Shown here: positions 1-64,000 of the stretch, piece after piece | Layout of the letters: each line of letters begins with the position of its first letter | How positions within the stretch are numbered: position 1 is the first letter of the stretch | From: Candidatus Kaiserbacteria bacterium | Lineage (GTDB): Bacteria; Patescibacteriota; Minisyncoccia; Phycocordibacterales; Phycocordibacteraceae | Length of the DNA stretch: 64,000 nucleotides | Assembly: GCA_016182485.1 (NCBI GenBank) | Contig: JACPGH010000007.1 | Coordinates: 27,656 to 91,655, forward strand | Direction: 5' to 3' | Notes under the pieces: generated by a model | Told to the model about the DNA's origin: nothing | What the model saw: the letters and a program-made list of their open reading frames with translations, nothing else | Database searches by the model: none | Translations under genes and position numbers: made by a program

Positions 1-159
1 GCGCGTGCCGGCAGTGGCTCGCTCGGCGCCGTGCCTAAGAGAACCGAACGAAACGTCTACCGATTGATGCGGGGGCATGATGGATACGAAAATAATCTAT
101 TTGATGATAATGAGGTAAGTATAGCCCGCCTATTTGGTGTCGAGGGCGCTTATATACAG

Positions 160-190
160 GGAATTTTTCGGAAACTTGTGGTATAATATA
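160..190 (+). promoter_or_regulatory. Putative rnpB promoter with extended -10 element (TGgTATAAT at 179-187), ~5-10 nt upstream of the P1 helix
   Basis: Sequence cttgTGgTATAATat sits immediately upstream of the inferred 5' end of the RNase P RNA. Confidence 0.45.
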
Positions 191-213
191 AAAGGACCAG
201 GCTAGGCGATCGC

Positions 214-285
214 ACTCTGGAACGCTGGAGGCTGGATTCTGGATGCTGGTTACCCAGTCTCTAGGAACCAGCTTCTAGCCTCCAA
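214..285 (+). repeat. 72-nt hairpin-forming repeat, copy 1 (ggaggctgg...ccagcttctagcctcc), located where the P3 hairpin of rnpB would be
   Basis: Near-identical direct repeat of 533-605. Contains an internal imperfect inverted repeat. Confidence 0.7.
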
Positions 286-532
286 GGTGAGGAAAGTCCG
301 AACACGGGCCGCCCTGAAAGGGCGCGCAGCAAGTAGCGGGTAACTCCCGCACACCGCGAGGTGAGAGGTGCGAACAGAGACGCTCATGAGCGAAAGCGAA
401 TGAGCGCCCTGCGAAGCTTGATGCGAAGCAGGGCGACTTGGAGTGTATAGTCCTTCTTCGCCAAGGCTACGAAGGACATTTGTCGAAGACTCCAAATGAA
501 ACGGCAAAATCCTTACTTCCGTGCAAGGCCGT

Positions 533-605
533 ACTCTGGAGCGCTGGAGGCTGGACTCTGGATGCTGGTTTACCCAGCCTCTAGAAACCAGCTTCTAGCC
601 TCCAG
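533..605 (+). repeat. 72-nt hairpin-forming repeat, copy 2, in the P15-P17 region of rnpB
   Basis: ~90% identical to 214-285 by direct inspection. Confidence 0.7.
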
Positions 606-855
606 TTTGTGCCGCTAGATCCCGAGCGCAAGCGAGGGACCAGATAAATGATCGCCGCCGATTTTGCCTGCCGCAGGCAGCTGCAGATTCGACAAGCTCA
701 CTGTGGCGAGCTTTGTCGAGCCACAAATCGAGCGTCCCGAGCAAAGTCGAGGGACTGCGACCCTTCGACAAGCTCAGGGTACTCGATTCTGCAACCACCT
801 TCGGTGGGCAGAATCGGTACAGAATTCGGCTTATCGGCCTGGTCCATAAAACTGC

Positions 856-886
856 GAAAACCCGCCTCCCGGCGGGTTTTCGCTTC
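856..886 (+). terminator. Intrinsic terminator of rnpB (aaaacccgcc-tccc-ggcgggtttt); symmetric, so potentially bidirectional
   Basis: Perfect 10-bp GC-rich stem with a 4-nt loop followed by UUUUCG. Confidence 0.6.
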
Positions 887-905
887 CCCAAACCCCGCAG
901 CGCAC

Positions 906-975
906 ATTCTGTGAAGGTCTGACCTTCACAAGCTAAGCGTTCCCTAAATGTGAATGTGAAGGTCAGACCTTCACA
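906..975. repeat. Pair of REP-like 21-bp palindromes (TGTGAAGGTCTGACCTTCACA and its CAG-centred inverse), left flank of the REPtron
   Basis: Perfect inverted repeats tgaaggtc/gaccttca at 908-930 and 954-975. The same palindrome recurs at 1718-1742, 1763-1790 and 18548-18570. Confidence 0.8.
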
Positions 976-984
976 CTACCAGGA

Positions 985-1695
985 CTACCAGGGTTCGAGC
1001 ATGATGGATTTGAAGTCCTCGCCTCGCGAAGCCATGTGCGCCTCGAGCAGTTCCCTCGCCTCTCCTTTGAACGAATCTCCGCTTCCGATAACTTCCGCCA
1101 TTAGCCCCTCTGCATCGTCTACGATCGGAATGGGATTCTCGAAAATGAGACCGGGCAGACTTGAGAATGGATAACGGCACGCCCATTCCCATGCGTCGTC
1201 AAAATTGACAAGCGCCGCTCGCAGCCCGCCTGGATACATCTCGAGTACATTCTTCACGAGGATATAGAACGCGAGGTAATTCAGATGCTCGCCCCTCTCG
1301 ACGACCCTTCCATGATAAGCACCCTGAAATATGCTTCCTTTCTCCTCATATTTCAGGTTGAAACACATGGACATACTTCCGCCTATTCTTTGCATAAATT
1401 TCGCCGTCCCGCCCTTCCGGATTTCTTGCAGCAACAGATGGAAATGGTTCGACAAGAGCGTCCAGGCAAGTATCCGGACCAGCGGCTCGCGTTCGGGCCA
1501 ATGCGATGGGCGTTCGAAAGCGGGAAGTTTGGCCGCTTCTCGATGCCAGTTCGGATCAGTGTAAGTATCGTTGAGCAGCAGAAGCGATCTGGTCGAGCGC
1601 CACCGATCTTCATCGTCGCGTACGATGTCCATTTCGCGAACCCCGCGCTTAGTGACGTGGACAATAGAATCCACTGAGTAGGGTTCAAGCCTCAT
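985..1695 (-). CDS. REP-associated tyrosine transposase (RAYT), an IS200/IS605-like Y1 HUH transposase
   Basis: HUH motif (SNHFHLLLQ) and a downstream YILVKNV segment resembling the RAYT Y-x-x-NPV catalytic region. Flanked on both sides by inverted pairs of the REP palindrome (REPtron layout). The true start may be an internal Met. Confidence 0.55.
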   Translation of the reverse strand: MRLEPYSVDSIVHVTKRGVREMDIVRDDEDRWRSTRSLLLLNDTYTDPNWHREAAKLPAFERPSHWPEREPLVRILAWTLLSNHFHLLLQEIRKGGTAKFMQRIGGSMSMCFNLKYEEKGSIFQGAYHGRVVERGEHLNYLAFYILVKNVLEMYPGGLRAALVNFDDAWEWACRYPFSSLPGLIFENPIPIVDDAEGLMAEVIGSGDSFKGEARELLEAHMASRGEDFKSIMLEPW

Positions 1696-1715
1696 GAAAT
1701 AAGAATACCTCGCGC

Positions 1716-1792
1716 CCCTGTGAAGGTCAGACCTTCACAGGATAGCTGTGGATTACGACAGCTTGTGAAGGTCTGACCTTCACAAGCTGTTC
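1716..1792. repeat. Pair of REP-like palindromes, right flank of the REPtron (extended 14-bp arms acagcttgtgaagg/ccttcacaagctgt)
   Basis: Copies at 1718-1742 (cag centre) and 1763-1790 (ctg centre). Mirror-symmetric to the left-flank pair. Confidence 0.8.
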
Positions 1793-1879
1793 TTCGATGG
1801 AGGGTGGCCAGATAAACAGGCATGGACTTTGCTATGTAAAGCGAACCGGCGCACGCGAAGCGTGCGCCGGATAACTGGC

Positions 1880-2494
1880 CTACCCTATTAGGGGTCGCAC
1901 CAGGAGGAATCGACAGGTCGGAAGCCACAGACATTCATCCTCTTCTCGCAGGCCGATTACCCGCTTCCCCGACAGCTCCTGATACAGGACTACCGGATTG
2001 GGACAGAAGGATGCGATCGAGAAGCGACGCTGCCGGCCTGGATAGAGCGCGGCATGCGCGAGCATGTGCTCGATTCCCGCGAACGACCACCAGGTTGGGA
2101 CCAGCTGTCTGATCTCCTCTCTCGCGCGTGCCGACGTGACCTCCCTATCGAACCGGACATATTGCGCCAAGAACCATTTGGTATTGACGGTGGCCGGCTT
2201 CTGGACGAGGGCGCGGAATCTCTCCCCGACCTGCTTCTCGACGTCGAAGTCACCGAGGGCTAGCATCTCCTCGATCGACAGCGAGTAATCCACGACGAGA
2301 CGGAAGAGGCTCGACTCCAGACCGAGTGCCTGTCGAAAGCTCTTGAGGTCGGGCAGTGTGCGTTTCCTAGCCGCCTGAGCAAGAGCTGCCAGATGGCCGC
2401 CGTGAATCGTGTCGATCTCCTCTTCCGTGAGCCCCTGCTGATCGAGAATGAGAAGCGTCTGCCTCGCCCTGCCGAAGATGCCATCGGTGCCCAT
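1880..2494 (-). CDS. Hypothetical protein (204 aa), no recognisable family
   Basis: Long ORF with coding-like composition between the REPtron and the RNR gene. No motif recognised. Confidence 0.4.
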   Translation of the reverse strand: MGTDGIFGRARQTLLILDQQGLTEEEIDTIHGGHLAALAQAARKRTLPDLKSFRQALGLESSLFRLVVDYSLSIEEMLALGDFDVEKQVGERFRALVQKPATVNTKWFLAQYVRFDREVTSARAREEIRQLVPTWWSFAGIEHMLAHAALYPGRQRRFSIASFCPNPVVLYQELSGKRVIGLREEDECLWLPTCRFLLVRPLIG

Positions 2495-2614
2495 AGGTTC
2501 CTCCTATGTGGCGCTACTCCTTGCGGGTAGCATATGTATTTCTAGAAACGGCACATGCGCCTCATGTGCAAGGTACTCCGTAGGCACTATGCCAGAAGTA
2601 AAAAATGGCGCAAC

Positions 2615-4996
2615 CTAGACAATCTCGCAGGTGCCGCCGGCGCAGGCCAGCTCCTTCTTCATCTCGGTTTCGTCCTGCCGCTCGTACGCGATTAGTTTCG
2701 AGTAGTCCACCTTCGGGAAGCGGGCCATGCGCGCTTCATACTCCTCTTTAGTTATCGCCTCGTATGGCGCGAGGCGGTACACATGGTTCGCGCGCGGCAG
2801 GAACGAGAGTCCGCCGATGATATCCCAATTCTTCTGCAGCCAATCCACGACCCCGATCCACTCATCCTCGCCTACCGATACTGTGGCGGAAGGATTATGC
2901 TCGGTGAAATTAAGCTTTACCCGCTTCCAATATTCGAGCTGATCGAGCGCCGTGAGGTCGTCCTTGAAGCGGGCCTCCTTCGAATGGTCGGGCGCTTTCA
3001 CAGGGAATTCGAGTACGAATGTGTTCGCCTCCTCCACCGACTGCCCTACTTCGGGGTAATACGGAACGCCCTGGTCGCGCATAAGCTTGAATAGCGAATC
3101 GGTCGCGCTAATGCGCACCCGGCGGATATAGTACGGGGCGTGACGCGGATGGATGCCCGAGGCGCAATTGAAGGTTTGCGAGACAGTTCCGGAGGGCTTC
3201 ACGGCGGTGACGGACATAGAAGCCTCGATGCCGAACCGCTTCGCGTATGCTTGATTCGTCTTAATGGCCACATCGCGCATCTTGCGCATAATTTCCGGCT
3301 TGCGCGCGGCGGGCGAGTCCCATTGGCCGGTAACCGAGACGCCGAGCAGCCGCTCGGCACGGCAATGGTCGGTCCACTCCTTCGAAATGTAATTGAAATT
3401 CGTCAGCGAGGACTGGTACGTGCCGAGGATAGAGGCGAGGCGCGCCTTCCGAAGAAGCGTCGCTTCAGTGTCTCCCGCGCGCGCGATCACCTCGGAGAGA
3501 TTGCAGAATTGCTTCGACTGGAGGATGATCTCCGCGCACGGGTTGGTACCGATCGGGCCGCGCACGGTCATGTCTTCTCCGATGAATCCGATCTTCTTGA
3601 AATATTCTGCCCGCCGCTTCGGAAGCGTGATGGCCAGAGAGCCGCGGTTGAAGATACCCCGCTCTCCGGAGCCGCTCTTCATAAGCGCGACCCACTCATC
3701 CATCAGCTCCGCATTGGTAGGCTGGCTCTCGTAAACGGCGGAGTTATTCGCGACTGAGCGGTGCGGATCCGTCATATAGAACTGGCCCTTCTTGGCGTCG
3801 CGCATCTCGACGTCGTCGAGATCCGAGAGCGAGATCATCGCCGTGCGGCGAACGCCTCCAGACACTATGGCTTCGCCTATCTTGCAGACGATGTCATGCA
3901 CGTCGATATTGCGAAGGCGGCGGCCCTGGCGCGAGAGTATGCGTTCGCGGGCAAAGGCGAGAAGTGAACGCAGGGGTTCGGGGCCCGAAGCCTTTCCGCC
4001 CATCGTCTTGAGGCGCGCGCCGGCCGGTCGAACTTTCGAGAAGTCGAAGGAGACATCTTTCCCCGCATACCAAGTCTTGAGACCGAGCGTGAGCGCATTG
4101 CACCAGCCCTCGCTCGAATCTTCGACCGTGTGAGTCTGGAGTTTCGCCCCCGTCTGCTTCATTATCTGCGGCAGCTGCTCGACATTTTGGCTCTCGACGG
4201 CGAAGCCGACGCCGCAGCCGCGCGAAGAAAGGTACATGACCTCGGCAAAATCCTCGAGCTTGGTAGGCGCAGCAAACGTACAGTTGTACGCGCACGTATT
4301 GCAGCGGCGCGCGGCTTCGCCTGCGAACTGCATGAGCCGCATCGAGGGCATCACCTCCTGCTTGAGGATGCCCGTACGTATTTCGGTATATTCCTTGTCG
4401 GCGAGTTTGTTGCCAAGATTCTCCCGCATAAAATTCATGTACCGGTCCACCGTCTCTATCCAGGTTTCGCGCCGGCCCTCTTCGGGAATCCATTTCGCAT
4501 AGGTCCGCAGATAAACGAACTCGCCGAGCGCATTCCCTTCAAAATATTTCCTGCTCTCTTCCGCCAGCTTCTTCACCTGTGGAGGGATATCGACGTGCGC
4601 CGCGCGCAGCTGCGCGCGCTTGTCTCGGTACAGAATATAGGCCTTCGCCGTTTTGACGTAATCATTCAAGATCAGGTATTTCTCTACAGAATCCTGCATG
4701 CCCTCGACCGTCGGGAGAAAGTTCTTATATTTCCTCGCGAAGCGGGCCAATTCTCCGGCCACCTGATGTGCGACCAGCGTAGCGTCGTCCTGGCTGCCTT
4801 CGCCCGCGGCAGTCATGCCCTTCCAAATCGCGGTGGCGATTTTATCGAAATCGAAAGAAACAAGACGTCCGTCTCGCTTCTCGATCTGCGGGATCATTTC
4901 GCGATACCGCAGTGTTTCTTTAGAGATTGTGGGAGCGGCCGCTTTTGCAACCGGGATTACGGCAGTTTTGGAACGGATTTTGGCGGCCTTGGACAT
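2615..4996 (-). CDS. Ribonucleotide reductase large chain with N-terminal ATP-cone; likely class II (B12-dependent, NrdJ-like), since no nrdB is nearby
   Basis: ATP-cone-like N-terminus (KRDGRLVSFDFDKI). Active-site motif GTNPCAEI. Cys-rich C-terminal tail (CAGGTCEIV). 793 aa. Confidence 0.8.
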   Translation of the reverse strand: MSKAAKIRSKTAVIPVAKAAAPTISKETLRYREMIPQIEKRDGRLVSFDFDKIATAIWKGMTAAGEGSQDDATLVAHQVAGELARFARKYKNFLPTVEGMQDSVEKYLILNDYVKTAKAYILYRDKRAQLRAAHVDIPPQVKKLAEESRKYFEGNALGEFVYLRTYAKWIPEEGRRETWIETVDRYMNFMRENLGNKLADKEYTEIRTGILKQEVMPSMRLMQFAGEAARRCNTCAYNCTFAAPTKLEDFAEVMYLSSRGCGVGFAVESQNVEQLPQIMKQTGAKLQTHTVEDSSEGWCNALTLGLKTWYAGKDVSFDFSKVRPAGARLKTMGGKASGPEPLRSLLAFARERILSRQGRRLRNIDVHDIVCKIGEAIVSGGVRRTAMISLSDLDDVEMRDAKKGQFYMTDPHRSVANNSAVYESQPTNAELMDEWVALMKSGSGERGIFNRGSLAITLPKRRAEYFKKIGFIGEDMTVRGPIGTNPCAEIILQSKQFCNLSEVIARAGDTEATLLRKARLASILGTYQSSLTNFNYISKEWTDHCRAERLLGVSVTGQWDSPAARKPEIMRKMRDVAIKTNQAYAKRFGIEASMSVTAVKPSGTVSQTFNCASGIHPRHAPYYIRRVRISATDSLFKLMRDQGVPYYPEVGQSVEEANTFVLEFPVKAPDHSKEARFKDDLTALDQLEYWKRVKLNFTEHNPSATVSVGEDEWIGVVDWLQKNWDIIGGLSFLPRANHVYRLAPYEAITKEEYEARMARFPKVDYSKLIAYERQDETEMKKELACAGGTCEIV

Positions 4997-5081
4997 GGGT
5001 TGATAATCAGTGATTGGTAATGACTCCCTCGACTTAGGTTTAGTGTACTCCTCATGTGATTTCGATACCTGTGGATATTTT

Positions 5082-5540
5082 TTATTGCGAAACGTTCGGC
5101 AGATTTTTCAACGAGAACAACGTACCGGTGGCGACTCCGTACATTCGAGCAAAGCCCGCGGCTGTCTCAAGGACATAATGAGTTGGCAGAGCGGGGTAAA
5201 AGACATTCGGAAAGCTCGAGGCAGCCACATCGCTCGCGATAGATATGACTTGTCCTTTATCATCCAGCCAGAAAATATCTATCGGGACAAGCATATCCTT
5301 CATCCATATGCCGTAACGCTCGCTTTTCGGAAAAACTAAAAGCATCCCGGAATCTTCCGGGATGCTTTCTCGACCGCTAAGCCCCTTTTCCCGCGCGGCA
5401 GGAGTTGTAGCAAATTCGATCTTTAAGGACAGGTCGTCGAGCTTAACTACAGGCTCGTTCAGAGCGTATGTCCTATAGACAAGCAGGGCCCCCACGATAA
5501 TTACGCACCCTATCAACAGAGATGCTATCCATCTCGCCAT
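5082..5540 (-). CDS. DUF192 (COG1430) family protein with N-terminal signal/TM segment
   Basis: Motifs GLSGRESIPEDSGMLLVF and GIWMKDMLVPIDIFWLD are typical of DUF192. Confidence 0.6.
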   Translation of the reverse strand: MARWIASLLIGCVIIVGALLVYRTYALNEPVVKLDDLSLKIEFATTPAAREKGLSGRESIPEDSGMLLVFPKSERYGIWMKDMLVPIDIFWLDDKGQVISIASDVAASSFPNVFYPALPTHYVLETAAGFARMYGVATGTLFSLKNLPNVSQ

Positions 5541-5560
5541 TCGCTAATTATGCGCTACCT

Positions 5561-5749
5561 CTAGGAAGTCCTATGCCGCTGCCCACTTTCTTCCATTCGA
5601 GAATGCGTCTGTACGCCCCAGAGCGCGAATACGGCGACTAAGAGGCCGGTAACCACTAGCGTCCAAGATAGCGCCGAACCGGTCAGCCCCAAGAAAGGGA
5701 CGACTATCGTCCACAATCCGAGCACTGCGTTAACCCACTGTTGCCACAT
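5561..5749 (-). CDS. Small two-TM membrane protein (62 aa), possibly SPW-repeat-like
   Basis: Two hydrophobic helices with W/G-rich motifs. Family uncertain. Confidence 0.35.
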   Translation of the reverse strand: MWQQWVNAVLGLWTIVVPFLGLTGSALSWTLVVTGLLVAVFALWGVQTHSRMEESGQRHRTS

Positions 5750-5848
5750 GGTGTGAATAATTACCTAATAATAAGTTGCATGCTAGCCGAGCAGTGATGA
5801 AAATATCGTGAGCGAGATTTCTGTTTTTCTGCTATAACTCCCGTATAC

Positions 5849-5935
5849 GGAGGCGTCGCATAGTGGTCTAGTGCACCGCCTTGGAAAGGCGGCAGGCCGG
5901 AAACGGTCTCGAGAGTTCGAATCTCTCCGCCTCCG
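5849..5935 (+). tRNA. tRNA-Ser (anticodon GGA), class II with long variable arm; CCA not encoded
   Basis: Acceptor stem ggaggcg/cgcctcc, D-arm, anticodon stem ccgcc/ggcgg with loop uuGGAaa, long variable arm, T-arm gagag-ttcgaat-ctctc, discriminator G. Confidence 0.85.
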
Positions 5936-5936
5936 C

Positions 5937-6827
5937 TTATTTTGCAAGTAAAGCTCTGATGCGGTCCGCGACGGGCGGGTGCGTGGAGAAGAGACGCTCG
6001 AGCCAGCTGACCGTCTTGCCTTCCGGACGGCCATAGGGCTCGTCAATAAAGAGATGCGCCGTGGCATGGCTCTTGTGCCGCATAGGCCGGTTATGCGCGC
6101 TGATCTTCTCTAGTGCGGAAGCCAGTCCTTCCGGAAAGCGAGTCAAGAGCGCGCCGGAAGCGTCGGCCAGATATTCCCGCCGGCGGGAAATAGCGAGCTG
6201 AATGAGCTGAGCGGCGATCGGCGCGAGAATAATCCCGACGAGGCCGAGGACAAGGATGATCGGACTGCCGCGATTCTCCCGGTTATTGCCGCCGTAGAAC
6301 GACATGCGCAGAAAGAAGTCCGCCGCGATAGCGACGAAGCCGGCGAGCACCACGGCAATAGTCATCACGAGGATATCCCGATTCTTGATGTGCGAAAGCT
6401 CGTGCGCAATGACTCCTTCGAGTTCGGTCCGCGAAAGCATTGAGAGAAGTCCGGTCGTCGCCGCGACTACCGCGTGCTTCTCGTCGCGGCCGGTCGCGAA
6501 TGCGTTCGGCGCCGGATCGTTTATGACGTACAACTTCGGCATCGGCAATCCCGCCGTGATCGCGAGGTTTTCCGTGACGGTATAGAAATCGAAAAACTCC
6601 TTGCGAGATACCGGGCGCGCCTTCGTGAGCGAGAGCACGAGCTTGTCCGAGGCCCAGTACGCGTAAAAATTCGTCGCTATCGCGATGATGACCGCGAGCC
6701 AGAGGATCGCCGGCTCGTTGTAGTACCATGCGATCGCATAACCGACTGCTATAACGACGACCAGGAAGCCCGCGATCAAGGCCCATGTCCGGCGGATGTT
6801 GCTCGAGCGCTGTTCGTAGAGGTTCAT
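5937..6827 (-). CDS. htpX: Zinc metalloprotease HtpX (M48 family)
   Basis: HELSH zinc motif, four TM segments, and the conserved C-terminal layout of HtpX. Confidence 0.85.
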   Translation of the reverse strand: MNLYEQRSSNIRRTWALIAGFLVVVIAVGYAIAWYYNEPAILWLAVIIAIATNFYAYWASDKLVLSLTKARPVSRKEFFDFYTVTENLAITAGLPMPKLYVINDPAPNAFATGRDEKHAVVAATTGLLSMLSRTELEGVIAHELSHIKNRDILVMTIAVVLAGFVAIAADFFLRMSFYGGNNRENRGSPIILVLGLVGIILAPIAAQLIQLAISRRREYLADASGALLTRFPEGLASALEKISAHNRPMRHKSHATAHLFIDEPYGRPEGKTVSWLERLFSTHPPVADRIRALLAK

Positions 6828-6828
6828 G

Positions 6829-7311
6829 TTAGTGCCTTTTCCAGACGTATTTCTCGCCTTTGCGCAAAGCGTCGGCCATGACTATTTCATCATAGATACC
6901 GTCGAGCAGGTCGTATTCCTTCGACTCCTCCACGTCCACCCAAGCGTATTTGTCATTCTCTGCTTCCTCTAGCTTTACCTCCCCGCCCGCATGATCTGCG
7001 AGGCATGATATCACGATTGAGGCGGCGGCGCCGTCATGTTCGGTTGCGAGCGAGGTAACGTACCGGACGTTCTCAATCGCAAGGCCGACTTCTTCCAGGA
7101 TTTCCCGCGCGAGCGCCTTCTCGAGCACGTTATACCAATAATGCTCGGTATCCTTCGGATATCCGGTAAAGTCTGACGGTTCGAGATGCCCTCCCGGCAC
7201 CGTCCACTTGCCCGGGAATCTTTTCTTCGTGGCCGGACGGCGCGTTATCAAATATTTGCCGTCTTTCTGGATGATCGCGGTAATAACCACTTCAAACCGC
7301 GTGTAAGCCAT
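6829..7311 (-). CDS. NUDIX hydrolase
   Basis: Nudix box GKWTVPGGHLEPSDF...REILEEVG. Confidence 0.75.
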   Translation of the reverse strand: MAYTRFEVVITAIIQKDGKYLITRRPATKKRFPGKWTVPGGHLEPSDFTGYPKDTEHYWYNVLEKALAREILEEVGLAIENVRYVTSLATEHDGAAASIVISCLADHAGGEVKLEEAENDKYAWVDVEESKEYDLLDGIYDEIVMADALRKGEKYVWKRH

Positions 7312-7312
7312 T

Positions 7313-7876
7313 TTAGAACTGCACTTTGACCGGCTCCGCCGCGGCCGCCTCGCCTTCGCCTAGTTCAAAAAGGTCCATGAGCCCGAAGCCGAGCATAGAG
7401 GCGATCAGGTTGCCCGGGAACACTTGCTCGGCGGTGTTGAGGGCCATGACAGTTGAGTTATAGAAGCGCCGGGCGGCCTGGATCTTGTTCTCCGTATCGG
7501 CGAGCTCTTGCTGTAATCCGAGGAAGTTCTGGTTCGCCTTCAGTTCCGGGTACGCCTCGGAGACGGCAAAAAGAGTCTTCAACGCGCCGGTTAGCTGGTT
7601 CTCGGCCTGCGCCTTATCCGGCGCGCTCGTCGCGCTCATGGCGGCCGCCCGCGCCTTCGTTACGTTCTCGAAGGCGCGCGCCTCATGCGCGGCATAGCCC
7701 TTCACGGTCTCGACGAGATTCGGGATGAGGTCATAGCGGCGCTTGAGCTGGACCTGAATATCGGCCCAGGCCTCTTTCGCCCGGTTCACTAGAGTGATCA
7801 ACCGGTTATAGGCAAAAATGACCCACAGCACGACAAGCGCGAGAACGGCGAGCACGACGATGGTGGTAGTAGACAT
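7313..7876 (-). CDS. LemA family membrane protein
   Basis: N-terminal TM, then NRLITLVNRAKEAWADIQVQLKRRYDLIPNLVETVKGYA, typical of LemA. Confidence 0.8.
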   Translation of the reverse strand: MSTTTIVVLAVLALVVLWVIFAYNRLITLVNRAKEAWADIQVQLKRRYDLIPNLVETVKGYAAHEARAFENVTKARAAAMSATSAPDKAQAENQLTGALKTLFAVSEAYPELKANQNFLGLQQELADTENKIQAARRFYNSTVMALNTAEQVFPGNLIASMLGFGLMDLFELGEGEAAAAEPVKVQF

Positions 7877-7991
7877 GCCTAAAGTATACCCCGCATAGAA
7901 GCAAATTCAATGAATCCGGATGCTCTTCATGATATATTCATACAAGAGACGGATAATGACATAATTATAATTCGTATAAAATCCTAATTTT

Positions 7992-8432
7992 ATGACCGGG
8001 AGAACTGTCGGCATTATAATAATAGCGGTTATCGTAATCGCGTTCGGAATCTGGTACCTGCTCACCCTGGTTCCGGGGGAAGCGCGCCAGACTCCCGGCG
8101 CGACAGGAATAACCGGAACGGGCACAACGGTCGCATACACGAACGATGGTTTCTCTCCGAGGAACATCACAGTCCCGGTCGGCACGGCGGTGACGTTCGA
8201 CAATGACTCCGGCGACCCGATGTGGGTCGCCTCGGCGATGCACCCCACGCACGAGGCATATGACGGCACAGCCCTGAGCGCGCACTGCGCCTCTGGTTAC
8301 GCGGGTCCGGAGCCGTTCGATCAGTGCAACGCGGGAGGGAGCTACAGCTTCACCTTCACGAAACCCGGGACTTGGAACTACCACAACCACGCCAACCCCG
8401 CCGATTTCGGATCAGTCACAGTAACTCCGTAA
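7992..8432 (+). CDS. Membrane-anchored cupredoxin-like (plastocyanin/EfeO-type) domain protein
   Basis: N-terminal TM and a beta-sandwich-like segment with His/Cys residues (HPTHEAY, CASGY, YHNHANP). Confidence 0.5.
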   Translation: MTGRTVGIIIIAVIVIAFGIWYLLTLVPGEARQTPGATGITGTGTTVAYTNDGFSPRNITVPVGTAVTFDNDSGDPMWVASAMHPTHEAYDGTALSAHCASGYAGPEPFDQCNAGGSYSFTFTKPGTWNYHNHANPADFGSVTVTP

Positions 8433-8437
8433 AGGAG

Positions 8438-9595
8438 TTAACGTATCGCGCCCGCGACCGCTTTGACCACGCGCGGGTCGAGCATGTCGGGAATGATCTT
8501 GTCCGCCGCGGGCCGGGCGACAAGCGCCGCGAGCGCGCGAGCGGCGCGCAGCTTCGCGGCTTCAGTTATCTGCCGCACGCCGCGGTCGAGCGCGCCGCGG
8601 AAGACCCCCGGGAATACGAGCGAGTTGTTGATCTGGTTGGGGAAGTCGCTCCGGCCGGTCGCGACGACGACGGCGCCGGCTTTCTTCGCCACGTCCGGGA
8701 ATATTTCCGGCTCCGGATTCGCCATTGCGAAGACGATGGCCCTCGGCGCCATGCTGCGGACATGGCCTGCCGATAGGAGCCCTTTGCCGGAGAGGCCGAT
8801 GAATACGTCGGCGCCGACCATCGCTTCATCGAGCCCGCCCTTCACCTTGCGCGGATTCGTGAGCTTGGCGAGCTCGGCTTTATTTTCATTCAAGTTCTCG
8901 CGGCCGGCATAGAGCGTGCCTGTGCGGTCGAGCATAACGATGTCGCGCACTCCCGCCGCAATAAGGAGCTTCGCGGTCCCGGTGCCGGCCGCGCCAGCGC
9001 CGCTTATCACTATCTTCAATTCCTTAAGAGTCTTTTTCACCACCTTCGCGGCATTGGTGAGCCCCGCGAGCACCACGATCGCCGTGCCGTGCTGGTCGTC
9101 GTGCATAACGGGAATGTCGAGCGCTTCGATGAGGCGCTCCTCGATGTCGAAGCACTTGGGCGCCGCGATGTCCTCGAGATTAATGCCGCCGAAAGCCGGC
9201 GCGATCGCCTTCACGACCTGCACTATCTCCTCCGGTTCTTGCGTCGAAAGAACGATCGGCCACGCGTCCACTCCTGCTTTTTCTTTAAATATGAGCGCCT
9301 TCCCTTCCATGACCGGCAGGGCGCCATAGGGGCCGATATTCCCCAGCCCAAGCACGGCCGAGCCGTCGGAGACTACCGCTACGCTGTTTTTCTTGACCGA
9401 TAATTTGCGCGCCTCCTCCGGATGCTCCGCCAGATATCTCGAGGCGACCGCGACGCCCGGCGTATACCACAGCGAGAAATCCTTTTTTTCCTTTAGCTTC
9501 ACGCGCGCCTTGGTCTCCACCCGTGCGCCCTGTTTCTTGAATGCGGTCAATATCTTTTTTGATTTTGTATCCATAGATAGACCGTCAGTATACAT
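8438..9595 (-). CDS. NAD(P)-dependent malic enzyme (small form)
   Basis: YTPGVA motif, Rossmann GAGAAG, and the overall malic-enzyme/MaeB N-domain layout. 385 aa. Confidence 0.8.
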   Translation of the reverse strand: MYTDGLSMDTKSKKILTAFKKQGARVETKARVKLKEKKDFSLWYTPGVAVASRYLAEHPEEARKLSVKKNSVAVVSDGSAVLGLGNIGPYGALPVMEGKALIFKEKAGVDAWPIVLSTQEPEEIVQVVKAIAPAFGGINLEDIAAPKCFDIEERLIEALDIPVMHDDQHGTAIVVLAGLTNAAKVVKKTLKELKIVISGAGAAGTGTAKLLIAAGVRDIVMLDRTGTLYAGRENLNENKAELAKLTNPRKVKGGLDEAMVGADVFIGLSGKGLLSAGHVRSMAPRAIVFAMANPEPEIFPDVAKKAGAVVVATGRSDFPNQINNSLVFPGVFRGALDRGVRQITEAAKLRAARALAALVARPAADKIIPDMLDPRVVKAVAGAIR

Positions 9596-9615
9596 TACAG
9601 GTATATACTTGGCCC

Positions 9616-11793
9616 ATGCAGGACGACCTGGTAGAAAAATACTTCCCGCGCTTGCGGCGGGAGCAGTTGAGCGCGCTGCGCAAACTGAAAATTCGGACCG
9701 CGCGCGACCTCCTATATCACTTTCCCTCGCGTTATGAACGCTCGGGCCCTTCGGCCCAGATCGCGGGAGTATCGGCGGGAGCCGAAGTAACGCTCTATGG
9801 GATGGTGAGAAAACCGGATGTGCGCAAGACTTGGAAGAGCCGCCGGCCGATAGCCGAAGCGTGGCTTGAAGACGCCTCGGGAAAGATCAAAATGATGTGG
9901 TTCAACCAGCCCTATATCGCGAAGACCTTGCATGACGGGATGGTGGTGAAAGCGCGCGGCCGCGTTTCGGGCGCGGGTTCGAAAGTTTATCTTGCGAATC
10001 CCGAGATCGATCGAACGCCTGTAAATCCGGAAGAGATGCATGACTCTCTCTTTCAACAAGGTCGAACCTTGGAACAAGGTTCGACCTTGGATACCGAGTT
10101 ATATCCTATTTATCCGGAGAGCCAGGGGGTGTCCTCTCTCTGGTTCTTCCACGCGGTGAAGAAGCTTTTCGAGACGCGCGTGCATGAGGGGCTTTCCGAT
10201 CCTATCCCTTCCGACATCCGGGAACGGTACAATCTGCCTGCGCTAACCCCGGCGCTTCTTCTCATGCACGCCCCGCGGCGGCCTGCGGACGCCGCGGCGG
10301 CCCGGAAGCGCTTCGCCTTCGAAGAGATCTTCGCGCTTCAGATCGTGATGCAGAAGCGCCGGCGCGCGCTCCAGTCGGAGCGCGCCCTGCCGGTGGCTGT
10401 GAACCGAGCGGCCCTGGAAGATTTCATCGCCTCGTTTCCCTTTCCGGCTACCGCTGCGCAGTTGAGGGCTATCAACGCAATACTCGCCGATTTCGAAAAG
10501 CCGCATCCGATGATGCGTTTGCTTGAAGGCGACGTGGGGAGCGGCAAGACCGCGGTCGCCGCGGCTACCGCTTATCTCGTCGCGACTTCCCTGCCCGTCG
10601 GTCGCATTGCCGGTGCGCTCCAGGTCGCCTACCTCTGCCCGACCGAGGTGCTCGCGAAGCAGCATTTCTCGACGTTCGTCTCCTATTTCCGCGACCATCC
10701 GATACCTATCGGACTCATTACCGGCAGCGAATGCCGGAAGTTTCCCTCCCGCGTGCGGTATGAAGAATCGGCCAAACTGTCGAAGCCCGCGTTCAAAAAG
10801 ATGGTGGCGGGCGGCGAGATCCCTATCGTCATCGGGACGCACGCGCTCATCGAGCAGTCGCTCTCGTTTAAATATTTCGCCTACGCGATTATCGATGAAC
10901 AGCACCGCTTCGGAACTGGCCACCGGCAAAAAATGGTTTCCAAACACGACATTCAGCCGCACTTGCTCTCGATGACGGCAACGCCTATTCCGCGCACGCT
11001 CGCGCTCACGCTCTACGGCGATCTCGACCTCTCGCTTCTTGACGAGATGCCGGCCGGGAGAAAAAAGGTAATTACGGAAGTCCTCGCGCCGAAAGAGCGC
11101 GAGCGCGCCTATGTCTGCGTACGCGCTGAGCTTGCGAAGCATCACCAGGTTTATGTAATCTGTCCGCGAATCGATGAGCCGGACCCGGCCAAAGAACTCG
11201 CGCTCCAGGCCAAGTCGGTGAAGGCCGAAGCGGCCCGCCTAAAGAAATCCGTGTTCCCTGAAGCGGTGATAGGCATCCTGCACAGTAAGATGACTCCGGC
11301 GGACAAGGAGCAGGCGATGGAGGAATTCAAGAAGGGAGAAATGCAGATCTTAGTGGCCACCTCGGTGGTCGAAGTGGGCGTCAACGTACCGAACGCGACC
11401 GTCATTCTCATCGAAGGGGCCGAACGCTTCGGGCTGGCCCAGCTCCACCAGCTGCGCGGACGCGTCATCCGCTCGACACACCAATCCTACTGCTTCGTCC
11501 TTCCGGAAACGACTGGACCTTCGACCCAAGAGCGGCTGCGGGCATTTAAGAACGCGCAGAACGGGTTCGAGCTCGCCGAGTACGACCTCACGCTCCGCGG
11601 CGCGGGCGAGCTCGCCGGCGGCAGGCAGTGGGGCGTCTCAGACATCGCCATGGACGCGCTCAAGAATCTCAAGCTCGTCGAAGCCGCCCGCGCCGAGGCG
11701 GCAAGCCTCATCGAGCGCGATCCGGAACTCGCGCGCCACCCGGAACTGGCGCGGCGCGCCTCCCTCGCCGGCACGGCGCTCCACCTCGAGTAG
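9616..11793 (+). CDS. recG: ATP-dependent DNA helicase RecG
   Basis: N-terminal wedge/OB domain, Walker A GDVGSGKT, DEQHRFG box, helicase C motifs. 725 aa. Confidence 0.85.
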   Translation: MQDDLVEKYFPRLRREQLSALRKLKIRTARDLLYHFPSRYERSGPSAQIAGVSAGAEVTLYGMVRKPDVRKTWKSRRPIAEAWLEDASGKIKMMWFNQPYIAKTLHDGMVVKARGRVSGAGSKVYLANPEIDRTPVNPEEMHDSLFQQGRTLEQGSTLDTELYPIYPESQGVSSLWFFHAVKKLFETRVHEGLSDPIPSDIRERYNLPALTPALLLMHAPRRPADAAAARKRFAFEEIFALQIVMQKRRRALQSERALPVAVNRAALEDFIASFPFPATAAQLRAINAILADFEKPHPMMRLLEGDVGSGKTAVAAATAYLVATSLPVGRIAGALQVAYLCPTEVLAKQHFSTFVSYFRDHPIPIGLITGSECRKFPSRVRYEESAKLSKPAFKKMVAGGEIPIVIGTHALIEQSLSFKYFAYAIIDEQHRFGTGHRQKMVSKHDIQPHLLSMTATPIPRTLALTLYGDLDLSLLDEMPAGRKKVITEVLAPKERERAYVCVRAELAKHHQVYVICPRIDEPDPAKELALQAKSVKAEAARLKKSVFPEAVIGILHSKMTPADKEQAMEEFKKGEMQILVATSVVEVGVNVPNATVILIEGAERFGLAQLHQLRGRVIRSTHQSYCFVLPETTGPSTQERLRAFKNAQNGFELAEYDLTLRGAGELAGGRQWGVSDIAMDALKNLKLVEAARAEAASLIERDPELARHPELARRASLAGTALHLE

Positions 11794-11796
11794 CAA

Positions 11797-11890
11797 ATTT
11801 TCAATGCTCAATTTCGCAATTTTTAATCAATTTTCAAACATTGATACATTGGGCATTATTTGAAAATTGGAAATTGTAAATTGAAAATTA
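11797..11890. repeat. AT-rich imperfect-palindrome element, family 1 (arms caattttcaa / ttgaaaattg around a loop acattgatacattgg)
   Basis: The same arm/loop layout recurs in every spacer from 11797 to 18339. Confidence 0.75.
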
Positions 11891-11902
11891 TGTTAGACTA
11901 AA

Positions 11903-12889
11903 ATGATGGATTTCCTCGCTATCGGCGACACGACCGTAGACGAATTTATCCGGCTCAAAGAAGCGAAGATCTCTTGCGACGAGAACAGGGATCATTGCAC
12001 TATTACGTTCCCGTGGGGCGAGAAAATTCCCTACGAGTCTTCGGTGCTCCTCCCCGCCGTCGGCAATGCGGCGAATGCGGCCGTAGCGGCGGCGCGCCTC
12101 GGACTCTCTGCGGGCCTCGTGAGCAATGTAGGTAATGACCGTTTCGGCGAAGAGACGCTCGCGGTTTTCCAGCGGGAAGGCGTCGATGTCTCCCATACGC
12201 GCGTCAACGACGGCATCCCTACGAATCACCACTACGTCCTATATTACGATTCCGAGCGGACCATCCTTATCCGGCACGAGGCGTATCCGTACGCTCTGCC
12301 GGAGAATATGACCGCCCCGAAATGGATATACCTCTCCTCGCTCGGCGAAGGCGCGCATGCCTTCCATGACGAACTCGCTGCGTGGCTCGCGGACCACCCG
12401 GAAACCAAGCTCGCTTTCCAGCCGGGCACGTTCCAGATACAGATTGGGCGGGAACGATTGAGAAATTTATATGCGCAAGCGGCAGTCTTCGCGAGTAACA
12501 AGCAGGAGGCGGAAAACATCCTCGGGGTTGGGGACACCGACGTCAGGAGTCTCCTTGAGCAAATGCGGGCGCTGGGGCCGAAAATTGTTCTTATCACAAA
12601 TGGCGTCGCCGGCGCCTACGGCTTCGATGGCGAGAAAATGCTCAAAGTCCCGATGTACCCGGACCCCAAGCCGCCTTATGAGCGCACCGGCGCCGGCGAC
12701 GCCGCCACCGCAACCTTCGTAGCCGCGCTCGCGCTCGGCAAACCTCTGGAAGAAGCGCTTCGCTGGGGACCGATCAACTCGATGTCGGTCGTCCAATTCC
12801 TCGGCGCGCAAGAAGGCCTGCTCTCTCGCGACGCGCTCGAGAAACTGCTCGCCGACGCGCCCGAATCGTACGCAGTAACCACGCTCTAA
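11903..12889 (+). CDS. PfkB-family carbohydrate kinase (ribokinase-like)
   Basis: N-terminal GG motif region and C-terminal TGAGDA anion-hole motif. Confidence 0.75.
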   Translation: MMDFLAIGDTTVDEFIRLKEAKISCDENRDHCTITFPWGEKIPYESSVLLPAVGNAANAAVAAARLGLSAGLVSNVGNDRFGEETLAVFQREGVDVSHTRVNDGIPTNHHYVLYYDSERTILIRHEAYPYALPENMTAPKWIYLSSLGEGAHAFHDELAAWLADHPETKLAFQPGTFQIQIGRERLRNLYAQAAVFASNKQEAENILGVGDTDVRSLLEQMRALGPKIVLITNGVAGAYGFDGEKMLKVPMYPDPKPPYERTGAGDAATATFVAALALGKPLEEALRWGPINSMSVVQFLGAQEGLLSRDALEKLLADAPESYAVTTL

Positions 12890-12892
12890 TTT

Positions 12893-13010
12893 TCAATTAC
12901 CAATTTTCAATTTACATTGAATTTTCAAAGCTTCAATTTTCAAACATTAATACATTGGAAATTGGAACATTATTTGAAAATTGTAAATTGCAAAATTGAA
13001 AATTATTTGG
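12893..13010. repeat. Family-1 AT-rich palindromic element (loop caaacattaatacattgg)
   Basis: Arms caattttcaa ... ttgaaaattg. Inverse orientation of the copy at 16709-16802. Confidence 0.75.
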
Positions 13011-13151
13011 GCTGTTCGAGCCCGTACATCACCCGATTCCCGAAGGTTTCCGCGAGCGTAACATCTGTCGCCACGCGCACGATGAGCAGGGCCGCGCCGC
13101 CGCCAATGATCGTAATGAGCAATGCTCCGATATAAGAATTCACGCAGGCCC

Positions 13152-14165
13152 TCATGCTGCCAATACTATATCGCGTACGAGCGCTTTTGCCGCCTCGATA
13201 ATGTGGGTAACATCAAGCCCGTAGCGCGCCAACAGTTCCTGGGGCGTACCCGATTGGCCGAATTGATCTTGTATCCCGAGCCGTTTGATGGACACGACGT
13301 GTCCATCAGACAAGAATTCCGCGACGGCGCTCCCGAAGCCTCCGGCCGTTTGGTGTTCTTCTAGAGTAAGTACGCGGCCCGCGCTTTCCGCCGCTTCGAG
13401 TATCGCCCCGGTATCGAGGGGCTTCACGGTCGGCACATGGAGTACGACCGAATCGATTCCCTGTTCTTCGAGAGCGCGCGCGGCTTCGAGCGCGGCGTAG
13501 CTCAAGGAACCGGTCGAGAATATGGCGATTTCTGGTTTCTGGTTTCTGGTTTCTGGTTCCCAGAGTATAAGCGCCTTCCCGATCTCAAATGGCGTTTCGC
13601 GAGTGGTGAACACCGGAGTCGCCGCGCGTCCGAAACGTAAATATACAGGCTCTCCCAGGGCAGCCGCCGCAATGACTGCCTTGCGCGCCTCCTCGGCGTC
13701 CGCCGGAGCGATGACCGTCATCCCCGGCAGCATCCGCATCATGCCTATGTCCTCGAGCATCTGGTGCGTGGCGCCGTCGGCGCCGACCGATACGCCCGCA
13801 TGCATCCCGCACACGATGACCGGCATATTGTTGAGAGCAATCGTGGTGCGTATCTGCTCATAATTGCGCCCGGGATTAAACGCGGCATAGCTTGCGATGA
13901 AAGGAATTTTTCCCGCCGCCGCCATGCCCGCCGCCACAGTGGCCATATTCTGTTCCGCGACGCCCATCTCGATGAACCGGTCCGGGAAGGCTTTTTGAAA
14001 TTGTTCGGCGCGGGTGGATTCGGCCAAATCGGCGCAAAGCACTACGACGCGCGCATCCTTTTCTCCCGCCTCCACGCTTCCCGTTCCGAACCCGTCGCGC
14101 GTCGGCGCCGTCTCGATATCGTTCGAAAAAATTTTCTGCGAAAGCTTTGCGGAAAGATCCAACAT
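13152..14165 (-). CDS. Transketolase, C-terminal section (split transketolase subunit B)
   Basis: Pyrimidine-binding and C-terminal domains. Carries an in-frame (tggtttc)x3 microsatellite at 13533-13556. Confidence 0.85.
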   Translation of the reverse strand: MLDLSAKLSQKIFSNDIETAPTRDGFGTGSVEAGEKDARVVVLCADLAESTRAEQFQKAFPDRFIEMGVAEQNMATVAAGMAAAGKIPFIASYAAFNPGRNYEQIRTTIALNNMPVIVCGMHAGVSVGADGATHQMLEDIGMMRMLPGMTVIAPADAEEARKAVIAAAALGEPVYLRFGRAATPVFTTRETPFEIGKALILWEPETRNQKPEIAIFSTGSLSYAALEAARALEEQGIDSVVLHVPTVKPLDTGAILEAAESAGRVLTLEEHQTAGGFGSAVAEFLSDGHVVSIKRLGIQDQFGQSGTPQELLARYGLDVTHIIEAAKALVRDIVLAA

Positions 14166-14294
14166 AATTTTCGATTTACAATTTACAATTTACAAATAAG
14201 GACCAATTTCCAATTTTCAAACAAAGATTCCCGTTTGAGCATTGCACATTGAAAATTTCATTGGAAATTGCAAAATTGAAAATTGAAAATTCTT
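14166..14294. repeat. Family-1 AT-rich palindromic element
   Basis: Arms caatttacaattt... / ...ttgcaaaattgaaaattgaaaatt. Confidence 0.75.
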
Positions 14295-15209
14295 TCATGT
14301 TCTCTGTATTTGAGCTAAGAACCGCTCCCCTTCCTCCGCCGAAGGCGGCTTCCCATGCCACCTATAATCCCCTTCGATTTCCGGCACGCCCTTGCCGGCG
14401 GTCGTATGCGCGATGATTAGCGTCGGAGCGTCCGATACTGCCTTCGCTTCTTCAACCGCCCCGACAAATGCGTCCAAATCGTGCCCATCCACTTCGAGCA
14501 CGCGCCAGTTAAACGCGCGGTACTTCTCGGCGAGCGGTTCGAGCGGCATGACCTCCTCGGTATTGCCGTCGATTTGAATGTTGTTGCGATCCATGATCGC
14601 CGTGAGCCCGGCGAGACGGTGCTTCCCCGCGAACATGGCCGCCTCCCAAGTATTCCCCTCGTCCTGCTCGCCGTCGCTCATCACGCAGTAAATTCTAGGC
14701 GCTAGGCTATAGGCGCTAGGCTCTAGCTCTGATCCGTTTTTAAAATTGGAAATTGAAAATTGTCCGCCGGAGGCGGATCCGCCTTTGGCGGAAAAATTTT
14801 TAAGAGCCCACGCCATTCCCGCCGCCTGCGAGAGGCCCTCGCCAAGAGGCCCTGAGGTGGTTTCGAGACCTGTCAGCCGCGTTCTCTCGGGATGCCCTTG
14901 GAGCCGCGAGCCGAATTTCCGCAATGTGAGACATTCTTCGACCGGGAAATAGCCGGCATGAGCCAGAGTCGCGTACAAGACTGGGCAGATATGCCCGTTG
15001 CTGAGTACGAGCCTATCTCGTTCTTCCCAATCCGGCCGCGCAGGGTCGTGTTTCAAGATATGAAAATAAAAGGCGGCGAAGATGTCCGCCATGTCGAGCG
15101 GCCCCGCCGTGTGGCCGCTGCCCGCGGCGACAAGCATCCGGATCACAGTCTCGCGAATGGCCCGAGCCTTTCCCTCAAGCAGCCGAATCTCCTCATCAGT
15201 CAAAGCCAT
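14295..15209 (-). CDS. Transketolase, N-terminal section (TPP-binding subunit A); contains an in-frame ~25-aa repeat-derived insert
   Basis: GHxxxxxD and GDGE TPP motifs. An insertion (…KNFSAKGGSASGGQFSISNFKNGSELEPSAYSLAP…) is encoded by 14695-14775. Confidence 0.85.
   Translation of the reverse strand: MALTDEEIRLLEGKARAIRETVIRMLVAAGSGHTAGPLDMADIFAAFYFHILKHDPARPDWEERDRLVLSNGHICPVLYATLAHAGYFPVEECLTLRKFGSRLQGHPERTRLTGLETTSGPLGEGLSQAAGMAWALKNFSAKGGSASGGQFSISNFKNGSELEPSAYSLAPRIYCVMSDGEQDEGNTWEAAMFAGKHRLAGLTAIMDRNNIQIDGNTEEVMPLEPLAEKYRAFNWRVLEVDGHDLDAFVGAVEEAKAVSDAPTLIIAHTTAGKGVPEIEGDYRWHGKPPSAEEGERFLAQIQRT
14695..14775. repeat. Composite in-frame insertion inside the transketolase gene: ctaggcg/ctaggct tandem repeat plus a family-1 AT-rich motif (aaaattggaaattgaaaattg)
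   Basis: Direct sequence identity to the intergenic family-1 arms. Reading frame preserved. Confidence 0.7.
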
Positions 15210-15235
15210 GCTCTAAGTATACAGCATGAAACTAC

Positions 15236-15365
15236 CCTAATTTTTCAATTTACAATTTCCAATTTTCAAATAATTACCAATCTCCAATTTTCAAACAAAA
15301 TCCTTGTTTGGACATTGAATCATTGAAAATTGATTGAAAATTGCAAAACTAAACATTGAAAATTC
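15236..15365. repeat. Family-1 AT-rich palindromic element
   Basis: caatttacaatttccaattttcaa ... cattgaaaattgattgaaaattg. Confidence 0.75.
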
Positions 15366-16112
15366 TTAAACCCCGTAGGGATATTGGGCGATATACAACG
15401 CCTCGAACTCGGCGATGGCCTTTGCCGGATCTGCGGCTCGCAATATGCTCGAACCGACCACGAGATTCGAGACTCCGGCGGCAATAAGCCGCTTGGCATT
15501 ATGCAGGGAAACGCCGCCGTCAACCTGGATCGGGAGCCGCGGATATTTCTCGCGCAGGACGCGGATTTTCTCGAATACGCGCTCGTCGAAGGGCTGTCCT
15601 TGGCGGCCGATCCGCGCGATACCCATGCACTGCACGTACTGAACACAGCGGATACAGGGCTTGTCCTTCGTAGCTTCAGCGAAGAAGGGCTCGATGAGCG
15701 CAAGACTGCTCGCGAGATTAATTGCGAGACCGATCGAGAAGCCGCCGGCCTCTCCGAACCGTTCGGAGAGCGAGCCGAGAAGGCGCGGCAGGTCTATGGG
15801 GCTCTCGGCATGTATCGTGAGGCGGCTGGCGCCGAGAGCGAGCCATGCCGCCGCAGCCGCCTCCGCATCGATACACATGATATCGACTTCATACTCGACC
15901 GCGCCGAGCCGCGGCAACATGCCTTCCCAATTTTCAATTTCCAATTTCCAATTTTCAATGCTATACGGCCAGGAGGCAGGCGAGGCGAACTGCCCGTCTA
16001 CGACGTCGATCTGGATACGGTCAATCGAGGGAAGACTCGTGAGGAGTGCGAGTTTTTCTGCCAGCTCTTTTTTGGATGCGGGCAAAACGGCTGGAACGAC
16101 AAATGACATAGC
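15366..16112 (-). CDS. rpe: Ribulose-phosphate 3-epimerase
   Basis: IDVVDGQF…, HxMV-equivalent region, C-terminal VDGG(V)…GSSIL. Start set at MSFVVPAV; the upstream ORF extension only reads through the AT-rich element. Contains an in-frame repeat insert at 15927-15960 (IENWKLEIENW). Confidence 0.8.
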   Translation of the reverse strand, partial: AMSFVVPAVLPASKKELAEKLALLTSLPSIDRIQIDVVDGQFASPASWPYSIENWKLEIENWEGMLPRLGAVEYEVDIMCIDAEAAAAAWLALGASRLTIHAESPIDLPRLLGSLSERFGEAGGFSIGLAINLASSLALIEPFFAEATKDKPCIRCVQYVQCMGIARIGRQGQPFDERVFEKIRVLREKYPRLPIQVDGGVSLHNAKRLIAAGVSNLVVGSSILRAADPAKAIAEFEALYIAQYPYGV

Positions 16113-16216
16113 AAGAAAATTTTCAATTTTCAATTTTGCAATTTTCAAACGTTTGAAAATTAATACATTGAAAATTATTTGTAAATTGAAAATTGTAAAT
16201 TGTAAATTTGGTCATT
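16113..16216. repeat. Family-1 AT-rich palindromic element
   Basis: ttttcaattttcaattttgcaattttcaaacg ... ttgtaaattgaaaattgtaaattg. Confidence 0.75.
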
Positions 16217-16708
16217 CTAGAATTTCGCCAGCCTTCGCGCGTGGCGCGGCGAATCAGAGAACGGCGTGTTCAGGAAAATGCGGACCGCTTCGTCGGCTTC
16301 GCTCCCCGAAACGAACCGGGCGCCGATGCAGAGCACGTTCGCGTTATTGTGCCGGCGCGGGAGGCGCACGGCGTCATACCCGTCCTCCGAGCGGCCGCCT
16401 TCGATGTCGAGCGCTTCGGTCACCCGCATGGGGCCGTAGAAGACCGCGGCGCGGACGCCGGGCACTCGATTGGCGCACATCGCTTCGCCCTGCCCGCTGC
16501 CCCCGAGCGCGATGCCGCGCGCTTCGGGCTCGGCCGCCACGCGGCGGGCGAGCGCCCCGACGACGTCCGGATAATCGTCATCCGGCGCGAGCGAGTACGC
16601 GCCCAGGTCTTCGGCCTCGTGTCCGAGCGCCCGCACGTGCTCGAGGAGCGCGTTCTTCAGGTCAAACCCGGCGTGGTCAGAAGCAAAATAAATTTTCATA
16701 ATTTTCAA
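16217..16708 (-). CDS. rpiB: Ribose-5-phosphate isomerase B (RpiB/LacAB family)
   Basis: MKIYFASDHAGF… and the catalytic Cys region (GSGQGEAMCANR). Confidence 0.85.
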   Translation of the reverse strand: MKIMKIYFASDHAGFDLKNALLEHVRALGHEAEDLGAYSLAPDDDYPDVVGALARRVAAEPEARGIALGGSGQGEAMCANRVPGVRAAVFYGPMRVTEALDIEGGRSEDGYDAVRLPRRHNNANVLCIGARFVSGSEADEAVRIFLNTPFSDSPRHARRLAKF

Positions 16709-16802
16709 TTTTGCAATTTACAATTTTCAAATTATGTCCCAATTTCCAATGTATTAATGTTTGAAAATTTATTGTAAATTGCAAATTGATAATTGAGAAT
16801 TG
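16709..16802. repeat. Family-1 AT-rich palindromic element, inverse orientation
   Basis: Loop ccaatgtattaatgtttg is the reverse complement of the loop in the 12893-13010 copy. Confidence 0.75.
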
Positions 16803-17852
16803 TCACTTGGCCGTGCCGGCCGCTAGGACGTGCCGGACAAGTGACTCCGTATACCCCATCTCGTTGTCGTACCAAGCGAGCACCTTGACGAGATTGCCGT
16901 CCACGACCCGGGTCATGCCGAGGTCAGCGATCGAGGCGCACGGCTCTCCCACGATATCGCTTGAAACCAGCTCCTCATCGGTGGTCATGAAGAGGCCCTC
17001 CCAACGCGAGTCAGCCGCCGCCTTCCGCAAAATGTCATTGACTTCCTCGGCGGATGTCGGCCGCTTCGAAACGAAGGTGATATCCGCGATAGAGCCGGCT
17101 GCCACCGGCACGCGCAGGCTTATCCCGTCGAATTTCCCGGCGAGCGACGGGTACGCCTGCGTCACGGCGACGGCCGCGCCGGTCGAAGTCGGCACGATAT
17201 TAAGCGCGGCCGCCCTCCCTTCCTTCTTGTCTTTTCGCGAAGGCCCGTCGACGATAGACTGACTCGCTGTGTAAGCATGCGCCGTCGAGAGTATCGCCTT
17301 TTCGATACCAAGCGCCTCGTCGAGTATCGCTATGACCGGACTCGCGGCATTCGTCGTGCACGACGCATTCGAACTTATCTGACATGTCGAGAGCTTCTCC
17401 TCATTCACCCCCATCAGCACCGTGGCTCCTAGCGACTGGCTGCTAGTGGCTAGTGGTTGGTTTTTGACCGGTGCAGTGATGACAACACGCTTCGCTCCGG
17501 CCGCGAGATGCGCGCTCGCCTTCTCATAATCGGTGAACAATCCCGTAGACTCGACCGCTACATCGATACCGAGCTCCCCCCAAGGCAAATTCGCCGGCTC
17601 CTTTTCCGAGAAGAACTTCACTTCCTTCCCGTCAATCAGCAAAGCTGATTGCCCCGAGCTTGTCGAGGGGCTGATCCCGACCGAAAATGGCGCGCGCCCA
17701 TATACGGTGTCGTACTTCAATAAATAGGTTAGGTTTTCAAGCGAGCCGAGATCATTCACGGCGACCACTTCGATTCCGCGGCCCTGACTTCTCCTCGCAA
17801 ACGCGCGCCCTATTCGTCCGAATCCGTTAATGGCGACTCTAATGGGTTTCAT
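16803..17852 (-). CDS. gap: Glyceraldehyde-3-phosphate dehydrogenase (type I)
   Basis: NGFGRIGR Rossmann motif and catalytic SCTTN. Start set at MKPIRVAING; the upstream ORF extension is read-through of the repeat. In-frame repeat-derived inserts at ~17423-17460 and ~17640-17680. Confidence 0.85.
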   Translation of the reverse strand: MKPIRVAINGFGRIGRAFARRSQGRGIEVVAVNDLGSLENLTYLLKYDTVYGRAPFSVGISPSTSSGQSALLIDGKEVKFFSEKEPANLPWGELGIDVAVESTGLFTDYEKASAHLAAGAKRVVITAPVKNQPLATSSQSLGATVLMGVNEEKLSTCQISSNASCTTNAASPVIAILDEALGIEKAILSTAHAYTASQSIVDGPSRKDKKEGRAAALNIVPTSTGAAVAVTQAYPSLAGKFDGISLRVPVAAGSIADITFVSKRPTSAEEVNDILRKAAADSRWEGLFMTTDEELVSSDIVGEPCASIADLGMTRVVDGNLVKVLAWYDNEMGYTESLVRHVLAAGTAK

Positions 17853-17933
17853 GATGATAGTGTAGCATGGCCAAAAATGAGAATTTTCAATTTTGCAATT
17901 TTCAATTTTCAATAAATTTTCAAGGCTCAATTT
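17853..17933. repeat. Family-1 element, left-arm type (caattttcaa repeats), abutting the 3' end of the 4HB gene
   Basis: gagaattttcaattttgcaattttcaattttcaataaattttcaaggctcaattttcaaac. Confidence 0.7.
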
Positions 17934-18293
17934 TCAAACGGATCGCGCCGAGGCAGCAATTTTTTGGAAAATTAATGTTAATTCTTGGCTCTCTTTCTGT
18001 AATCTCCCTAAAGCATCGTCTTCTATCGTCCCACAGGACACCAGCATCCTAAGCCAGTGCTTCGTTTCTTGTATCTCTTTTTTGCATATGTAAATCTTGT
18101 TGACGAAATCTCTTTTTGAGCTGGCGCCGTTCGCTTCCATATAATTGGCTCCTACGCTCGTACCAGAGCGTAAAAGTTGGTTAACAATTGGATCTGTTAT
18201 ATGACTACGATGGATTTTCTTACAAAGCGATATAATTTCTTCACCAAACCGAGCCGTTCTTTCTTCTAGATCGTATTTCTTCGTTTGATCCAT
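17934..18293 (-). CDS. Four-helix-bundle protein (PF05635/TIGR02436, '23S rRNA intervening-sequence protein' family)
   Basis: 119 aa. Motifs LRSGTSVGANYMEA and RDFVNKIYICKKEIQETKHWL match the 4HB family. Sits exactly between a left arm and a right arm of a family-1 element. Confidence 0.75.
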   Translation of the reverse strand: MDQTKKYDLEERTARFGEEIISLCKKIHRSHITDPIVNQLLRSGTSVGANYMEANGASSKRDFVNKIYICKKEIQETKHWLRMLVSCGTIEDDALGRLQKESQELTLIFQKIAASARSV

Positions 18294-18339
18294 TGAAAAT
18301 TGGTCCTTATTTGAAAATTGGAAATTGTAAATTGAAAAA
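18294..18339. repeat. Family-1 element, right-arm type (ttgaaaattg repeats), upstream of the 4HB gene
   Basis: ccattgaaaattggtccttatttgaaaattggaaattgtaaattgaaaaatt. Confidence 0.7.
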
Positions 18340-21300
18340 TTATTGTGGCGTTGTCGAAGTTTCGGTAGCCGCGGAGAGGGGCTCGATTACTGTCACTAGC
18401 CTCGAAACCGAACCCGTGTTCCCCGCCGCGTCCGTCGCGCTGTAGGTGAGCGTGTATGAGCCGGCTGTTGCGGTATCTGCGGAACCCGAGGTCGCGATTT
18501 TTGCCGTTAGGTCTCCGTCCGTTTCATCTGTAGCGGTCGCCCCCGGGTCTGTGAAGGTCTGACCTTCACTGATCTGCATCGCCGCCTCTCCGTTCAAGGT
18601 CACGATCGGAGGTTGAGAGTCTGAATCCGGACTTATGACTTCCGACTCTGGAGTAGCGCTCGACTCTTGACTCGTGACTTGTGACTCTTGACTTGTTGTA
18701 CCGGCTACTACGCTCCCGTTGCCTACGATCACCGACCGCGTCGCCATGATGCTCCCATTCGGCCCGAGTACGCGATAGGTGATTATGTAGGTCGTCTCGC
18801 TTGAGGTATCAATAGTCCCCGGGCCGACTTCCGACTCCACGCCGTTGATATAAGTCGTTACGGGCGCACCCCCTGCATCGATTCCCGGATCAACGAAGTT
18901 CCCCCCGACCTCGATCAGATAAGGATTATCCCCGAGCACCGTAATCCATTGGGTGCTCGTGTTTGAATTGGAAATTGAAAATTGAGAATTGGAAATTTGT
19001 GACTCTGGCGTGCTTGTCGCCATCTGCCCTTCCGTCTGGATCAAGAAGTAATCGAAGGAGGTGTCTCCCGCCTGCGGGCTCTCGAGCACGAGGCGGAAGG
19101 AGCCGTCCTTCTTCTCCGCGATATACCAGGAGCCGGTCGTCGAGGCGGTGAAGGTGACGAATATCTTGGTCGAGGGCTTCACGTAGGCGTTCTGCACCTC
19201 CGCGACCGTGTTGCCGGCGATTATTTTCACCGTCCCGGCCGAGCTCGTACCGGCGGAATTCGTCGCCGCGACGAACTGGTCGGCCACGAGCGTGCCGAAC
19301 TGCGCGATGCCCTTCGCGATATAGGCGCCAAAGGCGTTAAAGGCGCTCGCGAGCGAGGTCGTCGAGAAGGAGACCGGCGAGCCGGAGGCAGAGGAGACCG
19401 CGCCGCTCTCGAGCGCCGCGAGGCGCGCCTCGAGCGAGGTGAGCCGCACCTCGGCGCGATCGACCTTCTCGGCGAGCGTCTGCACGCCCGCGAGGGTCAG
19501 GGTCGCGAGCTTGTAGAGATCCACGCCGTTGCCGTCTATCGAGAGGATCTCGGGCGCCGTCTCCCGCGCATCCTCGGCAATGAGGCCGAGCCGGAGCGGG
19601 TTGCTCCCGGCCTCTGCCGCGTAGCGATACGTCGCGACCTTGAGCCCGCGAACCTTGCCCAGCACGGCCTCGGTCGAGCTCGCGCTCATATAATTGATGT
19701 CGGTCTTGAGCGCGCGCGTCGAAGTGTTCACGAAGCTCGTCGCGCTCACTTCCTGCGCCGTGAGGCGATTGATGTAGCCCTCGTTCGTCACCGCGAGATT
19801 CGATGTCCACACGGAGGTCGAGGCGACAAAAGAATCCGCCGCTACGTTGCCATATACTGTGAACAAGCCGGCAGCTTGGTGCGGAAACGATCCTGTCACT
19901 TCGATTTCTGAGGGTTCGATTCCCTCTGCCGGCTTTTGCAGGTTTTCCACAATGCTTGCCGGGGTGCTTGACGCGTAAACCCAGTTTGCTATAATAGGTG
20001 CGGTGACAGGCTCGTTTCTCGCAGAAATCGAACCCTCGTAAGAGAACCCGAAGTAGCCGCCCGTAAGGGCGGTTATTTCGTTTTCCAGCGTCCCTACCCT
20101 CCCCGCGAGCCGCGTCGAAGTGGTGCTCAGCTCCTGTATCGCCAGTATCATCGGCGCGGCGAGGCCGTCGTAATTGATGGAGAGCGTGCCGTCGGGCGTG
20201 AGCGAGGTGGGGGCGGAAGTCTGTACGAGATCCGGGAACACCTCTCGCACCTGCTGGGCGATGAGGCCGAATTGCTTCTGGCTCGAGCGCTCCGCCGCCG
20301 GATCCCAGTAGAAAGAAACGGGCCGGAGCGCGTCGATCGCAGACAGCCCGCTCGCTGTCGCGAGCGGGCTTATATCCTGCTTCAGCCGCTCGTCAGACGC
20401 GGAGCAGGCGAGGAGGCCGTTGCCGTTAGACGTGAAGCCGGTGCAGTTCTTGTAGCCGTCGAAGGTGACGTTCGCCGTCTCCCCGCCGACTTCAAGCAGG
20501 GTCGCGGGCGTCGTAGTCCCGAGGCCTATCGCGCTCGCGCTCATGTAGATCGGCTGGACGCCGCTCCCCACGAGGCGCGAGGTGATGATGAGATTGCCGG
20601 TTGAGGCGTCGATGCCGAATTCGCCGATGTAGTTGGGGTCGGAGCCGTTGTAGATGGTCATGGCGGAAGCGCTCCCCGCGGTCGTCACGATCGAGAAGCG
20701 CTCGCTTTGTCCGCCGGGGCTTGCCGTCCCAATCCCGACATCACCGGAGTCGTCGATCACGAACGGCGTCGGGTCGCCTGCCTGGTCGTTCACGGCGAAG
20801 GAGAGCGCGGCGCTCGTATTCTCGACCGCGAACTTCGCGAACGGCGTGCTCGAGGCGATGCCGACCCGCTCGTTCGTGGCGACATAGAGCGAGGAAGTGG
20901 CGGTGAGGGTCGTACCGGTCCCCGCATAGTATGGGAACTGCCCGGCCGTGCCGGAACCGACCGTCCCTGTCCCGCTCCCGCCTCCCACGCAGACTCCGTT
21001 AATCGCAAAACATCCTGTTCGTATATCAATGCCGGAGCCGAACGTGGACGTGGCGGTCGCCGAAATGTTAATCGTATTGGCTCCCGTATCTCCAAGCGAG
21101 AGCAGCGTCCCCGGACTCGTCGTCCCGATGCCGACGTTGCCTTCTATTATCATCCCGTTAGTGGGAGCCGCCGCACCGTAATTTGTTCCCACGGAAACCC
21201 CTCCAGCAATACTCAATTTACTTCCCGGAGTAGTGGTGCCAATACCAACCCTCTGGTTGTACCCTCCAGAGACACCGCCAATAAAGAACGGCGTGTAGCT

Positions 21301-24300
21301 CGTGGAGAAATCTCTGACAGCAGCCGTGTTTTGCTCAATAGAAAAGAAATCAGTCGTATTTCCTACATGGAGCCGCCAGATACCTTCAGAAGTTGCATAA
21401 TTCTTGTTGTCCATTACGAAGTAATTGTCTCCGCCGGTTGTGGTTTGAAGAATGCTTAATGGCGTTGTCGTCCCTATGCCGACGTTGCCAGTGCTGTTTA
21501 TCACCATTTGTGTAGCATTGCCGCCTGTTCGGAAAGACATGCCTCTCGATAGCCCGTTGGGACTGTAGAAAACCCCCCCATCAGCTACGTTATTCGGGCT
21601 TCCAAACAACAAAGCTTGCTCATTAGCATTTGGAGCAAGAAGAGATAGGTAATTTGAGCCACTGTTTTCAACCGTCAGGACTGTCCCCGCAAGAGGGGTA
21701 ATCCCCGAAAATCCTCCTGTTACATGCAATTTACTCTGCGGACTCGTCGTCCCGATCCCGACGTTGCCATTCTTTATAATAGTCATGTAGTTCGAGATGG
21801 TAGAACCATCCCAGACGCCAAAGTCGAGTGCCATATTGCTGCCGCCGGGCGCCCGAGTTTGGATACGAGCGAAGTCATACCCTCCGGTGGCCGTATCGCT
21901 AAAGAGGAGCCCGATAGCATCACCGGTTTGTCCTCCAAAACCGCTCGTACCAATTTTGGCTACGCTTGTCAGGCTTCCTGCGACTCGTGTACCGGAAACA
22001 GTTAATGTATTTGTAGGCGTCGTCGTCCCGATGCCGACATTTCCGGTGCTTGCTTGAACGGTTAACTTAGGATTGCCACTGATAGACAATTGCACATCTC
22101 TGTTTGAACTTAACATCGCATATGTAGAATTGTCCGTGGAGAGATAATGGCTTTCATCACCAAAGAAAATATTCCCGGCTACTGAAAGTTTTCCTCCAGG
22201 TGCCGCCGCCCCAATCCCCACATTCCCATTCGCCAGCACGGTCATGAGGGTGGAAGTCGACGTGCCAGCAGTCGTAGAGGCGATAGTGAACAGCGGCGTG
22301 TTTACAGCGGTTCCCGCAGCGTTCGAAATCGAGAGGATTGAATACGGCGAGGTCGTCCCGATGCCCACGTTGCCGCCGCTTGTGATGCGCATTTTTTCAG
22401 AGGCATTGGTAGTAAACCCAAGATAGCTACTTCCAAAAATGCCGTAGCCAGTGAGGTTTGAAATATTTACGGCTGGAGTCTCTGCGGTACTTTGAGCTTG
22501 TTCATCAAACGAAGCCCGGCCGAAGGCGTCAATCTTAAACCATTCCTGGGCAGTCGTCAGGTCGGTACCATTTATCAAAACCGCGCCATTACCGGTAGTG
22601 CCGCGTAAAATTAGGCGAGTGTTGTTGGTCGTGGTGTTCGCTATTTCCAAATGACCGACCGGACTCGTCGTCCCGATGCCGACGTTGCCGGCAGTCGTGA
22701 TTGTTAATTTTGCGCCATCAGAAGGAACGGCGTTATTTGTCGTTATGTAGAATTTATTTTCAGAATCATCCCCGAGTCCCATTGCCCAATTCGTCGTTCC
22801 ATTTGTCTGGAATTCTAGCTCATTGTTATTGGTTACAGCTCCACGATTCAATCTCAAATAATTGTGGCTGCCGGAATCAAACCTTGAAACAAGATTCGAG
22901 CTTTTATAGACATCCAATAATACACCCGGCGTCGTTGTCCCAATCCCGACGTTGCCAGTCTGCACTATCAAAGCTGCGTGACTTGCATCAGCCATGTTTA
23001 TGTGAAGACCTCGCTGTATGCCTGCGTTTGATTGCGACCCTCCGGTTATTCTTAGACCGGTATTTATTCCGTTTGTCCCTGAGCCTGTCGTAGCGCCGGT
23101 CGTAATATCTATGCCGTAAGATTCCTGCGCATTGCCGCCGCTGTGATCTTTTCTCATGGTTGGGGTGGTAATTTGTACGCCCCTCCATGTAAAGCCGCCC
23201 GTATTCCCTAACCAATTCCCGGAGGTAATCTCGATTCCCCGAACTGTCGCGACATCGCCGCCTTGATCAAATTGGCCGGGGCTGCCTGTCTCGATCCTAG
23301 CTCCCGTGAGGGTAGCTGGCGCATTATTCATGGTGAAGGTTGGCATCTTGAGAACCAACCCTCTCTGCGTAACTCCCGAGGCATTGGTTACATTGGTATT
23401 CGCATCGAGAGTCGCAAGGTCAAAAGTAGAGCTTATAGCCGAAGGCTGTGCAACCGCCAATCTGCTTTCGGGACTCGTCGTCCCAATCCCAACATTCCCA
23501 TTCCCGTCGATCACGAAGCGGTCGTCGGTGCCTAAGGCGGATGACGACGCGATTTTGAATTTGCCTCCGTCGGAGTAATCCATGCCCATTGTCCACTTGT
23601 ACGTCGGCCCCGCGAGCGCTGATAATTCGATTGCGACGTCGTTCGCCGGCTGATAAAGAGTCAGGACTTGATTAGCGCTCGTCGTCGCAATGCTCAATTT
23701 TCCGTCACCGCTGCCAGTACCCTGCGCGGTTATGAATGGAATCGTTGCACCCACATATAGTTTAAAAACATCATTCCCTCCGCTAAGAGCCGTGTTATCC
23801 CAATCGTCGGAATTGCCTAAGTAGACAACTCCGTTCCCTCCGGTGCTTTTTGAAGAGCCTACTATGGCAATCCCAGCTGCTGAAGAGCTGCCCCACGCCC
23901 TTTCGAACAGCGCATTAAGCCAGCTGTCTGGGGTATCGGTAATACCCGCGCTTTGGGCTGTGTCGCGGACATGCAAATCCGCCCAAGGACTCGTCGTCCC
24001 GATGCCGACGTTGCCGCCGTTTGGATTTATCAACGCGCTGCGGTTATTAGCGGAATGAGCTTGCAGAGTCAAATTCCCGGTAGAGGTGTTATACAATTCG
24101 AGGTATCCATAGATAGAAGTGTTATCAAGACCTGAGCGAATTTGCTGAGAGTACGGCTGGAATATATCTCCGGCTACATGCAAGGTTGCGAGAGGACTTA
24201 CTGTTCCAATCCCAACATTGGAAGTTGTTGCCGATACAGTAAGGACATTTGTGCCAACTTGTAATGTAGCTCCGGGATTGGTAGTCCCGATGCCGACGTT

Positions 24301-27300
24301 GCCGCCGTTTGTCTGAAGAGAGAGCGGGTAGTTGACCGACTGGTCTGTGCTGTCATGTACTTGAATCCATGCAGACCACGGAGAAGTATTCAACGCACCA
24401 AAATCCATCGCAATATTATCTGTGCCGCTGAAACGTACCCGTCCGGTAGCAGTCGTCCCCGAATTAGCCGGGACACCCGCGGCTCCATTCACCTGGAGCG
24501 AAAGGGCGGGATTTGAAACGCCAATACCAACGCTTCCCCCCGCATCTATGGTAAAGGGCGTGGCGTCCGGCGACTCTGTGTCCTCCACAACGAATGAGGG
24601 ACCACTCCCTGCATTCGTTACCGAAAGCACTCCCCACGGACTCGTCGTCCCGATGCCGACGTTGCCGGAAGTGTCTATCGTCAAAGATTCTACACCGTTG
24701 GAATAGAGCGAAAGTTTTTGAGCCTTGCCATTGACATCCCCCATCTGCAAAGTGCTGCCCGATTGTGAGGCAATAATTATATTGCCCGGAGCCACCGAGA
24801 GAACATAATTGGAGGTCGCGTAGAATCCAGGAGCCGTAAGGTATCCGTTATAATCCCATCTGGCTAATTCTGATTGTGCGCTATTTTCGATTCTTATGAT
24901 TGGTCGGTTTGCTGCGTCATCTATAGTTCTAAAAACCGCGACATAGTCATTTGGAGACGCGCTCGTCGAACCGGCCACGACCAATTTCGACGTTGGATTC
25001 GTTACACCAATCCCCACGTTCCCTCCGAGGAACACCGCCGCCGGGCCAGTCGATTTCTGCTCGATAGCGAGCGTCGGATACGCCGAGGTGCTTGAGGCAG
25101 AGAGCTGGCCCCAAGGGGTGGTGGAACCGATCCCGAATTTCCCATTCGAAAGGTCAAGGGTCATTCGGGTTGTGGGCGTAAAAGCAGAATTCATCGTTAA
25201 GCCCGTATCCCCCGTAAACAAAAGTTCTCCGTTTAGCTCTCGGAGCATAGAAGCCGCCGTTCCGCGGGCAACCATAGCGGCTGCGACCTCGTCTACGTCG
25301 AAACCTAGGAATACATTTCCAGAATTGACGACGGACATTGAAATAGACCCGGGACCTGCGGCATAACCAGAATTCACAATAAATTGCGAATTAAGCCCTT
25401 GGCCCCCTCCATAATTCTGGATATTTAACAAAGCATCTGGACTCGTCGTCCCGATCCCGACGTTGCCGCCTTCCTGAATGTACATCCGCGCAGACAATGT
25501 TGCTGCACTCCCAACCGCCCCGCTTGGCGCGGTGTAAAATCCAATATCTCCAGCTCTGTTGTTATCATTAATCCCGATTGCTGCGCCACCGGCGGCTTCT
25601 ATATATTTCCAACCACTCGAATAGTAAAGGTTGCCCGCTACATTGGCTCCGGCGTTCCCACCAAAGGTCATGTCATCCCCTGATGTGGCAATATGAAGAA
25701 GATTTAGCGGACTCGTCGTCCCGATGCCGACGTTGCCAGTGCTATCAGCAATGAACATTGAATCATCTGGAGCGTTGTAGCCGATCGAAAACTTCCTTCC
25801 ACTCGTTCCTGCATCTGTCCCAAGAATTATTCTTCCAGCGTTATTACCAAAGTAAACTATCTTACCAGCTGGAGAAGATGCTGAGTCATCCAAGCGTATA
25901 TATGGAGTCGAACCAACTGCATGAATAATCTGTACAGGATTGGCGACTCCTATACCGAGTTTCCCATTAGTCCCCCCTGCAGTTGATGCTCCGACGAAAA
26001 GATCGCCTCCAATAGAGGTGAGTGCAGCCGGACTCGTCGTCCCAATGCCGACGTTGCCTGAGCCGTTTGCGTAGAGGGTGCTGGCGATCGCGACTTGAGT
26101 AGCCGAAACACTAATGGCATTATCGAGACCTGCTGCAGCAAATGCCAGAAGAGTTTTATCGTCTTTACCATCACGTATGTAGAAATTGTTACTGGTCAAG
26201 CCTCCAATGAAGCCAACCTTCCACAAAGCAGCTCCGTTCGAGTCTAATGTAAGCCCTCCATCATGGCTATTATTTGGTCTATTAAAAAGAATAGAAGCAG
26301 GGCCACCGCTAATGGAGAGTAACGCTCCCGGACTCGTCGTCCCGATGCCGACGTTGCCGTTCGCTTGCAATGTCATCACTGTAACATCCCCTGTTTTATC
26401 AAAACTGCCGCTGCTTTTGAGATTAATATCGAGGCGTGAATACGGATTGGTATCACCCACTTGGTATCGTCCGAGCGCAAATTCCGCAATATTGGGATAT
26501 GAGACACCGTCATTTACACCTCTATAGAGCTGCAGGATTCCTGCTGCTCCCACTGAAGAAGGAGCAACAGAGCCCACCACCTCAAGAGGCACCGCTGGAT
26601 TTATCGTTGGAGTTCCGATACTCACTTCGGTACCGCTTATAATCATCGCATCCGAAAATACATTTGCCCCCGTTGTGGTCTGAAACACTAACAAGGAGCA
26701 ATCATTTCCATAACAGTTACCCCCGAAAGTACCTAAAATTCTTCCAACCGACGGTGTTGGAGTCACACCTCCCGTAGGCGCAAGAAACCTGATACCCGCA
26801 CCCGGCCCATAATTTGTACCCGGTAAATCGTTCACCACCGCTATCTCGGCGCTTATATTTCCACTCCGTGTAGAAGTAGTATCGGACCGAGAAAATTCCG
26901 CAAGAAAATTCGGTATAGCTTTCCCAATCCCCACATTCCCCGCGTTCGTAATAGTAAGCGCCGCGGGGGTTGATGTCCCATACGCATCCGTCGATGTCCC
27001 GACGTACAGGTTCCCGCCCATTGAGGAAAAGAGCCAGTGTTTCAAGTTGGCACCCGCCGAAGAATCAGAGAGCGCAAAAGATGGTCGAGTGCCCGCGGCT
27101 TGCAGGAGCCAGTTCGGCGTCGTAGTCCCGATGCCGACGTTGCCGGAGTCATTGACGACCATCAGGACATTATTCGTTGCGTCTCCATCTGTTTGATGAT
27201 GGCCGATGACGAAGGCCTGGCCAGTGTTGTCATTATCAGCGTCAAGGTTGACCCGGAAACTGCCTGTGCTTGAAATCATTCCCCAACCATCAGGTCCGGT

Positions 27301-30300
27301 TGCAGGAACATATCCATCCTGTGTCGTGCCGCCGTAGCCAAAACGGAAGCTCGAAGATACTATCATCTGCGATCCAGTAAGAGATAGTCCCGATGCTCCT
27401 AACCCGAAAAATTCTACGGTGCTGTTTGGTTGAAACCGCATTCGTTCCGCAAGCGAACTGGTATTGGTATCCACCCCATAAAATACCAAAGACGTACCCA
27501 ATCCTCCCGGACTCCATGAGCCGTTTCCAGCTGCTTCCGCGATAATTCGCGCCCCGGTTTGATACGCCGAGCCGTCATATCCCATGAAATCTATCTGGCC
27601 CAATGTATCACTTGAACAATCCACTCCGCATGTTGCAGAGGGAGCACTTGCCGTCCCGCGGGCATGGATTAGTTGAAGCGCCGGACCTGCATCACTAGTA
27701 AGAAATTGACGAATCGTCGAGGTAGCACTCGAGTTACTGACAATGTCAAAGAGTGTACTTGGCCCCGCCGTCCCAATTCCTACCCTGCCATTCGCGAGCA
27801 CGGTCATCAAAGTCGAGGTCGAGGTGCCACCCGTCGTCGAGGCGATGGTGAAGAGCGGAGTATTCGCCGTCGTACCGGCTGAATTTGAAATCGAGAGGAG
27901 TGAATACGGAGAAGTAGTACCGATGCCTACTTTTCCGAGATCATTGATAGTCATCCTCTGAACAAGCGTATTGGTGGAATCTGCTCCGGTATTTACATAA
28001 AACTGCAATTCGGGGGAATTGTGCGACTCACCGCTTGATCCCACTATTTTAGCTTGGTTGGCAACGCCATTTCGCATATTGAACTGAAGTTCAGGAGCGC
28101 CCTGATTACTGTCGCCAGTAATGCGAATGGCTGTGACCCCTGAAGAGCTGTAAACTTCAAGTTCTTCTGCAGGAACTGTAGCAGTATTTAACCCACCTCC
28201 TACCCCCAATAAGCCGCCCGTGGTCAGAACCATCTTGCCGTTTGTACTTACTGCAGTCGAATCTTTGAAGAACCCGAGATGTCCGCTGTCTCCTGCGGAT
28301 ATATACCAGTCATCCCCCCCAACAGCCGCATTTGATGTTGAAAGATAGCCAGTTGTCGATATATTAGCTGCCGTAAGTGTTCCAGTAGCAGTGATATTGG
28401 CAGCTGTTATGTTTCCGGAGAAAAGGCCATTTCCGTGTACCGAGAATAGGCTTGCCGGACTCGTCGTCCCTATGCCGACGTTCCCGCCCAAGAACACCGC
28501 TGCAGGACCGGTCGACTTCTGCTCGATGGCGAGGGTTGGATATGCGGAGGTCGAGGAGGCAGAGAGCTGGCCCCAAGGGGTGGTGGAACCGATCCCGACA
28601 AGACCAGCGGCTGTGATGCGCATAAGCTCATATGCTCCTACAAAAGTGATAGGATCGGCGTTCGACAAAAGCCTATAGGCACTTCCTGTCCAGTTGAGAT
28701 TGTGATTTACATCATAGCCAATGTAGCCGCTTGTGGTAGTGAAATTCCCTCCAGAAACGACACCCGTTGAATTCACGGTCAATCTTGGGGTCCCTTCGGT
28801 AGCTACAACGAGAGCATTAGTGTTTGATCCTTGAGCTACATTGACATACATCCCGTGCGAGCCATTCGTAGTATTGGAGTTATAGAAGTTGGCTACATAA
28901 TTGCCTGGCTCACTTTTTGTAACATCGAGTGTGTAACCCGGCGCAGCCGTCCCGATTCCCACATTCCCATTCGCGAGAACGGTCATGAGGGTCGAAGTCG
29001 AGTTCCCTGCCGTAGTCGAAGCGATCGTGAACAGCGGTGTGTTCACCGTGGTGCCTGCCGAATTTGAAATCGAGAGGAGTGAATACGGAGAAGTAGTACC
29101 GATGCCGACGTTGCCTTCCACTATTAATCCATTTGTCGGCGCTACTGTCGTGTCATACGAAGCGCCGATTGTTGCTCCACCCGACACGCTCAGCTTAGAC
29201 CCTGGCGCCGTTTCCCCGATACCAAGGTTTCCGCCTGCAGTAAGTCTCATTTTTTCAGAATCATTGGTTACAAAAGCGAAGGGATGATTAGTGTATGTTC
29301 CTATGAAGGCGCCTGGGGTTCCAAGCTTGCCGGTGCCCACGCCTTCTCCCTGCCAGTAAGAGGTTACACCGCCCCCCGCAACGTCAACTTGAAATTGAGC
29401 ATACGATTTATCTGAGGTAGACAGGTTCCTAACTCTAACTGTCGGAAAAATCGTGCCATTGTCGCTTGTTGAATTTTTTACGACATCAAGCAATACACCC
29501 GGCGTCGTCGTCCCGATGCCGACGTTTCCAGTGCTTGAAATCCTGACCCGTTCTGCTACTGAAAGATTAGCCGGAGTTGTCCAAAACGATAAACCCGTAT
29601 CACCTTGTTCTGCTTGAAAATTGTCATGAACTGCAACAATTCTAGCGGCGTCATTTGTTACAACATTATTACCAACATCAACTTGGCGGAATCCAATATA
29701 TCCTCCCTGTTCGCTATATCCATTGGCCAGACGAGACTCAAGAATCATTATAGGCGCGTATGTCTGGGACGGAACCGTGGTCGGAACAATATCGAGTCGA
29801 GCTGACGGCGTCGTCGTCCCGATACCGATGTTGCCGGTGTTAAATATTGCGGCAGGATTTGTGCCATCGCCTACAACGTAAAGACGCGCGGGAATAGTGC
29901 TTGCAGTAGGCGTGTCCGATCCGATGATTTGAACATTTCCTCTACCAAGATTTAAACTACTTGCGTCGATGCCAGCATTGACAACAGCACTTACTGCTGC
30001 ATTGGTAAACTGCCAATAAGGAAGAGCGCCGCTTGAGGTAACGCGGACAGTATAATTATCTGACGTATTCGTGATAGCAAGTGGGGCAGAACCTGCTGCA
30101 CCGCTGACCACTTGAAGATTATTATTCGGACTCGTCGTCCCGATGCCGACGTTGTTGTTAGAAGAAAGGATCGTAAAGACGGCCGAGGAATCCTCTGCAG
30201 GTGCGTTTCCTTTGCTGATTACGAAGTTATCCGAAGCGCTGTACGGCAAGCCCAATCCCCACTTGACGGCTGAACTCCGCGAAAAATTCACAAAGGCACT

Positions 30301-33300
30301 CTGGCTGTCTCCCGTATTGAGGTTGATTCCTATGCTATTAGAATTCGGATTATTAATGGTGAAAATCGAAGTCGGCCCGGGTGTAAAATCAAATCGATCG
30401 CTGCCGCCGATTTGGACAGCCCCGTTTTGCATCACTAAGAGTCCCGCATTGCCGGCCGACAGTCCCCCCGCGAACGTCGAAGTCGCCGTCGTCGAGGTCG
30501 CGGTGAAATACTGTGAGACGGTTTCCCCAACCACCGAAAGTTTGGCATAGGGACTCGTCGTCCCGATACCGACGTTGCCAGAATTTGTAATACGCATTTG
30601 CTCCGTAGCAGAAGCTCCAGTTTCGAAAAGAATATTCCCGTAGGTAGCGCTGGCGCTCGTGTTGGTAATGTGTATGTTGCCGGTACTCGGATTATAAAGA
30701 TCAATGTACGCAATGTTATCAACTCCGAGAATCTTGCTTGTACTCAGCCCTAAATTGCCGGCGAGCGTATTGGAGGAACCGTTAAGCGCCATAACGTTTG
30801 TTGCGCCAACTCTCAGATTTAACACACTGTACCCGGCAGTTTTAAGGTATGATCCACTGTTTTCCGCGCTTATTTCCGTATACCACGTGGGGTCACTTGG
30901 TAAACTTGCTCTGACGTTCGTGCCCGCCACCAATCCACCAGTGAGCGTGGAAGTGCTTGTATTCGTAACGATAAGGTTCGTCAATGTCGACGTTCCCACT
31001 GCGAGCGTGCTTGTCCCCGTTATCGCACCACCAAAAAATCCTGTGCCACTAACATAACTATTGCCATGTACGCTTAACAGAGCCGCAGGACTCGTCGTCC
31101 CGATGCCGACGTTGCCCGTGTCGCTCTTGATGGCGATGTCTGTCCTCTGGATGCTGCCATCATCCGCCGAAATCCAGAAAGCATCGTCAATGATTCGGAG
31201 AATATGTTTCTTGCTGTTCGAGTTGTCTTGGAGGACGATACCCGGATTTGTGCCGCTGCCCGGGCCTATGTGCAGAGAGGTGGTGAGTGCCGTTGCAATG
31301 CCGCTTCCTGGGCTCGCCGTCCCGATGCCGACGTTGCCGGAAGTATCAATTCTCATTCTCTCTGTAGGTGTAAAACTATTGCCAGCTGTTAGCCCGCTGT
31401 TTGTGAAGAACCGAATATTCCCCAAATAATTTTCCACTTGCGAAGCCATCGTACTCCGGGCGACATAACTACTGCCATTCCACGACATTCCTCCGGCAAT
31501 ATTGCCTTGGCTGTCCGCAGTTGAAATGAGAAAGCCGCCACTGTTAGTCCCGTCGGAACCAAACCTTATTTGAGTATTTGAGCTTGCTGTGGCTATGTCC
31601 AGCTTATAGTTTGGCCCCGCCGTCCCGATGCCGACGTTGCCGGTGCTTGTTATTCGCATCCGCTCTGCAATCGTGGAATCGGTCTGCGTTGTCGAAAATT
31701 GCAGATACCCGGCGTTAGGGTTCGATTCCATTCTTCCTGCAATTGTGGCAAAGGCTAATGCACCTGTTGCTCCGCCACCAAAACCGGAGAATCGAAGTTG
31801 AGGACCTTTATCAATTGCTGCAGCATCGCTTGAACGTAAGACTAGGGTGCCAGCAGATTCGGCTGAATTAACCACTCCACTCGCTGCCTCAACCGTTAAT
31901 TTCCCACTTGGACTCGTCGTCCCGATGCCGACGTTGCCGCTCGACAAAGTAGTGCCAGTACCATCGATCCCCGTACCATAAATGAGATTGCCAATATTAA
32001 GAATATTTGATGAGGTGACCGCCGGAGCATCAATGTCGTAGCCTAGGATGATATTCCGCGAACCAGTCGTAAGCGCATCTCCTGCCTGATAGCCCAGGAG
32101 AATATTCCCCCCGCCGTAGGTGATGGCATTCCCCGCATTGTAACCAAGCGCTACGTTCCCTTCGGTATCATTGGAGGGGCCGGTAATCATATTAAGCAGA
32201 GCCTGATAGCCGATGGCGACTTGATTTGAAGAGCTCGTCGCTGTTTGAAGCGCACTCTGTCCCATTGCGATGTTGTAGCTACCCGTCGTATTGCTCAAGA
32301 GGACATTTACACCGATGCCGATGTTTGACGCTCCACTCGTATTCGCTGACATAGCACTTCTGCCGACAGCCGTATTGAAATCGCCCGTCACGATCGCGCC
32401 GCCAATCGCGTTACTACCGACAGCTGTATTATATGCGCCTGTGGAAATATGGTAGCCTGCTTGAAGTCCCAGACCAGTATTTTCGACACCCGTGGTATCG
32501 GCTAAGGCGTATGCTCCCAAAGCGGTAAGGCCATCTGTCGTGACATTGCTATTTAACGCTGATGTGCCTATAGCTACGTTATTGCTTGCAGTAGTAAGGG
32601 AGGCACCCGCCAAATAGCCCAAGACTGAATTATTGTTTCCTGTGGTCAAACTCTTCAAACCATAGCGTCCGATCGCGATATTAGAAGTTCCAGTGGTAAT
32701 ACTAGAAAGAACCAAGTCGCCGCCAATGCCAATATTGTAAGTTCCGGTCAAGGTCGTGTTTCCAGCCGGCGCACCGTTCGTGCCAATCATGAGATTGCCG
32801 GTACCGTAAGAGTCAATCCACCTGTTGTCTCCCATCTTTATTTGACCAACTGCTGTAGTTGTAACCGGAAGACGGAAGTTCCCAGTAATTTCTAATTGCT
32901 CCGCCGGCGTCGTCGTCCCGATGCCGACGTTGCCCGCGCTCGTTACTGTGAGATACGGCGTGACCGTATCACTCGAGGAGGCGATGCGGAAGAGGTCCGA
33001 GGTCTGGCCGCTCCAGCCCTGGACGAAGAGCGTCGAGGTGGCGGAGGTGAGCGAGGCGTCTTGTATATAGAGCGGCTGATTGAATTCAAAGCGCTTGCTC
33101 GACGTGGCGGCGTTCCAGGCCAGCTGAGCGTTCGGCGAACTGCTGCCGCGCGCGAACACTAGGTAGGCGCTCTCTTGATCTGCGGATGTGTTATCAGAAT
33201 TGACAGTGAGCGTCTCTGCCTGCACATTGCCGCCGACTATAGTGCCCACCACGGTGACCGCGCTCACTTCGTTGGCGTAGATTTTATCGAAGCGCACAGA

Positions 33301-36300
33301 CGGCGTGCCGATGTCCTGTGTGCCGTCAAGCGCTTCGATGTTGCCCGTGATGATGTTGGAGCCGATGCGGAGCGTCCCGCCAGCGGCGACGATGTCGTGA
33401 TTGCCCGTACCGGTGAAGGTGAGGCCCGATCCGGCGCCGTCTATCGTCACGCCGCCGTTCAAGAGCGACGCGCCGTTGACCGAGAACTTTGACGATGGGG
33501 TTGAAGTCCCTATGCCGACGTTGCCATCCGAGTCGATGATGAAAGGAGTGGAATCGGGAGAAGCAGTATCCTCTACGACAAAGGAAGGGAAACTATTATC
33601 GCCATTGGTCACGCTCAACTTCCCCCATGGAGTCGTTGTGCCAACACCGGCCGCCGATTTGCTTCGAGTGAGTGATAGAACCGTATTAACAACACCTCCC
33701 AGGGCCCGCTCGATATGCAGGTCTCCGCCGTTTGTATCCACTGCGGTCGTCGAGACGCGGAATCCCCAGGTCTGACGACCGCCGGTGAGCGAATCGCCCA
33801 AAGTAAGCACTTGATTAGAGCCAGCCGTGTCACCTCCCGAGGTAAGGATATTCAGCGCGCCAAGTGGAGCCTGTGTCCCTATTCCCACCCTCCCATTCGC
33901 GAGTACGGTCACGAGCGTGCTCGTCGAAGTGCCGGCAGTCGTAGACGCGATAGTGAAGAGCGGCGTGTCTACAGCCGTCGACGCAGAATTTGAGATCGAC
34001 AGGAGGGAGTAGGGAGAAGTCGTCCCGATGCCGACATTTCCTGCCGTATCGATGCGCATGCGCTCGAGATTGTTCGTGCCGAAGACGACAGGGTTATTCG
34101 AGGTAGCGCCGAAAGCGACTATGCCGCCCGCATCGGCCATATTTCCCTTGAACAATACGGAGTTGTTAAGTTGTAGCGCACCGAATAGATTCCCCGTCTG
34201 CGTCGTGCCATACACATCGACCGCGCCATAGGAGTTCCCGTCGTTTTGAATAGAGACTTGGGTCCTGCTATTGGGATCCGCCCCGGTTATCGCCACCTGC
34301 GTCTGCCCACTACCCGAACCGAGGATATCCAGCAATCTTGTGGGTACAGCTTTGCCGATACCGATCTTGCCGTTCGCGAGCACGGTCATGAGGGTCGAAG
34401 TCGAGGTGCCGCCGGTGGTCGAGGCGATGGTGAACAAGGGCGTGTTGACCGTTGTTTGTTGGCTGTTTGAAATTGAGAGAAGCGAATATGGAGAAGTGGT
34501 CCCGATACCGACGTTTACGGCGTTCGCGCCCGTGCCTCCCAGCACGAGAGAGTTGCTCGCGCCGACGATTGCGTTCGCGCCGATAGCCGTAGCGTTTGTC
34601 AAAGTACTCGAAGCCGCATCGGCCAAGTGGCCCAAGAACGTATTGTAGGTTCCTGTTGTGTTAGTCCAGCCTGCATAAGTCCCGAAGGCTGCGTTATTAC
34701 TACCAGTGGTGTTGTAGCGTAAAGAACGATATCCATAACCAGCGTTGAAGTTACCGGTCGTATTTACCGAGGCGGCTTGATAGCCCGCTACGGTGTTGTA
34801 ATCGCCAGTCGTGTTTGCATCTAACACAAGACTGCCAAGGGCCGTGTTGTAGCTGCCGGTCGTATTGGCGGTGAGAACCTGCAAACCGAGCGCCGTATTG
34901 TGCCTGCCCGTCGTATTTACTGGCAGAGTGTATCCGCCTATTGCCGTGTTGTAATCGCCCGTCGTGTTCGCATTGAGCGCGAGATTGCCGATCGCGGTGT
35001 TATATAGCCCGGTAGTGTTAGCGGTCAGCGTGTTCGCGCCGATGCCCGTGTTCTGCGTCCCGGTCATCGTGAAGTTGCCCGCGTCGAGGCCGAGGAATGT
35101 GTTGTCCGTGCCGTAATTGTGGAGGAAGCGCATCGAGTTGACGTATACGCCGCCGGCCGTCGCGGTCGAAGAGGCGAGGACGAGATTGCCGCTAAACGTA
35201 GTCCCGCCTGTGATAGTGAGCCGGCCGAAGGTGGCCTCCGCCGCCGCGACCGAGATGCCGTTCGTGAGCGTGCTCCTGTCGAAAGTCCCGCCGCCGAAGG
35301 TGCCGTTATTGATGGTCAGATTATCGAGCTTTTCGATTCTCGCCACTTGCTGAATGGTCGTGATATTGGTCGCGGTCTGTCGCGAGATTGGCGAGAGCAT
35401 GCCGCCGACGGTGGAGAGAATGTCGTTTTTGAGCGCATTGAGCGAGAGCGTAACGTAGTCCTGTGTGACGCCCTCGACGACGGTGGTGTAGAAGTTGGAG
35501 GCTGGTTGCTGGAGGCTGGTTACTGGAATGATGTAGGCGCTAGCCGGAGCGGAGGCGACAACCGGGGTGGAGCTTGCCGTGCCCTTCGTAGCCTTTGTCG
35601 CAGGCTTAGGCGAAGTAGGGGAGCTTGCCGTGCCCTTCGTAGCCTTTGTCGCAGGCTTAGGCGAAGTAGGGCTATATACGATGACGGGCGCTGGTGCGGG
35701 GTTCAAAAGATACGCGAGGCCGCTCGCCCCGTTAGAAATCAGATTTCTAACGGGGCTGGTCGCAGAGTCCCAAAAATTGTTGATCGCTCGGTAGGTCGTA
35801 AGCGCGACTTTTTCTCCGGCCGAGAGCTGGGAGATGACGGCGGCGACGGGAGTGCCTTCGCGGTTCATATTTTCAAGAAGAGCAGGACCCTTGCCGCGCG
35901 TCGCCTCGTACGCGCCGACGATGGTTCTGCCGACCGCGCTGAATATCTGCGGGTCATTCACCATCTCGCTGAACCTTCGAGGAGCGAGTGTGAGCGGCTG
36001 GGCGGCTGCGACACCCGCATACGCGAGGTCCCCGGTCCCGGTAACGAGGGCGAGATATCGGTCGGAAGCGAAGGCGGTCGCGCCGACGAAGCGGTGCGCG
36101 AGCGCGTACTCGGCGTCGAATACCGCCTGAGCGATTCTCGGCCCTGCTTCGCTCACGCTACGCAGGGCGAGCCCGGCTTTTTCTGGCGTTTTGATAGTAG
36201 CGGCGACAGTCGCCCGCGCGAGCAGATCGCCTGTATTCCCGACGAGCGCCACGGTGGCGCGCCCTGCTTCGTTAAAACTACGCAGGGCAAGAGCGCTTAC

Positions 36301-37398
36301 TTCAGGTGCGGCAGTGGCGGGTACATACGCGAGCGAGACGTCCGCCTGGATCGCCGCATGCGTGAGATCGATGACTGCATTGCCGAACGCGAGATTCACG
36401 CGATTGACGAAGGATGGGGAAGCGGCCAGCGCATCGCGCGCCGTCGCCGCGAAAGCGAGCGCTTCTCTCCCCGAGACATCGAGGAGCGATCGATACGTCG
36501 AAAATATTTTCTCGACCGCGCCGTACGAGTTCTCGCCAAGCGCGAGGTACTGCTCTTTGCCGACGCGCGCCACGTTTGCGGGCGCATGCAGGATAGCGCC
36601 TCGCATGCGCTCCGGAGAAGAGAGGAACGCGAATGTCTCGAGGATACTGTCCTCGAGAAGCTGGGCTTCGCTCGCAGACAATTCACGCGAAGTAATAGGA
36701 GAAGTGCCGCGCCCGCCGCTCGCCCCGTTAGAAATCAGATTTCTAACTGGGCGGGCATCAAGCTTCAGTACGAACAGTGGCGAAAGAGAGATGTCCTTAA
36801 TCTCTGACGTCGCATATGTCCTATGTGCATCCTCTGATTTGGTCGTATTCCTAAAGGACGCCGATTTACGCTGGTTCAGATCCGCGGATATCCTCTGATA
36901 TGGATCCGCGCTAATCTCCCGGAAGCCGAAAGCGACGACGCGCGCGAACGAACCGAGAGCGCGTGCTGCCTGCGGAATGATCGGGGTCTGCGCGGCGAAA
37001 GCCGCTCCGGTTACCACGAACGCGGCTACCGAAAGCGCGGCGAGTTGAGAACGCCATCCGCTAAACGCAGATGATCGCAGATCTAAATCCGCGGATATCC
37101 GCTGATTCAATTTGGCGGAAATCCGCTTATACATCTGCGGAATCCGCGCAGCATGCCGGTGTGAGCGATATTCAGCTTCGCGCGCGCGCGCGAGCGCGCG
37201 CGAATAATCAGACTTACGCGCTTCCTGCCGGTCAAGGAAGCGGATAAGAGACTCTCTGCCGACGAACCAGCTGTGGCCGATCTTTTTTCCGGAAATTTTC
37301 CCGCTGCGGACTAGACGCGCGAGGTAATCGGAAGTATATCCGGACAGCTCTCCAGCATCCTTTGTCGTGATCAGATTTCCGTTAAGAGAAGGATCCAT
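18340..37398 (-). CDS. Giant (6352 aa) membrane-anchored fibre/adhesin-like protein: N-terminal cytoplasmic HTH_17 (MerR/excisionase-type) domain, one TM helix, ~6000-aa extracellular region with YadA-head-like NTAIG/NTTG repeats and dozens of phage-tail-fibre-like GNVGIGTTSP repeats, two tandem peptidase-S74-like intramolecular chaperone domains, and C-terminal DUF5011-like Ig domains
   Basis: Uninterrupted 19,059-nt ORF. N-terminal motif ITTKDAGELSGYTSDYLARLVRSGKISGKKIGHSWFV. TM segment WRSQLAALSVAAFVVTGAAFAA. ggactcgtcgtcccgatgccgacgttgcc (GNVGIGTTSP on the minus strand) recurs throughout. CSASDERLKQDI…FYW…GLIAQQV…MILAIQEL matches the S74 autoproteolytic chaperone. PPIVTLNGEAAMQISEGQTFTDPGATATDETDGDLT…TDAAGN matches DUF5011. 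Confidence 0.8.
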   Translation of the reverse strand: MDPSLNGNLITTKDAGELSGYTSDYLARLVRSGKISGKKIGHSWFVGRESLIRFLDRQEARKSDYSRALARAREAEYRSHRHAARIPQMYKRISAKLNQRISADLDLRSSAFSGWRSQLAALSVAAFVVTGAAFAAQTPIIPQAARALGSFARVVAFGFREISADPYQRISADLNQRKSASFRNTTKSEDAHRTYATSEIKDISLSPLFVLKLDARPVRNLISNGASGGRGTSPITSRELSASEAQLLEDSILETFAFLSSPERMRGAILHAPANVARVGKEQYLALGENSYGAVEKIFSTYRSLLDVSGREALAFAATARDALAASPSFVNRVNLAFGNAVIDLTHAAIQADVSLAYVPATAAPEVSALALRSFNEAGRATVALVGNTGDLLARATVAATIKTPEKAGLALRSVSEAGPRIAQAVFDAEYALAHRFVGATAFASDRYLALVTGTGDLAYAGVAAAQPLTLAPRRFSEMVNDPQIFSAVGRTIVGAYEATRGKGPALLENMNREGTPVAAVISQLSAGEKVALTTYRAINNFWDSATSPVRNLISNGASGLAYLLNPAPAPVIVYSPTSPKPATKATKGTASSPTSPKPATKATKGTASSTPVVASAPASAYIIPVTSLQQPASNFYTTVVEGVTQDYVTLSLNALKNDILSTVGGMLSPISRQTATNITTIQQVARIEKLDNLTINNGTFGGGTFDRSTLTNGISVAAAEATFGRLTITGGTTFSGNLVLASSTATAGGVYVNSMRFLHNYGTDNTFLGLDAGNFTMTGTQNTGIGANTLTANTTGLYNTAIGNLALNANTTGDYNTAIGGYTLPVNTTGRHNTALGLQVLTANTTGSYNTALGSLVLDANTTGDYNTVAGYQAASVNTTGNFNAGYGYRSLRYNTTGSNNAAFGTYAGWTNTTGTYNTFLGHLADAASSTLTNATAIGANAIVGASNSLVLGGTGANAVNVGIGTTSPYSLLSISNSQQTTVNTPLFTIASTTGGTSTSTLMTVLANGKIGIGKAVPTRLLDILGSGSGQTQVAITGADPNSRTQVSIQNDGNSYGAVDVYGTTQTGNLFGALQLNNSVLFKGNMADAGGIVAFGATSNNPVVFGTNNLERMRIDTAGNVGIGTTSPYSLLSISNSASTAVDTPLFTIASTTAGTSTSTLVTVLANGRVGIGTQAPLGALNILTSGGDTAGSNQVLTLGDSLTGGRQTWGFRVSTTAVDTNGGDLHIERALGGVVNTVLSLTRSKSAAGVGTTTPWGKLSVTNGDNSFPSFVVEDTASPDSTPFIIDSDGNVGIGTSTPSSKFSVNGASLLNGGVTIDGAGSGLTFTGTGNHDIVAAGGTLRIGSNIITGNIEALDGTQDIGTPSVRFDKIYANEVSAVTVVGTIVGGNVQAETLTVNSDNTSADQESAYLVFARGSSSPNAQLAWNAATSSKRFEFNQPLYIQDASLTSATSTLFVQGWSGQTSDLFRIASSSDTVTPYLTVTSAGNVGIGTTTPAEQLEITGNFRLPVTTTAVGQIKMGDNRWIDSYGTGNLMIGTNGAPAGNTTLTGTYNIGIGGDLVLSSITTGTSNIAIGRYGLKSLTTGNNNSVLGYLAGASLTTASNNVAIGTSALNSNVTTDGLTALGAYALADTTGVENTGLGLQAGYHISTGAYNTAVGSNAIGGAIVTGDFNTAVGRSAMSANTSGASNIGIGVNVLLSNTTGSYNIAMGQSALQTATSSSNQVAIGYQALLNMITGPSNDTEGNVALGYNAGNAITYGGGNILLGYQAGDALTTGSRNIILGYDIDAPAVTSSNILNIGNLIYGTGIDGTGTTLSSGNVGIGTTSPSGKLTVEAASGVVNSAESAGTLVLRSSDAAAIDKGPQLRFSGFGGGATGALAFATIAGRMESNPNAGYLQFSTTQTDSTIAERMRITSTGNVGIGTAGPNYKLDIATASSNTQIRFGSDGTNSGGFLISTADSQGNIAGGMSWNGSSYVARSTMASQVENYLGNIRFFTNSGLTAGNSFTPTERMRIDTSGNVGIGTASPGSGIATALTTSLHIGPGSGTNPGIVLQDNSNSKKHILRIIDDAFWISADDGSIQRTDIAIKSDTGNVGIGTTSPAALLSVHGNSYVSGTGFFGGAITGTSTLAVGTSTLTNLIVTNTSTSTLTGGLVAGTNVRASLPSDPTWYTEISAENSGSYLKTAGYSVLNLRVGATNVMALNGSSNTLAGNLGLSTSKILGVDNIAYIDLYNPSTGNIHITNTSASATYGNILFETGASATEQMRITNSGNVGIGTTSPYAKLSVVGETVSQYFTATSTTATSTFAGGLSAGNAGLLVMQNGAVQIGGSDRFDFTPGPTSIFTINNPNSNSIGINLNTGDSQSAFVNFSRSSAVKWGLGLPYSASDNFVISKGNAPAEDSSAVFTILSSNNNVGIGTTSPNNNLQVVSGAAGSAPLAITNTSDNYTVRVTSSGALPYWQFTNAAVSAVVNAGIDASSLNLGRGNVQIIGSDTPTASTIPARLYVVGDGTNPAAIFNTGNIGIGTTTPSARLDIVPTTVPSQTYAPIMILESRLANGYSEQGGYIGFRQVDVGNNVVTNDAARIVAVHDNFQAEQGDTGLSFWTTPANLSVAERVRISSTGNVGIGTTTPGVLLDVVKNSTSDNGTIFPTVRVRNLSTSDKSYAQFQVDVAGGGVTSYWQGEGVGTGKLGTPGAFIGTYTNHPFAFVTNDSEKMRLTAGGNLGIGETAPGSKLSVSGGATIGASYDTTVAPTNGLIVEGNVGIGTTSPYSLLSISNSAGTTVNTPLFTIASTTAGNSTSTLMTVLANGNVGIGTAAPGYTLDVTKSEPGNYVANFYNSNTTNGSHGMYVNVAQGSNTNALVVATEGTPRLTVNSTGVVSGGNFTTTSGYIGYDVNHNLNWTGSAYRLLSNADPITFVGAYELMRITAAGLVGIGSTTPWGQLSASSTSAYPTLAIEQKSTGPAAVFLGGNVGIGTTSPASLFSVHGNGLFSGNITAANITATGTLTAANISTTGYLSTSNAAVGGDDWYISAGDSGHLGFFKDSTAVSTNGKMVLTTGGLLGVGGGLNTATVPAEELEVYSSSGVTAIRITGDSNQGAPELQFNMRNGVANQAKIVGSSGESHNSPELQFYVNTGADSTNTLVQRMTINDLGKVGIGTTSPYSLLSISNSAGTTANTPLFTIASTTGGTSTSTLMTVLANGRVGIGTAGPSTLFDIVSNSSATSTIRQFLTSDAGPALQLIHARGTASAPSATCGVDCSSDTLGQIDFMGYDGSAYQTGARIIAEAAGNGSWSPGGLGTSLVFYGVDTNTSSLAERMRFQPNSTVEFFGLGASGLSLTGSQMIVSSSFRFGYGGTTQDGYVPATGPDGWGMISSTGSFRVNLDADNDNTGQAFVIGHHQTDGDATNNVLMVVNDSGNVGIGTTTPNWLLQAAGTRPSFALSDSSAGANLKHWLFSSMGGNLYVGTSTDAYGTSTPAALTITNAGNVGIGKAIPNFLAEFSRSDTTSTRSGNISAEIAVVNDLPGTNYGPGAGIRFLAPTGGVTPTPSVGRILGTFGGNCYGNDCSLLVFQTTTGANVFSDAMIISGTEVSIGTPTINPAVPLEVVGSVAPSSVGAAGILQLYRGVNDGVSYPNIAEFALGRYQVGDTNPYSRLDINLKSSGSFDKTGDVTVMTLQANGNVGIGTTSPGALLSISGGPASILFNRPNNSHDGGLTLDSNGAALWKVGFIGGLTSNNFYIRDGKDDKTLLAFAAAGLDNAISVSATQVAIASTLYANGSGNVGIGTTSPAALTSIGGDLFVGASTAGGTNGKLGIGVANPVQIIHAVGSTPYIRLDDSASSPAGKIVYFGNNAGRIILGTDAGTSGRKFSIGYNAPDDSMFIADSTGNVGIGTTSPLNLLHIATSGDDMTFGGNAGANVAGNLYYSSGWKYIEAAGGAAIGINDNNRAGDIGFYTAPSGAVGSAATLSARMYIQEGGNVGIGTTSPDALLNIQNYGGGQGLNSQFIVNSGYAAGPGSISMSVVNSGNVFLGFDVDEVAAAMVARGTAASMLRELNGELLFTGDTGLTMNSAFTPTTRMTLDLSNGKFGIGSTTPWGQLSASSTSAYPTLAIEQKSTGPAAVFLGGNVGIGVTNPTSKLVVAGSTSASPNDYVAVFRTIDDAANRPIIRIENSAQSELARWDYNGYLTAPGFYATSNYVLSVAPGNIIIASQSGSTLQMGDVNGKAQKLSLYSNGVESLTIDTSGNVGIGTTSPWGVLSVTNAGSGPSFVVEDTESPDATPFTIDAGGSVGIGVSNPALSLQVNGAAGVPANSGTTATGRVRFSGTDNIAMDFGALNTSPWSAWIQVHDSTDQSVNYPLSLQTNGGNVGIGTTNPGATLQVGTNVLTVSATTSNVGIGTVSPLATLHVAGDIFQPYSQQIRSGLDNTSIYGYLELYNTSTGNLTLQAHSANNRSALINPNGGNVGIGTTSPWADLHVRDTAQSAGITDTPDSWLNALFERAWGSSSAAGIAIVGSSKSTGGNGVVYLGNSDDWDNTALSGGNDVFKLYVGATIPFITAQGTGSGDGKLSIATTSANQVLTLYQPANDVAIELSALAGPTYKWTMGMDYSDGGKFKIASSSALGTDDRFVIDGNGNVGIGTTSPESRLAVAQPSAISSTFDLATLDANTNVTNASGVTQRGLVLKMPTFTMNNAPATLTGARIETGSPGQFDQGGDVATVRGIEITSGNWLGNTGGFTWRGVQITTPTMRKDHSGGNAQESYGIDITTGATTGSGTNGINTGLRITGGSQSNAGIQRGLHINMADASHAALIVQTGNVGIGTTTPGVLLDVYKSSNLVSRFDSGSHNYLRLNRGAVTNNNELEFQTNGTTNWAMGLGDDSENKFYITTNNAVPSDGAKLTITTAGNVGIGTTSPVGHLEIANTTTNNTRLILRGTTGNGAVLINGTDLTTAQEWFKIDAFGRASFDEQAQSTAETPAVNISNLTGYGIFGSSYLGFTTNASEKMRITSGGNVGIGTTSPYSILSISNAAGTAVNTPLFTIASTTAGTSTSTLMTVLANGNVGIGAAAPGGKLSVAGNIFFGDESHYLSTDNSTYAMLSSNRDVQLSISGNPKLTVQASTGNVGIGTTTPTNTLTVSGTRVAGSLTSVAKIGTSGFGGQTGDAIGLLFSDTATGGYDFARIQTRAPGGSNMALDFGVWDGSTISNYMTIIKNGNVGIGTTSPQSKLHVTGGFSGITPLAGTVLTVENSGSNYLSLLAPNANEQALLFGSPNNVADGGVFYSPNGLSRGMSFRTGGNATQMVINSTGNVGIGTTTPLSILQTTTGGDNYFVMDNKNYATSEGIWRLHVGNTTDFFSIEQNTAAVRDFSTSYTPFFIGGVSGGYNQRVGIGTTTPGSKLSIAGGVSVGTNYGAAAPTNGMIIEGNVGIGTTSPGTLLSLGDTGANTINISATATSTFGSGIDIRTGCFAINGVCVGGGSGTGTVGSGTAGQFPYYAGTGTTLTATSSLYVATNERVGIASSTPFAKFAVENTSAALSFAVNDQAGDPTPFVIDDSGDVGIGTASPGGQSERFSIVTTAGSASAMTIYNGSDPNYIGEFGIDASTGNLIITSRLVGSGVQPIYMSASAIGLGTTTPATLLEVGGETANVTFDGYKNCTGFTSNGNGLLACSASDERLKQDISPLATASGLSAIDALRPVSFYWDPAAERSSQKQFGLIAQQVREVFPDLVQTSAPTSLTPDGTLSINYDGLAAPMILAIQELSTTSTRLAGRVGTLENEITALTGGYFGFSYEGSISARNEPVTAPIIANWVYASSTPASIVENLQKPAEGIEPSEIEVTGSFPHQAAGLFTVYGNVAADSFVASTSVWTSNLAVTNEGYINRLTAQEVSATSFVNTSTRALKTDINYMSASSTEAVLGKVRGLKVATYRYAAEAGSNPLRLGLIAEDARETAPEILSIDGNGVDLYKLATLTLAGVQTLAEKVDRAEVRLTSLEARLAALESGAVSSASGSPVSFSTTSLASAFNAFGAYIAKGIAQFGTLVADQFVAATNSAGTSSAGTVKIIAGNTVAEVQNAYVKPSTKIFVTFTASTTGSWYIAEKKDGSFRLVLESPQAGDTSFDYFLIQTEGQMATSTPESQISNSQFSISNSNTSTQWITVLGDNPYLIEVGGNFVDPGIDAGGAPVTTYINGVESEVGPGTIDTSSETTYIITYRVLGPNGSIMATRSVIVGNGSVVAGTTSQESQVTSQESSATPESEVISPDSDSQPPIVTLNGEAAMQISEGQTFTDPGATATDETDGDLTAKIATSGSADTATAGSYTLTYSATDAAGNTGSVSRLVTVIEPLSAATETSTTPQ
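18548..18570. repeat. Fifth copy of the REP palindrome (tgtgaaggtctgaccttcac), lying in frame inside the C-terminal DUF5011-like domain of the giant gene
   Basis: Identical 19-bp palindrome to the REPtron flanks. Encodes SEGQTFT. Confidence 0.7.
35567..35690. repeat. Perfect ~62-bp tandem duplication inside the giant gene (encodes SPTSPKPATKATKGTASS x2)
   Basis: ggagcttgccgtgcccttcgtagcctttgtcgcaggcttaggcgaagtaggg appears twice in succession. Confidence 0.85.
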
Positions 37399-37839
37399 GT
37401 CGGATAACCGAATTAACTAAATAATAGCTCGTCATTTCGGCAAAAAAATACCTACAAAAAAATTGTGTGGATAATGCGCTGACCTGCGCTTCAGATGAAC
37501 CGCTGAGACGGGGCCATTTTCGATCGAAACGTACGCATTTCTCACCCATTTTTTCAAAATCGTCCCGCAAAACCAGAAATCGGACGCTCCAAAGCGGAAT
37601 AGGCCACGCAAAGCCGGCCCAAGCGCATGTCAAAGCTCACGGAAACCTGTGTAAATTAGCTTTGAGAGCGGCATATTCGCGGTCCAGAGACGTCCATAAT
37701 TGATATTCTGAAATCACCCCAGACTTATGCGCGACATATACCGCTTATTTTTTAGATATTTCGGGCAAGCGACCTGGCTCACAACCGAATAGCAGTGATC
37801 GATGAATGGCGCTATTTACGCATTGTAAAAATAAATTCA

Positions 37840-37960
37840 GCCACTGCGCACAATATGAGATTGCATATATTGTGCGCACACATGCTTATCTCATAGAATA
37901 GATCTCCCTCAAGGAGATGAAATGCACAATATATATAGTATGTGACCTATACTTTCCCTT
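37840..37960. promoter_or_regulatory. AT-rich upstream region of the giant gene with operator-like inverted repeats (GCGCACAATAT / ATATTGTGCGC half-sites x3; hairpin atctccctcaaggagat)
   Basis: gcgcacaatatgagattgcatatattgtgcgc palindrome at 37845-37878, a further half-site gcacaatatatat at 37923-37935, and TATA-like hexamers. Confidence 0.4.
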
Positions 37961-38021
37961 TTTGGCACATTTTTCACTTTTATTTGTCAGGCAGTTTTAG
38001 ACGAGACAAGAAAGCATTGTA

Positions 38022-38795
38022 CTATCTGTCTATTTCATAGACTACTACCCCTGCCATGAGCGAGGCTCGTTTATCCGATTCTATATATTTATCGAAATAT
38101 CCAGTGCCAAGTATCGCCAGGGCCATAGTACACACGGCAACTAAAGCTCCAGACAGATATATCGCAGAGACCATCCTCTTTCCTCTGCTTTTAGGCTGAT
38201 CGTCTCCTTTATCCTCTGCTTCCTTCGGGAAATCCGGCAGCAGCTCCTTAGGAGGATGCCGGTATATGGCGCGGATTGGTATGTCTACCGATTCTTCGCT
38301 CTTCTCTCCGGGTCCTTCCACGCGTTCCGCGCGCTCTTCAGGCTCGAAATTGGCCTTCTCTATTTCGTTGGACGCTGTAATTGGGGTCGTAGCTATGCTT
38401 GCAACCTGCTCAAACCATGATTTCCAAGTCTCTGCCATATTCAATGGCGCAGATTCCGCGGAATTGTTCTCATCCGCGGATATCCGCTGATTTGAATCGG
38501 CGGTTATCAGCTCCTCCAGAGGAGCAGGCCCGTAGCGTGGAGATTCCCAGGCAGAAGAGACAAAAGATCGTGACTCATGGCTCTTTCCCCTCTTAGGCTC
38601 CTGTTTGGGAGTCTCCTCGCCGAAGCGATGATCGCGGACCGCAGTCTCAAGAACATACCAATTCCGACCTACTAGCCTGGCAGGCAGACGCCCTTCTCGG
38701 CACAGCTGCCCTATGTAATCCTTCGCATACCCGGTTACCTTCGCAGCTTGTTTTGACGATATGTACTTCTTGTCTTCGATAAGCAGCTCGTCCAT
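38022..38795 (-). CDS. Small paralogue of the giant protein's N-terminus: HTH_17-type DNA-binding domain + RISAD repeat region + C-terminal TM anchor (257 aa)
   Basis: KYISSKQAAKVTGYAKDYIGQLCREGRLPARLVGRNWYV aligns with the giant N-terminus. Shared palindromic DNA motif atccgcggatatccgctgat. C-terminal hydrophobic helix. Confidence 0.6.
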   Translation of the reverse strand: MDELLIEDKKYISSKQAAKVTGYAKDYIGQLCREGRLPARLVGRNWYVLETAVRDHRFGEETPKQEPKRGKSHESRSFVSSAWESPRYGPAPLEELITADSNQRISADENNSAESAPLNMAETWKSWFEQVASIATTPITASNEIEKANFEPEERAERVEGPGEKSEESVDIPIRAIYRHPPKELLPDFPKEAEDKGDDQPKSRGKRMVSAIYLSGALVAVCTMALAILGTGYFDKYIESDKRASLMAGVVVYEIDR

Positions 38796-38847
38796 GCCAG
38801 CAGTATAGCCATATCTCGGCTGGGATGGAAGGGAGATGTGTACAAAC

Positions 38848-40347
38848 CTATCCTATTCGTTCCCGTAGCAACTTTTGCAGTTCTTGAGGATTGCCCGCTC
38901 CGCGGCTCTCCCGCATAGCCTGCCCGACCAGGTACTGAAGGGAGGCCTGTTTGCCGCCTCTGTACTCCTCAACCGCCTTCTGCTCGCGGGCAATTACGGA
39001 ATCAACTATGGCGCCGAGCGCAGTCGCATCGTGCACTTGGATAAGATCGTGCTCCTTCGCGATAATTTCCGGATCTTCATTACCGCCGCCTTCTACTAAA
39101 AGCGCGAGCGTATCCTTCGCGCCGCGGGAAGAGAGCGACTGGGCTTTCACCAGCTTGATGAGTTTTGCGAATGCATTTGGATCCAGTGATTCGTAATCTT
39201 CATTCCCTTTCTTTGCGTATATACCGGCAAGATCTGAAACTATGTAATTTGCCGCCAGACGAACATTATCCGAATCATTTGAAAGCGCGGCTGCGACGGC
39301 GTCGAAGAAGGCCGCCCGCTCGAGAGTGCCTGAGACATATGCGATATCGTTCTCCTTAAGCGCATAGTCTCTCGCGTACCGCTCGCGCCGGAGCCAGGGC
39401 AGCTCGGGCAGCGACGCGCGTATCGCTTCAGTCCCGAATTCCGGAATCTCAGAAATAAGCAGCTTGGGCAGATCGGGTTCCGGAAAATACCTATAGTCGG
39501 CGCTCCCCTCTTTAAACCGCTGGTGGAAGGTCTCCTGTTTTTCTTCGTTCCAGCCGCGCGTCTCCTGCACCACCTTCCCTCCTTCTTGGAGCAGTTTCGT
39601 CTGCCGCTTGATCTCAAAATCAATCGCCCGCTCCACTGACCTAAACGAATTCAGGTTTTTTATTTCGACCTTTGTTCCCAGTTTTGAATTTTGGTCATTG
39701 GTGCTTGTTTGGTTCTTGAGATTTGGTTCTTGGGATTTAGCCACGCTGACGTTCGCCTCGATGCGCATCTCGCCTTTTTCCAGATTCGCTTCGCTGGCGC
39801 CGAGAGTGCGCAAGAGAAGCTGCAGTTCGCGCGCGAAGCGGCCGGCAGTCGAAGCATCGGGGATGACCGGCTCCGTTACTAGCTCCATGAGCGGGATGCC
39901 CGCGCGATTGAAATCGACGAGACTCCTTCCTGCAGTCCGTTCGCTGCGCTCAGGATCTCCGGCTTCGCCTGCGACGTGAATAGAGCGGGCGGTATCTTCT
40001 TCGAGATGCACGCGCGTCAATTCCACTCCAACAAGAGAGCCGCCGACAACAAGCGGGTTGGCATACTGACTGATCTGATACCCCTTCGGAATATCCGGGT
40101 AAAAATAGGACTTGCGATCGAATTCGCTGTAGTCCGCGAGCGCGCCGCCGAGCGCGGTGCCGACACGCAGGATATGCCGCACCGCCTCCCGATTCGCTAC
40201 CGGCAGAGTCCCGGGGTGAGCGAGACAAATGGGACATATATTGACGTTCGGCCGCGTCTCGTCCGGATCGTTCGCGCAGGAGCAGAACATCTTGGTCCGG
40301 GTCTTGAGCTCGGCGTGGATCTCGAGACCGATGGTAGGACGATACAT
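38848..40347 (-). CDS. gatB: Asp-tRNA(Asn)/Glu-tRNA(Gln) amidotransferase subunit B
   Basis: MYRPTIGLEIHAELKTRTKMFCSC…, GatB/YqeY C-terminal domain. Start set at the conserved N-terminus; the upstream extension is repeat read-through. Contains an in-frame family-2 repeat insert at 39655-39765. Confidence 0.85.
   Translation of the reverse strand: MYRPTIGLEIHAELKTRTKMFCSCANDPDETRPNVNICPICLAHPGTLPVANREAVRHILRVGTALGGALADYSEFDRKSYFYPDIPKGYQISQYANPLVVGGSLVGVELTRVHLEEDTARSIHVAGEAGDPERSERTAGRSLVDFNRAGIPLMELVTEPVIPDASTAGRFARELQLLLRTLGASEANLEKGEMRIEANVSVAKSQEPNLKNQTSTNDQNSKLGTKVEIKNLNSFRSVERAIDFEIKRQTKLLQEGGKVVQETRGWNEEKQETFHQRFKEGSADYRYFPEPDLPKLLISEIPEFGTEAIRASLPELPWLRRERYARDYALKENDIAYVSGTLERAAFFDAVAAALSNDSDNVRLAANYIVSDLAGIYAKKGNEDYESLDPNAFAKLIKLVKAQSLSSRGAKDTLALLVEGGGNEDPEIIAKEHDLIQVHDATALGAIVDSVIAREQKAVEEYRGGKQASLQYLVGQAMRESRGAGNPQELQKLLRERIG
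39655..39765. repeat. Family-2 AT-rich repeat (ttggtcattggtgcttgtttggttcttgagatttggttcttgggattt) inserted in frame in gatB
   Basis: Identical motifs to the intergenic copies at 40375-40535 and 41932-41995. Encodes …KSQEPNLKNQTSTNDQNSKLGTKVEIKNL…. Confidence 0.7.
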
Positions 40348-40374
40348 ATGCGAAAGATACTTCATAAAGCACCA

Positions 40375-40535
40375 AATCTCAAATCGCAAGATCCAAGATG
40401 AGTGCCCAAGAACCAACCTCTAAGAACCAAACAAAAACCAATGTCCAAAGGACCAATGTTTTATTTTTGAAGATTGGTGCTTGAAATTTGTTTGGTACTT
40501 GGGGTTTGGTGCTTGGAATTTAGTATTTTTGAGAG
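40375..40535. repeat. Family-2 AT-rich imperfect-palindrome element (arms caagaacca… / …ttggtgcttgg), complete copy between gatB and obg
   Basis: Left arm ccaagaaccaacctctaagaaccaaacaaaaaccaatg and right arm cattggtc…ttggtgcttgaaatttgtttggtacttggggtttggtgcttgg are roughly reverse-complementary. Confidence 0.7.
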
Positions 40536-41483
40536 TGTACCCGAGAATGCTTTGACCGATTCGGGCTCTTCGACCGTGACTGAAAGCACTTCCCTGCCGG
40601 TACTAGCGGCTAGAAGCTGGATCCTGGTTTCTCGTTCTGCGGCAGATATGAGGTCTATTTTTGACAGGATAATAATCTCTCGTTTGCGGGTCAGGCCTTG
40701 GCCGAATGCCTCAAGCTCTTTGCACACCTCCTCATAGGCCTTTAGCGGGTCATCTTGGTCTGCCGAGACGAGATGCAAGAGAATACCTGTCCTTTCTATA
40801 TGCTTCAGGAATTTTATGCCGAGTCCTCGGCCAGCCGAGGCGCCTTCTATCAAACCAGGTATATCGGCCAGGATATAGCCATAGAAATCGCCGAGCGTTG
40901 GTTCGAGGGTTGTAAAGGGATAGTCCCCTATCTTAGACTTCGCGCGAGTAAGGGCGTTTAAGAGAGAGGATTTCCCGGCATTGGGCAAGCCAATGAGCCC
41001 CACATCGGCGATAAGCTTGAGAGACAGCTCGATATTCCCCTCCTTCCCCGGCTTGCCGGCTGTCTGCTGGAAAGGATTCCGGTTCGTAGAGCTCTTGAAG
41101 CGCGCGTTGCCGAGCCCGCCCTTCCCCCCGCGGAAGATAATGATGCGCTCCCCTTCTTCCTTCACCTCGTACTCCTTCCCGACCGAGGGCACTCGGACAT
41201 GCGTTCCGACCGGGACCTTAAGGAGAACCGGCTCGCCGTCCGCCCCGGTCTGAAGCTCGTTCTTCCCAGCTTCGCCGTCTTCTGCCTTAAATTTTTTCTC
41301 ATATTTATAATTGGCGAGAGCGGCATAATCACGCACTCCAACCAGAATAACGTCGCCTCCCCTGCCGCCATCCCCGCCCGAGGGCCCGCCCTTCGCCTTT
41401 TCTTTGGTCCGCCGCCAGCGAATGACGCCGTCGCCGCCCTTCCCCGCCGCGGCGTAGATTGTCACCTCGTCTACAAATGCCAT
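40461..41483 (-). CDS. obg: GTPase Obg/CgtA
   Basis: Obg fold N-domain (GGDGG repeats), G1 GLPNAGKSS, G3 DIPGLIEGA. Start set at MAFVDEV. The C-terminal 23 aa are encoded by the family-2 repeat. Confidence 0.85.
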   Translation of the reverse strand: MAFVDEVTIYAAAGKGGDGVIRWRRTKEKAKGGPSGGDGGRGGDVILVGVRDYAALANYKYEKKFKAEDGEAGKNELQTGADGEPVLLKVPVGTHVRVPSVGKEYEVKEEGERIIIFRGGKGGLGNARFKSSTNRNPFQQTAGKPGKEGNIELSLKLIADVGLIGLPNAGKSSLLNALTRAKSKIGDYPFTTLEPTLGDFYGYILADIPGLIEGASAGRGLGIKFLKHIERTGILLHLVSADQDDPLKAYEEVCKELEAFGQGLTRKREIIILSKIDLISAAERETRIQLLAASTGREVLSVTVEEPESVKAFSGTLSKILNSKHQTPSTKQISSTNLQK

Positions 41484-41571
41484 TGCACCACGATACGCTA
41501 AAAAGAACCAAGAACCAAATCGCAAGAACCAAACAAACCACGCTAAAAAGAACCAAGGACCAAACAAACAC
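41484..41571. repeat. Family-2 element, left-arm type (aagaaccaa periodic repeats)
   Basis: aaaaagaaccaagaaccaaatcgcaagaaccaaacaaaccacgctaaaaagaaccaaggaccaaacaaaca. Confidence 0.65.
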
Positions 41572-41931
41572 TCAGGATACCTTATTGATGATTGCAGTAA
41601 GTATGAGCATGATTTCCCGCGCCTCGGATCTCAAGCGATGGCATTCCGCTATTCCATTTTCATTTGACTCTAGCAAGGAAAGCCAAAAGGCACTTTCCTT
41701 TGCTTCTTTTCGAGATATCCGCAATCTCATAACGAAGTCCTTCTTCCCGAGCGCCTCATTTCCTTCAATATAATTTGCCCCAATGGCTCCGGATGAGCGA
41801 ACTAATTGCTTAGCATCTTCATTGTTTTGTATGGTTTTCGGTAATCTGGAAACAAGCTTTCGTACGTCTTGAGCAAAAATCAGCGTCCTTTCTTCAAGAT
41901 TAAAACGTTTGCTCTTTTGAACATTGGTCAT
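41572..41931 (-). CDS. Four-helix-bundle protein (second paralogue; PF05635/TIGR02436 family)
   Basis: 119 aa. SSGAIGANYIEGNEA…KDFVMRLRISRKEAKESAFWL. Sits between the left and right arms of a family-2 element. Confidence 0.75.
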   Translation of the reverse strand: MTNVQKSKRFNLEERTLIFAQDVRKLVSRLPKTIQNNEDAKQLVRSSGAIGANYIEGNEALGKKDFVMRLRISRKEAKESAFWLSLLESNENGIAECHRLRSEAREIMLILTAIINKVS

Positions 41932-44474
41932 TGAGATTTGTTTGGTTCTTGCGATTTGTGATTTGGTACTTCAATAATACTCCATCCGTCGGCGAGGAAC
42001 GGTTCGGCTTTTTTATATTTTATCGTCTTCGTTTCGTCGCCTTTTTTGATGGTAACAAAATCGTTCCGGCCGTAGGATTGCTTGTTTACGATCGGCTGAG
42101 ACCCGGAGTCTTCCGAGCCGGCGGCTATGAGTTGCGCCCGGATCTTCGCTTCTTCCGCCCTGATGCGCGCCTCGTCCCGCGGCAGGATGTGCGGAACCAT
42201 CTCGGCGATGGTGGCACGGATATTTTCTTCGAGCTGACGGAAGCGCGCGAGCCCTTCGCGCCGATACTCGATGAGAGGATCCCGCTGGCCATACGCGCGC
42301 AAGGACACCGAGCGGCGCAGATAATCCATCGCCTCTAGATGCTCGAGCCAGAAAGTGTCGATTACCTGCAGAAGGAGTCTCCGGAGGGTCGCTCCGAACG
42401 CCTCGCCTAGCTCGGCCTTCCTGGCTTCGAATGTCTCGAGGGTCTGCGCAGGCGCGCCCGCGAGCATCTCCCGGACGATCTCTTCCACTTCGGCGTTACT
42501 CCCGAGAAGCGCGGTCCGGCGGCGAGCATAGATCGCGAGCCGCTGGGTATTCATCACGTCGTCGTAGGCGAGCACCTGCTTGCGCGCGTCGAAGTTGAAG
42601 CCCTCGATGCGCTCCTGCGCCGTCTCGAGCGACCGCGTTATCATCGCGCTCTCTATCGGCTCGTCCTCGGGAATGCCGAAGCGGCCCATCACCTTCTTCA
42701 GGGTCTCAGACGCGAACACGCGCATCAGCTTGTCTTCCAGAGATACGTAAAATCTCGTTTCGCCGGGATCGCCTTGGCGGCCGGAGCGGCCGCGCAGCTG
42801 ATTGTCGATGCGGCGCGCGTCATGCCGCTCCGTGCCGATGACCACCAACCCTCCCTTTAAGAGAACGGAGGCGCGCTCGTCCGCAGTGGCGCGCGCGCCG
42901 CCGAGCTTGATGTCGACGCCTCGGCCGGCGAGGTTGGTCGCCACCGTCACCCTCCCCTCCTTCCCCGCCTCCGCAATGATCTCGCCTTCGCGTTCGTGAT
43001 TCTTAGCGTTCAGCAACTCGTGCGGCACTCCCGCCTCGGCGAGATACCCGCTCACCAGCTCGTTGTCCTCGATCGATACGGTGCCGACGAGGATCGGCTG
43101 GCCTTTCTCATGCCGTTCCTTCACGGCTTTCGCCACCGCGCGGTATTTCCCGGCCGCCGTCTGGAATATGAGGTCGTCGTGATCCTTGCGCGCGACCGGC
43201 TTGTTAGTCGGGATGGCTACGACCTCGAGCCCGTAGACTGTATAAAATTCTTCCTCGGAAGAGAGGGCCGTGCCCGTCATGCCCGCGAGCCGCGCATACA
43301 TACGGAACAGATTTTGGAACGTCACGGTCGCGTACGTCCGCGTTTCTTCTTTCACTGCGGCGCCTTCTTTCGCCTCGATCGCTTGATGCAGGCCCTCCGA
43401 CCAGCGGCGGCCGGGCTGGAGCCTGCCGGTAAACTCGTCGACGATGACTATCTCGCCGCCCTGTACCACATATTCCTTATCCTTATGGAAAAGCGCCTTG
43501 GCGCGCACGGCCGTCTCAAGATGGTGCGCGTACTTCACCCCGCCCTCGGTATATAAGTTCTCGAGGCCGAGCGCCGCTTCGGCTTTTTTCATTCCCGCGT
43601 CCGTCACTTGGATCGCCTTCTGCTTCTCGTCCACCGTGTAATCCTCTCCCTCCCGCATGTGCTCGACGATGCCGGCGAACCGCTCGTAGAGCATCTGCGA
43701 ATCTCCCGCGGGCCCCGAGATGATAAGCGGAGTGCGCGCTTCGTCGATCAAGATCGAGTCTACCTCGTCGATGATCGCGTAATGGAAGCCGCTCTGCCGC
43801 TGGACTATCTGCGGCATTTCATACGCGGTATTGTCGCGCAGGTAATCGAATCCCAATTCGTTGTTCGTCACGTAGGTGATGTCCGCGGCGTACGCCTCCT
43901 GCTTGGACACCGGCCGCAGATAATCGTAAAAGACGAGATACGCCCCGGCTACATCGCGCGCCTCGTCCTCCTGCTTCTCCGTATGCGATGCGTCATATCG
44001 AAAGGCGCCGGAACTCGTCACCACGCCCACCGAAAGGCCGAGATAATCGTAGATCTGTCCCATCCAGGCCGCATCGCGCCGCGCGAGATAGTCGTTCACC
44101 GTGATGATGTGCACGCCTTTGCCGGAGAGCGCATGGAACGTGGCCGGTAGAGTCGCGACCAGCGTCTTCCCTTCTCCGGTGCGCATCTCGGCGATCTTCC
44201 CCTGCGCGAGCGCGAGCCCTCCCGCGAGCTGGACATCGAAATGGAACTGCCCGAGGGTACGGCGCGCCGCTTCGCGCACGAGAGCAAATACAAGCGGCAA
44301 GTCCTCCTCCCGAGCGGCTTCGCCCTTGAGCGCCGCGAGCCTCCCGGAAAGCGCCTCTTTCGGCAGTCCCGTAAGCTCGCCCTCGAGCGCATTCACCCTC
44401 TCGATGGCCGGCGCCGCCGCTTTGAGAAATGCGGCGGATTGATCCTTAGAGAATAAGCGCGAAAGCCCTAACAT
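41928..44474 (-). CDS. secA: Preprotein translocase ATPase SecA
   Basis: MLGLSRLFSKDQSAAFLKAAAPAIERVNALE… N-terminus, DEAD-like motor domains, GTERHDARRIDNQLRGRSGRQGDPG. Start set at the conserved Met; the upstream 100-codon ORF extension is not supported. Confidence 0.85.
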   Translation of the reverse strand: MLGLSRLFSKDQSAAFLKAAAPAIERVNALEGELTGLPKEALSGRLAALKGEAAREEDLPLVFALVREAARRTLGQFHFDVQLAGGLALAQGKIAEMRTGEGKTLVATLPATFHALSGKGVHIITVNDYLARRDAAWMGQIYDYLGLSVGVVTSSGAFRYDASHTEKQEDEARDVAGAYLVFYDYLRPVSKQEAYAADITYVTNNELGFDYLRDNTAYEMPQIVQRQSGFHYAIIDEVDSILIDEARTPLIISGPAGDSQMLYERFAGIVEHMREGEDYTVDEKQKAIQVTDAGMKKAEAALGLENLYTEGGVKYAHHLETAVRAKALFHKDKEYVVQGGEIVIVDEFTGRLQPGRRWSEGLHQAIEAKEGAAVKEETRTYATVTFQNLFRMYARLAGMTGTALSSEEEFYTVYGLEVVAIPTNKPVARKDHDDLIFQTAAGKYRAVAKAVKERHEKGQPILVGTVSIEDNELVSGYLAEAGVPHELLNAKNHEREGEIIAEAGKEGRVTVATNLAGRGVDIKLGGARATADERASVLLKGGLVVIGTERHDARRIDNQLRGRSGRQGDPGETRFYVSLEDKLMRVFASETLKKVMGRFGIPEDEPIESAMITRSLETAQERIEGFNFDARKQVLAYDDVMNTQRLAIYARRRTALLGSNAEVEEIVREMLAGAPAQTLETFEARKAELGEAFGATLRRLLLQVIDTFWLEHLEAMDYLRRSVSLRAYGQRDPLIEYRREGLARFRQLEENIRATIAEMVPHILPRDEARIRAEEAKIRAQLIAAGSEDSGSQPIVNKQSYGRNDFVTIKKGDETKTIKYKKAEPFLADGWSIIEVPNHKSQEPNKSQ
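41932..41995. repeat. Family-2 element, right-arm type (ttggttctt repeats)
   Basis: cattggtcattgagatttgtttggttcttgcgatttgtgatttggtacttc. Confidence 0.65.
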
Positions 44475-44600
44475 TGGGCCATCATACCCCGTATGACTAC
44501 TTTTCGCGATATTGCATATTGGTAAAAGTACGTACAGCCAGCGCGTGGAGGCATACATAGAAAACAGGCGCGGCATCGGCGAGTTGTCATACGGGGCATA

Positions 44601-44636
44601 ACAGAAAATCGCGTCCTCCGGGACGCGATTTTCTGT
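44601..44636 (-). promoter_or_regulatory. Perfect 16-bp stem hairpin (acagaaaatcgcgtcc-tccg-ggacgcgattttctgt) in the secA leader
   Basis: Lies ~125 nt upstream of the secA start and directly downstream of a 15-codon Lys-rich mini-ORF (44651-44698). Confidence 0.35.
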
Positions 44637-44936
44637 ATCGAGGCTGATACTATTTGCGCTTCTTCGATGCCTTTTTCTTTGCCTTCTTCTTTGCCATGGT
44701 GGTTGCAATTTAGAATAACGGCTGATATGTCGACCCGTCTGCGCATTCGCCAGCTGGCGAAAAATTTTCCGCAAACGTTTCTACTCACTAGTATCGCGCA
44801 TTAAAAATATTTTTTGGGTTAATTTTTGCGCGACCTGTGGATAAACTCGCGTCAAAAAATTTCTCCGCAAAAAAATTTTCTCTAAAAGTTTTGAAAATCT
44901 TCTTGTTTCTCCCGCTTGCCCAGTAGGAAATGCCTT

Positions 44937-47168
44937 TTACTGGGCTTGTATCTGCGCGATCGCGGAGTTCGCCGCGGCCGCCGCCTCCGGGAAACGGTCG
45001 GCGGCGGCGCGCAGCGTACGAATAGCTGCGGACGAATTGCCTGATTGGTACTCCGCTGAAGCGAGCGCGAACCAAGCCTGCGGCGGGGCCCCCGGCTTCT
45101 CTGTGCGCTGCGCGAGCATCGAAATAAGACGCGGCCAGTTTTTGGTACGTAAATACGCGATCGCGAGGATGTCGCTGTCCACTTCGGTAGTCCCGAAGTA
45201 AGACACGAGGATCGCGTCGGCCGCCGCCTGGTCGCCCGCCGCGAAATGGCCGAGAGCGGCATAAATCGCGAGATCGGAGAATTGGGGGCCGAGCTCATAC
45301 GCTTTCAGGAAATCCGCCTGAGCGGCTTTCGTCTCGCCGAGATCCAGCTCGAGCGCGCCCTTCTCGACATAAAAGCCTTCTTTCCTAGGGGAGAGCGCGA
45401 CGGCCGCTTCCATCTCCTCTAAGGCGCGCGCGCCGTCGCCGGCCGCGCGATACGCATAGGAGAGTTGCAGGCGTCCGCGCGCATCCCGCGGATACGCGGC
45501 AACCTGTTTCTGCATTTCTGCGATGGCGAGAGTTACCATCCGCTGCTTTAGTTCTTGCGGGGCAGCCGGATTCTGCGCGATCGCTCCGGCGGCTGTTACC
45601 ATCTGCTCGCGGATCTCTTGCGCCGCGAAGGAAGGATTTTTCGCGAGCTCCTCGAAAACAGAGATATTCTTCGCAAGATCGTTCGACGGCGTGAGGGCAG
45701 TGATGAGCTTGCCGGCTGTCTGCATGCCGGAGATATTTACGGTCCAAATGACGACGAGCGCTCCGACTGCCGCGACCGGAAGCGCGTAAGTGGCCGCGTC
45801 GCTTTCGGAAAGTACCGGCGCCCGCTCGACCCATCGCATCGGCCGCGCCGCGCCCTCCGAAGCCTTGTGCGAAGGAAGGGCCACTTTCGAATCTATGTAG
45901 GCGAGTATCGCGAAGAAGTAAACGTACGAATACAGATTGTCGAAGACGAACATATTGTGCACCGCATAGCCGACGAGCGCGGCCGTAAGCGCGATGCGCT
46001 CGCCTGCGGAAAGCTGCGGGCCATGCCTGCTCGCCTCGCTCGCAGGCCGCCACAAGTACCAGAACGCGAGGCCGAAAAGGGATACATATAATAGGAATGC
46101 CGGGACCCCTCCGGCAGTCAGCCAGTCAATGAATGCGCTGTGCGCGCGGTCGAACCACGGCTCCTGGGTATGCAAGGAAGGGTCGTAATGAGCGTTGAAT
46201 ATATAATTAAATCCCTCCTGCCCCCAGCCGGAAACCGGACGCTCGCCTACCCCTGCCAAGGCCATCTTCCAGATGGTGAATCGGGTCTGCCCGTCCGAAA
46301 GCGAGATCGAGGCGATGCGCTGAAGCGTATGATTACTCCGTACAAAGGAGGTATCGCGCGCCGCGTAGAACGCGGCCGAGGCGAAAATAATGAGCGCGAG
46401 CGCGAGGGCTGCTACAAGGCGGGCGCGCCGGTGCGCGAGCTTCCATGCGGCCAGAAGCGCGGCAAGGACGAGCGCTGCCGCGAGAGCAAGTACCGTACCG
46501 CGAGTTTCCGTAAAGAAAAGGAGAACGCCCTCAAGCAGCGCGAGCCCGCCAAGCGAGTAGCGCAGCCACGGCCGACGCTCTGAAAACGCGAGCGAGAGCG
46601 CTATGAAAATATTGAACAAGAGATAGATCGCGAGGTATGCGGAATTGCCGAACGAAGCGTCGATCCGGGTCGCGCCCTGATGGATAGCGAGCCTGCCCGC
46701 TATCTGAAGGAGCGCGTACGCAGAGACGATGAGCGAGACGGCGAGCGACGAAAGAAACCATGCGCGCCACTTCTTCTCGGCGCCGAGGACGGCGCTCGCG
46801 GCACCGAAGAAGCCCAAGAGATGCACCAGGAGAATCCAGCCTTCCATCCGCTCGAAATTGCTCCAGAACGCCTTGGCGGCATTCGGCGCGAATGCATCCG
46901 CCACGGACATCCAAGCCACGAAAACAAGGACCGCGACGCCGAGCCACGAGAACCGCGGGCGATATGCCTTATCGACAAGCATGAGCACCGCCCAGGCGGC
47001 GACGGCGATCTCCGTTACGATGCGAAAATAAAACGCCTTGCCCGTGATGAACGGGAAGAAGAAGGAGTCGACGACAATGAGCGGCGTGAGCGGTACCAGA
47101 AAAAGAGCCCCGAGCGCTACATATCTGGCTATTTGTCGAGCATCCATAATGGCGCAACTATAGCACAT
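44937..47168 (-). CDS. O-antigen ligase/polymerase-like (Wzy_C) multi-TM protein with C-terminal TPR domain
   Basis: ~12 TM helices, a Wzy_C-like loop, then TPR-like repeats. The start could instead be the internal Met at 47147. Confidence 0.6.
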
Positions 47169-47191
47169 CGTGTAAGGTATCCTTATATTGT

Positions 47192-48289
47192 ATGGCGGCT
47201 AAGGCCTTCATCACTGGAATAACAGGCCAGGACGGTTCGTATCTGGCCGAGCTCCTGCTTGAAAAAGGCTACGAGGTTCACGGACTCATCCGGCGGGCGA
47301 GCAATTTCAACACGCAGCGCATAGACCATATATATGAAGATTCCCATTCTCGAAGCGGGAAGCTCTTTCTCCATTTCGGGGATCTCTCCGACGGAAGCAA
47401 TTTGAACCGCCTCTTGAGCAAGATCGGGCCGGACGAGATATATCATCTCGGCGCCCAGAGCCATGTGCGGGTAAGCTTCGACATGCCGGAATTCACCGCC
47501 GACGTTACCGGCCTCGGCACGCTCCGCCTGCTCGATGCCATGCGGGAGGCGGGACTCTCGAAGACCCGGTTCTATCAGGCGTCTTCGAGCGAGATGTTCG
47601 GAAAAGCAACCGAGATCCCGCTCAAAGAAACCAGCCCTTTCCATCCGCGCTCGCCATATGGGTGCGCAAAAGTGTTCGCGTATTGGATCACCAAGAATTA
47701 CCGCGAATCTTACGGCTTGTTCGCGGCGAACGGCATCCTCTTCAATCACGAGAGCGAGCGGCGCGGCGAAACGTTCGTGACCAGAAAAATTACGAAAGGT
47801 CTTTCCCGCATCGCGCTCGGACTGCTAGAGAAGATTTATCTGGGTAATCTCGATGCCGAGCGCGACTGGGGCCATGCGAAAGACTACGCGGAAGGCATGT
47901 GGCGCATTCTCCAGCACACGGAACCGGACGATTTCATTCTGGCTACGAACGAGTCCCACAGCGTCCGCGAATTCGTCATGGAAGCCGGCAAAGCGCTCGG
48001 CATGAATATTGCCTGGAGCGGCAAGGGTCTCTCCGAGCGCGGCATAAATATGGATACCGGCAAGACGATCATCGAGATAGATCCCCGTTATTTCAGACCG
48101 GCGGAGGTGGATATTTTGCGCGGCGATTATGCCAAAGCTCGGAAAAAACTGGGGTGGAAACCGAAGACCTCGTTCCGAGATTTGGTGCGGTTGATGATCG
48201 AAGCCGATTTCGGGAAGGAGCGGCTGCTGACACACGCGCCTGTGTTGAACGCAGTGGGCCTTAAGAAATCTCATGGGGCGAAACGCTAA
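47192..48289 (+). CDS. gmd: GDP-mannose 4,6-dehydratase
   Basis: [25 protein letters not shown]…, YxxxK, conserved Gmd C-terminus. Confidence 0.9.
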
Positions 48290-49199
48290 AATCTACGTGG
48301 CCGGACACCGAGGGCTCGTCGGCTCGGCGCTCGTCCGCGCGCTAACGCGCGCCGGATATAAACGGATAATCACGCGCACGCACGCGGAGCTCGAGCTGCT
48401 TGACCAAGCGGCCGTTCTTAAATTTTTCGAGAAAGAACGGCCGGAGTACGTTTTCCTCGCCGCGGCGAAGGTGGGCGGCATAATGGCGAACAAGACTTTC
48501 CCCGCCGATTTCATAAGGTCTAACCTCGCGGTGCAGATGCACGCGATCCACGCGGCGCATACGCATGGCGTGAAAAAATTCCTTTTTCTCGGCAGTTCCT
48601 GCATCTATCCAAAACTCGCTCCGCAGCCAATTCCGGAAAGCGCGCTGCTCACGAGCGAGCTTGAAGAAACGAATATGCCCTACGCAATAGCGAAGATAGC
48701 CGGCATCGTAATGTGCCAAAGCTATAATCGCCAGCACGGCACCAATTACATCTCGGTCATGCCGACGAATCTGTACGGCCCGAATGACAATTACGATCTC
48801 GAAACTTCGCATGTCCTCCCAGCCCTCCTGCGCCGTTTCCACGAAGCCAAAGAAGCGCGCGCACCGTCCGTCACGCTATGGGGAACGGGAAGCGCCAAGC
48901 GCGAATTCCTGCACGTCGACGATCTCGCGGACGCCTGCTTATTCCTCATGCACCGGCATGACGGGAGCGAGATAATCAACATCGGCTCAGGCGAAGAAGT
49001 CTCTATCAAAGAGCTCGCCGAAACGATCAGCGAAGTCGTGGGGTACGCGGGCGAGATCCGCTGGGATAGCGAGAAGCCAGACGGCACGCCGCGGAAGCTT
49101 CTCGATGTTTCGAAACTCCACGCGCTCGGCTGGCGCCACTCGATACCGCTTATCGAGGGCCTGCGGCGCACCTACGAGACTTTCAGGCGGGAAGTCTAG
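48273..49199 (+). CDS. fcl: GDP-L-fucose synthase (GDP-4-keto-6-deoxymannose 3,5-epimerase/4-reductase)
   Basis: [11 protein letters not shown]…, [19 protein letters not shown] motifs. Overlaps gmd by 17 nt. Confidence 0.85.
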
Positions 49200-49207
49200 T
49201 CATATAC

Positions 49208-50476
49208 ATGCAGGCGGTTAAAAACACGCTAGTAAAGATCCTGCGCGCAAGCGAGCGCTACACCCATCTCGACATGGTGTATGTGGCTCATGGTAGTTTT
49301 TGGGTCCTGTTCGGACAGGTTGCCTCGAACTTACTCTCCCTCGTCCTTGTCATCGCGTTCGCGAACTTGCTTCCTAAAGAGACGTACGGCTTGTACCAGT
49401 ACATCCTGTCGCTTGCCGGCATCCTGAACATTTTCACGCTCACCGGCATGAATACGGCCGTCGCGCGCGCGGTAGCGGCCGGCGAGGAGGGCGCGTTCCG
49501 TACCTCGGTAAGCTACCAGCTAAAGTGGAATCTACTTCAATTCCTGGCGTTCTTAGGGCTCGGCGCGTATTACTTTTACAACGGCAATACGGCGATCGCT
49601 CTCTCGTTCCTGATTTTCAGCCTCGCCTCGCCGCTCTCGCAGGCCTTCAACACTTACAGCGCATATCTCTACGGTAAGAAAGAGATCCGGCTATCGAATA
49701 TTCTCGGCGTCCTTACGACCGCGGCTTACGTGCTCGGCATGCTGGCCGTCATCCTTATCGGCGGCGAGATCATATGGATGGTGGCCGCCTATGCGCTCAT
49801 CACGCTCATGGCGAACTTGGCATTCTATATATATACGCTGCGAGCCTTCGCCCCCTCTCGCGGGACAGACGCCCGGGAGACTTTGCGGTACGGACGGGAA
49901 CTCACCTTTATAAGCATTCTCGATCCTATCGTATCGCAGATAGATAAGATCATACTCACTCACTATTGGGGTAGCGCCCAGCTCGCCATGTATTCGCTCG
50001 CCACGGCGGCGCCCAGCCGGGCGACTACCCTTATAAAAAGCTGGGTCGGCCTCGCGCTCCCGAAATTTGCAGCCAAATCACCGGCAGAACTGAACTCAGT
50101 CTTTTACACCCGGATCTTCCAGGGACTCCTCCTCGGCGCGCTCTGCACCGCCGGATATTTTGTTCTCGCTCCGTACCTGTTCACGTTTCTTCTGCCAAAA
50201 TATCTGGATGCTTTGCAGTATTCGCAGATACTCTCGATAAGTTTCATCGTTGCGATACCGAACCGCTACATCAGCCAACTTTTGGCTTCCCAGAAATTAT
50301 CGAAGGTCATTTTCTCCAATAATTTAGTCCAGGTTACCATACGGATCGCCTCCTATGTAGGGTTCGGCATCTGGGGCGGCCTCATGGGCCTAGTGCTCGC
50401 ACAGGTGCTCAATTCATTCATTGGTCTCGCTGCCAATATAATCGTGTGGCGCAGCTGGAGCAGCAGAATCAACTGA
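49208..50476 (+). CDS. Polysaccharide flippase (Wzx-like, MOP superfamily)
   Basis: ~12 predicted TM helices. Position in the glycan locus. Confidence 0.6.
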   Translation: MQAVKNTLVKILRASERYTHLDMVYVAHGSFWVLFGQVASNLLSLVLVIAFANLLPKETYGLYQYILSLAGILNIFTLTGMNTAVARAVAAGEEGAFRTSVSYQLKWNLLQFLAFLGLGAYYFYNGNTAIALSFLIFSLASPLSQAFNTYSAYLYGKKEIRLSNILGVLTTAAYVLGMLAVILIGGEIIWMVAAYALITLMANLAFYIYTLRAFAPSRGTDARETLRYGRELTFISILDPIVSQIDKIILTHYWGSAQLAMYSLATAAPSRATTLIKSWVGLALPKFAAKSPAELNSVFYTRIFQGLLLGALCTAGYFVLAPYLFTFLLPKYLDALQYSQILSISFIVAIPNRYISQLLASQKLSKVIFSNNLVQVTIRIASYVGFGIWGGLMGLVLAQVLNSFIGLAANIIVWRSWSSRIN

Positions 50477-52202
50477 CCGAGCGGGACTCTCCTCGGATCA
50501 CCGCTTCTGCCTGGTCTACCATCCAGGCGCTGCCATTCTTCGCAGGATCACCGAAGAATCGCTCCTGTAGATCCTTAAGCTCGTCGAGCGATGCCTCTCT
50601 GCCCTGCTTGATGCGCGCAATAAGCTCGCTTGGGTCCTCTGCAAAATATTTTCCGCTTTTATACTCTCGCATAGCGAAATAATCGCCCCATTTTGATGAG
50701 TTGAAGAATACCAACGGCTTAAACTGAAGCAGCGCCTCAAGTACTGCGGTGCTGTATGAACCGACGACTACGTCGCATTCGGCAATATCCTCTTGTATGC
50801 GTCTGCCGCGGAAAATTAGATTTGCCGCGCCGAGTTCCTCCAATATCCGCGGATCATTTTTCTTCAGCCAGTCTTCGAACTGGTCCCGATACGGCCTGAA
50901 CGTGAGATAGAATGATATGCTTGGATCTTTGCGCAGTGCGTCGATATATCTCATAACTTCCTGCGGAACCGACAGCTCTCCCGGCACAAACAGTACTTTG
51001 ATCGGTCCATCCCTGCGCGGAGCAACCGCAGGCAGGACGCTCATCGGACGCATCGGGCCGGATACGACGATTTGCTCTGGCGCGTACGCCTTTCCATTCG
51101 CTATATAGTAATCGCGCCACCATTTGGACCACACGCCATAGATATCGAGCGCAAGCCGCTTCTTCCCGCGATATTCCGGCAAGAAGTCGTACACGTTGTA
51201 ATACTTCGACGCTGCGCCGTGCAGTATCCCGATCGTCGGCACATCCGCCGTGCGGCATCCGAGAACCTCATGGAATGTCCGGCTCGACGCTGCCGGGATG
51301 ATAGCGGCGCGGATGCCGATGCTGCGGACAAGCAACCGCATGGCGCGAATGGACCAGGCATGGGCGCGTTCATTCCGCGTATAGTGCAGAGCTAGCGCGA
51401 GCCTGAAGTCGTACTCGGCATTCCCTGTTTTTTTAGGAGTCTGCAGTGTAGAGACCCTGGAATCCGCGAGCCAGGCGATGAGCACCTTAAGCGCGTACGA
51501 ATAAATCACCGGACGCCTGCGCTTCATGGCATGCGCAAGCATTACCCGCCCCGGCTCCAAGCTTCTGATGAATTCCGCGAATGGTATTTTCTTTGCGCGC
51601 AATTCATCGTATATGAATCGCATGCGAAAGCTATGATCGCGCGGCGGATCAAAAAGGTCGCCCGTATATACTAGAAGCCACGGACGTTTGATCATGAGGA
51701 TCGGCCATGACAGCAGTGTGATGAGCGCTTGGATCCAGACGCCAAGCGCCGGCACCGAACGAGGGCCCTCTTCTATGGCATAAGAGATGCCGTGCGCTTC
51801 CAGGAACGATCGGAATAACGCGGTCGCCGGAGGAACATGGAGCGTGACATGCCCGAACGTACGAAGACGGTCAAGCAGGCGCCGATATTGCGTATACGGC
51901 ACGCACTGCCGATAAAAAAGCTCGTCATAGGAGAGCCACCACAGCTCATAGCCCTCATTGGCGACCGCTTCTGAAACGCGCCGGCCATCGGGGAGTTCTA
52001 CCGTCGCTAGCTCGTGCAAAAAAGCCGTGGCTTCTTCTATGCTGCCCGGGTCCGTGAAATCCTCGAGCGGCTCGAACGCGAGTCCGCGATCGGCTGCAGC
52101 TTGGGCGAACGCGCCCGGCCCTATTAGCGTCGTAAATTGCATCCACCACTTCTGCGAGCGATCCGGCAGCTTGGGAGTGAAGAGAACCAGGGCGCGGTTC
52201 AT
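50469..52202 (-). CDS. Putative GT-B-fold polysaccharide biosynthesis transferase (TagB/TagF glycerophosphotransferase- or KpsC/KpsS-like)
   Basis: C-terminal Rossmann-like segment …VVVGSYSTAVLEALLQFKPLVFF…. Start set at MNRALV; the family assignment is tentative. Confidence 0.35.
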   Translation of the reverse strand: MNRALVLFTPKLPDRSQKWWMQFTTLIGPGAFAQAAADRGLAFEPLEDFTDPGSIEEATAFLHELATVELPDGRRVSEAVANEGYELWWLSYDELFYRQCVPYTQYRRLLDRLRTFGHVTLHVPPATALFRSFLEAHGISYAIEEGPRSVPALGVWIQALITLLSWPILMIKRPWLLVYTGDLFDPPRDHSFRMRFIYDELRAKKIPFAEFIRSLEPGRVMLAHAMKRRRPVIYSYALKVLIAWLADSRVSTLQTPKKTGNAEYDFRLALALHYTRNERAHAWSIRAMRLLVRSIGIRAAIIPAASSRTFHEVLGCRTADVPTIGILHGAASKYYNVYDFLPEYRGKKRLALDIYGVWSKWWRDYYIANGKAYAPEQIVVSGPMRPMSVLPAVAPRRDGPIKVLFVPGELSVPQEVMRYIDALRKDPSISFYLTFRPYRDQFEDWLKKNDPRILEELGAANLIFRGRRIQEDIAECDVVVGSYSTAVLEALLQFKPLVFFNSSKWGDYFAMREYKSGKYFAEDPSELIARIKQGREASLDELKDLQERFFGDPAKNGSAWMVDQAEAVIRGESRSVS

Positions 52203-52278
52203 AGGAGCTCTACGAGATGTTCCGATAGTAGCACAAAAGAAAGCGGCCCGACACGCGAGCGTGTCGGGCCGCAGCCCG

Positions 52279-52803
52279 CTAGAACTTCCGGTCTCCGAAG
52301 AGACCAAGGTCGAAGGCCACCCCACTCGTCGTGTCGGGCTTGACCTCGGCCCCAGGCCCGTCAGCCGCCGGCGTCTCCTTCGGGAGGTACTCGATCCCGT
52401 AGAGGGTGACGACCGTGTCGTTGTCGAACTTCTTCCCGGGCGACATCTCCGTCTCGAGGTAGCGCCTCACTTCTGGCACCGTATGCGGGACTGCAGAGCG
52501 GCTGCAGAACCACAGATCGGTGTCTCTCAGATCGCCGAGCCTGCCGATCTTCTTCATGACGATCCGGATGGTGGTCCCGTCGTCCGGCTCGAAGCCGAGC
52601 CGACCGCCCCGCCCGGCCTCCTCGTCGAGGTAGTACACCGGCACCGGCGCGAACTGCTCGAGGTACTGCTTCGGCGCCTTCTCACGGCTCGACCGGTCGC
52701 CGAGCCGGATGACGACACCGAGCGTTTCCGCCTTGAGCATTTCTGCCTCGACGAGCTTCGCCCAAATACTGGGCTCTCCGTACACATGGTTGTTGGTTCG
52801 CAA
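52279..52803 (-). CDS. Hypothetical protein (174 aa) in a locally higher-GC segment
   Basis: ORF with coding-like codon use and no recognisable motif. Confidence 0.3.
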   Translation of the reverse strand: MRTNNHVYGEPSIWAKLVEAEMLKAETLGVVIRLGDRSSREKAPKQYLEQFAPVPVYYLDEEAGRGGRLGFEPDDGTTIRIVMKKIGRLGDLRDTDLWFCSRSAVPHTVPEVRRYLETEMSPGKKFDNDTVVTLYGIEYLPKETPAADGPGAEVKPDTTSGVAFDLGLFGDRKF

Positions 52804-52907
52804 GTTGTCCTCCCTTTCCGGCGTTTACTAACGCCATGAACGTCTGAATTAATTGTATACCAGAGTGTTGAAAATGTCAATAGCTCGTAAATTGGTCCTG
52901 ATTTGCA

Positions 52908-54767
52908 TTAAGGCTTGAGCAGTATCTTCAACTGCTTGCCCTCGCGCTGCATTTGCCACGCCGTCTCGAATTCCTCGAGCGGCAGTATCGTGTTCGTAAA
53001 TGCGGAGAGGTCCAGATGCGGCAGGAGAGCGAGCGCCTCGTCAAAGGCCCGCTCGTCGCCGCCGACGGAGCCGACGATTACCTTCTCGTTCCCCACGACG
53101 TCCTCAAAGTTGTATGACATTTTCCCGTACGGGAATCCCAAGACGAGCAGTGCGGAGTCAAACCGGCTCTGGGAAAGGGCTTTCTCGAGAACTTCGCGTA
53201 CACCCGTCAATTCCACGATGATATCGAATGACCCGAGGCCCGAGAGTTCCGTGTGCCCCTCCTCTGCGATCCCTTTAAGGAGCGCGAGGCGCTTCTCGTT
53301 ATTATCGAATGCCGTTACGCGGCAGCCGCGATGATGCAGCGCCTGCGCGGCTAGATTGCCGACCGACCCGACCCCGATCACGGCGACGCGAGAACCTGGA
53401 CGCAAATGGGATTCGATGCGGCGCAAAGCCCTCAGAACGACCGCGAGCGGCTCCGCTAGCGCCGCCTCTTTCATGTCGAGACCCTCTGGCACCGGGTGTA
53501 CGGCCCATCCCGGCACGACAATATGCGTCGCGTACGCTCCATTCTGATTGATGACTCCTACTTCCCGGCGATCATTCGGCTCGCGCGAGAGAATACATTC
53601 GCCGACGATCCGTTGCCCTACGCGGAAACGCTCCTGATAACGGTTATTCGGACCTATGCGCAGGATAGTGCCTGAAAACTCGTGTCCCGGGACAATGGGA
53701 TAGGAAGCCAGTCCTGAACGATAGTAGCCAAGTGAGCCCTCAAGAACCTCGAGATCGGTTCTGCAAACGCCGACGTACTCTACCTTGACGAGGATGTCAC
53801 TCGGCTTAAGCTGGGGCAAATCGATCGGCCCGAGTTCAGCATGACCCTGACTGCGAATTGCGACTGCACTCGCCGGAGCTTGAAAGAACATTTGTTCTTT
53901 TTCGGTCTGCAAGTTGAGATTTTTCCCTTGCTTGAAGCCCACGCGACTTCCCTTCCATTGGTAATAGCGGAATCGCAGGATCTCTTCTAACCGCGCACGC
54001 GTCCAATACGGGAAAGACGCGAGAATATCGCCCGCAAGCCGGGCAAGAAACCAGGGCCATGTAAGCCCCGACTGCGGCGGCTCGGTAAGGCCGATACGGA
54101 CGGCCGCGATCGCCTCGCGACGATAGCGATTGAAGACCTGAGGCCAGCGTTCCTCGTGGATGTGATAAATTGCCGCCCGCGGTTCGTACCGGACGCGCTG
54201 GCCGTCAGCGGTGATCTTGCGCGCGAAATCGATATCTTCAAGCCCGAAGAGATACTCATCGAACGGATACTTTTCCCACGCCTCCCGGTGTACGGCGGCA
54301 TTCGCATTGTTCGCATAGGAGAGCGGCGCCTGCGCATTCTCTGGCGTCATGCTGAAGAGCCGGGCGAAATCCCGTTTCTCCGAAAATTTCGACTGCGGCG
54401 CGCCGAGGTGCCGTCCGTAGACCATAGCGACGTTCTCGTGCTCAAATCCCCGTATGAGGTTCTCCAGCCAATTGCGATCGGCCGGCAGTACATGCGCCGA
54501 AACGAATACGAGATACGTGCCGTTCGCCGCTCTGCAGCCGATATTCAGCGCATAACCGAAAGTGAAATCCTGGCTTTTTATCTGAATGATATTTACTGAA
54601 AATGAACGCGCTATCTCAAGCGTCCGATCCGTAGAGCCAGAATCTACGAGAACGATCTCGTAATCCGAATACTCCTGCTCTTTGATCCTCTGTAATAGAT
54701 TGCCGAGATGTTTCTCTTCGTTATACGTTCGGATAACGATGCTTGTCTCCGGCTTACCGCCGGACAT
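52908..54767 (-). CDS. Bifunctional fusion: family-2 glycosyltransferase (N-terminal) + zinc-dependent medium-chain dehydrogenase/reductase (C-terminal)
   Basis: GT2 motifs (SIVIRTYNEE…, DSGSTD, DxD-like LEDID). Zn-ADH motifs (GVCRTDL, GHEFSG, Rossmann GVGSVG). Confidence 0.7.
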   Translation of the reverse strand: MSGGKPETSIVIRTYNEEKHLGNLLQRIKEQEYSDYEIVLVDSGSTDRTLEIARSFSVNIIQIKSQDFTFGYALNIGCRAANGTYLVFVSAHVLPADRNWLENLIRGFEHENVAMVYGRHLGAPQSKFSEKRDFARLFSMTPENAQAPLSYANNANAAVHREAWEKYPFDEYLFGLEDIDFARKITADGQRVRYEPRAAIYHIHEERWPQVFNRYRREAIAAVRIGLTEPPQSGLTWPWFLARLAGDILASFPYWTRARLEEILRFRYYQWKGSRVGFKQGKNLNLQTEKEQMFFQAPASAVAIRSQGHAELGPIDLPQLKPSDILVKVEYVGVCRTDLEVLEGSLGYYRSGLASYPIVPGHEFSGTILRIGPNNRYQERFRVGQRIVGECILSREPNDRREVGVINQNGAYATHIVVPGWAVHPVPEGLDMKEAALAEPLAVVLRALRRIESHLRPGSRVAVIGVGSVGNLAAQALHHRGCRVTAFDNNEKRLALLKGIAEEGHTELSGLGSFDIIVELTGVREVLEKALSQSRFDSALLVLGFPYGKMSYNFEDVVGNEKVIVGSVGGDERAFDEALALLPHLDLSAFTNTILPLEEFETAWQMQREGKQLKILLKP

Positions 54768-55548
54768 AATGCTTCATGAGAGGATCGTCTTTCATAAAGC
54801 GCCTGACTCGCTCGATGTCCGGGGGAGTATCGACGGCATAGGTCTCGAAATCTTCCGGGACCATCTTCACACGATGTCCGTACTCTAGTACACGGTTCAT
54901 ATCGATGGACTCGATCTCCTCAATAACGCCCGGCTGCATGTCCGAGAGCTCAGCCAGGAAATCACGGTTATAGGGGATAATGCACACTTGCTTGTACCGC
55001 GGGATATCGCCGCCTTTCCATTTCTTCTTCGACGGTATCGGTTCGCGCGAGAAATAGAGCGCGTAATTATTCTTATCGACAACTACTTTGGGGCAGTTGA
55101 CGTCCTCATGCTCCTCGTCGCTGCGGATCGGGGCCATGAGATTGATGACCTTGATCTCTGGGTTTTCTAGCATGGGAGCAACGGCCATATCGATCATTTC
55201 AGGTACGACCATAGGCTCATCGCCTTGGACGAGTACGACGATGTCCACTTTCTTGCCAATACGCCGTTCTATCTCGGTCGTCGCGTCGGCGATAGCGTCG
55301 CCGCAGCCGCGATAGGACTCCTTCTGGTCCGGAATCCATTTCGCGCCGATCGAATCCGCGAAACCCTCAAGCTCCTTCCCGGATACCGCCAGATAGACTT
55401 CGTCGAGTACGGGGCTCATCTTCGTGCGGTGATACACATGCCCGAGCATGGGCATGCCATGGATATCCTGCAGGTGCTTGCCGGGGAAGCGCGTCGAACC
55501 CATGCGCGCGGGAATAATCGCTATAACATGCGGCTTTTTCTTGTTCAT
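54754..55548 (-). CDS. Sugar-nucleotide cytidylyltransferase (CMP-Kdo / CMP-N-acylneuraminate synthetase family, CTP_transf_3)
   Basis: VIAIIPARMGSTRFPGKHL…, QGDEP motif. Confidence 0.7.
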   Translation of the reverse strand: MNKKKPHVIAIIPARMGSTRFPGKHLQDIHGMPMLGHVYHRTKMSPVLDEVYLAVSGKELEGFADSIGAKWIPDQKESYRGCGDAIADATTEIERRIGKKVDIVVLVQGDEPMVVPEMIDMAVAPMLENPEIKVINLMAPIRSDEEHEDVNCPKVVVDKNNYALYFSREPIPSKKKWKGGDIPRYKQVCIIPYNRDFLAELSDMQPGVIEEIESIDMNRVLEYGHRVKMVPEDFETYAVDTPPDIERVRRFMKDDPLMKHYVRR

Positions 55549-55632
55549 GATTTTGGGATTATATGATATAACCGGCCGATTTTCAACGAAGTTACTGCAT
55601 CTCCACTCTTGTGCTAGACTTCGATTACAGTA

Positions 55633-56493
55633 ATGAGCCTACGCAAAAAGATATACGCGGTATTTCCACTGGCGCGGAAAGTTACTGCGCTTCGCAATCA
55701 CGCGTGGTACCACCTCGCCGGCCGTAAGCCGTGGGCTCGCGGCTATTTCGAGCACAAATGGGCCACTATCGGGCGTGCCATTCGGAATGAAGCGCTGCTT
55801 GACTTATTCCGGCAGAAGGGTCGTCTGCCAGCCGGATTCGGAAGAGGCATCGACGACCGGGCGATCGAATATCCGTGGCTGCTCTCTCGTCTGCCCATTG
55901 GCCCCTCGCGCCTCTTGGATGCCGGTTCAGTGCTTAACTTCGAGACAATTCTCGATCATCCGAAGTTGGCTGATAAGCAGATAACCATCGCGAATCTCAA
56001 CCCGGAGCCCAACTGCTTTTGGAGGCGCGGCGTCTCATATGTGTTTGAAGACATCAGACAACTGCCTTTCAAGTCCGATATGTTCGATATGGTGACCTGC
56101 ATCTCCACGCTCGAGCATATCGGAATGGATAATACGGAGAAATATACTGCGGATTCCCGATACAAAGAAAACCGGCCGGACGATTACCTGCGCGCGCTCG
56201 AAGAATTGCGCCGCATACTGGTCCCGGGCGGAACGTTGTATCTCTCCGTTCCGTTCGGCGAGCGCAAGCACTTCGGCTTCCTCCAGCAATTCGACTCCTC
56301 GATGCTCCGCGCCATGGTCGCTCTCTTTAGCGAAAGCGAGAGCGTTTTTTACCATTGCGCCGAAGACGGTTGGCAGATAAGCACCGAGGAAGAAGGCGCT
56401 TCTGCAACGTTCACGCCCCCAGAACACGCTCGAAAAGACACATCACTACCTGCGGGCGCCGGCGCGCTCGCCTGCCTGAAACTGATCAAATGA
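55633..56493 (+). CDS. Class I SAM-dependent methyltransferase
   Basis: Motif I LLDAGS, FDMVTCISTLEHI, PGGTLYLS. Confidence 0.6.
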   Translation: MSLRKKIYAVFPLARKVTALRNHAWYHLAGRKPWARGYFEHKWATIGRAIRNEALLDLFRQKGRLPAGFGRGIDDRAIEYPWLLSRLPIGPSRLLDAGSVLNFETILDHPKLADKQITIANLNPEPNCFWRRGVSYVFEDIRQLPFKSDMFDMVTCISTLEHIGMDNTEKYTADSRYKENRPDDYLRALEELRRILVPGGTLYLSVPFGERKHFGFLQQFDSSMLRAMVALFSESESVFYHCAEDGWQISTEEEGASATFTPPEHARKDTSLPAGAGALACLKLIK

Positions 56494-56554
56494 GACCAAT
56501 TACGCTGGCGGCTTACGCCGCCCGCGTACTACGGTCTCATAGGGTATAGAAAAG

Positions 56555-57619
56555 CTACGAGAGCACTGCGTGGATCGCTTCGCGGTGCGCGGAAATCCAG
56601 GCGTACATGTTCCGCCATCCGTCGGCAATGTTTGTGCGCGGCTCCCAACCGAGCTCGTTCTTCAGCCTGCGAACATCGGCGACAAAAATCGGCTGATCGC
56701 CGGCCCGCTCTTCCGCCCGGCGCGGATTGATTTGTTTTCCCATCTCCCCTTCTAGGTGAGCCAAAAGCTCAATGAGCGAGATCGTATTCTTCGGCCCCCC
56801 GCCGACGTTGTAGGCCTGGCCGCTAACCTTATGTATTTTTCTGATGGCAAGGTCATAGAGACGTATGAGATCCTCGACAGATAGAATATCCCGCACCTGC
56901 TTGCCGGAGCCGTAGAGCGTTATGGGTTTATCGAGGAGCACGGCTATCGTGAACCATGCGACCCAGCCCTGATCCTCTACGCCGAACTGATGCGGCCCGT
57001 AGATGCACGACTGGCGGAAGACGACGGTCCGTAGCCCATAGATACGGCTGTAGTCGATGACATACTGGTCCGCAGCTCCTTTGGAACAGCCGTACGGGGA
57101 ATGGAAATCGAGCTGCTCATGCTCCGGAACGCCATAGGTCGCGTGCCGCTTTGATACGAACAGGTGGCGCGTTTTCGCATCTTTAACGGGTAAATGCGGC
57201 AATGACCCGTAGACTTTATTCGTCGATGAATAGAGAAGAATGGGTTTTTTCTTCGAGAGGCGAATGGCTTCGAGTACGTTAAAAGTGCCGATCATATTCG
57301 TCTCGAAATCGACGCGCGGATCGGCGATCGAAGTAGTAACCGCCACTTGCGCGGCCAGATGGATGACGACGTCCGCCCGCGCCGCCTCCCGATCGAGAGC
57401 CTTCAGGTCCTTAACGACGTCTCCGCGCACAACTCTCAGCGCCCCTGGCGCGCCCCTCACTTCCTTCTTCAGCAATTTGACATTCGTTTCCGTACCCTTA
57501 CGGGAGAAATTATCGAAGATAGTGACATTGGCACCCTTCTTGAGGAAATAGTGGGAGGCATTGACACCAATAAAACCTGCTCCGCCAGTTATAAGGATAG
57601 TCTTCCGCGTCGTAGTCAT
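56555..57619 (-). CDS. NAD-dependent sugar-nucleotide epimerase/dehydratase (extended SDR, CDP-paratose-2-epimerase-like)
   Basis: ILITGGAGFIG, YxxxK (YGCSKGAAD). Start set at MTTTRK. Confidence 0.7.
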   Translation of the reverse strand: MTTTRKTILITGGAGFIGVNASHYFLKKGANVTIFDNFSRKGTETNVKLLKKEVRGAPGALRVVRGDVVKDLKALDREAARADVVIHLAAQVAVTTSIADPRVDFETNMIGTFNVLEAIRLSKKKPILLYSSTNKVYGSLPHLPVKDAKTRHLFVSKRHATYGVPEHEQLDFHSPYGCSKGAADQYVIDYSRIYGLRTVVFRQSCIYGPHQFGVEDQGWVAWFTIAVLLDKPITLYGSGKQVRDILSVEDLIRLYDLAIRKIHKVSGQAYNVGGGPKNTISLIELLAHLEGEMGKQINPRRAEERAGDQPIFVADVRRLKNELGWEPRTNIADGWRNMYAWISAHREAIHAVLS

Positions 57620-57659
57620 GCCGTGGGGACAAACCCAGTATATACTGTATGAGCTGAAG

Positions 57660-58844
57660 ATGAAAATAGCGGTCAATCTTTTCTTAGCATCGCCCAAAAG
57701 CATTACCGGCGCTTTTGTGTATATCGAGGATATTTTACCGGCGCTCTTCAAAGCTGACACGCGCCACACGTATTATCTTTTGGGGCATGCGGAGACCATC
57801 GAGTATTTCAGGTCGAAATATCGCCACTTCCCTAACGTCAAATATCGCGTGTGCGATATCCGGCGCGATATCTTAGTTAATCCGGCAAGAGCTCTGCTGA
57901 AACTCGTTGCCAAGCTCAAGAAGAACAACGAGCTCCGCGAACGAATCGTCGCTACAGAAGTCCAAACATTCTTCGACAAGAAGGATATTGACGTGTACTT
58001 CTCGCCTTCGTCGGTCATATACCCTCGCGGCCTGCACGGCGCTCGGAACATCACGACGATCCTCGACCTTCAGCCCGAGTACTTTCCTGAGAATTTCCCC
58101 CAGAGCTACCTCGCGATGCGGAGGCGCGACGCAACCTACGCTGCCCAGCACTCAGAACGCCTGATCGCCATATCTGAATACACTAAAAAAACGCTTGAAG
58201 AAAAATACGGTACTGATCCTGGGAAAATGCGGGTTATTTATTTTGCCCCGCATGAGATCGAACACACCCAGGTTGATACTGCGCTTCCGGAAGATTTTAT
58301 TTTCTACCCGGCAGCGCTGTGGCCGCACAAGAACCACCGTGTCCTGATCAAAGCCATGAGCCTGCTTAAAGGCCGCTTTCCTTCGCTGCACGCCGTATGC
58401 GCGGGCGTCGTTAAACGGAAGGAACTGAAAACAGAACTTGAAGCCCTCGCGGAAGCAGAAGGCCTTGCTGGTCAAGTAGTATTCCCGGGCTATATGTCCG
58501 GTGGCAATTTACGCCAAATCTACGCGAAAGCCAGGGCGCTCGTATTCCCCTCCGCCTTCGAGGGGTTCGGCATCCCGCTAGTGGAGGCAATGCATTTCGG
58601 CTTGCCGATCGTGGCGGCGGATAATTCGAGCATAACGGAAGTGGTGGGCGACGCGGGAATATTGGTGCAGACCGGCGATGAACATGCGCTTGCTAAGGCG
58701 ATAGAGAAAGTCTTGACCGATACGGACTTGCGGAATGAGCTTATCCGGAAAGGCCGCGAGCGCGCCAAGCTCTTCTCCTGGGATAAAACGGCCCTGGAGA
58801 CGCTCGCGGTCTTCAGAGACGCGATATCCGGGCACATTCGTTGA
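57660..58844 (+). CDS. Glycosyltransferase family 4 (GT-B, retaining)
   Basis: C-terminal EGFGIPLVEAMHFGLPIV motif. Start set at MKIAVN. Confidence 0.75.
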   Translation: MKIAVNLFLASPKSITGAFVYIEDILPALFKADTRHTYYLLGHAETIEYFRSKYRHFPNVKYRVCDIRRDILVNPARALLKLVAKLKKNNELRERIVATEVQTFFDKKDIDVYFSPSSVIYPRGLHGARNITTILDLQPEYFPENFPQSYLAMRRRDATYAAQHSERLIAISEYTKKTLEEKYGTDPGKMRVIYFAPHEIEHTQVDTALPEDFIFYPAALWPHKNHRVLIKAMSLLKGRFPSLHAVCAGVVKRKELKTELEALAEAEGLAGQVVFPGYMSGGNLRQIYAKARALVFPSAFEGFGIPLVEAMHFGLPIVAADNSSITEVVGDAGILVQTGDEHALAKAIEKVLTDTDLRNELIRKGRERAKLFSWDKTALETLAVFRDAISGHIR

Positions 58845-58912
58845 GCCGTAATCCTTCCTCTCCGTCTCTCCCGCACCTATCCCCATTTATTCACGGTCGT
58901 ACACAAATAGCG

Positions 58913-59503
58913 TCAATCAGAATGCGGCAGGTTGAAATGCTCACGGAGATGGCGGTCATTTTCTATTTCCTGAACAACCATATACAAAACCGCGGAGCCG
59001 ATTTTTAGCTCTGCCTTAAGGAGCGCGAGTACCTCTTCGCAATCATACGGATACACCCACACGCTGTCCTGCAATCTTTTAAAGCCGAAAGATTCCATGA
59101 ATCTCCGCAGCCGATCGCGAACCCTTCTCCTCTTTTCGGAAATATCGAACACGATGACGCGCCAGTTCTGATCCCATTTCCTTTTTCTTTCCGGACTCAT
59201 GAACTCTTGCAATCCCTTGCTGAAAAGGAGCATTTTCCCCTCCTTAGTCGTACGCGCGTACCACTTCCCGTCCTCCTGTACGAACTTAACCAATCCGGCT
59301 TCTTTTAGCCTCCCGAGCGCGCGCTTGTTTTGATACTTAAATCTTGCATTATTTATCCCTGATATCCGCTTCAGCAATTGAAACGGGTCGGGTATACGCC
59401 CTCCGATGAGAATGAGACCTGCTCCCAAACAGGCCAGGAGCAATGCAGTTCGTAATTGCCGTTTCCGCCGCCTCACGCGTACTTTCCCCTCAACCGTGTT
59501 CAT
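58913..59503 (-). CDS. Membrane-anchored protein with wHTH-like segment and a C-terminal PaaX_C/Cas2-like motif
   Basis: Basic N-terminus + TM (LLLACLGAGLILIGG), GRLKEAGLVKF…WYARTTKEGK, then WRVIVFDISEKRRRVRDRLRRFMESFGFKRLQDSVWVYP. Confidence 0.35.
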   Translation of the reverse strand: MNTVEGKVRVRRRKRQLRTALLLACLGAGLILIGGRIPDPFQLLKRISGINNARFKYQNKRALGRLKEAGLVKFVQEDGKWYARTTKEGKMLLFSKGLQEFMSPERKRKWDQNWRVIVFDISEKRRRVRDRLRRFMESFGFKRLQDSVWVYPYDCEEVLALLKAELKIGSAVLYMVVQEIENDRHLREHFNLPHSD

Positions 59504-59641
59504 ATGTACATGATGACATCAGTATATCTCTACCCAGTCGCTATCCCCATTTGTTTACGGTCGTACAAAATAGCGTCGTATACCTAGCGGCACACATAAG
59601 CGACACCCCGAACGATGAGTTTTACGCTGCGGTATGGAGTT

Positions 59642-60883
59642 TTATACGCTGCGGTATGCGGCGAGATAGCGCGCAATATATGTATCGAAATTGAAATCTT
59701 TCAAGACTCTCTCCCGACCGGCGCGGCCTATGGCGGCTGCTTTTTCCGGATCTTGCAAAAGAGCGAGAGTCTTATCGGCTATTTCCCGCGATTGAAACGG
59801 ATTGACGACGTAGCCTGTCTCCCCGTCGACGACGAGCTCTGGCGCCCCGCCGAATTTCGTAGCAATGAGCGGTTTGCCTGCAGCGGACGCTTCAAGCGCC
59901 GAACGCGGGAAGGCGTCGAAGTAGGGAGAAGGAACCCATACAATGTCGCTCGCACAGTAGGCAACAATCTTTTCTTCGCCCGAAAGCCAGCCGGTAAAGA
60001 CCACATCCAGCCGAGGATTACTATCCCTATTTTTAGACGACCGTTCAAAAATGGGGATGTCTCTCTTTATCGCTTCGGCGTTTTCATCTTTCCCCATTAC
60101 CACCAGAACGGCATGGGGCATTCGCTCAGCCACGAGGCGCATAGCTTTGACGGCCTCTCGCCTCGCGCCGAGCCGGCCGCCGAAGAGGACAACCTTCTTC
60201 CCTATAAGCCCACGGTGGCTCTTGAACGCGGTTACCGCCTCGGCGCTTGCCTGCCAAGCGGCGGCGTCAATACCGGTATGTATTGCCGCAACCGAGCGAA
60301 TTCCGTTCTTCTCGAGCACTTCTTTGAGCGCCTCGCTTACCGCGAACCGGGCATCGGCATAGTTCAAGTATCTTCGTATCAGAAAATTGCGCAAGGGATT
60401 GTAGCGCTTTCCCGCTTGCCGCAGGTTATCGCGCCACGAAAGGCGCGGATCGAGTTTTTGGAAATACTTATCAGTCGCCAGTTTGCCGTAACTTACCGCC
60501 ATCGCATCGCGCGCAGTCCAGACGACCCTCTTCGCATAACGCTTCGCGATTTTGAGGCAATGATATGAAAGATAACAATGAATGTTGTTGGCATGCACGA
60601 CGTCCGGTTGTATCTTTTTCAATATGAATTCCACCTGCCGGATGACAGACGGATTGTAAAGAGACACCCAAGGGCGCCAGCGCTCGTGATAATCGCTAGC
60701 TATCTTGAAAACTGTGAGGCCTTGACAATACGACTCTCCTGCTTCGCTCTCTTTCCTACAGGCGGTAATTACAAAAACCTCGTGACCGGCTTTCTGCATT
60801 CCGACAGCGAGCTCGTAGGCAGAAATCCCTGCTCCTCCGAAACTTTGCGGAGGAAAATCGTCCTGCAAAAAGAGAATCTTCAT
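59642..60883 (-). CDS. Glycosyltransferase family 4 (GT-B)
   Basis: MKILFLQDDFPPQSFGGAGI… N-terminus; C-terminal E-x7-E region. Confidence 0.75.
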   Translation of the reverse strand: MKILFLQDDFPPQSFGGAGISAYELAVGMQKAGHEVFVITACRKESEAGESYCQGLTVFKIASDYHERWRPWVSLYNPSVIRQVEFILKKIQPDVVHANNIHCYLSYHCLKIAKRYAKRVVWTARDAMAVSYGKLATDKYFQKLDPRLSWRDNLRQAGKRYNPLRNFLIRRYLNYADARFAVSEALKEVLEKNGIRSVAAIHTGIDAAAWQASAEAVTAFKSHRGLIGKKVVLFGGRLGARREAVKAMRLVAERMPHAVLVVMGKDENAEAIKRDIPIFERSSKNRDSNPRLDVVFTGWLSGEEKIVAYCASDIVWVPSPYFDAFPRSALEASAAGKPLIATKFGGAPELVVDGETGYVVNPFQSREIADKTLALLQDPEKAAAIGRAGRERVLKDFNFDTYIARYLAAYRSV

Positions 60884-60891
60884 TTTGGGAT

Positions 60892-62397
60892 TTATCGTTC
60901 GATCTTATAGAAAACAAAAGATTCATTTTCTTCGACAACAACTGCGTGCTTGCCAGCCTTCCGTATCAGATTCGTTACAGTAGCAGCGTTACTCCTTCCT
61001 AACACCGCATATTGGGTGCCGTTCTTAATCAATGATATGAGCTCTTTCTCATTCGCAGGGTAGTTCCTGTCCCCCCACGAGGAAAGATGCGGGAGAAGAT
61101 ATACTGGCAGACTATTAAAATTGTATGCGTTATTATGCGCGTAAAACACCATGTCGGTATGCTCATCAATAAGAACTGAATCTTGCGGGGAAATTTCGCG
61201 TTGCGCTAGAAAAACCAGAGCCGCGTCGTCCCTTCGCGCGTTGTATCGAGAGACAGAGGTAAATGTCGAATAGGGGTACGGAACTAATTCGCTGCCGACG
61301 AATAATACAATACACCCTAGGAGCGCGCCGATTGCTTTTTTCTCAATTCTCTTATGCTGTACGGAGAGAGATAATATCGTTAGAACGGTCATAGTAAAGG
61401 CAAGTATCCCGAAACGGCTGTATATGAGCAGGATCGGGGACAATGACGAAACAAGCCAAATCAAGACATAAAACGCAATTGGGGTGAGCGAAACGGCTGC
61501 GAACGCTATGCTGCACTCGTACGGTTGAACCACTGCCTTAACGCGTTGATACACGCGTAGCATTAGGAATGCGAGCACTGCCCCAATAGCCGCTAGTACA
61601 GACAGAAAAATAGGGTGCTGAAGCGCTCTAGTCGCCAACGGCGGCAGAATTATCGGATACCCGACCCAGAAGACGTACGTAAAAACTATTGCCGCCCATG
61701 CTAGCCAATTAAGAAAAAGTAGTTTGCTGACGCGGTGGTTTTGTCTTTCGAAGCGTTCTCGAATGAATACATATGCTATTGCCGCGGCAGAAAAAATGAG
61801 GGCTTCTTCTCTCACAAAAAGAAGCAGGTTGAGAAAAAACAGGTTCTCGGCTAGACCGCGCCGACAGATAATCGAAAGGGTGAACAATATCGAAAAAGAG
61901 GAAAGGAGTACCCAAGGGGAGAGGTTCCCTGCCATGGTAATGACACTGCTGGGATATATCGCGCTGGCTATCACACCCGCAAGCAATAAAAAGGCGGAAG
62001 CGCTGCGCGGCTTCCACGCGATAACAGCTATATAAATCAGCGGTAAAAAATATAATACGGTCCACACGAGAAATAGAAAGAATACCGACGGAACCGCGCT
62101 ATACAGCAACGCATTGAAAAGTTTTACCGGTTCAAAATGAATCCAATGATAAAGCCCTTCCCCGCCATCAATTCCCTGCATGAAAAACATGTTATTGCCG
62201 GTTATGTCGGCAGCGAGGTGCTTCTGCAGGTTTGGATTGAATGCTTTTACAGCGAAGGGCAAATAATAGGTCCCCTCAAAACTAAGCGCTCTGTACTTAA
62301 TATTAGCCAGCGCGGAAGAGACCAGCACCAGGGCGCAAAACAATAATATGGAAAGCAGCGGCACGGTATGGATTCGAAAGAATGCGGAGATATGCAT
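60892..62397 (-). CDS. GT-C fold membrane glycosyltransferase (ArnT/PMT-like, GT39/83)
   Basis: ~11 TM helices followed by a soluble C-terminal domain. Neighbours an ArnE/F-like small transporter gene. Confidence 0.5.
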   Translation of the reverse strand: MHISAFFRIHTVPLLSILLFCALVLVSSALANIKYRALSFEGTYYLPFAVKAFNPNLQKHLAADITGNNMFFMQGIDGGEGLYHWIHFEPVKLFNALLYSAVPSVFFLFLVWTVLYFLPLIYIAVIAWKPRSASAFLLLAGVIASAIYPSSVITMAGNLSPWVLLSSFSILFTLSIICRRGLAENLFFLNLLLFVREEALIFSAAAIAYVFIRERFERQNHRVSKLLFLNWLAWAAIVFTYVFWVGYPIILPPLATRALQHPIFLSVLAAIGAVLAFLMLRVYQRVKAVVQPYECSIAFAAVSLTPIAFYVLIWLVSSLSPILLIYSRFGILAFTMTVLTILSLSVQHKRIEKKAIGALLGCIVLFVGSELVPYPYSTFTSVSRYNARRDDAALVFLAQREISPQDSVLIDEHTDMVFYAHNNAYNFNSLPVYLLPHLSSWGDRNYPANEKELISLIKNGTQYAVLGRSNAATVTNLIRKAGKHAVVVEENESFVFYKIER

Positions 62398-62404
62398 GAA
62401 AATT

Positions 62405-63451
62405 TCAAAATATATACTTAGCCAGCTTTAGAATGCCCTGATCCCAGGGCACTCGATGCGAAACACCGCTCGCACGAAACTCCGATCGATGTTCTAGAAA
62501 CCATTCATAGTTACGAATAAGAGCTTGTTTATTTGAGTAACGAGGGTGCCAATCAAGCTTCTGTTCCGCCTTTTCTATCGAAACGAAACTGTCTTTGGAG
62601 GCGGTCTCATATACCCATTTATACAGCGGCGAGAGATGTAGAAATTCCAATATACGCAGCGCCAAAATGATCGGCGCCGCTGGTAATCCGATTATGCGTT
62701 TATGGAAACCGGCTTTATCAAGCACCGCCTGATAATCTTCTTTCATAGTCGTAAATTCTTTAGCGCCGACGTTGAACGTGTCGTTTACTAGCTCTTTTGG
62801 CTTCGTTGCGGTCAGATAAATTGCGTCGCACAGATCCTCGACATCGAGGAGCTGATATCGATTAAGGCCATTCCCTATCATCGGGAAATTCTTTCCGTCA
62901 GCCGCCCAATCATAGAAGAGCGCGAATACGCCAAGGCGCTCAGGGCCTACAAATGATTTGGGGCGGAGAATCGGCACTATGACGCCCTTGGCACGATATT
63001 CCTGGCACAATCGTTCTGCTTTAATTTTCGCCTTGCCGTATTCACCCACGCCGTCGAGCGCATCATTTTCGAAAAGCGGGTGGTGGTCAGGAATTCCATA
63101 GACCGCAGTCGATGAGATTTGTATCACGCGCGAAATTCCGTTTTGAAACGCAGCTTCAAGCACGTTCCTGGTGCCATAAACATCGGTCGAATGAATATCC
63201 TCCGCGTTGTAGAGAGGCAGTGCCGCCGCGGCATGGATTACAACATCGCACTCGCGCATGGTCAATTTCAATTTTTCGAAGTCTCGGATGTCGCCAGTAA
63301 TGGCTGTCATCCGGCTTTTTTCCGGATACTCGAACTGAACTAGGTCATACGAAACGACTTTGTGTCCGCGCGCGAGCAAATGGCGCACCATATTAATGCC
63401 CAGAAACCCGGCTCCGCCGGTTATAAAAAATGTATGCGCCGCTTCAGGCAT
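62405..63451 (-). CDS. NAD-dependent epimerase/dehydratase (SDR family)
   Basis: FITGGAGFLG, YGKAK (YxxxK). Confidence 0.75.
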   Translation of the reverse strand: MPEAAHTFFITGGAGFLGINMVRHLLARGHKVVSYDLVQFEYPEKSRMTAITGDIRDFEKLKLTMRECDVVIHAAAALPLYNAEDIHSTDVYGTRNVLEAAFQNGISRVIQISSTAVYGIPDHHPLFENDALDGVGEYGKAKIKAERLCQEYRAKGVIVPILRPKSFVGPERLGVFALFYDWAADGKNFPMIGNGLNRYQLLDVEDLCDAIYLTATKPKELVNDTFNVGAKEFTTMKEDYQAVLDKAGFHKRIIGLPAAPIILALRILEFLHLSPLYKWVYETASKDSFVSIEKAEQKLDWHPRYSNKQALIRNYEWFLEHRSEFRASGVSHRVPWDQGILKLAKYIF

Positions 63452-63794
63452 AAAGCAGAATGACGCCGAGAACGATCAGCGAGAGACCGCTTGCCTGCAG
63501 ATACGACAAAGATTCGCCGAAGATAAATGCCGATGCTGTAGTGATAATAAGTAATCCGCCGATAATCATCGTTGGATATGCGAGCGAAAGCGGCAGGCGC
63601 GTGAGCGCATATGAATAAAAAACGACATTAAGCGCAAAAAGTATGATGCCGCCGACCAGATAAGGATTCGTTAATACGCGCGGCATGGTCGCGAATGAAA
63701 GACCTTCAGTTAATACAGGCGAGCCCGCCTTCAGAGACACATTTGCAGCCGCGTTGAGAATTAAAGCTAAACCGAGCGCAAGCCAATTCATCAT
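63444..63794 (-). CDS. Small 4-TM EamA/SMR-like transporter subunit (ArnE/ArnF-like undecaprenyl-phosphate-sugar flippase)
   Basis: 116 aa with four hydrophobic helices. Overlaps the upstream epimerase by 8 nt. Confidence 0.5.
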   Translation of the reverse strand: MMNWLALGLALILNAAANVSLKAGSPVLTEGLSFATMPRVLTNPYLVGGIILFALNVVFYSYALTRLPLSLAYPTMIIGGLLIITTASAFIFGESLSYLQASGLSLIVLGVILLYA

Positions 63795-64000
63795 ACGAAT
63801 AATGATACGATATTTTCTAGAATATACGAAAGGCGTACGCTGAGCTTCTCCGATTTTGAACGCTTTGGGCGGACGTGCAGAAAGGGTGCCTCTAGCATAT
63901 ACGCGAACAAACCGTCCGTAACAAGTTTGTCGCCAATGACAAGAAATGGCGGCGGGGCTGTTAAACCGCGCGCCGCACGTTTGAATGGCTTCCCCGCCGG

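Follow-up and report, generated by a model that had tools for sequence, protein, structure and literature searches.

Is the inverted repeat that lies ahead of a giant gene in a Kaiserbacteria genome an operator for the HTH domains encoded on either side of it, as an earlier note on this DNA had suggested, or is it an element of some other kind? In the window (the whole stretch of DNA that was analysed, 64 kb in length), the repeat is located in a long spacer between two genes on the minus strand, the second of which encodes a protein of 6,352 residues. A full-text search of the literature found nothing on this type of locus. The features that matter for the question are listed here from high to low coordinates.

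38848-40416, minus strand: gatB
38022-38795, minus strand: HTH-TM gene, encoding 257 aa with an N-terminal winged HTH, a linker and a C-terminal transmembrane helix
37399-38021: spacer, 623 bp, from the HTH-TM stop to the ATG of the giant ORF
38002-38011, minus strand: block A, TCTTGTCTCG in the window (consensus TCTCGTCTCG...CGAGAT hairpin), just past the HTH-TM stop
37924-37934, plus strand: third, partial half-site GCACAATATAT, with GCACAATAT at 37924-37932
37902-37918, minus strand: small terminator-like hairpin ATCTCC-TTGAG-GGAGAT plus a T-rich tail, between the HTH-TM gene and the palindrome
37845-37878, no strand: palindrome (block B), with arms at 37845-37856 and 37867-37878
37753-37772, minus strand: block C, a weak, degenerate copy TCGCTTGCCCGAAATATCTA of the consensus tTCGGATATCCGAyATATCTA
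37644-37655, minus strand: block D, TTTACACAGGTT (consensus TTTcCACAGGTT), seen in an alignment of 12 spacers only
37466-37474, minus strand: block E, TTATCCACA, which matches the DnaA-box consensus perfectly and ends 67 nt before the ATG
37399-37441, minus strand: block F, the leader GCCGAAAT-(loop AGTAAGTTATTATTTAGT)-TAATTCGG-nTATCCGAC, which runs to the ATG
18340-37398, minus strand: giant ORF, 6,352 aa

The setting is largely as the earlier note had described it. The long AT-rich spacer lies directly before the giant ORF, its 623 bp have a GC content of 42.5% (compared to 55% for the whole window), and it is the longest internal stretch of the window without ORFs of at least 110 codons. 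On the transcribed strand, the HTH-TM stop is followed by block A, the third half-site, the small hairpin, the palindrome, a distance of ~370-380 nt, a proximal block and the ATG. HTH domains are indeed encoded next door: both neighbours begin with paralogous HTH_17-like domains, which are the only two such domains in the 64 kb, one per side of the spacer. In the HTH-TM protein, the Pfam match covers residues 11-54 (coding positions 38634-38765), and the linker is long, acidic and of low confidence. This protein has 1,589 homologues, in which residues 1-59 are nearly invariant. The HTH_17-like domain of the giant protein covers residues 9-58 (coding positions 37225-37374), a hydrophobic stretch near residue 120 is read as a putative transmembrane segment, and the C-terminal part contains Peptidase_S74 and Ig-like surface domains. 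Identical contigs are present in four sequencing runs, SRR12113422/30/84/90.

Two other roles for the spacer were rejected. The cumulative GC skew descends steadily across the locus and the genes on either side share the minus strand, which argues against a replication origin. A hidden small protein gene was sought by all-versus-all BLASTP of all stop-to-stop segments of at least 25 aa from 66 spacers, and only the last ~80 nt, which are conserved as DNA, were recovered; in the window, this part has an in-frame stop before the ATG.

The earlier note had described three half-sites, arranged as a 32-bp palindrome plus one downstream half-site. The inverted repeat is real. Its arms, TGCGCACAATAT (37845-37856) and ATATTGTGCGCA (37867-37878), consist of 12 nt each, are 100% complementary and have 10 nt between them, so that the palindrome measures 34 bp; the figure of 32 bp came from arms of 11 nt. 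It lies 143 nt past the HTH-TM stop and 447 nt before the giant ATG. The window contains eight perfect inverted repeats whose arms reach 12 nt or more and whose loops measure 3-20 nt, compared to 0.15 in Markov-1 simulations, and exact matches to GCGCACAATAT are found in the window only at the two arms of the palindrome. The 9-mer GCACAATAT occurs four times in the 64-kb window, where 0.54 occurrences would be expected, and three of the four are inside the spacer.

A third copy of the half-site is also present, as had been claimed, but it is neither downstream nor conserved. The partial half-site GCACAATATAT, which is complementary to 37865-37875, lies upstream of the palindrome in the direction of transcription. 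It has a T in place of the C that is invariant beside the core in 35 of 35 palindromes from related loci (see below), the half-site matrix does not recognise it, and no other species has a counterpart that reaches the threshold of the matrix. The third half-site is thus specific to this lineage, and a layout of palindrome plus downstream half-site is not conserved. It is probably an auxiliary site or a local duplication particular to the lineage.

A search of a genome collection with a profile of the HTH-TM protein yielded 80 loci, each in a different species. The arrangement of HTH-TM gene, spacer and a very long ORF that begins with an HTH domain is held in ~65 of these 80 loci, and the spacers are mostly 400-750 bp long. 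A blind search for the best inverted repeat of each spacer recovered the palindrome core in a dozen species. With pattern searches, we found 17 strict and 26 relaxed instances among 66 spacers (~40%); the start of the palindrome is located at +142 to +280 after the HTH-TM stop codon in these 26, and in the other species a median of 450 nt separates its end from the ATG. Proteins flanking the palindrome-bearing loci are only ~40% identical. The consensus of the palindrome is ttCGCA(C/A)AAT, a gap, and ATT(G/T)TGCGaa, and the gap between the 7-nt cores GCACAAT and ATTGTGC falls into two classes, of 9-10 or 13-14 nt. The copy in the window is fully symmetric and belongs to the 14-nt spacing class. 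From 70 half-sites we derived the half-site consensus TTCGCACAATGT, in which positions c3 and c5-c7 are at least 91% conserved.

A common genome-wide repeat, the outcome that the earlier note had named as contrary to its reading, is not what we found in the loci compared. The strict pattern GCA[CA]A[AT]T-N7-16-A[AT]T[GT]TGC has 18 matches in 685 kb of DNA (the 80 Kaiserbacteria/Paceibacteria loci plus the window), and all 18 fall within the equivalent spacer, which makes up 5.5% of that DNA. Similarly, the half-site matrix has 47 matches in 38 kb of spacers versus 4 in 541 kb elsewhere, the latter all single half-sites. This restriction to one syntenic position excludes chance. A dispersed repeat (REP- or MITE-like) was rejected as well, given that there is no other copy in the 64-kb window and that only the four half-sites occur outside the spacers in the 541 kb. 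The palindrome is therefore an existing, conserved and locus-specific element with the character of a sequence motif, and the comparison supports the view that it is a real element under selection at this locus.

Scans of wider sequence collections are in line with this. An exact-pattern scan of metagenomes with gaps of 9-14 nt returned at least 120 matches. Among the matches listed, 11 share the gene context, and all of these are spaced 9 or 14 nt, split 6:5; the 109 others listed have spacings spread across 9-14 nt. In the subset examined in detail, those other matches that are spaced 9 or 14 nt lie mostly within long ORFs, as chance background would. A scan of viral contigs gave six matches, none of them spaced 9 or 14 nt, which is chance-like.

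The palindrome is missing or unrecognisable in ~60% of the species that keep both HTH genes. Its bearers, both spacing classes and both orientations of an asymmetric form (described below) are scattered on a poorly resolved tree, which suggests an old element that has been repeatedly lost and changed. As a separate observation, species without the palindrome often carry other palindromes near that position, e.g. ATACCTA-TATA-TAGGTAT.

The palindrome is only one of at least six conserved blocks that are apparent in the alignment of 12 spacers. Block A occurs in 59 of 66 spacers, in nearly all cases at position +16 relative to the stop, and is terminator-like in 7 of the 26 palindrome-bearing spacers examined. 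Block C is found in 12 of 66 spacers and is located ~80-110 nt downstream of the palindrome in the clade with 14-nt spacing. Block E occurs as T[TA]ATCC[AC]CA in 59 of 66 spacers, and block F matches the strict pattern GCCGAAAT...TAATTCGGnTATCCGAC in at least 38 of 66, or ~58 species by alignment. Blocks E and F together (the last 76 nt, 37399-37474) are nearly identical in ~58 species, even though the flanking proteins are ~40% identical. Given this conservation, the core control region of the giant gene is most probably E plus F. The palindrome is an upstream element restricted to some clades. The stem of block F has 66 G.U versus 14 A.C pairs on the sense strand, an excess that we read as the signature of an RNA hairpin on the sense transcript and that would imply transcription of at least some of the spacer. 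The final 100 nt of the spacers are enriched in loose sigma-70-like matches, whose placement at the palindrome is inconsistent. The earlier note's placement of the element in the promoter region is not supported in the sense of a core promoter, as the palindrome is 447 nt from the ATG and a far more conserved block fills the last 76 nt.

We give a probability of roughly one half to the reading that the palindrome is a locus-specific, operator-like candidate protein-binding DNA site upstream of the giant gene, in which two inverted half-sites TTCGCA(C/A)AAT would be recognised by a protein in double-stranded DNA. A table of base pairs in 35 non-redundant palindrome instances bears on this reading. 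Positions f-1/c1 beside the core are invariant (C:G, G:C) in 35 of 35, and conservation is strong across the AT-rich core. At core position 4, 25 of the 35 instances have a mismatch (C:T in 21, A:G in 4) and 10 have C:G. One half-site is always GCACAAT, while its partner may be GCAAAAT, and this partner is found in either arm. The core mismatch in 25 of 35, the two spacings and the absence of T-tracts favour a protein-binding DNA site over an RNA hairpin or terminator. As far as the sequences indicate, the conserved property appears to be the half-site sequence TTCGCA[C/A]AAT and not hairpin stability.

The rival that survives best is an RNA hairpin, located in a long 5′ leader of the giant mRNA or in read-through from the HTH-TM gene, where it would be a processing, stabilisation or protein-binding site. 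The conserved stem sequence would then be read by an RNA-binding factor, and we consider the two propositions jointly to be possible but unlikely. Several patterns are of the kind expected of a stem. Flank position f-3 covaries (T:A in 22, G:C in 11) and f-4 is partly compensated, with symmetry fading past four flank positions. Longer arms occur, with 22 perfect base pairs in locus L071 and 16 bp in L019, and L174 folds to an 18-bp stem. The flank symmetry at f-3 and the long arms in L071 and L174 count against the operator reading, since a hairpin explains them more simply. In addition, variation in loop length would be harmless to a hairpin, the first loop position has 13 G.U (sense strand) versus 5 A.C, and the RNA signature of the downstream block F suggests that part of the spacer is transcribed.

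Other patterns count against a hairpin. The central mismatch would be C.U or A.G depending on the arm that is changed, and the asymmetric form exists in both orientations, even between sister taxa (L020 and L044). Within the 14-nt class, folding is weak for many members (z-scores of ~0 to -2), with z-scores near 0 corresponding to shuffled sequence, and the mean RNA folding energies of the two strands are alike (-11.74 versus -11.70 kcal/mol), i.e. there is no strand preference. Covariation in the 9-nt class is 0.166 versus 0.118 for shuffled alignments, but 11 of 500 shuffles were as high, so that it is not clearly above the controls; in this set, 84% of cells are paired and core pair 4 is unpaired in 11 of 18. 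Summed from f-4 to l2, G.U and A.C pairs are roughly balanced (~21 versus 14). In positions 37300-38100, searches with Rfam gave chance-level matches only (E up to 10), and no family reached its gathering score either there or in 16 related loci.

More doubtful than a hairpin is the proposal that the palindrome overlaps the promoter of a long leader or small RNA before block E, and is thus an operator at a promoter. The arms of the 14-nt class can be read as TTCGCA-17 nt-TATTTT, and three loci (L023, L026 and L045) passed a loose scan. The window has TGCGCA-17 nt-TACAAT after the palindrome, with TACAAT at 37822-37827 on the minus strand. The distance from palindrome to ATG, with its median of 450 nt, is fairly constant, and the stretch that leads from the palindrome to block E includes the conserved blocks C and D. 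On the other hand, the 9-nt class puts the same hexamers only 12 nt apart, a -10-like hexamer is found at no consistent distance in the species examined, neither a conserved terminator nor a conserved ORF is seen in that stretch, and a consensus scan for sigma-70-type promoters found none in the window's spacer. A sigma-70 promoter built from the arms themselves was rejected, as only the 14-nt class fits.

A role as intrinsic terminator of the HTH-TM gene is very improbable. The palindrome is indeed a perfect hairpin, located 143 nt past the stop and followed by an AT-rich stretch ~10 nt after the stem, and it shares a perfect intergenic stem-loop with intrinsic terminators and REP-like hairpins. 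Unlike these, it has a T-tract beside the stem in 0 of 26 instances, all of its copies are at one locus, its stem core is AT-rich, and its stem sequence is kept across very divergent species, which is not required of terminators. Moreover, terminator-like hairpins already exist between the stop and the palindrome (in L042, L049, the window and several copies of block A).

The least probable proposal, a recombination or architectural site (Xer/dif-like, or an att site bound by an excisionase) or else an element with no function, has in its favour that the neighbouring HTH resembles excisionases and that the arms distantly resemble the GCGCATAA arm of E. coli dif, but more than 60 species share the surrounding gene order, a Pfam scan of window ORFs revealed no recombinase domain, the 9-14 nt between cores contrast with the 6-8 bp of tyrosine recombinases, and conservation at one syntenic position excludes chance.

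Comparison with known systems places the palindrome among operators, without identifying it with any one of them. CIRCE, the operator of HrcA, has the consensus TTAGCACTC-N9-GAGTGCTAA and is found upstream of chaperone operons. It is nearest in layout, since both elements have inverted half-sites of ~9-10 bp that are ~9 bp apart and conserved in sequence over large phylogenetic distances, and both half-sites start with TT-GCAC. Unlike CIRCE, our element has two spacing classes and lies ~450 nt before the start codon of a giant surface-protein gene. An identification with CIRCE was rejected: the half-site TTCGCACAA shares only 6 of 9 positions with it, the usual form of the right arm is TTTTGCGAA, and neither groES nor dnaK follows downstream. 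As in a classical homodimeric HTH operator, there are two inverted conserved half-sites; unlike in such an operator, the half-site spacing is not fixed and its two classes are intermixed on the tree.

Other systems resemble the locus in the proteins involved. Xis and BldC occupy, as monomers, repeats that vary in number and spacing. RacA recognises short inverted repeats and attaches DNA to the cell envelope, with ‘ram’ sites anchoring the B. subtilis chromosome. The likeness to these systems lies in the fold of the adjacent HTH, and in a membrane-anchored HTH beside a spacing-tolerant palindrome that it is a candidate to bind. However, the sites of Xis and BldC consist of direct repeats that are AT-rich, and the ram sites of RacA are 14-bp palindromes, GC-rich and dispersed near the origin, whereas our palindrome is a single locus-specific inverted repeat of unrelated sequence. 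ToxR and CadC share with the locus a cytoplasmic, membrane-tethered DNA-binding domain encoded beside its presumed target. They differ in that their winged helices are of the OmpR type and that they have sensor domains in the periplasm; at our locus, the fold is excisionase/MerR-like, the HTH-TM protein is tail-anchored and exposes almost nothing to the outside, and its counterpart is a surface protein of 6,352 residues.

Three further matches to known elements were considered and rejected. The DnaA box has the 9-mer consensus TTATNCACA, with which the half-site (g/c)TTCGCACA agrees at only ~6 of 9 positions; the perfect match TTATCCACA is block E instead. The dif/Xer site has two 11-bp arms and a 6-8-bp centre, and occurs once per chromosome near the terminus; the centre of the 13-14-nt class is too long for it, and GC skew is unchanged at the locus. 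Finally, GCACAATAT resembles the NrdR box ACACwATAT, but the half-sites of the palindrome are separated and not abutting. The ribonucleotide reductase gene of the window (2615-4996) has no NrdR-like box, and the ORF adjacent to it encodes DUF192, not NrdR. The palindrome is thus a new motif of a familiar operator type; what is unusual is its setting between two membrane-anchored winged-helix genes.

Which proteins might bind it? An AF2 model of residues 1-67 of the HTH-TM protein (the HTH of the giant protein is not the one modelled) has a pLDDT of 83 and consists of two short strands, two helices, a beta-hairpin wing and a short helix. The full-length model of the 257-aa protein (pLDDT 57) was too poor for use. 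With Foldseek, the best match of the domain is 4j2n, Xis of mycobacteriophage Pukovnik (probability 0.99, rmsd 1.8 Å over 44 columns), and further matches are 6ama BldC (TM 0.70-0.72, target-normalised), 5i44 RacA, TraN and 8dgl RdfS; the E-values are weak (0.09-0.6) because the domain is small. Each of these proteins binds dsDNA, and several do so as monomers on variably arranged repeats. The model indicates that the N-terminal domain of HTH-TM is a winged helix of the excisionase/BldC/RacA type, a fold that binds dsDNA. Sequence profiles score below their curated cut-offs: PF12728 gives 26.1 bits for HTH-TM and 21 bits for the giant protein (cut-off 27), and TIGR01764 gives 21 and 15.4 bits, respectively (cut-off 28.8). 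PF12728 is listed for many HTH-TM homologues in precomputed Pfam annotation. A sequence search of the PDB found no relatives.

The two domains differ in how they vary among species. The HTH of the HTH-TM protein is nearly invariant in species with or without the palindrome, so a correlation between this domain and the presence of the palindrome is impossible, and its primary target is more likely a near-universal block (A, E or F). The HTH of the giant protein varies among species, including in an RSGK motif at the end of its second helix. The palindrome is present in 25 of 41 K-type (RSGK) species versus 0 of 13 others (Fisher p = 6.6e-5, a value confounded by shared ancestry), and all palindrome-bearing species with a readable giant HTH have the K in RSGK. 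This association hints at the giant protein's HTH as a candidate binder, and may also reflect shared ancestry.

On the operator reading, we infer that a protein binds the palindrome, which protein this would be and what the regulatory outcome would be. The palindrome would be the first conserved element downstream of the HTH-TM terminator region, and would head a ~620-bp, multi-block regulatory and leader region in control of the giant surface-protein gene. Between the two spacing classes there is a difference of 5 bp (half a helical turn), which counts against the reading in that a rigid homodimer could not fit both, and flexible or independent monomers are called for. The likeliest binders would be monomeric winged-helix modules on flexible tethers, tolerant of both spacings, and the two membrane-anchored excisionase/BldC/RacA-like HTH domains that flank the spacer are prime candidates. 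Between them, the giant protein's own N-terminal HTH may be a slightly better candidate, which would result in feedback control of the kind that the earlier note had envisaged as autoregulation. Two further points against an operator are that the palindrome lies ~370-380 nt upstream of block E, an unusual distance for a simple bacterial operator, and that ~60% of the species with both HTH genes have no recognisable copy of it.

A bolder version, which we regard as improbable, is that the spacer is bound by both membrane-tethered HTH domains, whether at the palindrome, at blocks A, C, E and F or at both, and that the control region is thereby kept at the membrane. If this were true, the 6,352-residue protein would act on its own gene in cis, through its N-terminus as this emerges. 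Either transcription would then be coupled with translation and membrane insertion, or a very costly gene would be under direct feedback, and the locus would include a locus-specific DNA-to-membrane tether conserved across Kaiserbacteria/Paceibacteria.

To our knowledge, gene regulation is almost unexplored in CPR/Patescibacteria, where the defined cis-regulatory motifs are few. The present analysis defines a testable motif, TTCGCA(C/A)AAT in inverted pairs, and describes an arrangement that is conserved in most of 80 species: a gene for a membrane-anchored HTH protein, a multi-block spacer and a giant gene led by an HTH domain. If the adjacent HTH domains do not bind the spacer, the palindrome still marks the target of another regulator. 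If they do, the locus would be a compact and experimentally tractable case in which membrane-tethered proteins control a giant adhesin-like gene, and this in organisms not yet easily grown.

The segment directly preceding the start codon of the giant gene, which encodes a 6,352-residue surface protein, is more striking than the palindrome, the GCACAAT-core inverted repeat lying further upstream in the same spacer. Across about 58 species (loci L005-L084), the ~76 nt that immediately precede the giant ATG (37399-37474, minus strand) are nearly identical, while the proteins flanking them are only ~40% identical. This block has the consensus cTTATCCACA-N12-25-gTAGG-N-tGCCGAAATAGTAAGTTATTATTTAGTTAATTCGGcTATCCGACATG and shows no visible Shine-Dalgarno sequence; Rfam holds no family matching it. 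The block also contains complementary segments, GCCGAAAT and AATTCGGC, which can pair around a highly conserved loop of 18 nt. On the sense strand, the stem has 66 G.U pairs versus 14 A.C pairs, and this strand bias indicates that GCCGAAAT/AATTCGGC form a leader hairpin on the transcript.

The DnaA-box consensus is TTATCCACA, with TATCCACA as its core. This core occurs three times in the window, where 0.7 occurrences are expected, and each of the three copies precedes an ORF start by 60-75 nt. The copies, together with a one-mismatch version of the motif, are:

5070-5077, minus strand: TATCCACA, non-coding, upstream of the class II ribonucleotide reductase ORF
37466-37473, minus strand: TATCCACA, non-coding, upstream of the giant gene
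44836-44843, minus strand: TATCCACA, non-coding, upstream of the secA ORF as listed
1747-1755: one-mismatch copy of the DnaA-box-like motif, upstream of ORF 985-1695

The TATCCACA sites may define a small regulon, whether of DnaA type or another. Some genomes additionally carry a second paralogue of the HTH-TM gene, whose first copy lies upstream of the spacer and encodes an N-terminal HTH and a C-terminal transmembrane helix (L016 and L022, both from the MAG SRP178908_co1_146, and L024, L031, L043 and L078). Downstream of this second paralogue come a short spacer (~200-240 nt) and, in place of a giant gene, an ORF of ~230-270 aa. The motif TTATCC[AC]CA precedes this ORF in L024, L043 and L078, and the palindrome is absent from these loci.

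Among the spacers upstream of giant genes, those of species without the GCACAAT palindrome frequently contain an alternative palindrome family, (GC)ATACCTA-TATA-TAGGTAT(GC), at a similar position (L061 +225; L081 +245; L068 +127; L070 +151; L052 +279). Half-motifs related to it adjoin the GCACAAT palindrome, downstream or upstream, in L071, L083 and L049. The presence of the palindrome is further associated with the residue that follows RSG in the HTH of the giant protein, which in the window reads RLVRSGKI at residues ~30-36. Each of the 25 palindrome-bearing species with readable sequence has K at this position, and E, D or V occur only in species lacking the palindrome (palindrome in 0/13; Fisher p = 6.6e-5 over loci L005-L084, a statistic that ignores phylogeny).

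At the other end of the spacer, a hairpin of conserved sequence, ATCTCGTCTCG-tata-GACGAGAT (block A, 38002-38011), follows the HTH-TM stop codon at a nearly fixed offset of +16 nt. It is present there in 59 of 66 related spacers and scores as terminator-like in some species only. The 10-bp palindrome CGGATATCCG, with one mismatch allowed, has nine matches in the window, five of which fall within 1.6 kb:

36885-36894, 37092-37101, 37116-37125, 37401-37410 and 38477-38486: CGGATATCCG cluster

Three CGGATATCCG copies have a repeat of ~20 nt in common, ATCAGCGGATATCCGCGGAT, whose translation is the peptide NQRISAD. This peptide occurs once in the HTH-TM protein, and residues ~99-185 of the giant protein contain NQRISAD and several RISAD-like copies; the QRISAD insert is absent from homologues of the 257-aa HTH-TM protein. 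The core TCGGnTATCCGA recurs immediately upstream of the giant ATG and, in relatives, within block C, downstream of the palindrome. The ATCAGCGGATATCCGCGGAT/NQRISAD repeat may belong to either the DNA level or the peptide level.

Besides the palindrome, the window contains seven more perfect inverted repeats with arms of 13-16 nt, versus 0.15 expected (starts 854, 1758, 5339, 10057, 35726, 44601 and 52243). Those at 10057 (recG), 35726 (giant gene), 5339 (DUF192 gene) and 52243 (ORF 50469-52325) lie within long ORFs.

In the C-terminal part of the giant ORF (18343-23898), Pfam identifies a Peptidase_S74 domain at about residues 5668-5725, the intramolecular chaperone of endosialidases that is typical of phage tail fibres. 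An Ig-like surface domain lies at the very C-terminus, and Pfam gives no family match over about 4,500 residues in between. Elsewhere, among glycosyltransferase genes, lies one (58913-59503) whose 196-aa product has a PaaX/Cas2-like domain; Pfam scans of neighbouring ORFs revealed no CRISPR-associated domain.

Between secA and obg, 41572-41931 encodes a 23S rRNA intervening-sequence protein (PF05635). The secA ORF as listed (41928-44774) has a TTG start, and no Pfam domain begins in it before residue 111, so the real start may lie ~300 nt downstream. Two features are relevant to this region:

44836-44844: TTATCCACA, upstream of the listed secA start
44601-44636: 16-bp perfect hairpin inside the listed secA ORF, near its start

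If secA does start ~300 nt downstream, the window would contain a second long leader, with both TTATCCACA and the 16-bp hairpin.

Follow-up and report, generated by a model that had tools for sequence, protein, structure and literature searches.

The AT-rich repeats in the gatB-obg-secA region of a Candidatus Kaiserbacteria genome (family 2) derive from a small insertional element, whose arms and remnants they represent. They were studied in a window of 64,000 nt (GCA_016182485.1, JACPGH010000007.1:27656-91655), and are assigned, with a probability of about 0.7, to an element of the type of the rRNA intervening sequences (IVS), occurring in full form, as a deleted palindrome and as a solo arm. 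The full form consists of two inverted arrays of tandem heptamers with a gene between them that codes for a four-helix-bundle protein of the PF05635 family ('S23p'). The three proposed states are a full copy between secA and obg, an internally deleted palindrome without ORF between obg and gatB, and a solo arm in a permissive loop of GatB.

Distribution of the repeats

The initial annotation had described a second palindromic family, restricted to the gatB-obg-secA region and unrelated to the family found earlier in the window (family 1). Such a family exists: it is palindromic and phased, has a G+C content below that of its surroundings and is separate from family 1. Ten occurrences of the sequence AAGAACCAA were counted in the window, where 0.30 are expected and none of 100 shuffles reached ten; the regional restriction holds within the window, with nine of the ten at 39.7-41.95 kb. 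Period-7 tracts of the form CAAnnnn/TTGnnnn number 47, compared to 1.15 in shuffles, and are essentially confined to 11.8-19.0 kb and 39.7-42.0 kb, the exception being one weak tract at 34445. A generic period-7 scan gave 26 tracts with 0.3 expected. Family 2 consists of head-to-tail 7-nt repeats, as do heptameric SSRs, with degenerate units in which CAA is fixed and four positions vary. No tracts of family 1 or 2 were found in the approximately 16 kb beyond the two ends of the window. The region is 100% identical in five independent assemblies from other sequencing runs, and the repeats are therefore not an assembly artefact.

The full copy between secA and obg

Two of the four sites first listed as separate copies, 41484-41571 and 41932-41995, turned out to be the 3' and 5' arms around a single gene; over 35 nt (41503-41537 and 41937-41971) they are 86% complementary. 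All four sites are real, with limits that were redrawn to 39682-39741, 40367-40523, 41495-41571 and 41932-41973. The 5' arm (41932-41973, minus strand) reads ACCAAAT CACAAAT CGCAAGA ACCAAAC AAATCTC A and is followed directly by ATG, the period-7 CAAnnnn tract running into the start codon without a Shine-Dalgarno sequence upstream. The C-terminal 13 residues of SecA (VPNHKSQEPNKSQ, then the stop) are likewise encoded by this arm, and the secA stop codon TGA (41930-41928) overlaps the ATG of the cassette gene as ATGA. On the same strand, the 3' arm region (41495-41571) is made up of two tandem units at a spacing of 45 nt, whose 25-nt cores (41495-41519 and 41540-41564) are 96% identical; 8 nt separate the end of the region from the obg start codon (41486-41484). 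For the cassette, the MFE and centroid structures both predict a closing stem of about 24 bp.

The gene between the arms (41572-41931, minus strand), which was missed in the earlier reading of the sequence, encodes a four-helix-bundle protein of 119 aa with profile matches to PF05635 (23S_rRNA_IVP; E 2.6e-12, 47.3 bits with a cutoff of 33.8) and TIGR02436 (E 1.4e-20). The gene is intact, and every invariant position of a 26-sequence alignment (A1) is conserved in it; 5370 relatives were found, and the protein has a structure match to 2rld_A. No other gene lies within the arms.

Remnants in obg and gatB

An ORF-less palindrome of 157 nt (40367-40523, minus strand) with inverted arms of 43 nt, 74% complementary, lies between obg and gatB. 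Its predicted fold has an energy of -55 kcal/mol (z -4.67). The 5'-type arm (40465-40523) encodes the C-terminal tail of Obg (NSKHQTPSTKQISSTNLQK, stop at 40463-40461), the 3'-type arm (40367-40449) is intergenic, and the loop (around 40450-40464) retains a remnant of the start of the cassette ORF (CCAATCTTCAAAA versus CCAATGTTCAAAA).

The copy placed at 39655-39765 is indeed located inside gatB, and is reduced there to a single 5'-type arm with the remnant of the ORF start (ending in CACCAATGACCAAAATTCAAAA; 39682-39741, minus strand), inserted in frame in a surface loop that reads AKSQEPNLKNQTSTNDQNSK. The arm takes the place of about 18 nt of the base state, which leaves gatB longer by about 42 nt net. 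Compared with relatives and with solved GatB structures, the insert amounts to some 13-14 residues, with a gap of 13 residues against 3h0l_B.

The alignable stretch of the three family-2 copies is 59 nt long and covers non-repetitive sequence as well; in each copy the repeat unit extends 17 nt into the ORF. Given the retained first codons, the palindrome between obg and gatB and the arm in GatB are best read as deletion derivatives, to which the sequence points. All three sense frames of the arm are free of stop codons, and each serves once, for the SecA tail, the Obg tail and the GatB loop; this explains why essential genes can bear the element next to and within them.

Occupied and empty sites in syntenic relatives

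Two syntenic relatives, L148 and L149, have empty sites. SecA and Obg are separated by 1 nt, Obg and GatB by 5 and 15 nt, the GatB loop is short and no heptad tracts occur. As the empty secA/obg site is a gap of 1 nt without a hairpin, arms and gene are both additions at this junction. A third relative, L147, carries a cassette at the same secA/obg junction with an internally deleted ORF (86 aa) and arms of the CGAAAT type, together with a CGAA-type insert in GatB, and its flavour (CGAA-type) differs from that in the window at the same three sites. The palindrome between obg and gatB is absent in all three relatives. Varied inserts in the same GatB loop were seen in about 25 of 120 GatB relatives. 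Comparison of filled and empty junctions gave no evident target-site duplication, with flanks that are heavily diverged (about 74% protein identity), and no transposase, target-site duplication or other signature of mobility was found at the elements.

Family 1 and a third flavour

Family 1 also has a full cassette on the minus strand, located between gap and the gene for a giant surface protein. Its 5' arm (18294-18343), a heptamer tract, has TTTTTCAATTTACAATTTCCAATTTTCAAATAAGGACCAATTTTCA directly before ATG, and its 3' arm (17868-17933), with heptamers such as TTGAAAATTG, pairs with it as an inverted repeat; the predicted fold has a long closing stem (z -2.4). The gene in between (17934-18293) is the second PF05635/TIGR02436 gene of the window. 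Its product of 119 aa (HMM E 1.7e-40; TIGR02436 E 5.2e-24) is 33% identical to the protein at 41572-41931, and neither of the two proteins matches an anti-phage defence model of PADLOC (E<=0.01). Repeat comparison places ORF-less palindromes and arms of this family along the gene junctions from 11792 to 16817, with copies at nearly every one (recG/kinase, kinase/tkt-C, tkt-C/tkt-N, tkt-N/rpe, rpe/rpiB and rpiB/gap) and two tracts within coding sequence, at 14739-14770 in tkt-N and 15925-15966 in rpe.

The families were called unrelated, and in sequence they do differ. They share a period of 7, the CAA phase, the layout of inverted CAAnnnn heptad arms around a PF05635 cargo gene, and an ATG lying inside a CAATG heptad. 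Judged by these features, families 1 and 2 are flavours of one element class. The period-7 scan also found two near-identical heptad hairpins of a third flavour on the plus strand (about 224-290 and 544-606; CTGGAnn four times, and the complement). Both lack an ORF and are inserted in helices of the gene for RNase P RNA (194-849). At the gathering score of Rfam this RNA is missed.

Occurrence in other genomes

Complementary flanks with a score of at least 15 were found at 52 of 73 metagenomic relatives of the PF05635 gene, compared to one of 73 with shuffled flanks and one of 76 neighbour genes, the 80 test loci being the closest relatives (50-64% identity) of the one gene at 41572-41931, which may not represent the whole PF05635 family. 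The two arms co-vary: pairing with the own arm scored 18.4 on average and 13.8 with foreign arms, a difference reached in none of 2000 permutations. Mismatches within the stems, read on the sense strand, are A-C (61) about as often as G-U (71) and hence give no sign of selection for pairing on the sense RNA specifically; a palindrome at the DNA level or merely young copies fit this pattern equally well. None of 20 sampled related cassettes is located in rRNA.

The heptad motif itself was found in palindromes across more than 10 phyla. A complementary arm is present at 20 of 57 motif loci (0 in shuffles), and ten of the 57 are pure (AAGAACC)n arrays. A PF05635 gene is nearby at only one of 60 motif-bearing loci of other genomes, and the palindromes may therefore be independent entities whose loops sometimes receive the gene. 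Stated in full, this alternative takes the heptad palindromes as primary and PF05635 as a separate mobile gene homing into the loops of hairpins, as at rRNA helix tips. We consider it unlikely. It accounts for the excess of palindromes over genes and for the heptad hairpins without ORF in RNase P RNA, and classical IVSs do lie at hairpin tips of 23S rRNA (PMC4990558). The empty secA/obg site, however, offers no hairpin into which a gene could have homed, and the first ORF codons in the ORF-less copies suggest deletion derivatives and not virgin targets.

Transcription and possible processing

Because all genes are co-oriented, the arms around and between secA, the four-helix-bundle gene, obg and gatB are probably transcribed within one RNA and would pair there into long stems. 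Cleavage of 23S rRNA IVSs has been demonstrated in Coxiella, Leptospira and Salmonella. By analogy, hairpins of IVS type in mRNA are probably processed by RNase III, for which the stems are candidate substrates, and such cutting could cleave or destabilise the polycistronic transcript. The elements would act as selfish DNA which is gained, decays and leaves remnants, and the number and sequence of the heptamers may turn over fast through slippage and homogenisation among copies.

The hairpins might instead serve the host as operon punctuation that arose on the spot (terminators, attenuators, 3' hairpins that stabilise mRNA, or arrays bound by proteins), the small gene being just a neighbour. 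The near-exclusive position at junctions of co-oriented genes, the stable stems and the co-variation of the arms agree with this, but we regard it as quite unlikely: close syntenic relatives have the same junctions without elements and with genes 1-15 nt apart, copies lie within coding sequence (GatB, tkt, rpe) and in RNase P RNA, and the ORF-less copies retain a fragment of the cassette ORF. Promoters (2 versus 1.2 expected) and terminators (3 versus 4.3) are not enriched. Intrinsic terminators in particular were rejected, as the stems are AT-rich and lack a T tail and no terminator-like site lies within the elements.

Regional partition of the flavours

From the partition of the two families along the chromosome it had been proposed that two unrelated palindromic families spread in successive waves. 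Flavours are not mixed in the window, family 1 occupying 11.8-19.0 kb and family 2 39.7-42.0 kb, as this proposal would have it. It is nevertheless very unlikely. Architecture and cargo are common to both families, each block has its own PF05635 cassette with arms of the flavour of that block, orthologous sites differ in flavour between relatives, and at least one more flavour (CTGGAnn, 224-606) exists; two blocks in 64 kb and about 16 kb of flanks carry no timing information. The partition is explained no less well by re-insertion at permissive sites, or by a resident cassette from which arms were seeded or homogenised locally.

Plain heptamer microsatellites, formed by polymerase slippage in AT-rich spacers and alike between sites by convergence, are highly improbable: heptameric SSRs are over-represented in many bacteria with strain-variable length (PMC4692102; also in Coxiella strains) and pure arrays occur among the cross-phylum loci, yet slippage yields no inverted partners such as the complementary arms at those loci and at the cassette genes, the copies in the window align beyond the repeats into the ORF, and arms and ORF occur together at a junction where relatives have neither.

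Significance and comparison with known systems

The origin, mobility and function of the rRNA intervening sequences and their 'S23p' gene have been an open question since about 1990, and the over-representation of heptamer repeats in bacteria is likewise an unexplained pattern. The present data suggest that both belong to one element type, mostly located outside rRNA, which would be gained and lost between close relatives, leave ORF-less and solo-arm remnants and be translatable as part of essential proteins (SecA and Obg tails, GatB loop). A wider proposal is offered tentatively, with odds well short of even. Heptamer-armed PF05635 cassettes might form a widespread, unrecognised mobile or self-propagating class that also explains rRNA IVSs, the inverted heptamers of Xanthomonas, possibly those of cyanobacteria, in-frame peptide inserts and tails in CPR housekeeping proteins and the hairpins in RNase P RNA. 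A pentameric four-helix-bundle protein related to Avd of diversity-generating retroelements (DGR) would recognise the arrays and drive copying or homogenisation of the arms, which would explain the concerted change of flavour at orthologous sites. Predictions are RNase III cuts in mRNA, binding of heptamer arrays by the four-helix-bundle protein and a flavour that tracks the nearest cassette. For CPR annotation, the elements imply that RNase P RNA escapes Rfam at its gathering score, that protein C-termini and loops consist of repeat DNA and that start sites are mis-called inside arms.

Avd is a pentamer which binds nucleic acid, and the cassette proteins resemble it as small proteins of the same four-helix-bundle kind. 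A DGR was rejected for the loci in the window, where no reverse transcriptase or pair of template and variable repeats lies beside either gene, the neighbours being SecA, Obg, GatB, GAPDH and the giant protein. Reviews associate PF05635 with DGRs (PMC10053308).

Like family 2, Rickettsia palindromic elements (RPE) are small palindromic repeats found in frame in essential protein genes and translated, whereas their sequence, host phylum and construction are unrelated to the heptads described here. RPEs, which Ogata and co-workers are said to have described in 2000, reportedly insert at permissive surface sites of these proteins. RPEs are not known to be associated with a PF05635 gene.

MITEs and REP sequences are comparable as short, non-coding, palindromic and multi-copy elements at gene junctions, resembling internally deleted derivatives that share termini, and the 157-nt palindrome at 40367-40523 has the terminal inverted repeats (TIR) and small size of a MITE. 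Here, in contrast, there is no transposase or RAYT partner, the sole cargo is a four-helix-bundle protein and the arms are tandem heptamers instead of a unique TIR. The ORF-bearing relatives carry only PF05635, not a known transposase, and no autonomous relative coding for one was found.

Xanthomonas genomes contain about 70 convergent pairs of GGGAATC heptamer repeats each, capable of forming stem-loops, and these repeats and the heptamer SSR/STRR of Nostoc and Calothrix are transcribed and conserved in position between species with variable length (PMC4692102). Compared by description only, they share with the present tracts the mostly intergenic arrays of a degenerate 7-nt unit, but are G-rich and read as G-quadruplex formers, with no link drawn to S23p/PF05635 or IVSs.

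There is a close likeness to the 23S rRNA IVSs of Coxiella burnetii, Leptospira, Brucella and Xanthomonas. The IVS of Coxiella has an S23p ORF, a terminal stem of 28 bp, three or four tandem heptamers that directly precede the ATG and a poor Shine-Dalgarno sequence; RNase III cuts in the stem, the ORF is decaying and the IVS has been termed a selfish element (PMC4990558). The elements described here have the same cargo (S23p = PF05635), an ORF within terminal inverted repeats with a stem of about 25-30 bp, tandem heptamers immediately 5' of an ATG with a weak or absent Shine-Dalgarno sequence, a sporadic occurrence among relatives and an ORF prone to decay, as in the internally deleted copy of L147. 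They differ in their heptamers (CCAAGAA/CAAATCn and CAATTTn versus GACAGAT), in RNase III cutting, which is here proposed by analogy, and in the many ORF-less palindromes and solo arms that accompany the full copies, pieces of which are translated as protein tails or a loop insert. They also differ in position: Rfam finds no rRNA in the window, in place of an insertion in helix 9, 25 or 45 of 23S or 16S rRNA, and the cassettes lie between secA and obg and between gap and the giant surface-protein gene. The layout is that of rRNA IVSs, found here in a Kaiserbacteria (CPR) genome both within genes for essential proteins and in the gaps between them.

Distribution of the period-7 tracts

The 9-mer AAGAACCAA occurs ten times in the 64-kb window where 0.30 copies are expected, a count reached by no shuffle, and nine of the ten copies lie within 39.7-41.95 kb. 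The phasing of the tracts has a period of 7, with 47 CAAnnnn/TTGnnnn runs in the window versus 1.15 in shuffles, and a scan of the window for period-7 tracts regardless of flavour (the sequence type of the heptamer) returned 26 versus 0.3. The CAAnnnn/TTGnnnn runs are almost confined to two blocks, 11.8-19.0 kb (family 1) and 39.7-42.0 kb (family 2); a single weak tract at 34445 is the outlier beyond both. No more tracts were met in the ~9 kb and ~6 kb walked past the window ends. Five assemblies made independently from other sequencing runs match the window at 100% identity over the elements, which are therefore no assembly artefact, and no polymorphism of heptad copy number was found among these samples of the same population. 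The repeats are thus real, based on the excess of AAGAACCAA, the period-7 phasing and the identity in five assemblies.

A PF05635 cassette between secA and obg

Every gene of the secA-gatB region is located on the minus strand: secA (to 41928), a 119-aa ORF (41572-41931), obg (41486-40461) and gatB (from 40365 or 40347 to 38848). The 119-aa ORF, overlooked in the initial annotation, was assigned to PF05635 ('23S rRNA intervening sequence protein', E 2.6e-12) and, in NCBIfam, to TIGR02436 ('four helix bundle protein', E 1.4e-20), with 2rld_A as the nearest solved structure. The palindromic copies reported there were confirmed, but their anatomy had to be corrected: the supposed third and fourth copies form one pair of arms enclosing the PF05635 gene. 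The arm pair 41937-41971/41503-41537 is complementary for 86% over 35 nt, and both the MFE and the centroid structure of the predicted RNA close the whole ORF by a stem of ~24 bp. The ATG follows directly after the last heptamer (…CCAAACAAATCTCA|ATGACCAATG) and is not preceded by a Shine-Dalgarno sequence.

The copy described as complete (40367-40523) consists of the same arm pair with the gene missing and folds at -55 kcal/mol (z = -4.67). In gatB there is just one arm, of the 5' type (39682-39741). All three 5'-type arms can be aligned in register over 59 nt, 17 nt of which belong to the start of the PF05635 ORF (ATGACCAATGTTCAAAA; counterpart ATGACCAAAATTCAAAA in gatB and CAATCTTCAAAA in the palindrome loop). 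Since the alignment takes in the ORF start, the ORF-less forms look, by sequence, like deletion derivatives of an ORF-bearing cassette.

The composition of the arms is compatible with translation. The last 13 residues of SecA (VPNHKSQEPNKSQ*) are encoded by the 5' arm of the cassette, whose ATG overlaps the secA stop in the sequence ATGA. The palindrome's 5'-type arm supplies the final 19 residues of Obg, and the gatB arm codes in frame for a loop insert. With the box CCAAACAA as reference, the arm is read in a different frame in each of the three proteins (CCA AAC AAA, ACC AAA CAA and AAC CAA ACA). The GatB insert corresponds to a 13-residue gap in the alignment with Aquifex GatB (3h0l_B), positioned in a loop where about 25 of 120 GatB relatives also carry inserts, with varied repeat-like peptides such as RSTKSETNS, the translation of CGAAGCACGAAATCCGAAACAAAT. 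A second length-variable site of GatB (window 39930-39970, residues ~124-136, VAGEAGDPERSER in the window) has inserts in 33 of 120 relatives, several of which share an (A/E)GDPERSER peptide, and may be another translated repeat element.

Gain and loss among syntenic relatives

In the NCBI entries of the identical proteins the organism is named Candidatus Kaiserbacteria (CPR). Four relatives with a GatB 71-74% identical to that of the window were compared, three with full synteny (L147, L148 and L149) and one short contig covering obg-gatB only (L150). The window itself has an intact cassette with CCAAGAA-type arms between secA and obg, a 157-nt palindrome between obg and gatB, and a CCAAGAA-type insert of 14 aa in the GatB loop. 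In L148 and L149 the SecA stop lies 1 nt from the Obg start, obg and gatB are separated by 5 and 15 nt, the GatB loop is short (SV-SEEEGK-LGTK) and 13 kb contained no period-7 tracts. In L147 the cassette is present between secA and obg with CGAAAT-type arms (AAGCACGAAATCCGAAATTCGAAATACGAAACAAGG… and …CTTGTTTCGGATTTCGTGCTTCG), but its ORF is internally deleted to 86 aa; obg and gatB are 14 nt apart without a palindrome, the Obg tail is absent, and the GatB loop carries a CGAA-type insert of 9 aa (GCTAAATCCGAAGCACGAAGCACGAAACCTGAAACAGAGCCAAAA) at the identical site. The 86-aa ORF (8647-8907), to which the annotation gives no Pfam domain, retains both ends of a PF05635 protein (N-terminal ..YDLEDRTLKFAGNVRAFVKELP.., C-terminal ..ELMFILSSIMRKV) without the central GANYxE..KESxxWL, which indicates decay of the cassette in a relative. 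L150 has a single TTGGTAC-type arm between obg and gatB, and a CCAAGAA-type insert of 12 aa in the GatB loop.

This pattern of presence and absence marks the elements as insertional, acquired or lost over the time that separates these lineages. The flavour at orthologous sites shifts in concert within one genome, due either to homogenisation among copies or to repeated insertion at permissive sites.

Family 1 and its relation to family 2

The family-1 block has a PF05635/TIGR02436 gene of its own (17934-18293; 33% identity to the first one), located between arms (TTTTTCAATTTACAATTTCCAATTTTCAAATAAGGACCAATTTTCA|ATG upstream, TTGAAAATTG… downstream) that pair into a long stem. In both families the CAAnnnn heptads are on the sense strand of the gene and the ATG lies inside a CAATG heptad. 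The families had been described as unrelated, and as traces of successive waves of spread. The distinct flavour and the regional block were upheld; the architecture, however, is the same with a different sequence, so the families are not unrelated, and the idea of successive waves is not supported.

Family-1 palindromes are present at nearly all gene junctions from recG to the giant gene and also within the tkt and rpe coding sequences. Period-7 tracts within the split transketolase genes and the ribulose-phosphate epimerase gene were located at 13529-13558, 14696-14726, 14739-14770 and 15925-15966, with peptides such as ..PETRNQKPE.., ..QFSISNFKN.. and ..IENWKLEIENWEG.., and are probably further in-frame repeat inserts.

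Flanks of related genes in metagenomes

In a reverse test, 80 metagenomic loci with relatives of the window's protein (50-64% identity) were collected. Upstream and downstream flanks were complementary (score ≥15; median 18.5) in 52 of the 73 loci with both flanks, compared to 1/73 for shuffled flanks (median 7.9) and 1/76 for neighbouring genes of the same loci. The lone positive neighbour (L081 4369-4848) lacks a Pfam domain and is flanked by low-complexity sequence of A and T only. The arms consist of tandem heptamers, with a flavour depending on the locus (CGAAATn, CTAAATn, aCAAATa, CCAAGAA), and many of them are closed, like that of the window, by a AAACAAAT box right before ATGAC. The arms co-vary: the mean pairing score was 18.4 with their own partner versus 13.8 with a foreign one, and the observed value was reached by none of 2000 permutations. 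Arm flavour tracks protein similarity weakly (62.0% versus 59.0% identity); with this difference of three points, either strict specificity between protein and heptamer is unlikely or arm turnover is fast. None of 20 sampled PF05635 loci was located in an rRNA gene.

In several of the metagenomic loci (L071, L120-L122, L129-L131 and L141) an intact PF05635 gene has more than one tandem arm set or truncated gene starts beside it, a sign that cassettes may have been duplicated locally or nested. Proteins named from Salinimicrobium (Bacteroidota), Gemmataceae (Planctomycetota) and Desulfobulbaceae (P0083, P0106, P0113) share 57-62% identity with the four-helix-bundle protein of Kaiserbacteria. 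This identity is unusually high for phyla so far apart, and would be consistent with the cassette having spread horizontally.

Heptad palindromes in other genomes

One genome per species was scanned with the 27-nt pattern AAGAACCAANNNNNAAGAACCAAACAA (22 fixed bases), for which our own arithmetic gives a chance expectation of ~0.07. Sixty loci matched, in Omnitrophota, Saccharibacteria, Paceibacterota, Gracilibacteria, Planctomycetota, Bacteroidota, Chloroflexota, Cyanobacteria, Ignavibacteria, Acidobacteriota, Firmicutes and one Thermoplasmata archaeon. A complementary arm was found downstream in 20 of the 57 evaluable loci (0 in shuffles) and 10 of the 57 are pure (AAGAACC)n arrays. A PF05635 gene was nearby in 1/60 loci, both by tblastn with the two window proteins and by HMM search (one each), so ORF-less forms dominate among the motif loci. 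The same count led to rejection of the idea that each heptad palindrome lies beside a PF05635 gene.

RNase P RNA and other repeats of the window

A bacterial class A RNase P RNA (RF00010, E 7.7e-20) was identified at 194-849 on the plus strand; it was missed by the standard scan because its 66 bits are below the gathering score of 100. The RNA contains two near-identical hairpins built from heptads of a third flavour (CTGGAnn), at ~224-290 in the P3 loop and at ~544-606 in a second helix, and a third insert of ~140 nt near the 3' end (~650-810). Heptad hairpins at the helix tips of a structured RNA repeat the situation of the rRNA intervening sequences (IVSs).

A different short perfect palindrome, TGTGAAGGTC(T/A)GACCTTCACA, has five copies (910-979, 1719-1788 and 18550-18574), four of which form two pairs with 45-nt spacing around a 236-aa gene of unknown function (985-1695). 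The repeat ATCCGCGGATATCCGCTGAT (36874-36916, 37081-37123 and 38466-38508) gives '..QRISADL..' peptides on translation, both in the giant protein (N-terminus) and in the HTH_17 protein (38022-38795); the GatB relative P0143 has a loop insert with a similar 'RLNADSRG' peptide. The giant ORF (18340-37398, minus strand, 6352 aa) has more than 30 internal repeats, the core of which, GGACTCGTCGTCCCGATGCCGACGTTGCC, codes for a 'GNVGIGTTSP'-type motif. Heptad tracts in the part encoding its C-terminus (18662-18693 and 18966-18999) yield SQESQVTSQES and SNSQFSISNS.

Possible mechanism and comparison with known systems

By IVS precedent, the arms would pair in a co-oriented secA-4HB-obg-gatB transcript and the stems could be cut by RNase III, by which segments of the polycistronic RNA would be uncoupled or destabilised. 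A promoter and terminator scan did not exceed background, and the sequence shows no sign of termination or promotion. On the sense strand 71 G-U versus 61 A-C mismatches were counted, symmetric counts that are neutral on RNA versus DNA and thus leave room for selection on the DNA palindrome or for simple youth of the copies. No transposase or reverse transcriptase was found, the defence-system models of PADLOC gave no match, and no Rfam family covers the elements at gathering score. The elements are best described as a PF05635 cassette of the IVS type that lies outside rRNA and has both ORF-less and solo-arm derivatives.

Many bacteria have an excess of heptamer SSRs (PMC4692102). Xanthomonas genomes contain ~180 GGGAATC heptamer arrays, of which ~70 convergent pairs are capable of forming stem-loops; these arrays are conserved in position, variable in length, transcribed and unexplained, and no link to S23p was drawn (PMC4692102). 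PF05635 ORFs, described as functionally uncharacterised, are also present in insertions of CPR 16S and 23S rRNA genes (PMC11270868). Our literature search, of incomplete coverage so that an earlier description is possible, found no paper tying heptamer palindromes to PF05635 genes outside rRNA.

The IVS of the Coxiella burnetii 23S rRNA is described as a selfish element of 428 nt with an S23p ORF, in which a weak SD is followed by three tandem GACAGAT heptamers and then by a degenerate one that abuts the ATG (PMC4990558). The number of heptamers differs among strains, RNase III cleaves halfway along the stem, at the first repeat, the RNA it releases is labile, and the ORF shows decay (PMC4990558). 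Its S23p ORF belongs to the same family as the cassette genes of the window, and the architecture of the window cassettes is that of the Coxiella IVS except for their location outside rRNA. An IVS-type cassette outside rRNA may bring the rRNA IVSs and the so far unexplained heptamer palindromes of other bacteria under one heading.

Follow-up and report, generated by a model that had tools for sequence, protein, structure and literature searches.

A repeat-derived, in-frame loop insertion in the gatB gene of a Candidatus Kaiserbacteria genome

This genome of Candidatus Kaiserbacteria, a member of the Candidate Phyla Radiation (CPR, alias Patescibacteria), has a genuine in-frame loop insertion, derived from a repeat, in its essential gatB gene. 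It is one case of a recurrent pattern at this loop of GatB. The inserted DNA belongs to an AT-rich palindromic repeat, family 2, which has a periodicity of 7 (or 14) nucleotides and units such as TTGGTTC, TTGAGAT, and TTGGTGC. Probably, a single family-2 arm was copied into gatB and is carried as a neutral or slightly deleterious passenger (selfish or repeat DNA that selection has filtered), not as a new functional domain. All positions refer to the window, that is, the whole 64-kb stretch of DNA analysed.

The repeat segment and its host gene

The gatB coding sequence (38848..40347, minus strand) encodes 499 amino acids. An NCBI protein on a 123-kb contig (P0001), annotated as GatB of Candidatus Kaiserbacteria, has the same sequence (100% identity). 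The product contains the Pfam domains GatB_N and GatB_Yqey (PF02934 and PF02637), matches GatB entries of the PDB (E 1e-101), and keeps the conserved residue at all invariant columns in the alignment of 75 homologues. The AlphaFold2 model, built on 75 homologues, has a pLDDT of 85 and a pTM of 0.82, and it matches the GatB structures. The two domains, the conserved residues, and the fold identify the protein as GatB. Its reading frame is unbroken across the repeat insert. On the minus strand, the genes follow in the order secA (41928..44774), a 119-aa ORF (41572..41931), obg (stop at 40461), gatB, a HTH_17 protein, and a 6352-aa ORF. This gene order is kept in 7 related contigs.

The repeat-derived segment occupies positions 39682..39743 (minus strand). 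It is a solo arm of family 2, CCAA-type on the coding strand, and it encodes (A)KSQEPNLKNQTSTNDQNSK in place of a native loop of 3-4 codons. Positions 39682-39738 are grouped in repeat family D17 with the intergenic right arms at 40465-40521 and 41915-41971, showing 77% identity to each over 57 nt. The segment is also part of an inverted pair (I18), with 45 nt that are 82% complementary to 40405-40449. When 39679-39744 is searched by BLAST against the window, the best match is 41508-41536 (29 nt, 97%, E 3e-9). Further matches lie at 41938-41958 (21 nt, 95%) and 40488-40523 (36 nt, 86%); besides the best match, three more in the window have E < 1e-3. The family motif TTGGTTCTTGRGATTTRG, with at most 3 mismatches, occurs 9 times against an expectation of 0.13, and all 9 occurrences lie in the 39.7-42.0 kb interval. 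The GC content is 0.37 in the segment and 0.57 in the remaining gatB. The intergenic family-2 arms have values of 0.32-0.40.

The first-pass annotation had proposed a family-2 repeat lying in frame inside gatB, and the grouping, the inverted pair, the BLAST matches, the motif count, and the base composition all agree with it. Its size, given as ~100-110 bp, has to be corrected to ~60 nt (39682-39743). The homology ends at about 39682 and 39743 in alignment A1, and the GC content falls by 20 points exactly at the segment boundaries. The segment codes for ~20 residues, so that ~17-20 repeat-derived codons stand in for 3-4 native ones. Orthologues with an empty site read AQEGSKEF (L126) and SEEEGKL (L128) at codon level, which gives gatB a net gain of ~14 codons. 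All 5 solved bacterial GatBs (Thermus, Aquifex, Pseudomonas, Thermotoga, and Staphylococcus) have a gap of 13-14 residues here. The ~33 added residues of the annotation are therefore an overestimate. Its peptide had included GTKVEIKNLNSF and the tail LGTKVEIKNLNSF, which are conserved GatB sequence.

An alignment with GatB orthologues had been suggested as a check, with an insert conserved in distant homologues as the outcome against the proposal. The check does not refute it: the insert is missing in the same five solved proteins. Most of the 120 nearest homologues present a short S-xEEG-xF loop in its place. The wider claim, that the repeat has colonised coding sequence, is supported by the match to the intergenic arms, the base composition, the intact gene, and the absence of the insert from the distant GatBs and from most close relatives.

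An origin in situ, by replication slippage or low-complexity drift, would explain the likeness to the intergenic repeats by mutational bias only. A periodicity of 7 (or 14) nt is typical of slippage-prone DNA, and the family-2 copies are all local. However, the insert is not a simple tandem array. It has 29 nt at 97% in common with one specific arm, its 21-nt non-periodic core is common to dozens of unrelated contigs, and the 20-point drop in GC coincides with its boundaries. We disfavour this origin as very improbable.

The contig comes from a metagenome-assembled genome, and repeats are known to provoke mis-assembly. A repeat mis-joined into gatB would then be an artefact. Nevertheless, both junctions keep the frame, and the GatB sequence on either side runs on unbroken and conserved. 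Homologous inserts stand at the same codon positions in L127, L003, and L001, which are independent assemblies of other samples. An artefact is hardly credible.

Family-2 copies around gatB and in other genomes

Family 2 takes three forms. Between obg and gatB it is a complete palindrome, around the 119-aa ORF it is a split palindrome, and in gatB it is a solo arm. The complete palindrome (element A, 40366..40530) follows the obg stop and precedes the gatB start. It has both arms and the loop TTTTATTTTT (alignment A1), and its RNA fold has an energy of -52.6 kcal/mol (z -4.1). In the split palindrome (element B), the left arm (41490..41571) is CCAA-type on the plus strand and contains the stretch that is most similar to the gatB insert (41508-41536). 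The right arm (41915..41980) is TTGG-type on the plus strand and belongs to D17. This arm doubles as coding sequence for the SecA C-terminal tail and for the initial codons of the nested ORF. This ORF (41572..41931, minus strand, 119 aa) codes for a four-helix-bundle protein (PF05635, E 2.6e-12; TIGR02436, E 1.4e-20).

Two neighbouring proteins have C-terminal extensions made from family-2 arms. SecA ends with the 13 amino acids VPNHKSQEPNKSQ (41931..41969, minus strand), and Obg with the ~18 amino acids NSKHQTPSTKQISSTNLQK (40464..40520, minus strand). Both extensions are missing in six orthologues. The CCAA strand has two stop-free frames, with a mean Kyte-Doolittle hydropathy of -1.28 and -1.12. 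The antisense frames give W/F/L-rich peptides with values of +0.7 to +1.4. The hydrophilic CCAA frame of the gatB insert is the one that also forms the SecA and Obg tails. Its use in all three proteins is what one would expect if selection filters the copies by frame and orientation.

Every family-2 copy of the 64-kb window is within 2.3 kb, and the closest match to the gatB insert is 1.8 kb away from it. Compared with the empty-site orthologues, the gatB junctions show no visible target-site duplication or other transposition footprint. Of the two features of a MITE, terminal inverted repeats and a target-site duplication, the full copies of family 2 have the inverted arms, and the gatB junctions show no duplication. 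No transposase is tied to family 2. The missing footprint, the missing transposase, and the local distribution of the copies count against our main reading.

In a scan of contigs, the 21-nt core of the insert, CAAACAAGCACCAATGACCAA, was found at 95 metagenome loci, 0 of them in gatB. The heptad context that surrounds this core in the gatB insert is present in 56/84 unique metagenome instances. They typically lie just past a stop codon or just ahead of a start codon, and 21 of the core instances have a detectable inverted partner at most 135 nt away. A 17-base heptad pattern has palindromic matches in multiple contigs of Schlesneria, Chitinophagaceae, and Bacteroidales genomes. We considered the ATG in CCAATGACCAA as the start of a PF05635 ORF at the metagenome loci, and rejected it: a gene of this kind is close by at only a few loci, and the copies are mostly ORF-less. 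Other insertions in coding sequences were also sought among these loci. The long ORFs over the motif look spurious (Arg-rich, high-GC frames), and no second internal case was obtained.

The search of 39000-42500 and six related loci against Rfam gave no curated family, only sub-threshold miRNA-like hairpins and three tRNAs. Promoter and terminator counts in 39400-42200 were not above those of shuffled sequence.

The complementarity between arms allows for a function at the RNA level. The internal CCAA arm would be kept for pairing with the UUGG arms upstream of the gatB start or of obg, with an effect on translation control or on the RNase III processing of the secA-IVP-obg-gatB transcript. 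The predicted duplex of the gatB arm has an energy of -64.1 kcal/mol with the pre-gatB arm and -73.5 with the pre-obg arm. With their own local partners these arms reach only -41.1 and -55.5, respectively, and the shuffled control gives -34.1 +/- 5.0. In a 901-nt RNA, the MFE and the centroid structures both use the long-range pairing. Moreover, the insert has a nucleotide identity to L127 of 79%, above the 70.6% of the rest of the gene. This last difference comes from 63 nt only and is not significant, so a better conservation of the insert than of the gene was not retained. Complementarity, on the other hand, is expected between any two arms of one palindromic family. The local hairpin has the advantage during co-transcriptional folding and under translating ribosomes, which would disrupt the long-range pairing. 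A duplex of 40 bp in the coding sequence would be a target of RNase III, destroying the gatB mRNA. Other lineages have unrelated or self-contained hairpin inserts at this GatB site. An RNA-level function is, in our judgement, unlikely.

The insert-bearing loop in GatB and its relatives

In the AlphaFold2 model, the insert corresponds to residues ~203-223, a low-confidence loop between the strands 194-204 and 227-232. The pLDDT is below 50 across 209-220. The alignment places the insert between Y200 and G201 of the S. aureus protein, that is, at the tip of the beta11-beta12 hairpin within GatB's cradle domain. The loop is predicted to be a disordered and surface-exposed hairpin tip. Among the elements that a docking model places beside the U1-A72 pair of the tRNA are the 3_10 turn K183-E186, which precedes beta11, and the beta12-alpha3 loop (PMC2811023). 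F217 packs in the hydrophobic core that fixes this turn (PMC2811023). By topology, the insert is at the strand end opposite the 3_10 turn, the beta12-alpha3 loop, and F217.

We compared this loop in the 120 nearest GatBs (69-75% identity). Extra residues at the insert position amount to at least 4 in 28/120 homologues and to at least 8 in 20/120, which leaves ~100/120 without an insert of at least 8 residues. The inserts are of several types: KSQEPN.KNQTSTN-like, KSEARSTKSETNS, RF[ND]LKSES.KVEPC, RSDL...RSDL, and longer unique ones. A second GatB loop, after core position 125, has inserts in 33/120 homologues. In this gatB it reads VAGEAGDPERSER (39937-39975), for which no convincing repeat match was found in the window or in 8 related loci.

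Some inserts of relatives are close to the one described here. The insert of L127 (protein P0005) is equal in position and length, with 79-82% nucleotide identity. The L003 insert (P0013) has CAAGAACCAAACAA.CACCAA in common with the gatB insert. It has no match longer than 9 nt within its own 5-kb contig, and it matches the intergenic arms of our window (36 nt at 89%). The insert of L001 is a CGAA-type heptad variant that matches CGAA-type intergenic arms. Its best match is in the arms of the related locus L002 (33 nt, 94%), and the match in its own locus is weaker (21 nt, 90%). In L002, L004, and L005, the same GatB loop has mini-hairpins of 42-45 nt with AAGGTCnGACCTT-type stems, and the orientation of the hairpin loop is opposite between L002 and L005.

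Inserts of at least 8 residues, of several types, are thus present in 20/120 homologues, and two of them match heptad-type intergenic repeats of related loci. For this reason, the beta11-beta12 loop is a recurrently permissive site, open to repeat-like DNA whichever history it had. That history may consist of many independent hits, or of a single ancient insertion with later concerted evolution, loop flipping, and losses. The other inserts in the same loop of related lineages, with the near-homologous inserts of P0005 and P0013, indicate that the event may be old or recurrent. The neighbour-joining tree of the 120 GatBs is star-like and has insert-bearing and insert-free sequences intermixed, sister taxa included. 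A tree of this shape does not separate independent gains from an ancient gain with losses.

A longer beta11-beta12 loop could also have been selected as a protein feature in CPR lineages, for example to touch GatA, GatC, a non-discriminating aaRS, or some other partner. The repeats would be its raw material. Inserts of at least 8 residues recur in exactly this loop, one other loop also receives inserts (33/120), and KxQTSTN-like peptides are common to the inserts of P0001, P0005, and P0013. Nevertheless, the insert types have unrelated sequences (KSEARSTKSETNS, RFNLKSESKVEPC, RSDL..RSDL, and a 35-aa insert) and their lengths range from 4 to 35 residues. Disorder is predicted for the loop, and most relatives, including sister taxa in the tree, have no insert. 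We give this adaptive explanation a low probability.

The passenger reading, which we prefer, can be described as follows. One arm of the palindromic repeat would have been copied into gatB and would have replaced 3-4 native codons of the hairpin tip. The route may have been transposition, or a copy less than 2 kb away may have served for ectopic recombination or template switching. The copy would persist because the length of the segment preserves the reading frame and because its CCAA strand, the one in the mRNA, is stop-free. If translated, as seems likely, this strand would give a hydrophilic peptide rich in Q/N/K/S/T/P. The site would also favour its retention, being a disordered surface loop at the far strand end, opposite the elements docked beside the tRNA U1-A72 pair. 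The insert of P0005, in the same position and of the same length, could be an old conserved feature, which would count against a passenger.

The insertion shows that small CPR genomes tolerate repeat DNA within an essential translation enzyme. About 1/6 of the nearest relatives have an insert-bearing GatB loop, and several of the inserts match intergenic repeat families at the DNA level. Together they offer a natural map of the GatB sites that accept insertions, and the loop inserts are a marker for lineage tracing. They are also a warning for annotators and phylogeneticists, since lineage-specific insertions in CPR proteins may be repeat-derived.

Comparison with known repeat systems

Family 2 resembles the heptamer direct repeats, such as the cyanobacterial STRR, the TAACTGA repeats of Beggiatoaceae (PMC4679880), and those of Nostoc (bioRxiv 10.1101/2022.06.06.494920). 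The likeness comprises the AT-rich composition, the 7-nt periodicity, the location near start and stop codons, the occasional presence in coding sequence in a stop-free orientation, and the spread over distant phyla. The family-2 arms have TTG at a spacing of 7 nt and copies at gene boundaries, with units that are degenerate and not exact. In contrast with the heptamer direct repeats, family 2 has two inverted arms of degenerate heptads and a conserved, non-periodic core of 21 nt. Term searches of PMC4679880 and bioRxiv 10.1101/2022.06.06.494920 gave no mention of an in-frame internal insertion in an essential enzyme.

Element B recalls another system. Its PF05635/TIGR02436 four-helix-bundle protein also goes by the name of 23S rRNA intervening sequence protein. 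ORF-bearing intervening sequences (IVS) of the 23S rRNA exist in Leptospira and Coxiella. Like them, element B has an ORF of ~120 aa for a four-helix-bundle protein within inverted repeats able to form a long stem. The family-1 element at 17880-18345 has the same layout, with a PF05635 ORF within an inverted-repeat stem. Unlike an IVS, element B is not located in 23S rRNA; it lies between secA and obg, with no rRNA nearby, and the copy in gatB is a solo, ORF-less arm. Regarding family 1, RpiB (16217..16708) was examined as an insertion host and discarded, since its extra segment does not look like repeat DNA.

Each of the two PF05635 genes of the window has inverted heptad arms on its two sides, from a heptad family of its own. 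We also inspected an unbiased sample of eight PF05635 genes on plasmids (Anabaena, Planktothrix, Chlorohelix, Bernardetia, Treponema, Pseudanabaena, Nostoc, and Gloeocapsa). At least 7/8 of these loci have a 7-nt periodicity on both flanks, and the heptad sequence differs per genome. The inverted arrangement is clear in 4 (17-33 nt, 90-100%), weaker in 2 (11-16 nt), and absent or direct in 2. With the eight plasmid loci, the two window genes, and L001 taken together, lag 7 is best or tied-best in 20/22 flanks. Among the PF05635 coding sequences it is best or tied-best in only 1/11, weakly, in the truncated copy of L001.

It is possible, although we hold it as doubtful, that the gatB insert is a stray arm of a widespread and undescribed class of elements. 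Such a class would consist of a PF05635 gene in inverted, 7-nt-periodic arms, from which ORF-less palindromes and solo arms would derive. It would join the ORF-bearing rRNA IVS to the heptamers of cyanobacteria, Bacteroidota, Planctomycetota, and CPR. The protein might act on the arms, in mobility or RNA processing, and the arms might seed tails and loops in housekeeping proteins. Literature searches returned no link between CPR, palindromic repeats, four-helix-bundle proteins, and heptamers. Neither these searches nor term searches of PMC4679880 and bioRxiv 10.1101/2022.06.06.494920 gave a mention of PF05635 genes between heptad-periodic repeats. The heptad-flanked four-helix-bundle genes, mostly in inverted arrangement and from many phyla, could help with two old puzzles, the function of PF05635 and the origin of heptamer repeats.

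Family 2 is also similar to REP/REPIN sequences. Both consist of imperfect palindromes that are short, lie between genes, and often form inverted pairs. However, it adjoins no Y1 transposase, its arms of 60-80 nt are heptad-periodic, and its nested gene codes for a four-helix-bundle protein. Family 2 does not belong to the REP/REPIN-RAYT system. As a separate observation, the window has a RAYT-like (Y1) gene at 985..1695, with doublets of a REP-like palindrome (D18) on its flanks. The AAGGTCnGACCTT hairpins in the GatB loop of L002, L004, and L005 are of this type.

The palindromic elements of Rickettsia offer the remaining comparison. According to the account of Ogata et al. 2000 in PMC10969869, these are short palindromes found between genes and also in frame in unrelated housekeeping genes, at sites compatible with the fold and the function. 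Membership proper in that group is implausible for the gatB insert, given the host phylum and the heptad structure. Relative to the elements of that account, the host is a CPR bacterium, the arms are made of heptads, and gatB has a solo arm of ~60 nt instead of a whole element of ~150 bp. We liken the two by behaviour and do not assume homology. In gatB, the inserted DNA comes from a family that is also intergenic, the frame and the host ORF are preserved, and there are orthologues that lack the insert. With the elements described in that source, family 2 shares the coexistence of intergenic and in-frame copies, the absence of an element-encoded transposase, and, as predicted, a peptide added at a tolerated site.

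Variable occupants and coding arms around secA, obg and gatB

The occupant of the secA-obg intergenic slot varies among related genomes. A four-helix-bundle gene lies there in the window (41490-41980), in the contig of the GatB homologue P0075 and, as a truncated copy, in the related locus L001 (4929-5357). Locus L002 carries an IS200-like Y1 transposase at this place (4745-5734). In L005 (8406-8972) and L126 (5593-6195), the gene in the slot is Trp-repressor-like and lies on the opposite strand. The slot is empty in L004 and L128.

Two protein termini are encoded by family-2 arms, namely the C-terminal tails of SecA (VPNHKSQEPNKSQ, 41931-41969) and Obg (NSKHQTPSTKQISSTNLQK, 40464-40520). Both use one common hydrophilic frame of the arms, and both tails are missing from six orthologues. 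In its longest form, the obg ORF reaches upstream into a repeat arm, which encodes LFGPWFFLAWFVWFLRFGSWFFLAY. The true start of Obg is probably MAFVDE and not this arm-encoded extension.

The arm inside gatB (39675-39750) is predicted to pair, as RNA, with two UUGG arms, one upstream of gatB (40366-40452; -64.1 kcal/mol) and one upstream of obg (41485-41575; -73.5 kcal/mol). The predicted pairing of these UUGG arms with their own partners is weaker (-41.1 kcal/mol before gatB and -55.5 kcal/mol before obg). In a 901-nt RNA, the long-range pairing appears in both the predicted MFE and centroid folds.

GatB presents a second lineage-variable insert, VAGEAGDPERSER (39937-39975), in a low-pLDDT hairpin at residues 124-142. 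Inserts such as LPAQAG, LSTSLKTG and GDPERSER are found at this hairpin in 33 of the 120 nearest homologues. No convincing repeat match to VAGEAGDPERSER was found in the window and eight related loci.

Beside gatB, a small palindromic repeat, AATCAGCGGATATCCGCGGAT, is read in frame as the peptide QRISAD or QRKSAS. It lies in an HTH_17 protein (38022..38795; copy at ~38472) and in three copies near the N-terminus of a 6352-aa ORF (~37087, ~36880 and ~36856). In this single ORF (18340-37398), a conserved GNVGIGTTSP-type motif (repeat families D1-D8) recurs about 30-37 times, irregularly spaced by 200-1300 nt. An orthologous giant ORF follows gatB in every related contig, in some cases with Bact_surface_Ig-like domains.

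The 21-nt core and family-2-type heptads in other genomes

Dozens of unrelated metagenome contigs (L129-L223) carry, in identical form, the 21-nt core of the gatB insert, CAAACAAGCACCAATGACCAA (39691-39711, reverse complement). The context of this core is nearly constant, with AAATTCCAAATCCCAAGCACCAAATTC before the core and AAATTCCAATGACCAAAAC after it. This conservation is unusually strong for a non-coding repeat with variable adjacent heptads.

Schlesneria (Planctomycetota) has intergenic palindromes of near-identical family-2-type heptads, AAATCTCAAGAACCAAGAACCAAA ... TTGGTTCTTGAGATTTGG. Such heptads also occur repeatedly in Terrimonas, Agriterribacter and Bacteroidales MAGs. The loci with these heptads include L048, L074 and L055. 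Therefore, the motif is not specific to CPR.

Heptad arms around PF05635 genes

Inverted arms with 7-nt periodicity enclose both PF05635/TIGR02436 four-helix-bundle genes of the window. Each encodes 119 aa (41572..41931, inside the element 41490-41980; 17934..18293, inside the element 17880-18345) and has its own heptad family. We also took an unbiased sample of eight plasmid PF05635 genes from cyanobacteria, Chloroflexota, Bacteroidota and Spirochaetota (L224-L231). At least seven of the eight have 7-nt-periodic flanks, with another heptad sequence in every genome. Four of the eight have clearly inverted flanks and two have weakly inverted ones; for the other two, the arrangement is direct or undetectable. 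The genes are wedged into operons, at cas2|cas1, drmD|pglX and helicase|methylase junctions.

Family-1 heptad palindromes (TTGAAAA or TTGTAAA units) occupy nearly all intergenic gaps of a gene cluster between 11800 and 19000. This cluster encodes pentose-phosphate and glycolysis enzymes (a pfkB-like kinase, a split transketolase, rpe, rpiB and gap). For example, the arm at 12935-13006 is 97% complementary to the one at 16698-16769.

A RAYT-like gene between palindrome doublets

The minus-strand ORF 985..1695 is a homologue of Y1/RAYT-like transposases (tblastn to a PF01797 protein, E 8e-50), with a weak match to NCBIfam REP_Tyr_transpos. Doublets of the palindrome TGTGAAGGTCTGACCTTCACA border it on both sides (910 and 955; 1719 and 1764), and a fifth copy in the window lies at 18550. 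With its RAYT-like ORF between palindrome doublets, region 910-1788 of this CPR genome shows the classic REP-RAYT layout.

Follow-up and report, generated by a model that had tools for sequence, protein, structure and literature searches.

The window, that is, the whole 64,000-nucleotide stretch of Candidatus Kaiserbacteria DNA analysed here, contains an S23p-type cassette between secA and obg, in which a small, highly conserved gene lies between mirror-image arrays of five 7-base repeats. The cassette is on the same strand as both neighbours and is built from five heptamers of the form AAnnnCN ending in AAACAAA, a 5-nt spacer, an open reading frame (ORF) for a four-helix-bundle (4HB) protein running from ATG to stop, a short variable segment, and five heptamers that begin with TTTGTTT and finish as N′GnnnTT, with sharp outer ends. 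At this locus the parts are as follows.

41937–41971 (−): 5′ terminal array of five phased heptamers, AAGTACC AAATCAC AAATCGC AAGAACC AAACAAA; same layout and sharp outer boundary in the cross-phylum profile
41932–41936 (−): spacer TCTCA (5 nt), separating the invariant AAACAAA heptamer from the ATG; TTCnA in the family consensus
41572–41931 (−): 4HB/S23p gene, 119 aa; PF05635, TIGR02436; predicted four-helix bundle
41548–41568 (−): proximal partial 3′ array, TTTGTTT GGTCCTT GGTTCTT; one copy of a 45-nt direct duplication
41503–41537 (−): distal complete 3′ array, TTTGTTT GGTTCTT GCGATTT GGTTCTT GGTTCTT; pairs with 41937–41971 (duplex ΔG −40.4 kcal/mol)
41487–41502 (−): obg leader (TTTAGCGTATCGTGGTGCA-ATG), outside the cassette; homologous leader in aligned occupied and empty relatives

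An earlier, sequence-only reading of this DNA proposed that the ORF is nested within inverted arms, and this nesting is real: the arms at 41503–41537 and 41937–41971 are 35 nt long and 86% complementary, and RNA folding joins both arrays in a long-range, perfect and uninterrupted 24-bp stem. The outer limits first assigned to the arms were too generous. The right arm, drawn at 41932–41995, does contain the 41937–41971 array and the spacer, with the remainder (41972–41995) being secA coding sequence, and the left arm, drawn at 41484–41571, contains the partial array of three heptamers and the full array, with 41484–41502 belonging to the obg leader and start codon. The full five-heptamer array at 41503–41537 arose via the 45-nt direct duplication, and the final 7 secA codons are read from the 5′ array and spacer. 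The stem ends 2–3 nt before the ATG of the 4HB gene, which has no Shine-Dalgarno sequence. There are no intrinsic terminators (GC-rich stem plus T run) at the arms, and their counts across 38.7–45.2 kb equal those in shuffles, as do the counts of sigma-70 promoters in and around the cassette. An Rfam search of the window at gathering score returned one tRNA only, and the window holds no rRNA.

The cassette is not the only place where these repeats occur. The motif AAGAACCAA is found 10 times in the window against 0.30 expected, and heptamer arrays number 21, most of them not beside a 4HB gene and with copy-number clusters that are local. Further features in the window are listed below.

40487–40528 (−): 5′ array of an ORF-less derivative, AAATTCC AAGCACC AAACCCC AAGTACC AAACAAA, with a sixth unit AAATACT before it; encodes part of the Obg C-terminal tail
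40461–40486 (−): spacer TTTCA and 4HB ORF-start remnant of the same derivative, AGC ACC AAT CTT CAA AAA TAA, aligned with the intact ATG ACC AAT GTT CAA AAG
40401–40435 (−): 3′ array of the same derivative, TTTGTTT GGTTCTT AGAGGTT GGTTCTT GGGCACT; hairpin z = −4.67
40367–40400 (−): further 3′-type array immediately before the gatB start; 90% complementarity with the 4HB 5′ array
39681–39738 (−): in-frame copy of the 5′ module inside gatB (five heptamers, spacer and ATGACCAAAATTCAAAAC); 14 extra residues KSQEPNLKNQTSTN
17882–18341 (−): other 4HB cassette, ORF 17934–18293 with arms 18294–18341 and 17882–17933; AATTT(T/A/C)C dialect
11796–16808 (no strand): cluster of six ORF-less palindromes of the AATTTTC dialect in intergenic spacers, at about 11796–11889, 12886–13009, 14166–14300, 15239–15365, 16118–16210 and 16691–16808

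The palindrome upstream of gatB had been read as a complete, ORF-less version of the secA|obg element spanning 40375–40535. It is the same element, with a span corrected to 40401–40528 and a further arm at 40367–40400. In Smith-Waterman comparisons with 40375–40535, the left arm scores 40 and the right arm 34, above all controls, whose highest scores were 34 (left) and 32 (right) among 1000 dinucleotide shuffles and 33 among the 116 other AT-rich windows taken from this sequence; the proposal thus survives the refuting condition set by the sequence-only reading itself. The kinship with the 4HB element also stands: 5′ array and spacer are kept, followed by the six opening ORF codons with ATG changed to AGC. 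Judged from this alignment, the palindrome is a deletion derivative in which the five heptamers and 5-nt spacer lead into the initial 18 nt of the ORF. The 14 residues KSQEPNLKNQTSTN encoded within gatB are absent from orthologous GatB. Arms of this kind rewrite host genes, supplying the C-terminal tails of SecA and Obg and the 14-residue GatB insert. The order 4HB-obg-ORF-less hairpin-gatB is common to the window and two other loci (L016 and L007).

The ORF at 17934–18293 is also bracketed by arms. The sequence-only reading had argued that two unrelated repeat families each possess an independent 4HB-containing member. Neither the lack of relationship nor the independence can be kept. Both repeat families of the window are dialects of one heptamer architecture, AAnnnCN, with CC in family 2 and TC/AC in family 1, and thus represent two members of one element superfamily rather than independent inventions.

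The sole ORF of the secA|obg cassette encodes the 119-aa four-helix bundle, and no transposase or recombinase is present in or adjoining the cassette. The protein matches PF05635 (23S_rRNA_IVP; E = 2.6e-12, 47.3 bits against the Pfam cut-off of 33.8) and TIGR02436 (“four helix bundle protein”; E = 1.4e-20, 73.5 bits against a cut-off of 24), and is 100% identical to one Candidatus Kaiserbacteria protein. An AF2 model of the monomer alone has a pLDDT of 90 and four long helices, with 2RLD and 2GSC as the top PDB matches (TM 0.75–0.83), so the modelled fold is a four-helix bundle like that of these two structures. The structural relatives 2RLD (5 chains), 2GSC and Avd are all pentamers, and a homopentameric state of the 119-aa protein is inferred from them by analogy. 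Neither of the two 4HB proteins of the window matched any PADLOC defence model. A diversity-generating retroelement was not found either: no reverse transcriptase adjoins the cassette in loci whose neighbours had Pfam calls, the window neighbours being secA, obg and gatB, and a direct-repeat scan of 40300–42100 returned no template/variable-type pair, only heptamer-array families and short chance pairs.

That the nesting is not coincidental, as the sequence-only reading maintained, is supported by its recurrence. The heptamer-flanked architecture is present in 5/5 of the first contexts and 7/7 further loci, and at 81% of 83 homologous loci, drawn from at least 10 phyla, the inverse complementarity of the flanks exceeds the 99th percentile of controls (median 34, compared to 15 in shifted controls). 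Information profiles show arms that end sharply after five phased heptamers, four AAnnnCN units and AAACAAA, followed by TTCnA-ATG. Five is the modal number of heptamers, found in 50/85 5′ arms and 48/85 3′ arms, and in 30 loci AAACAA precedes the ATG by exactly 12 nt. The cassette shares its strand with both neighbours in 52/70 loci (background 0.49, p = 2e-5). None of 40 related loci examined for rRNA context was in rRNA, and the window cassette itself is flanked by secA and obg. From these sequence comparisons, the 4HB cassette, earlier described only as an intervening sequence (IVS) within 23S rRNA genes, is a common occupant of operon spacers across many bacterial phyla; literature searches, subscription journals not covered, found no account of heptamer-flanked 4HB cassettes outside rRNA.

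The two arms of a locus also match each other in dialect. They agree in 52/74 loci compared to 18.4 expected, and the between-arm covariation score is 0.235 against 0.115 in shuffles, with its peak at slide 0. Only heptamer position 7 covaries between arms. At positions 3–5, pairing within a locus is no better than between loci (0.477 and 0.471, permutation p = 0.77), and in the CG dialect complementarity is equal within and between loci (p = 0.89), hence selection seems to act on the motif and not on the helix. A wobble test on the sense strand counted 62 G·U and 81 A·C mismatches; without a G·U excess, there is no specific sign of RNA pairing. The stem as a whole shows no locus-specific compensatory evolution, and the simple reading of a selected double-stranded RNA helix is downgraded for this reason. 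Position 7 is tracked by a residue of the protein. At the alignment position of N116, Arg occurs in 27/31 CG-dialect loci and 3/21 others, without phylogenetic correction. When the dialect was predicted prospectively from this one residue, R pointed to CG in 3/3 loci and T to CT in 2/2; overall, 5/7 predictions were exact and 6/7 were right for CG versus non-CG (Fisher p = 0.14), with two failing in detail, and seven loci are too small a sample to stand alone. Together, the covariation at position 7 and the C-terminal residue that follows it (Arg with CG) suggest that the 4HB pentamer reads the five heptamers, although such protein binding is inferred, not shown.

Relative to close relatives, the cassette is an all-or-none indel. 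In three genomes (L093, L094 and L095), secA is followed directly by obg, and these empty sites are interleaved with occupied genomes in the Obg tree. Presence and absence at one site among close relatives is one of several observations in keeping with a transposable element acting at the level of DNA, an explanation that we find unlikely but would keep in view. The arrays would then be terminal inverted repeats acting as arrays of protein-binding sites on DNA, the 4HB protein an end-binding accessory factor, and the ORF-less palindromes MITE-like copies moved by an unidentified host or trans-encoded recombinase, with RNA pairing incidental. In its terminal inverted repeats with defined ends, the cassette resembles a TIR transposon or MITE. 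Its conservation resembles a binding site (AA..C. fixed, middle free), with no helix covariation beyond position 7 and no G·U bias, and it has ORF-less derivatives, a partial copy inside gatB, and dialect lineages that cross phyla, contig L045 carrying two dialects. However, no direct repeats indicating target-site duplication flank the ends of 21 canonical loci, and none emerge when occupied and empty secA|obg sites are compared, the transposase or recombinase is missing from the cassette and its surroundings, and the strong strand bias shared with both neighbours is not required of a DNA transposon. The explanation is also at odds with the ameliorated GC content of the ORF, which tracks host GC (slope 0.82) at about 9 points lower, with the long-lived 4HB-obg-gatB synteny, and with a search of viral contigs that found no relatives. 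Recent horizontal acquisition as a general explanation is rejected on the same GC slope. Mobility of the cassette, if any, is rare, with no insertion mechanism visible (no target duplication, no recombinase).

A second alternative, quite unlikely in our view, is that the cassette has been domesticated as a regulatory module and is no longer selfish. The hairpin and an RNA-binding pentamer would control the flanking mRNAs (secA, obg-gatB) at the level of processing, stability or translation, and the protein would autoregulate by opening or protecting a stem that occludes its own start codon. The position of the stem end, 2–3 nt before an ATG lacking a Shine-Dalgarno sequence, is suited to such control. 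The 4HB protein evolves as slowly as its essential neighbours (dN of 0.234, compared to 0.218 for gatB and 0.228 for obg), a comparison resting on dN alone, as dS is saturated and dN/dS not computable, and the arms are identical to locus L001 at 31/35 and 32/35 positions, in contrast to the saturation at synonymous sites. These values show purifying selection on the protein as well as on the arms. The linkage with obg, an ORF-less hairpin and gatB in the window, L016 and L007 and the local copy-number clusters would also agree with regulation. Against this, each genome has entirely different neighbours (cysS|dnaB, rimM|methyltransferase, CO-dehydrogenase subunits, cmr3|cmr2), with no common regulated function apparent, and the cassette is missing at the same site in close relatives and in 66/66 other Obg loci.

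Coincidence, in which spacers fill with species-specific hairpin repeats (REP-like or terminators) and two happen to flank a small resident gene, might draw on the many arrays of the window that are not next to a 4HB gene and on orphan arrays in loci without one (10 per 100 kb), but is refuted by the cross-phylum flank complementarity with locus-matched dialects, the ORF codons carried by the ORF-less copy and the fixed 12-nt distance from array to ATG, along with the absence of a terminator-like signal and arm similarity above all AT-rich controls.

The explanation that we favour, and consider reasonably likely, is an IVS-type cassette of the same kind as the S23p-encoding IVS of 23S rRNA, residing in the secA|obg spacer of a protein-coding operon, with RNase III cleavage and protein binding both inferred. 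Based on experiments with rRNA IVSs, the cassette would be transcribed by read-through from the host operon, and its two arrays would pair into an imperfect stem of about 35–45 bp that closes beside the start codon. RNase III may then cut the stem and release the cassette RNA, rendering the insertion harmless to the flanking genes, a step that is untested for non-rRNA copies. In Coxiella, tandem heptamers stand ahead of the S23p ORF in the 23S IVS, and the first repeat is where RNase III cuts (PMC4990558). The homopentameric 4HB protein is proposed, from the covariation and the Avd precedent, to recognise the heptamers with one protomer each, position 7 falling to a residue close to the C-terminal end of helix 4 (Arg with G). 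Each protein lineage would thereby be linked to its own dialect of arms and to whichever ORF-less copies share it. Counting against the favoured explanation are the restriction of covariation to position 7, the missing G·U excess, the lack of phylogenetic correction and the two imperfect predictions behind the residue-dialect link, and the old synteny, host-tracking GC and absence of a visible insertion mechanism.

It is possible to go further, though only tentatively. S23p/four-helix-bundle pentamers might generally be sequence-specific readers of five heptamers, one per protomer, in which a C-terminal residue of helix 4 sets position 7 (Arg with G, Thr with T). Protein and arrays together would make up a self-sufficient family of cassettes. 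Its members would settle in operon spacers and in rRNA helices and give rise to ORF-less hairpins and to in-frame insertions within essential genes, and the Avd-RNA module of diversity-generating retroelements would have this family as its evolutionary sister or source.

The function of the S23p, or “23S rRNA IVS protein”, family has been open since 1993, and the family was still termed uncharacterised in 2024 (PMC11270868). In our sample, a stereotyped cassette occurs in mRNA operons of many phyla, and the family is not mainly an rRNA phenomenon. Its cassette nature explains 4HB genes inside unrelated operons, such as the one between cmr3 and cmr2 (PMC3936711), and is a warning for functional calls made by guilt by association. 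Additionally, the five phased heptamers and the candidate specificity residue provide a concrete, testable candidate ligand for an S23p protein, for which there are no binding data.

Several known systems share parts of this arrangement. Correia/NEMIS elements of Neisseria are miniature inverted-repeat elements which undergo co-transcription and RNase III cleavage. Like them, the ORF-less palindromes are 100–160 nt long, have inverted ends, occupy spacers of co-directional genes, form strong hairpins and extend neighbouring reading frames. Unlike them, the palindromes lack a target duplication, end in phased heptamers and are clustered locally rather than dispersed, and their apparent parent encodes a four-helix-bundle protein, not a transposase. 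Ring proteins of the TRAP type read tandem short RNA repeats, one per subunit. The proposed 4HB logic similarly matches an n-mer ring with n tandem repeats (five protomers, five heptamers), but this is pure analogy, as the folds differ and there are no binding data for 4HB.

The closest parallel to the favoured IVS-type reading is the S23p IVS of 23S rRNA genes in Leptospira, Coxiella burnetii, Xanthomonas and Brucella (Ralph and McClelland, 1993; Warrier et al., 2016, PMC4990558). Both encode a PF05635 protein whose ORF sits in the loop of a stem formed by flanking inverted repeats, with tandem heptamers directly upstream of the ATG (GACAGAT x3–4 in Coxiella; PMC4990558), no Shine-Dalgarno sequence, GC below that of the host, a size of about 430–510 nt, and expression that depends on the host transcript, as inferred for the window copy from the rRNA IVSs. 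The window copy differs in lying between protein-coding genes rather than in helix 45 or helix 25 of 23S rRNA, in having arms of exactly five heptamers each with an invariant inner AAACAAA, and in that RNase III excision has not been shown for it. While the Coxiella ORF is decaying and probably untranslated, the 4HB protein of the window is under strong purifying selection. Avd of diversity-generating retroelements (PDB 4DWL, 8UB7) is more distant, with 13–14% identity to the 4HB protein, for which no RNA binding has been shown, and the arms here are heptamer arrays and not an 11-bp stem-loop. Avd nevertheless has the same four-helix-bundle fold (TM about 0.7) and forms a homopentameric barrel. 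Its RNA ligand is a stem-loop encoded beside the Avd gene, bound through the same residues in each of the five protomers, with flipped-out bases lying between protomers. A link between the 4HB cassette and the Avd-RNA interaction of diversity-generating retroelements is thereby suggested.

The 4HB ORF lies on the minus strand of the window (GC content 55%), in the spacer between secA and obg, and the genes follow in this order:

41928-44774, minus strand: secA, first in the order
41572-41931, minus strand: 4HB ORF, 119 aa, after secA
40461-41486, minus strand: obg, after the 4HB ORF
38848-40365, minus strand: gatB, after obg

The 119-aa product matches PF05635 (23S_rRNA_IVP) and TIGR02436 ("four helix bundle protein") and shares 100% identity with a protein of Candidatus Kaiserbacteria. 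Its sole sequence match among solved structures is 2RLD. The AlphaFold model is a four-helix bundle (pLDDT 90), and in a fold ranking 2RLD and 2GSC are closest, followed by Avd, the accessory protein of diversity-generating retroelements (DGRs). The sequence-only reading had placed this ORF between the arms of a palindromic element, and such arms are present: 41503-41537 and 41937-41971 are 35 nt long and 86% complementary, and in the folded transcript they give a 24-bp perfect long-range stem. The arms belong to arrays of heptamers laid out as follows:

Cassette start, sense on the minus strand: 5′ array AAGTACC AAATCAC AAATCGC AAGAACC AAACAAA, then TCTCA, then ATG
Downstream of the 4HB stop codon, minus strand: partial 3′ array TTTGTTT GGTCCTT GGTTCTT
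Beyond a 45-nt direct duplication, minus strand: full 3′ array TTTGTTT GGTTCTT GCGATTT GGTTCTT GGTTCTT
Next after the full 3′ array, minus strand: obg leader

The 5′ array and spacer supply the final 7 codons of secA, while the C-terminal tail of Obg is encoded by the next element, the downstream palindrome. The AAGAACCAA unit occurs 10 times in the window compared to 0.3 expected.

This arrangement is not confined to the window. The 4HB family is large and unusually conserved (>5370 matches, 55–72% identity, across phyla), and inverted heptamer arrays stand on either side of the ORF in each of the first five independent contexts fetched (two from Parcubacteria and one each from another Kaiserbacteria, a Flavobacterium relative and a Gemmataceae). 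Across 83 non-redundant loci, drawn from one-per-species genomes of at least 10 phyla, complementarity of the 120-nt flanks had a median score of 34 compared to 15 at shifted positions in the same loci, and 81% of the loci lay above the 99th percentile of this shifted-position control. Seven further loci, fetched later, have arms in 7/7, and all their called neighbour genes are co-stranded with the 4HB gene (one of them, L178, has no downstream neighbour within the fetched stretch). This recurrence upholds the earlier argument that the nesting of the gene in palindromic arms is not coincidence. The 4HB gene is co-stranded with both neighbours in 52/70 loci, against a background of 0.49, and is never opposed to both; rRNA was found in 0/40 tested 4HB loci.

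In anchored profiles, the arms consist of exactly five heptamers each, all in phase. The 5′ arm comprises four AAnnnCN units, an invariant AAACAAA and TTCnA-ATG, the 3′ arm TTTGTTT and then four N′GnnnTT units, and information content drops to zero directly beyond them. Five is also the modal heptamer count (50/85 5′ arms and 48/85 3′ arms). Heptamer positions 6-7 set a "dialect" (CG, CT, CC, AC/TC and others), which is the same in both arms of a locus in 52/74 cases compared to 18.4 expected. Many loci (e.g., L004, L012, L015, L051 and L071) also hold a conserved GTTTTGAACATTTGAATTT in the first 20–30 nt past the stop codon; it mirrors AAATTCAAATG-TTCAAAAC and puts the complement of start codon and spacer just within the 3′ array, so that the palindrome reaches over the ATG. 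A cassette of CT dialect at locus L172 has a 3′ array (990-1100) that has grown to >10 heptamers, so arrays can expand by slippage, and loci L027 and L070 have a second 5′ array with AAACAAAT..ATG downstream of the 4HB gene, after the first cassette, which suggests tandem cassettes.

Across 32 canonical arm pairs, the share of cells that pair is 82%, against 75% for shuffles, and the score for covariation has a sharp peak at the mirror register, nearly all of it from heptamer position 7. Pairing at positions 3-5 shows no gain within a locus over that between loci (0.477 versus 0.471, p = 0.77), and among CG-dialect loci two arms from one locus pair no better than two from different loci (p = 0.89). 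Of the 32 loci, 18 have not one variable heptamer that fully complements its mirror unit, and among sense-strand mismatches G.U is not favoured over A.C. The arms can form a stable, imperfect duplex (mean −29 kcal/mol; −40.4 kcal/mol for the window cassette). As far as sequence comparison can tell, the arms are conserved in the manner of a recognised motif, and not just as a helix would be.

One column of the protein alignment tracks the dialect (uncorrected Fisher p = 2e-7); it corresponds to N116, which lies close to the C-terminus of helix 4. CG loci have Arg there in 27/31 cases, CT loci have Thr, Glu or Gly in 8/8 and fall in at least 3 distinct clades of an NJ tree that is poorly resolved, and CC loci have a mixture. 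Predictions fixed in advance for seven proteins, with ≤76% identity to the training set, were right for Arg with CG (3/3) and Thr with CT (2/2) and missed twice, where Glu came with TC instead of the predicted CT and Gln with CG instead of a non-CG dialect. L045, a Pirellulales contig, carries two 4HB cassettes (genes at 181 and about 3001) of different dialects, CT and CG, whose residues, Thr and Arg respectively, fit. Relatives with solved structures are homopentamers, and in the DGR ribonucleoprotein all five Avd protomers contact an RNA stem-loop, with flipped-out bases in the inter-protomer crevices. A correspondence of five protomers to five heptamers is a natural hypothesis, not shown.

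The order secA-4HB-obg is common to the Kaiserbacteria loci L001 and L016, and 4HB-obg-gatB also occurs in L007, from another Parcubacterium. Of 66 metagenomic Obg loci whose upstream sequence was long enough, none has a 4HB gene, and in the three closest (Obg 65–73% identical) obg directly follows secA. Aligning occupied with empty sites gives a clean indel of ~510 nt from the secA stop to the obg leader, and in the Obg tree genomes with an occupied site are mixed with those whose site is empty. Neither the cassette ends in canonical loci nor the comparison of occupied and empty site shows a target duplication. Nonsynonymous divergence between the window and L001 is equal for 4HB (0.234), gatB (0.218) and obg (0.228), and the arms are identical at 31/35 and 32/35 positions despite saturated synonymous sites; purifying selection therefore acts on protein and arms alike. 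The GC of the 4HB ORF tracks that of the host (slope 0.82, r 0.89) at a level ~9 points below, which argues for long residence. The obg of L016 (3441-4477) seemingly consists of two separate ORFs of 152 and 260 aa; it could be a pseudogene, or the break could stem from a frameshift or an error of assembly.

An ORF-less palindrome lies near the 4HB gene (40401-40528; folding z = −4.67). The arms resemble 40375-40535 more than do all dinucleotide shuffles and all other AT-rich windows of the sequence, and a resemblance no better than that of random AT-rich DNA, which would have refuted the sequence-only reading, is therefore ruled out. That the palindrome is an ORF-less version of the same element is borne out by its 5′ array, spacer and remnant of the ORF start. 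Alignment of three segments identifies one module of five heptamers, a 5-nt spacer and the ORF's first 18 nt in three copies:

Copy 1, intact 4HB gene: ATG ACC AAT GTT CAA AAG
Copy 2, ORF-less palindrome: AGC ACC AAT CTT CAA AAA TAA
Copy 3, inside gatB, in frame: ATG ACC AAA ATT CAA AAC

The gatB copy amounts to 14 extra residues, absent from orthologous GatB proteins. On this alignment, the palindrome is a derivative of the 4HB cassette. The obg-gatB spacer holds an ORF-less palindrome of CG dialect in L016, the same as its 4HB arms, a degenerate one of CC dialect in L007 and none in L001; the ORF-less copy therefore follows the dialect of the resident cassette.

The window contains 21 phased heptamer arrays compared to 0.55 in shuffles, several within coding regions, and they form two clusters with one 4HB gene in each:

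11.8-19 kb: array cluster, AATTTTC dialect
39.6-42 kb: array cluster, AAGAACC dialect

Arrays at 13525-13552, 14734-14761 and 15929-15963 lie within coding sequence, that of both transketolase halves and that of ribulose-phosphate epimerase, where they insert peptides like QFSISNFKN and IENWKLEIENW; one of these arrays is in a third dialect, AAACCAG. A single 6352-aa ORF (18340-37398, minus strand) has many NVGIGTTSP-type repeats, an N-terminal helix-turn-helix-like segment and several short DNA repeat families copied in frame, including a heptamer array (18963-18997, SQISNSQFSISNS) and GACTCTTGACT-type repeats at ~18650-18700. Within this ORF, the near-perfect palindrome GCCCCGTTAGAAATCAGATTTCTAACGGGGC occurs twice at a distance of 1 kb (35722-35756 and 36722-36756), where it coincides with the repeated peptide VRNLISNGASG, and the palindrome TGTGAAGGTCTGACCTTCACA occurs at several sites, the giant ORF included (906-934, 1719-1784 and ~18545-18570). 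A GCAGAT/ATCCGC family forms an inverted pair 1.4 kb apart (37062-37131 and 38472-38511), translated as ISADLNQRxSA-like peptides in the giant ORF's N-terminus and a 257-aa ORF (38022-38795).

The finding of the sequence-only reading is real and its interpretation holds. By analogy, the most likely account is a cassette transcribed by read-through, whose arms would pair and be processed by RNase III, as inferred from rRNA-IVS experiments, and whose pentameric product would recognise the heptamers, as inferred from the covariation and the Avd precedent. Readings as a DNA-level transposon or as a domesticated regulator remain open. The 4HB (S23p) family was still termed functionally uncharacterised in 2024 (PMC11270868), and a literature search that did not extend to subscription journals found no description of heptamer-flanked 4HB cassettes outside rRNA. 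Reports of 4HB genes between cas genes (PMC3936711) fit the cassette reading. In Coxiella, the 23S rRNA harbours an S23p-bearing intervening sequence (IVS) of 428 nt with inverted repeats; three to four heptamers in tandem directly precede its ATG, a usable Shine-Dalgarno sequence is lacking, and RNase III cleaves it at the first repeat (PMC4990558). Protein family and layout are the same as in the window cassette, whereas the latter lies outside rRNA, the location that defines an IVS, and its ORF is conserved while that of Coxiella is decaying. We therefore class the cassette as IVS-type, in a new setting, and not as an rRNA IVS.
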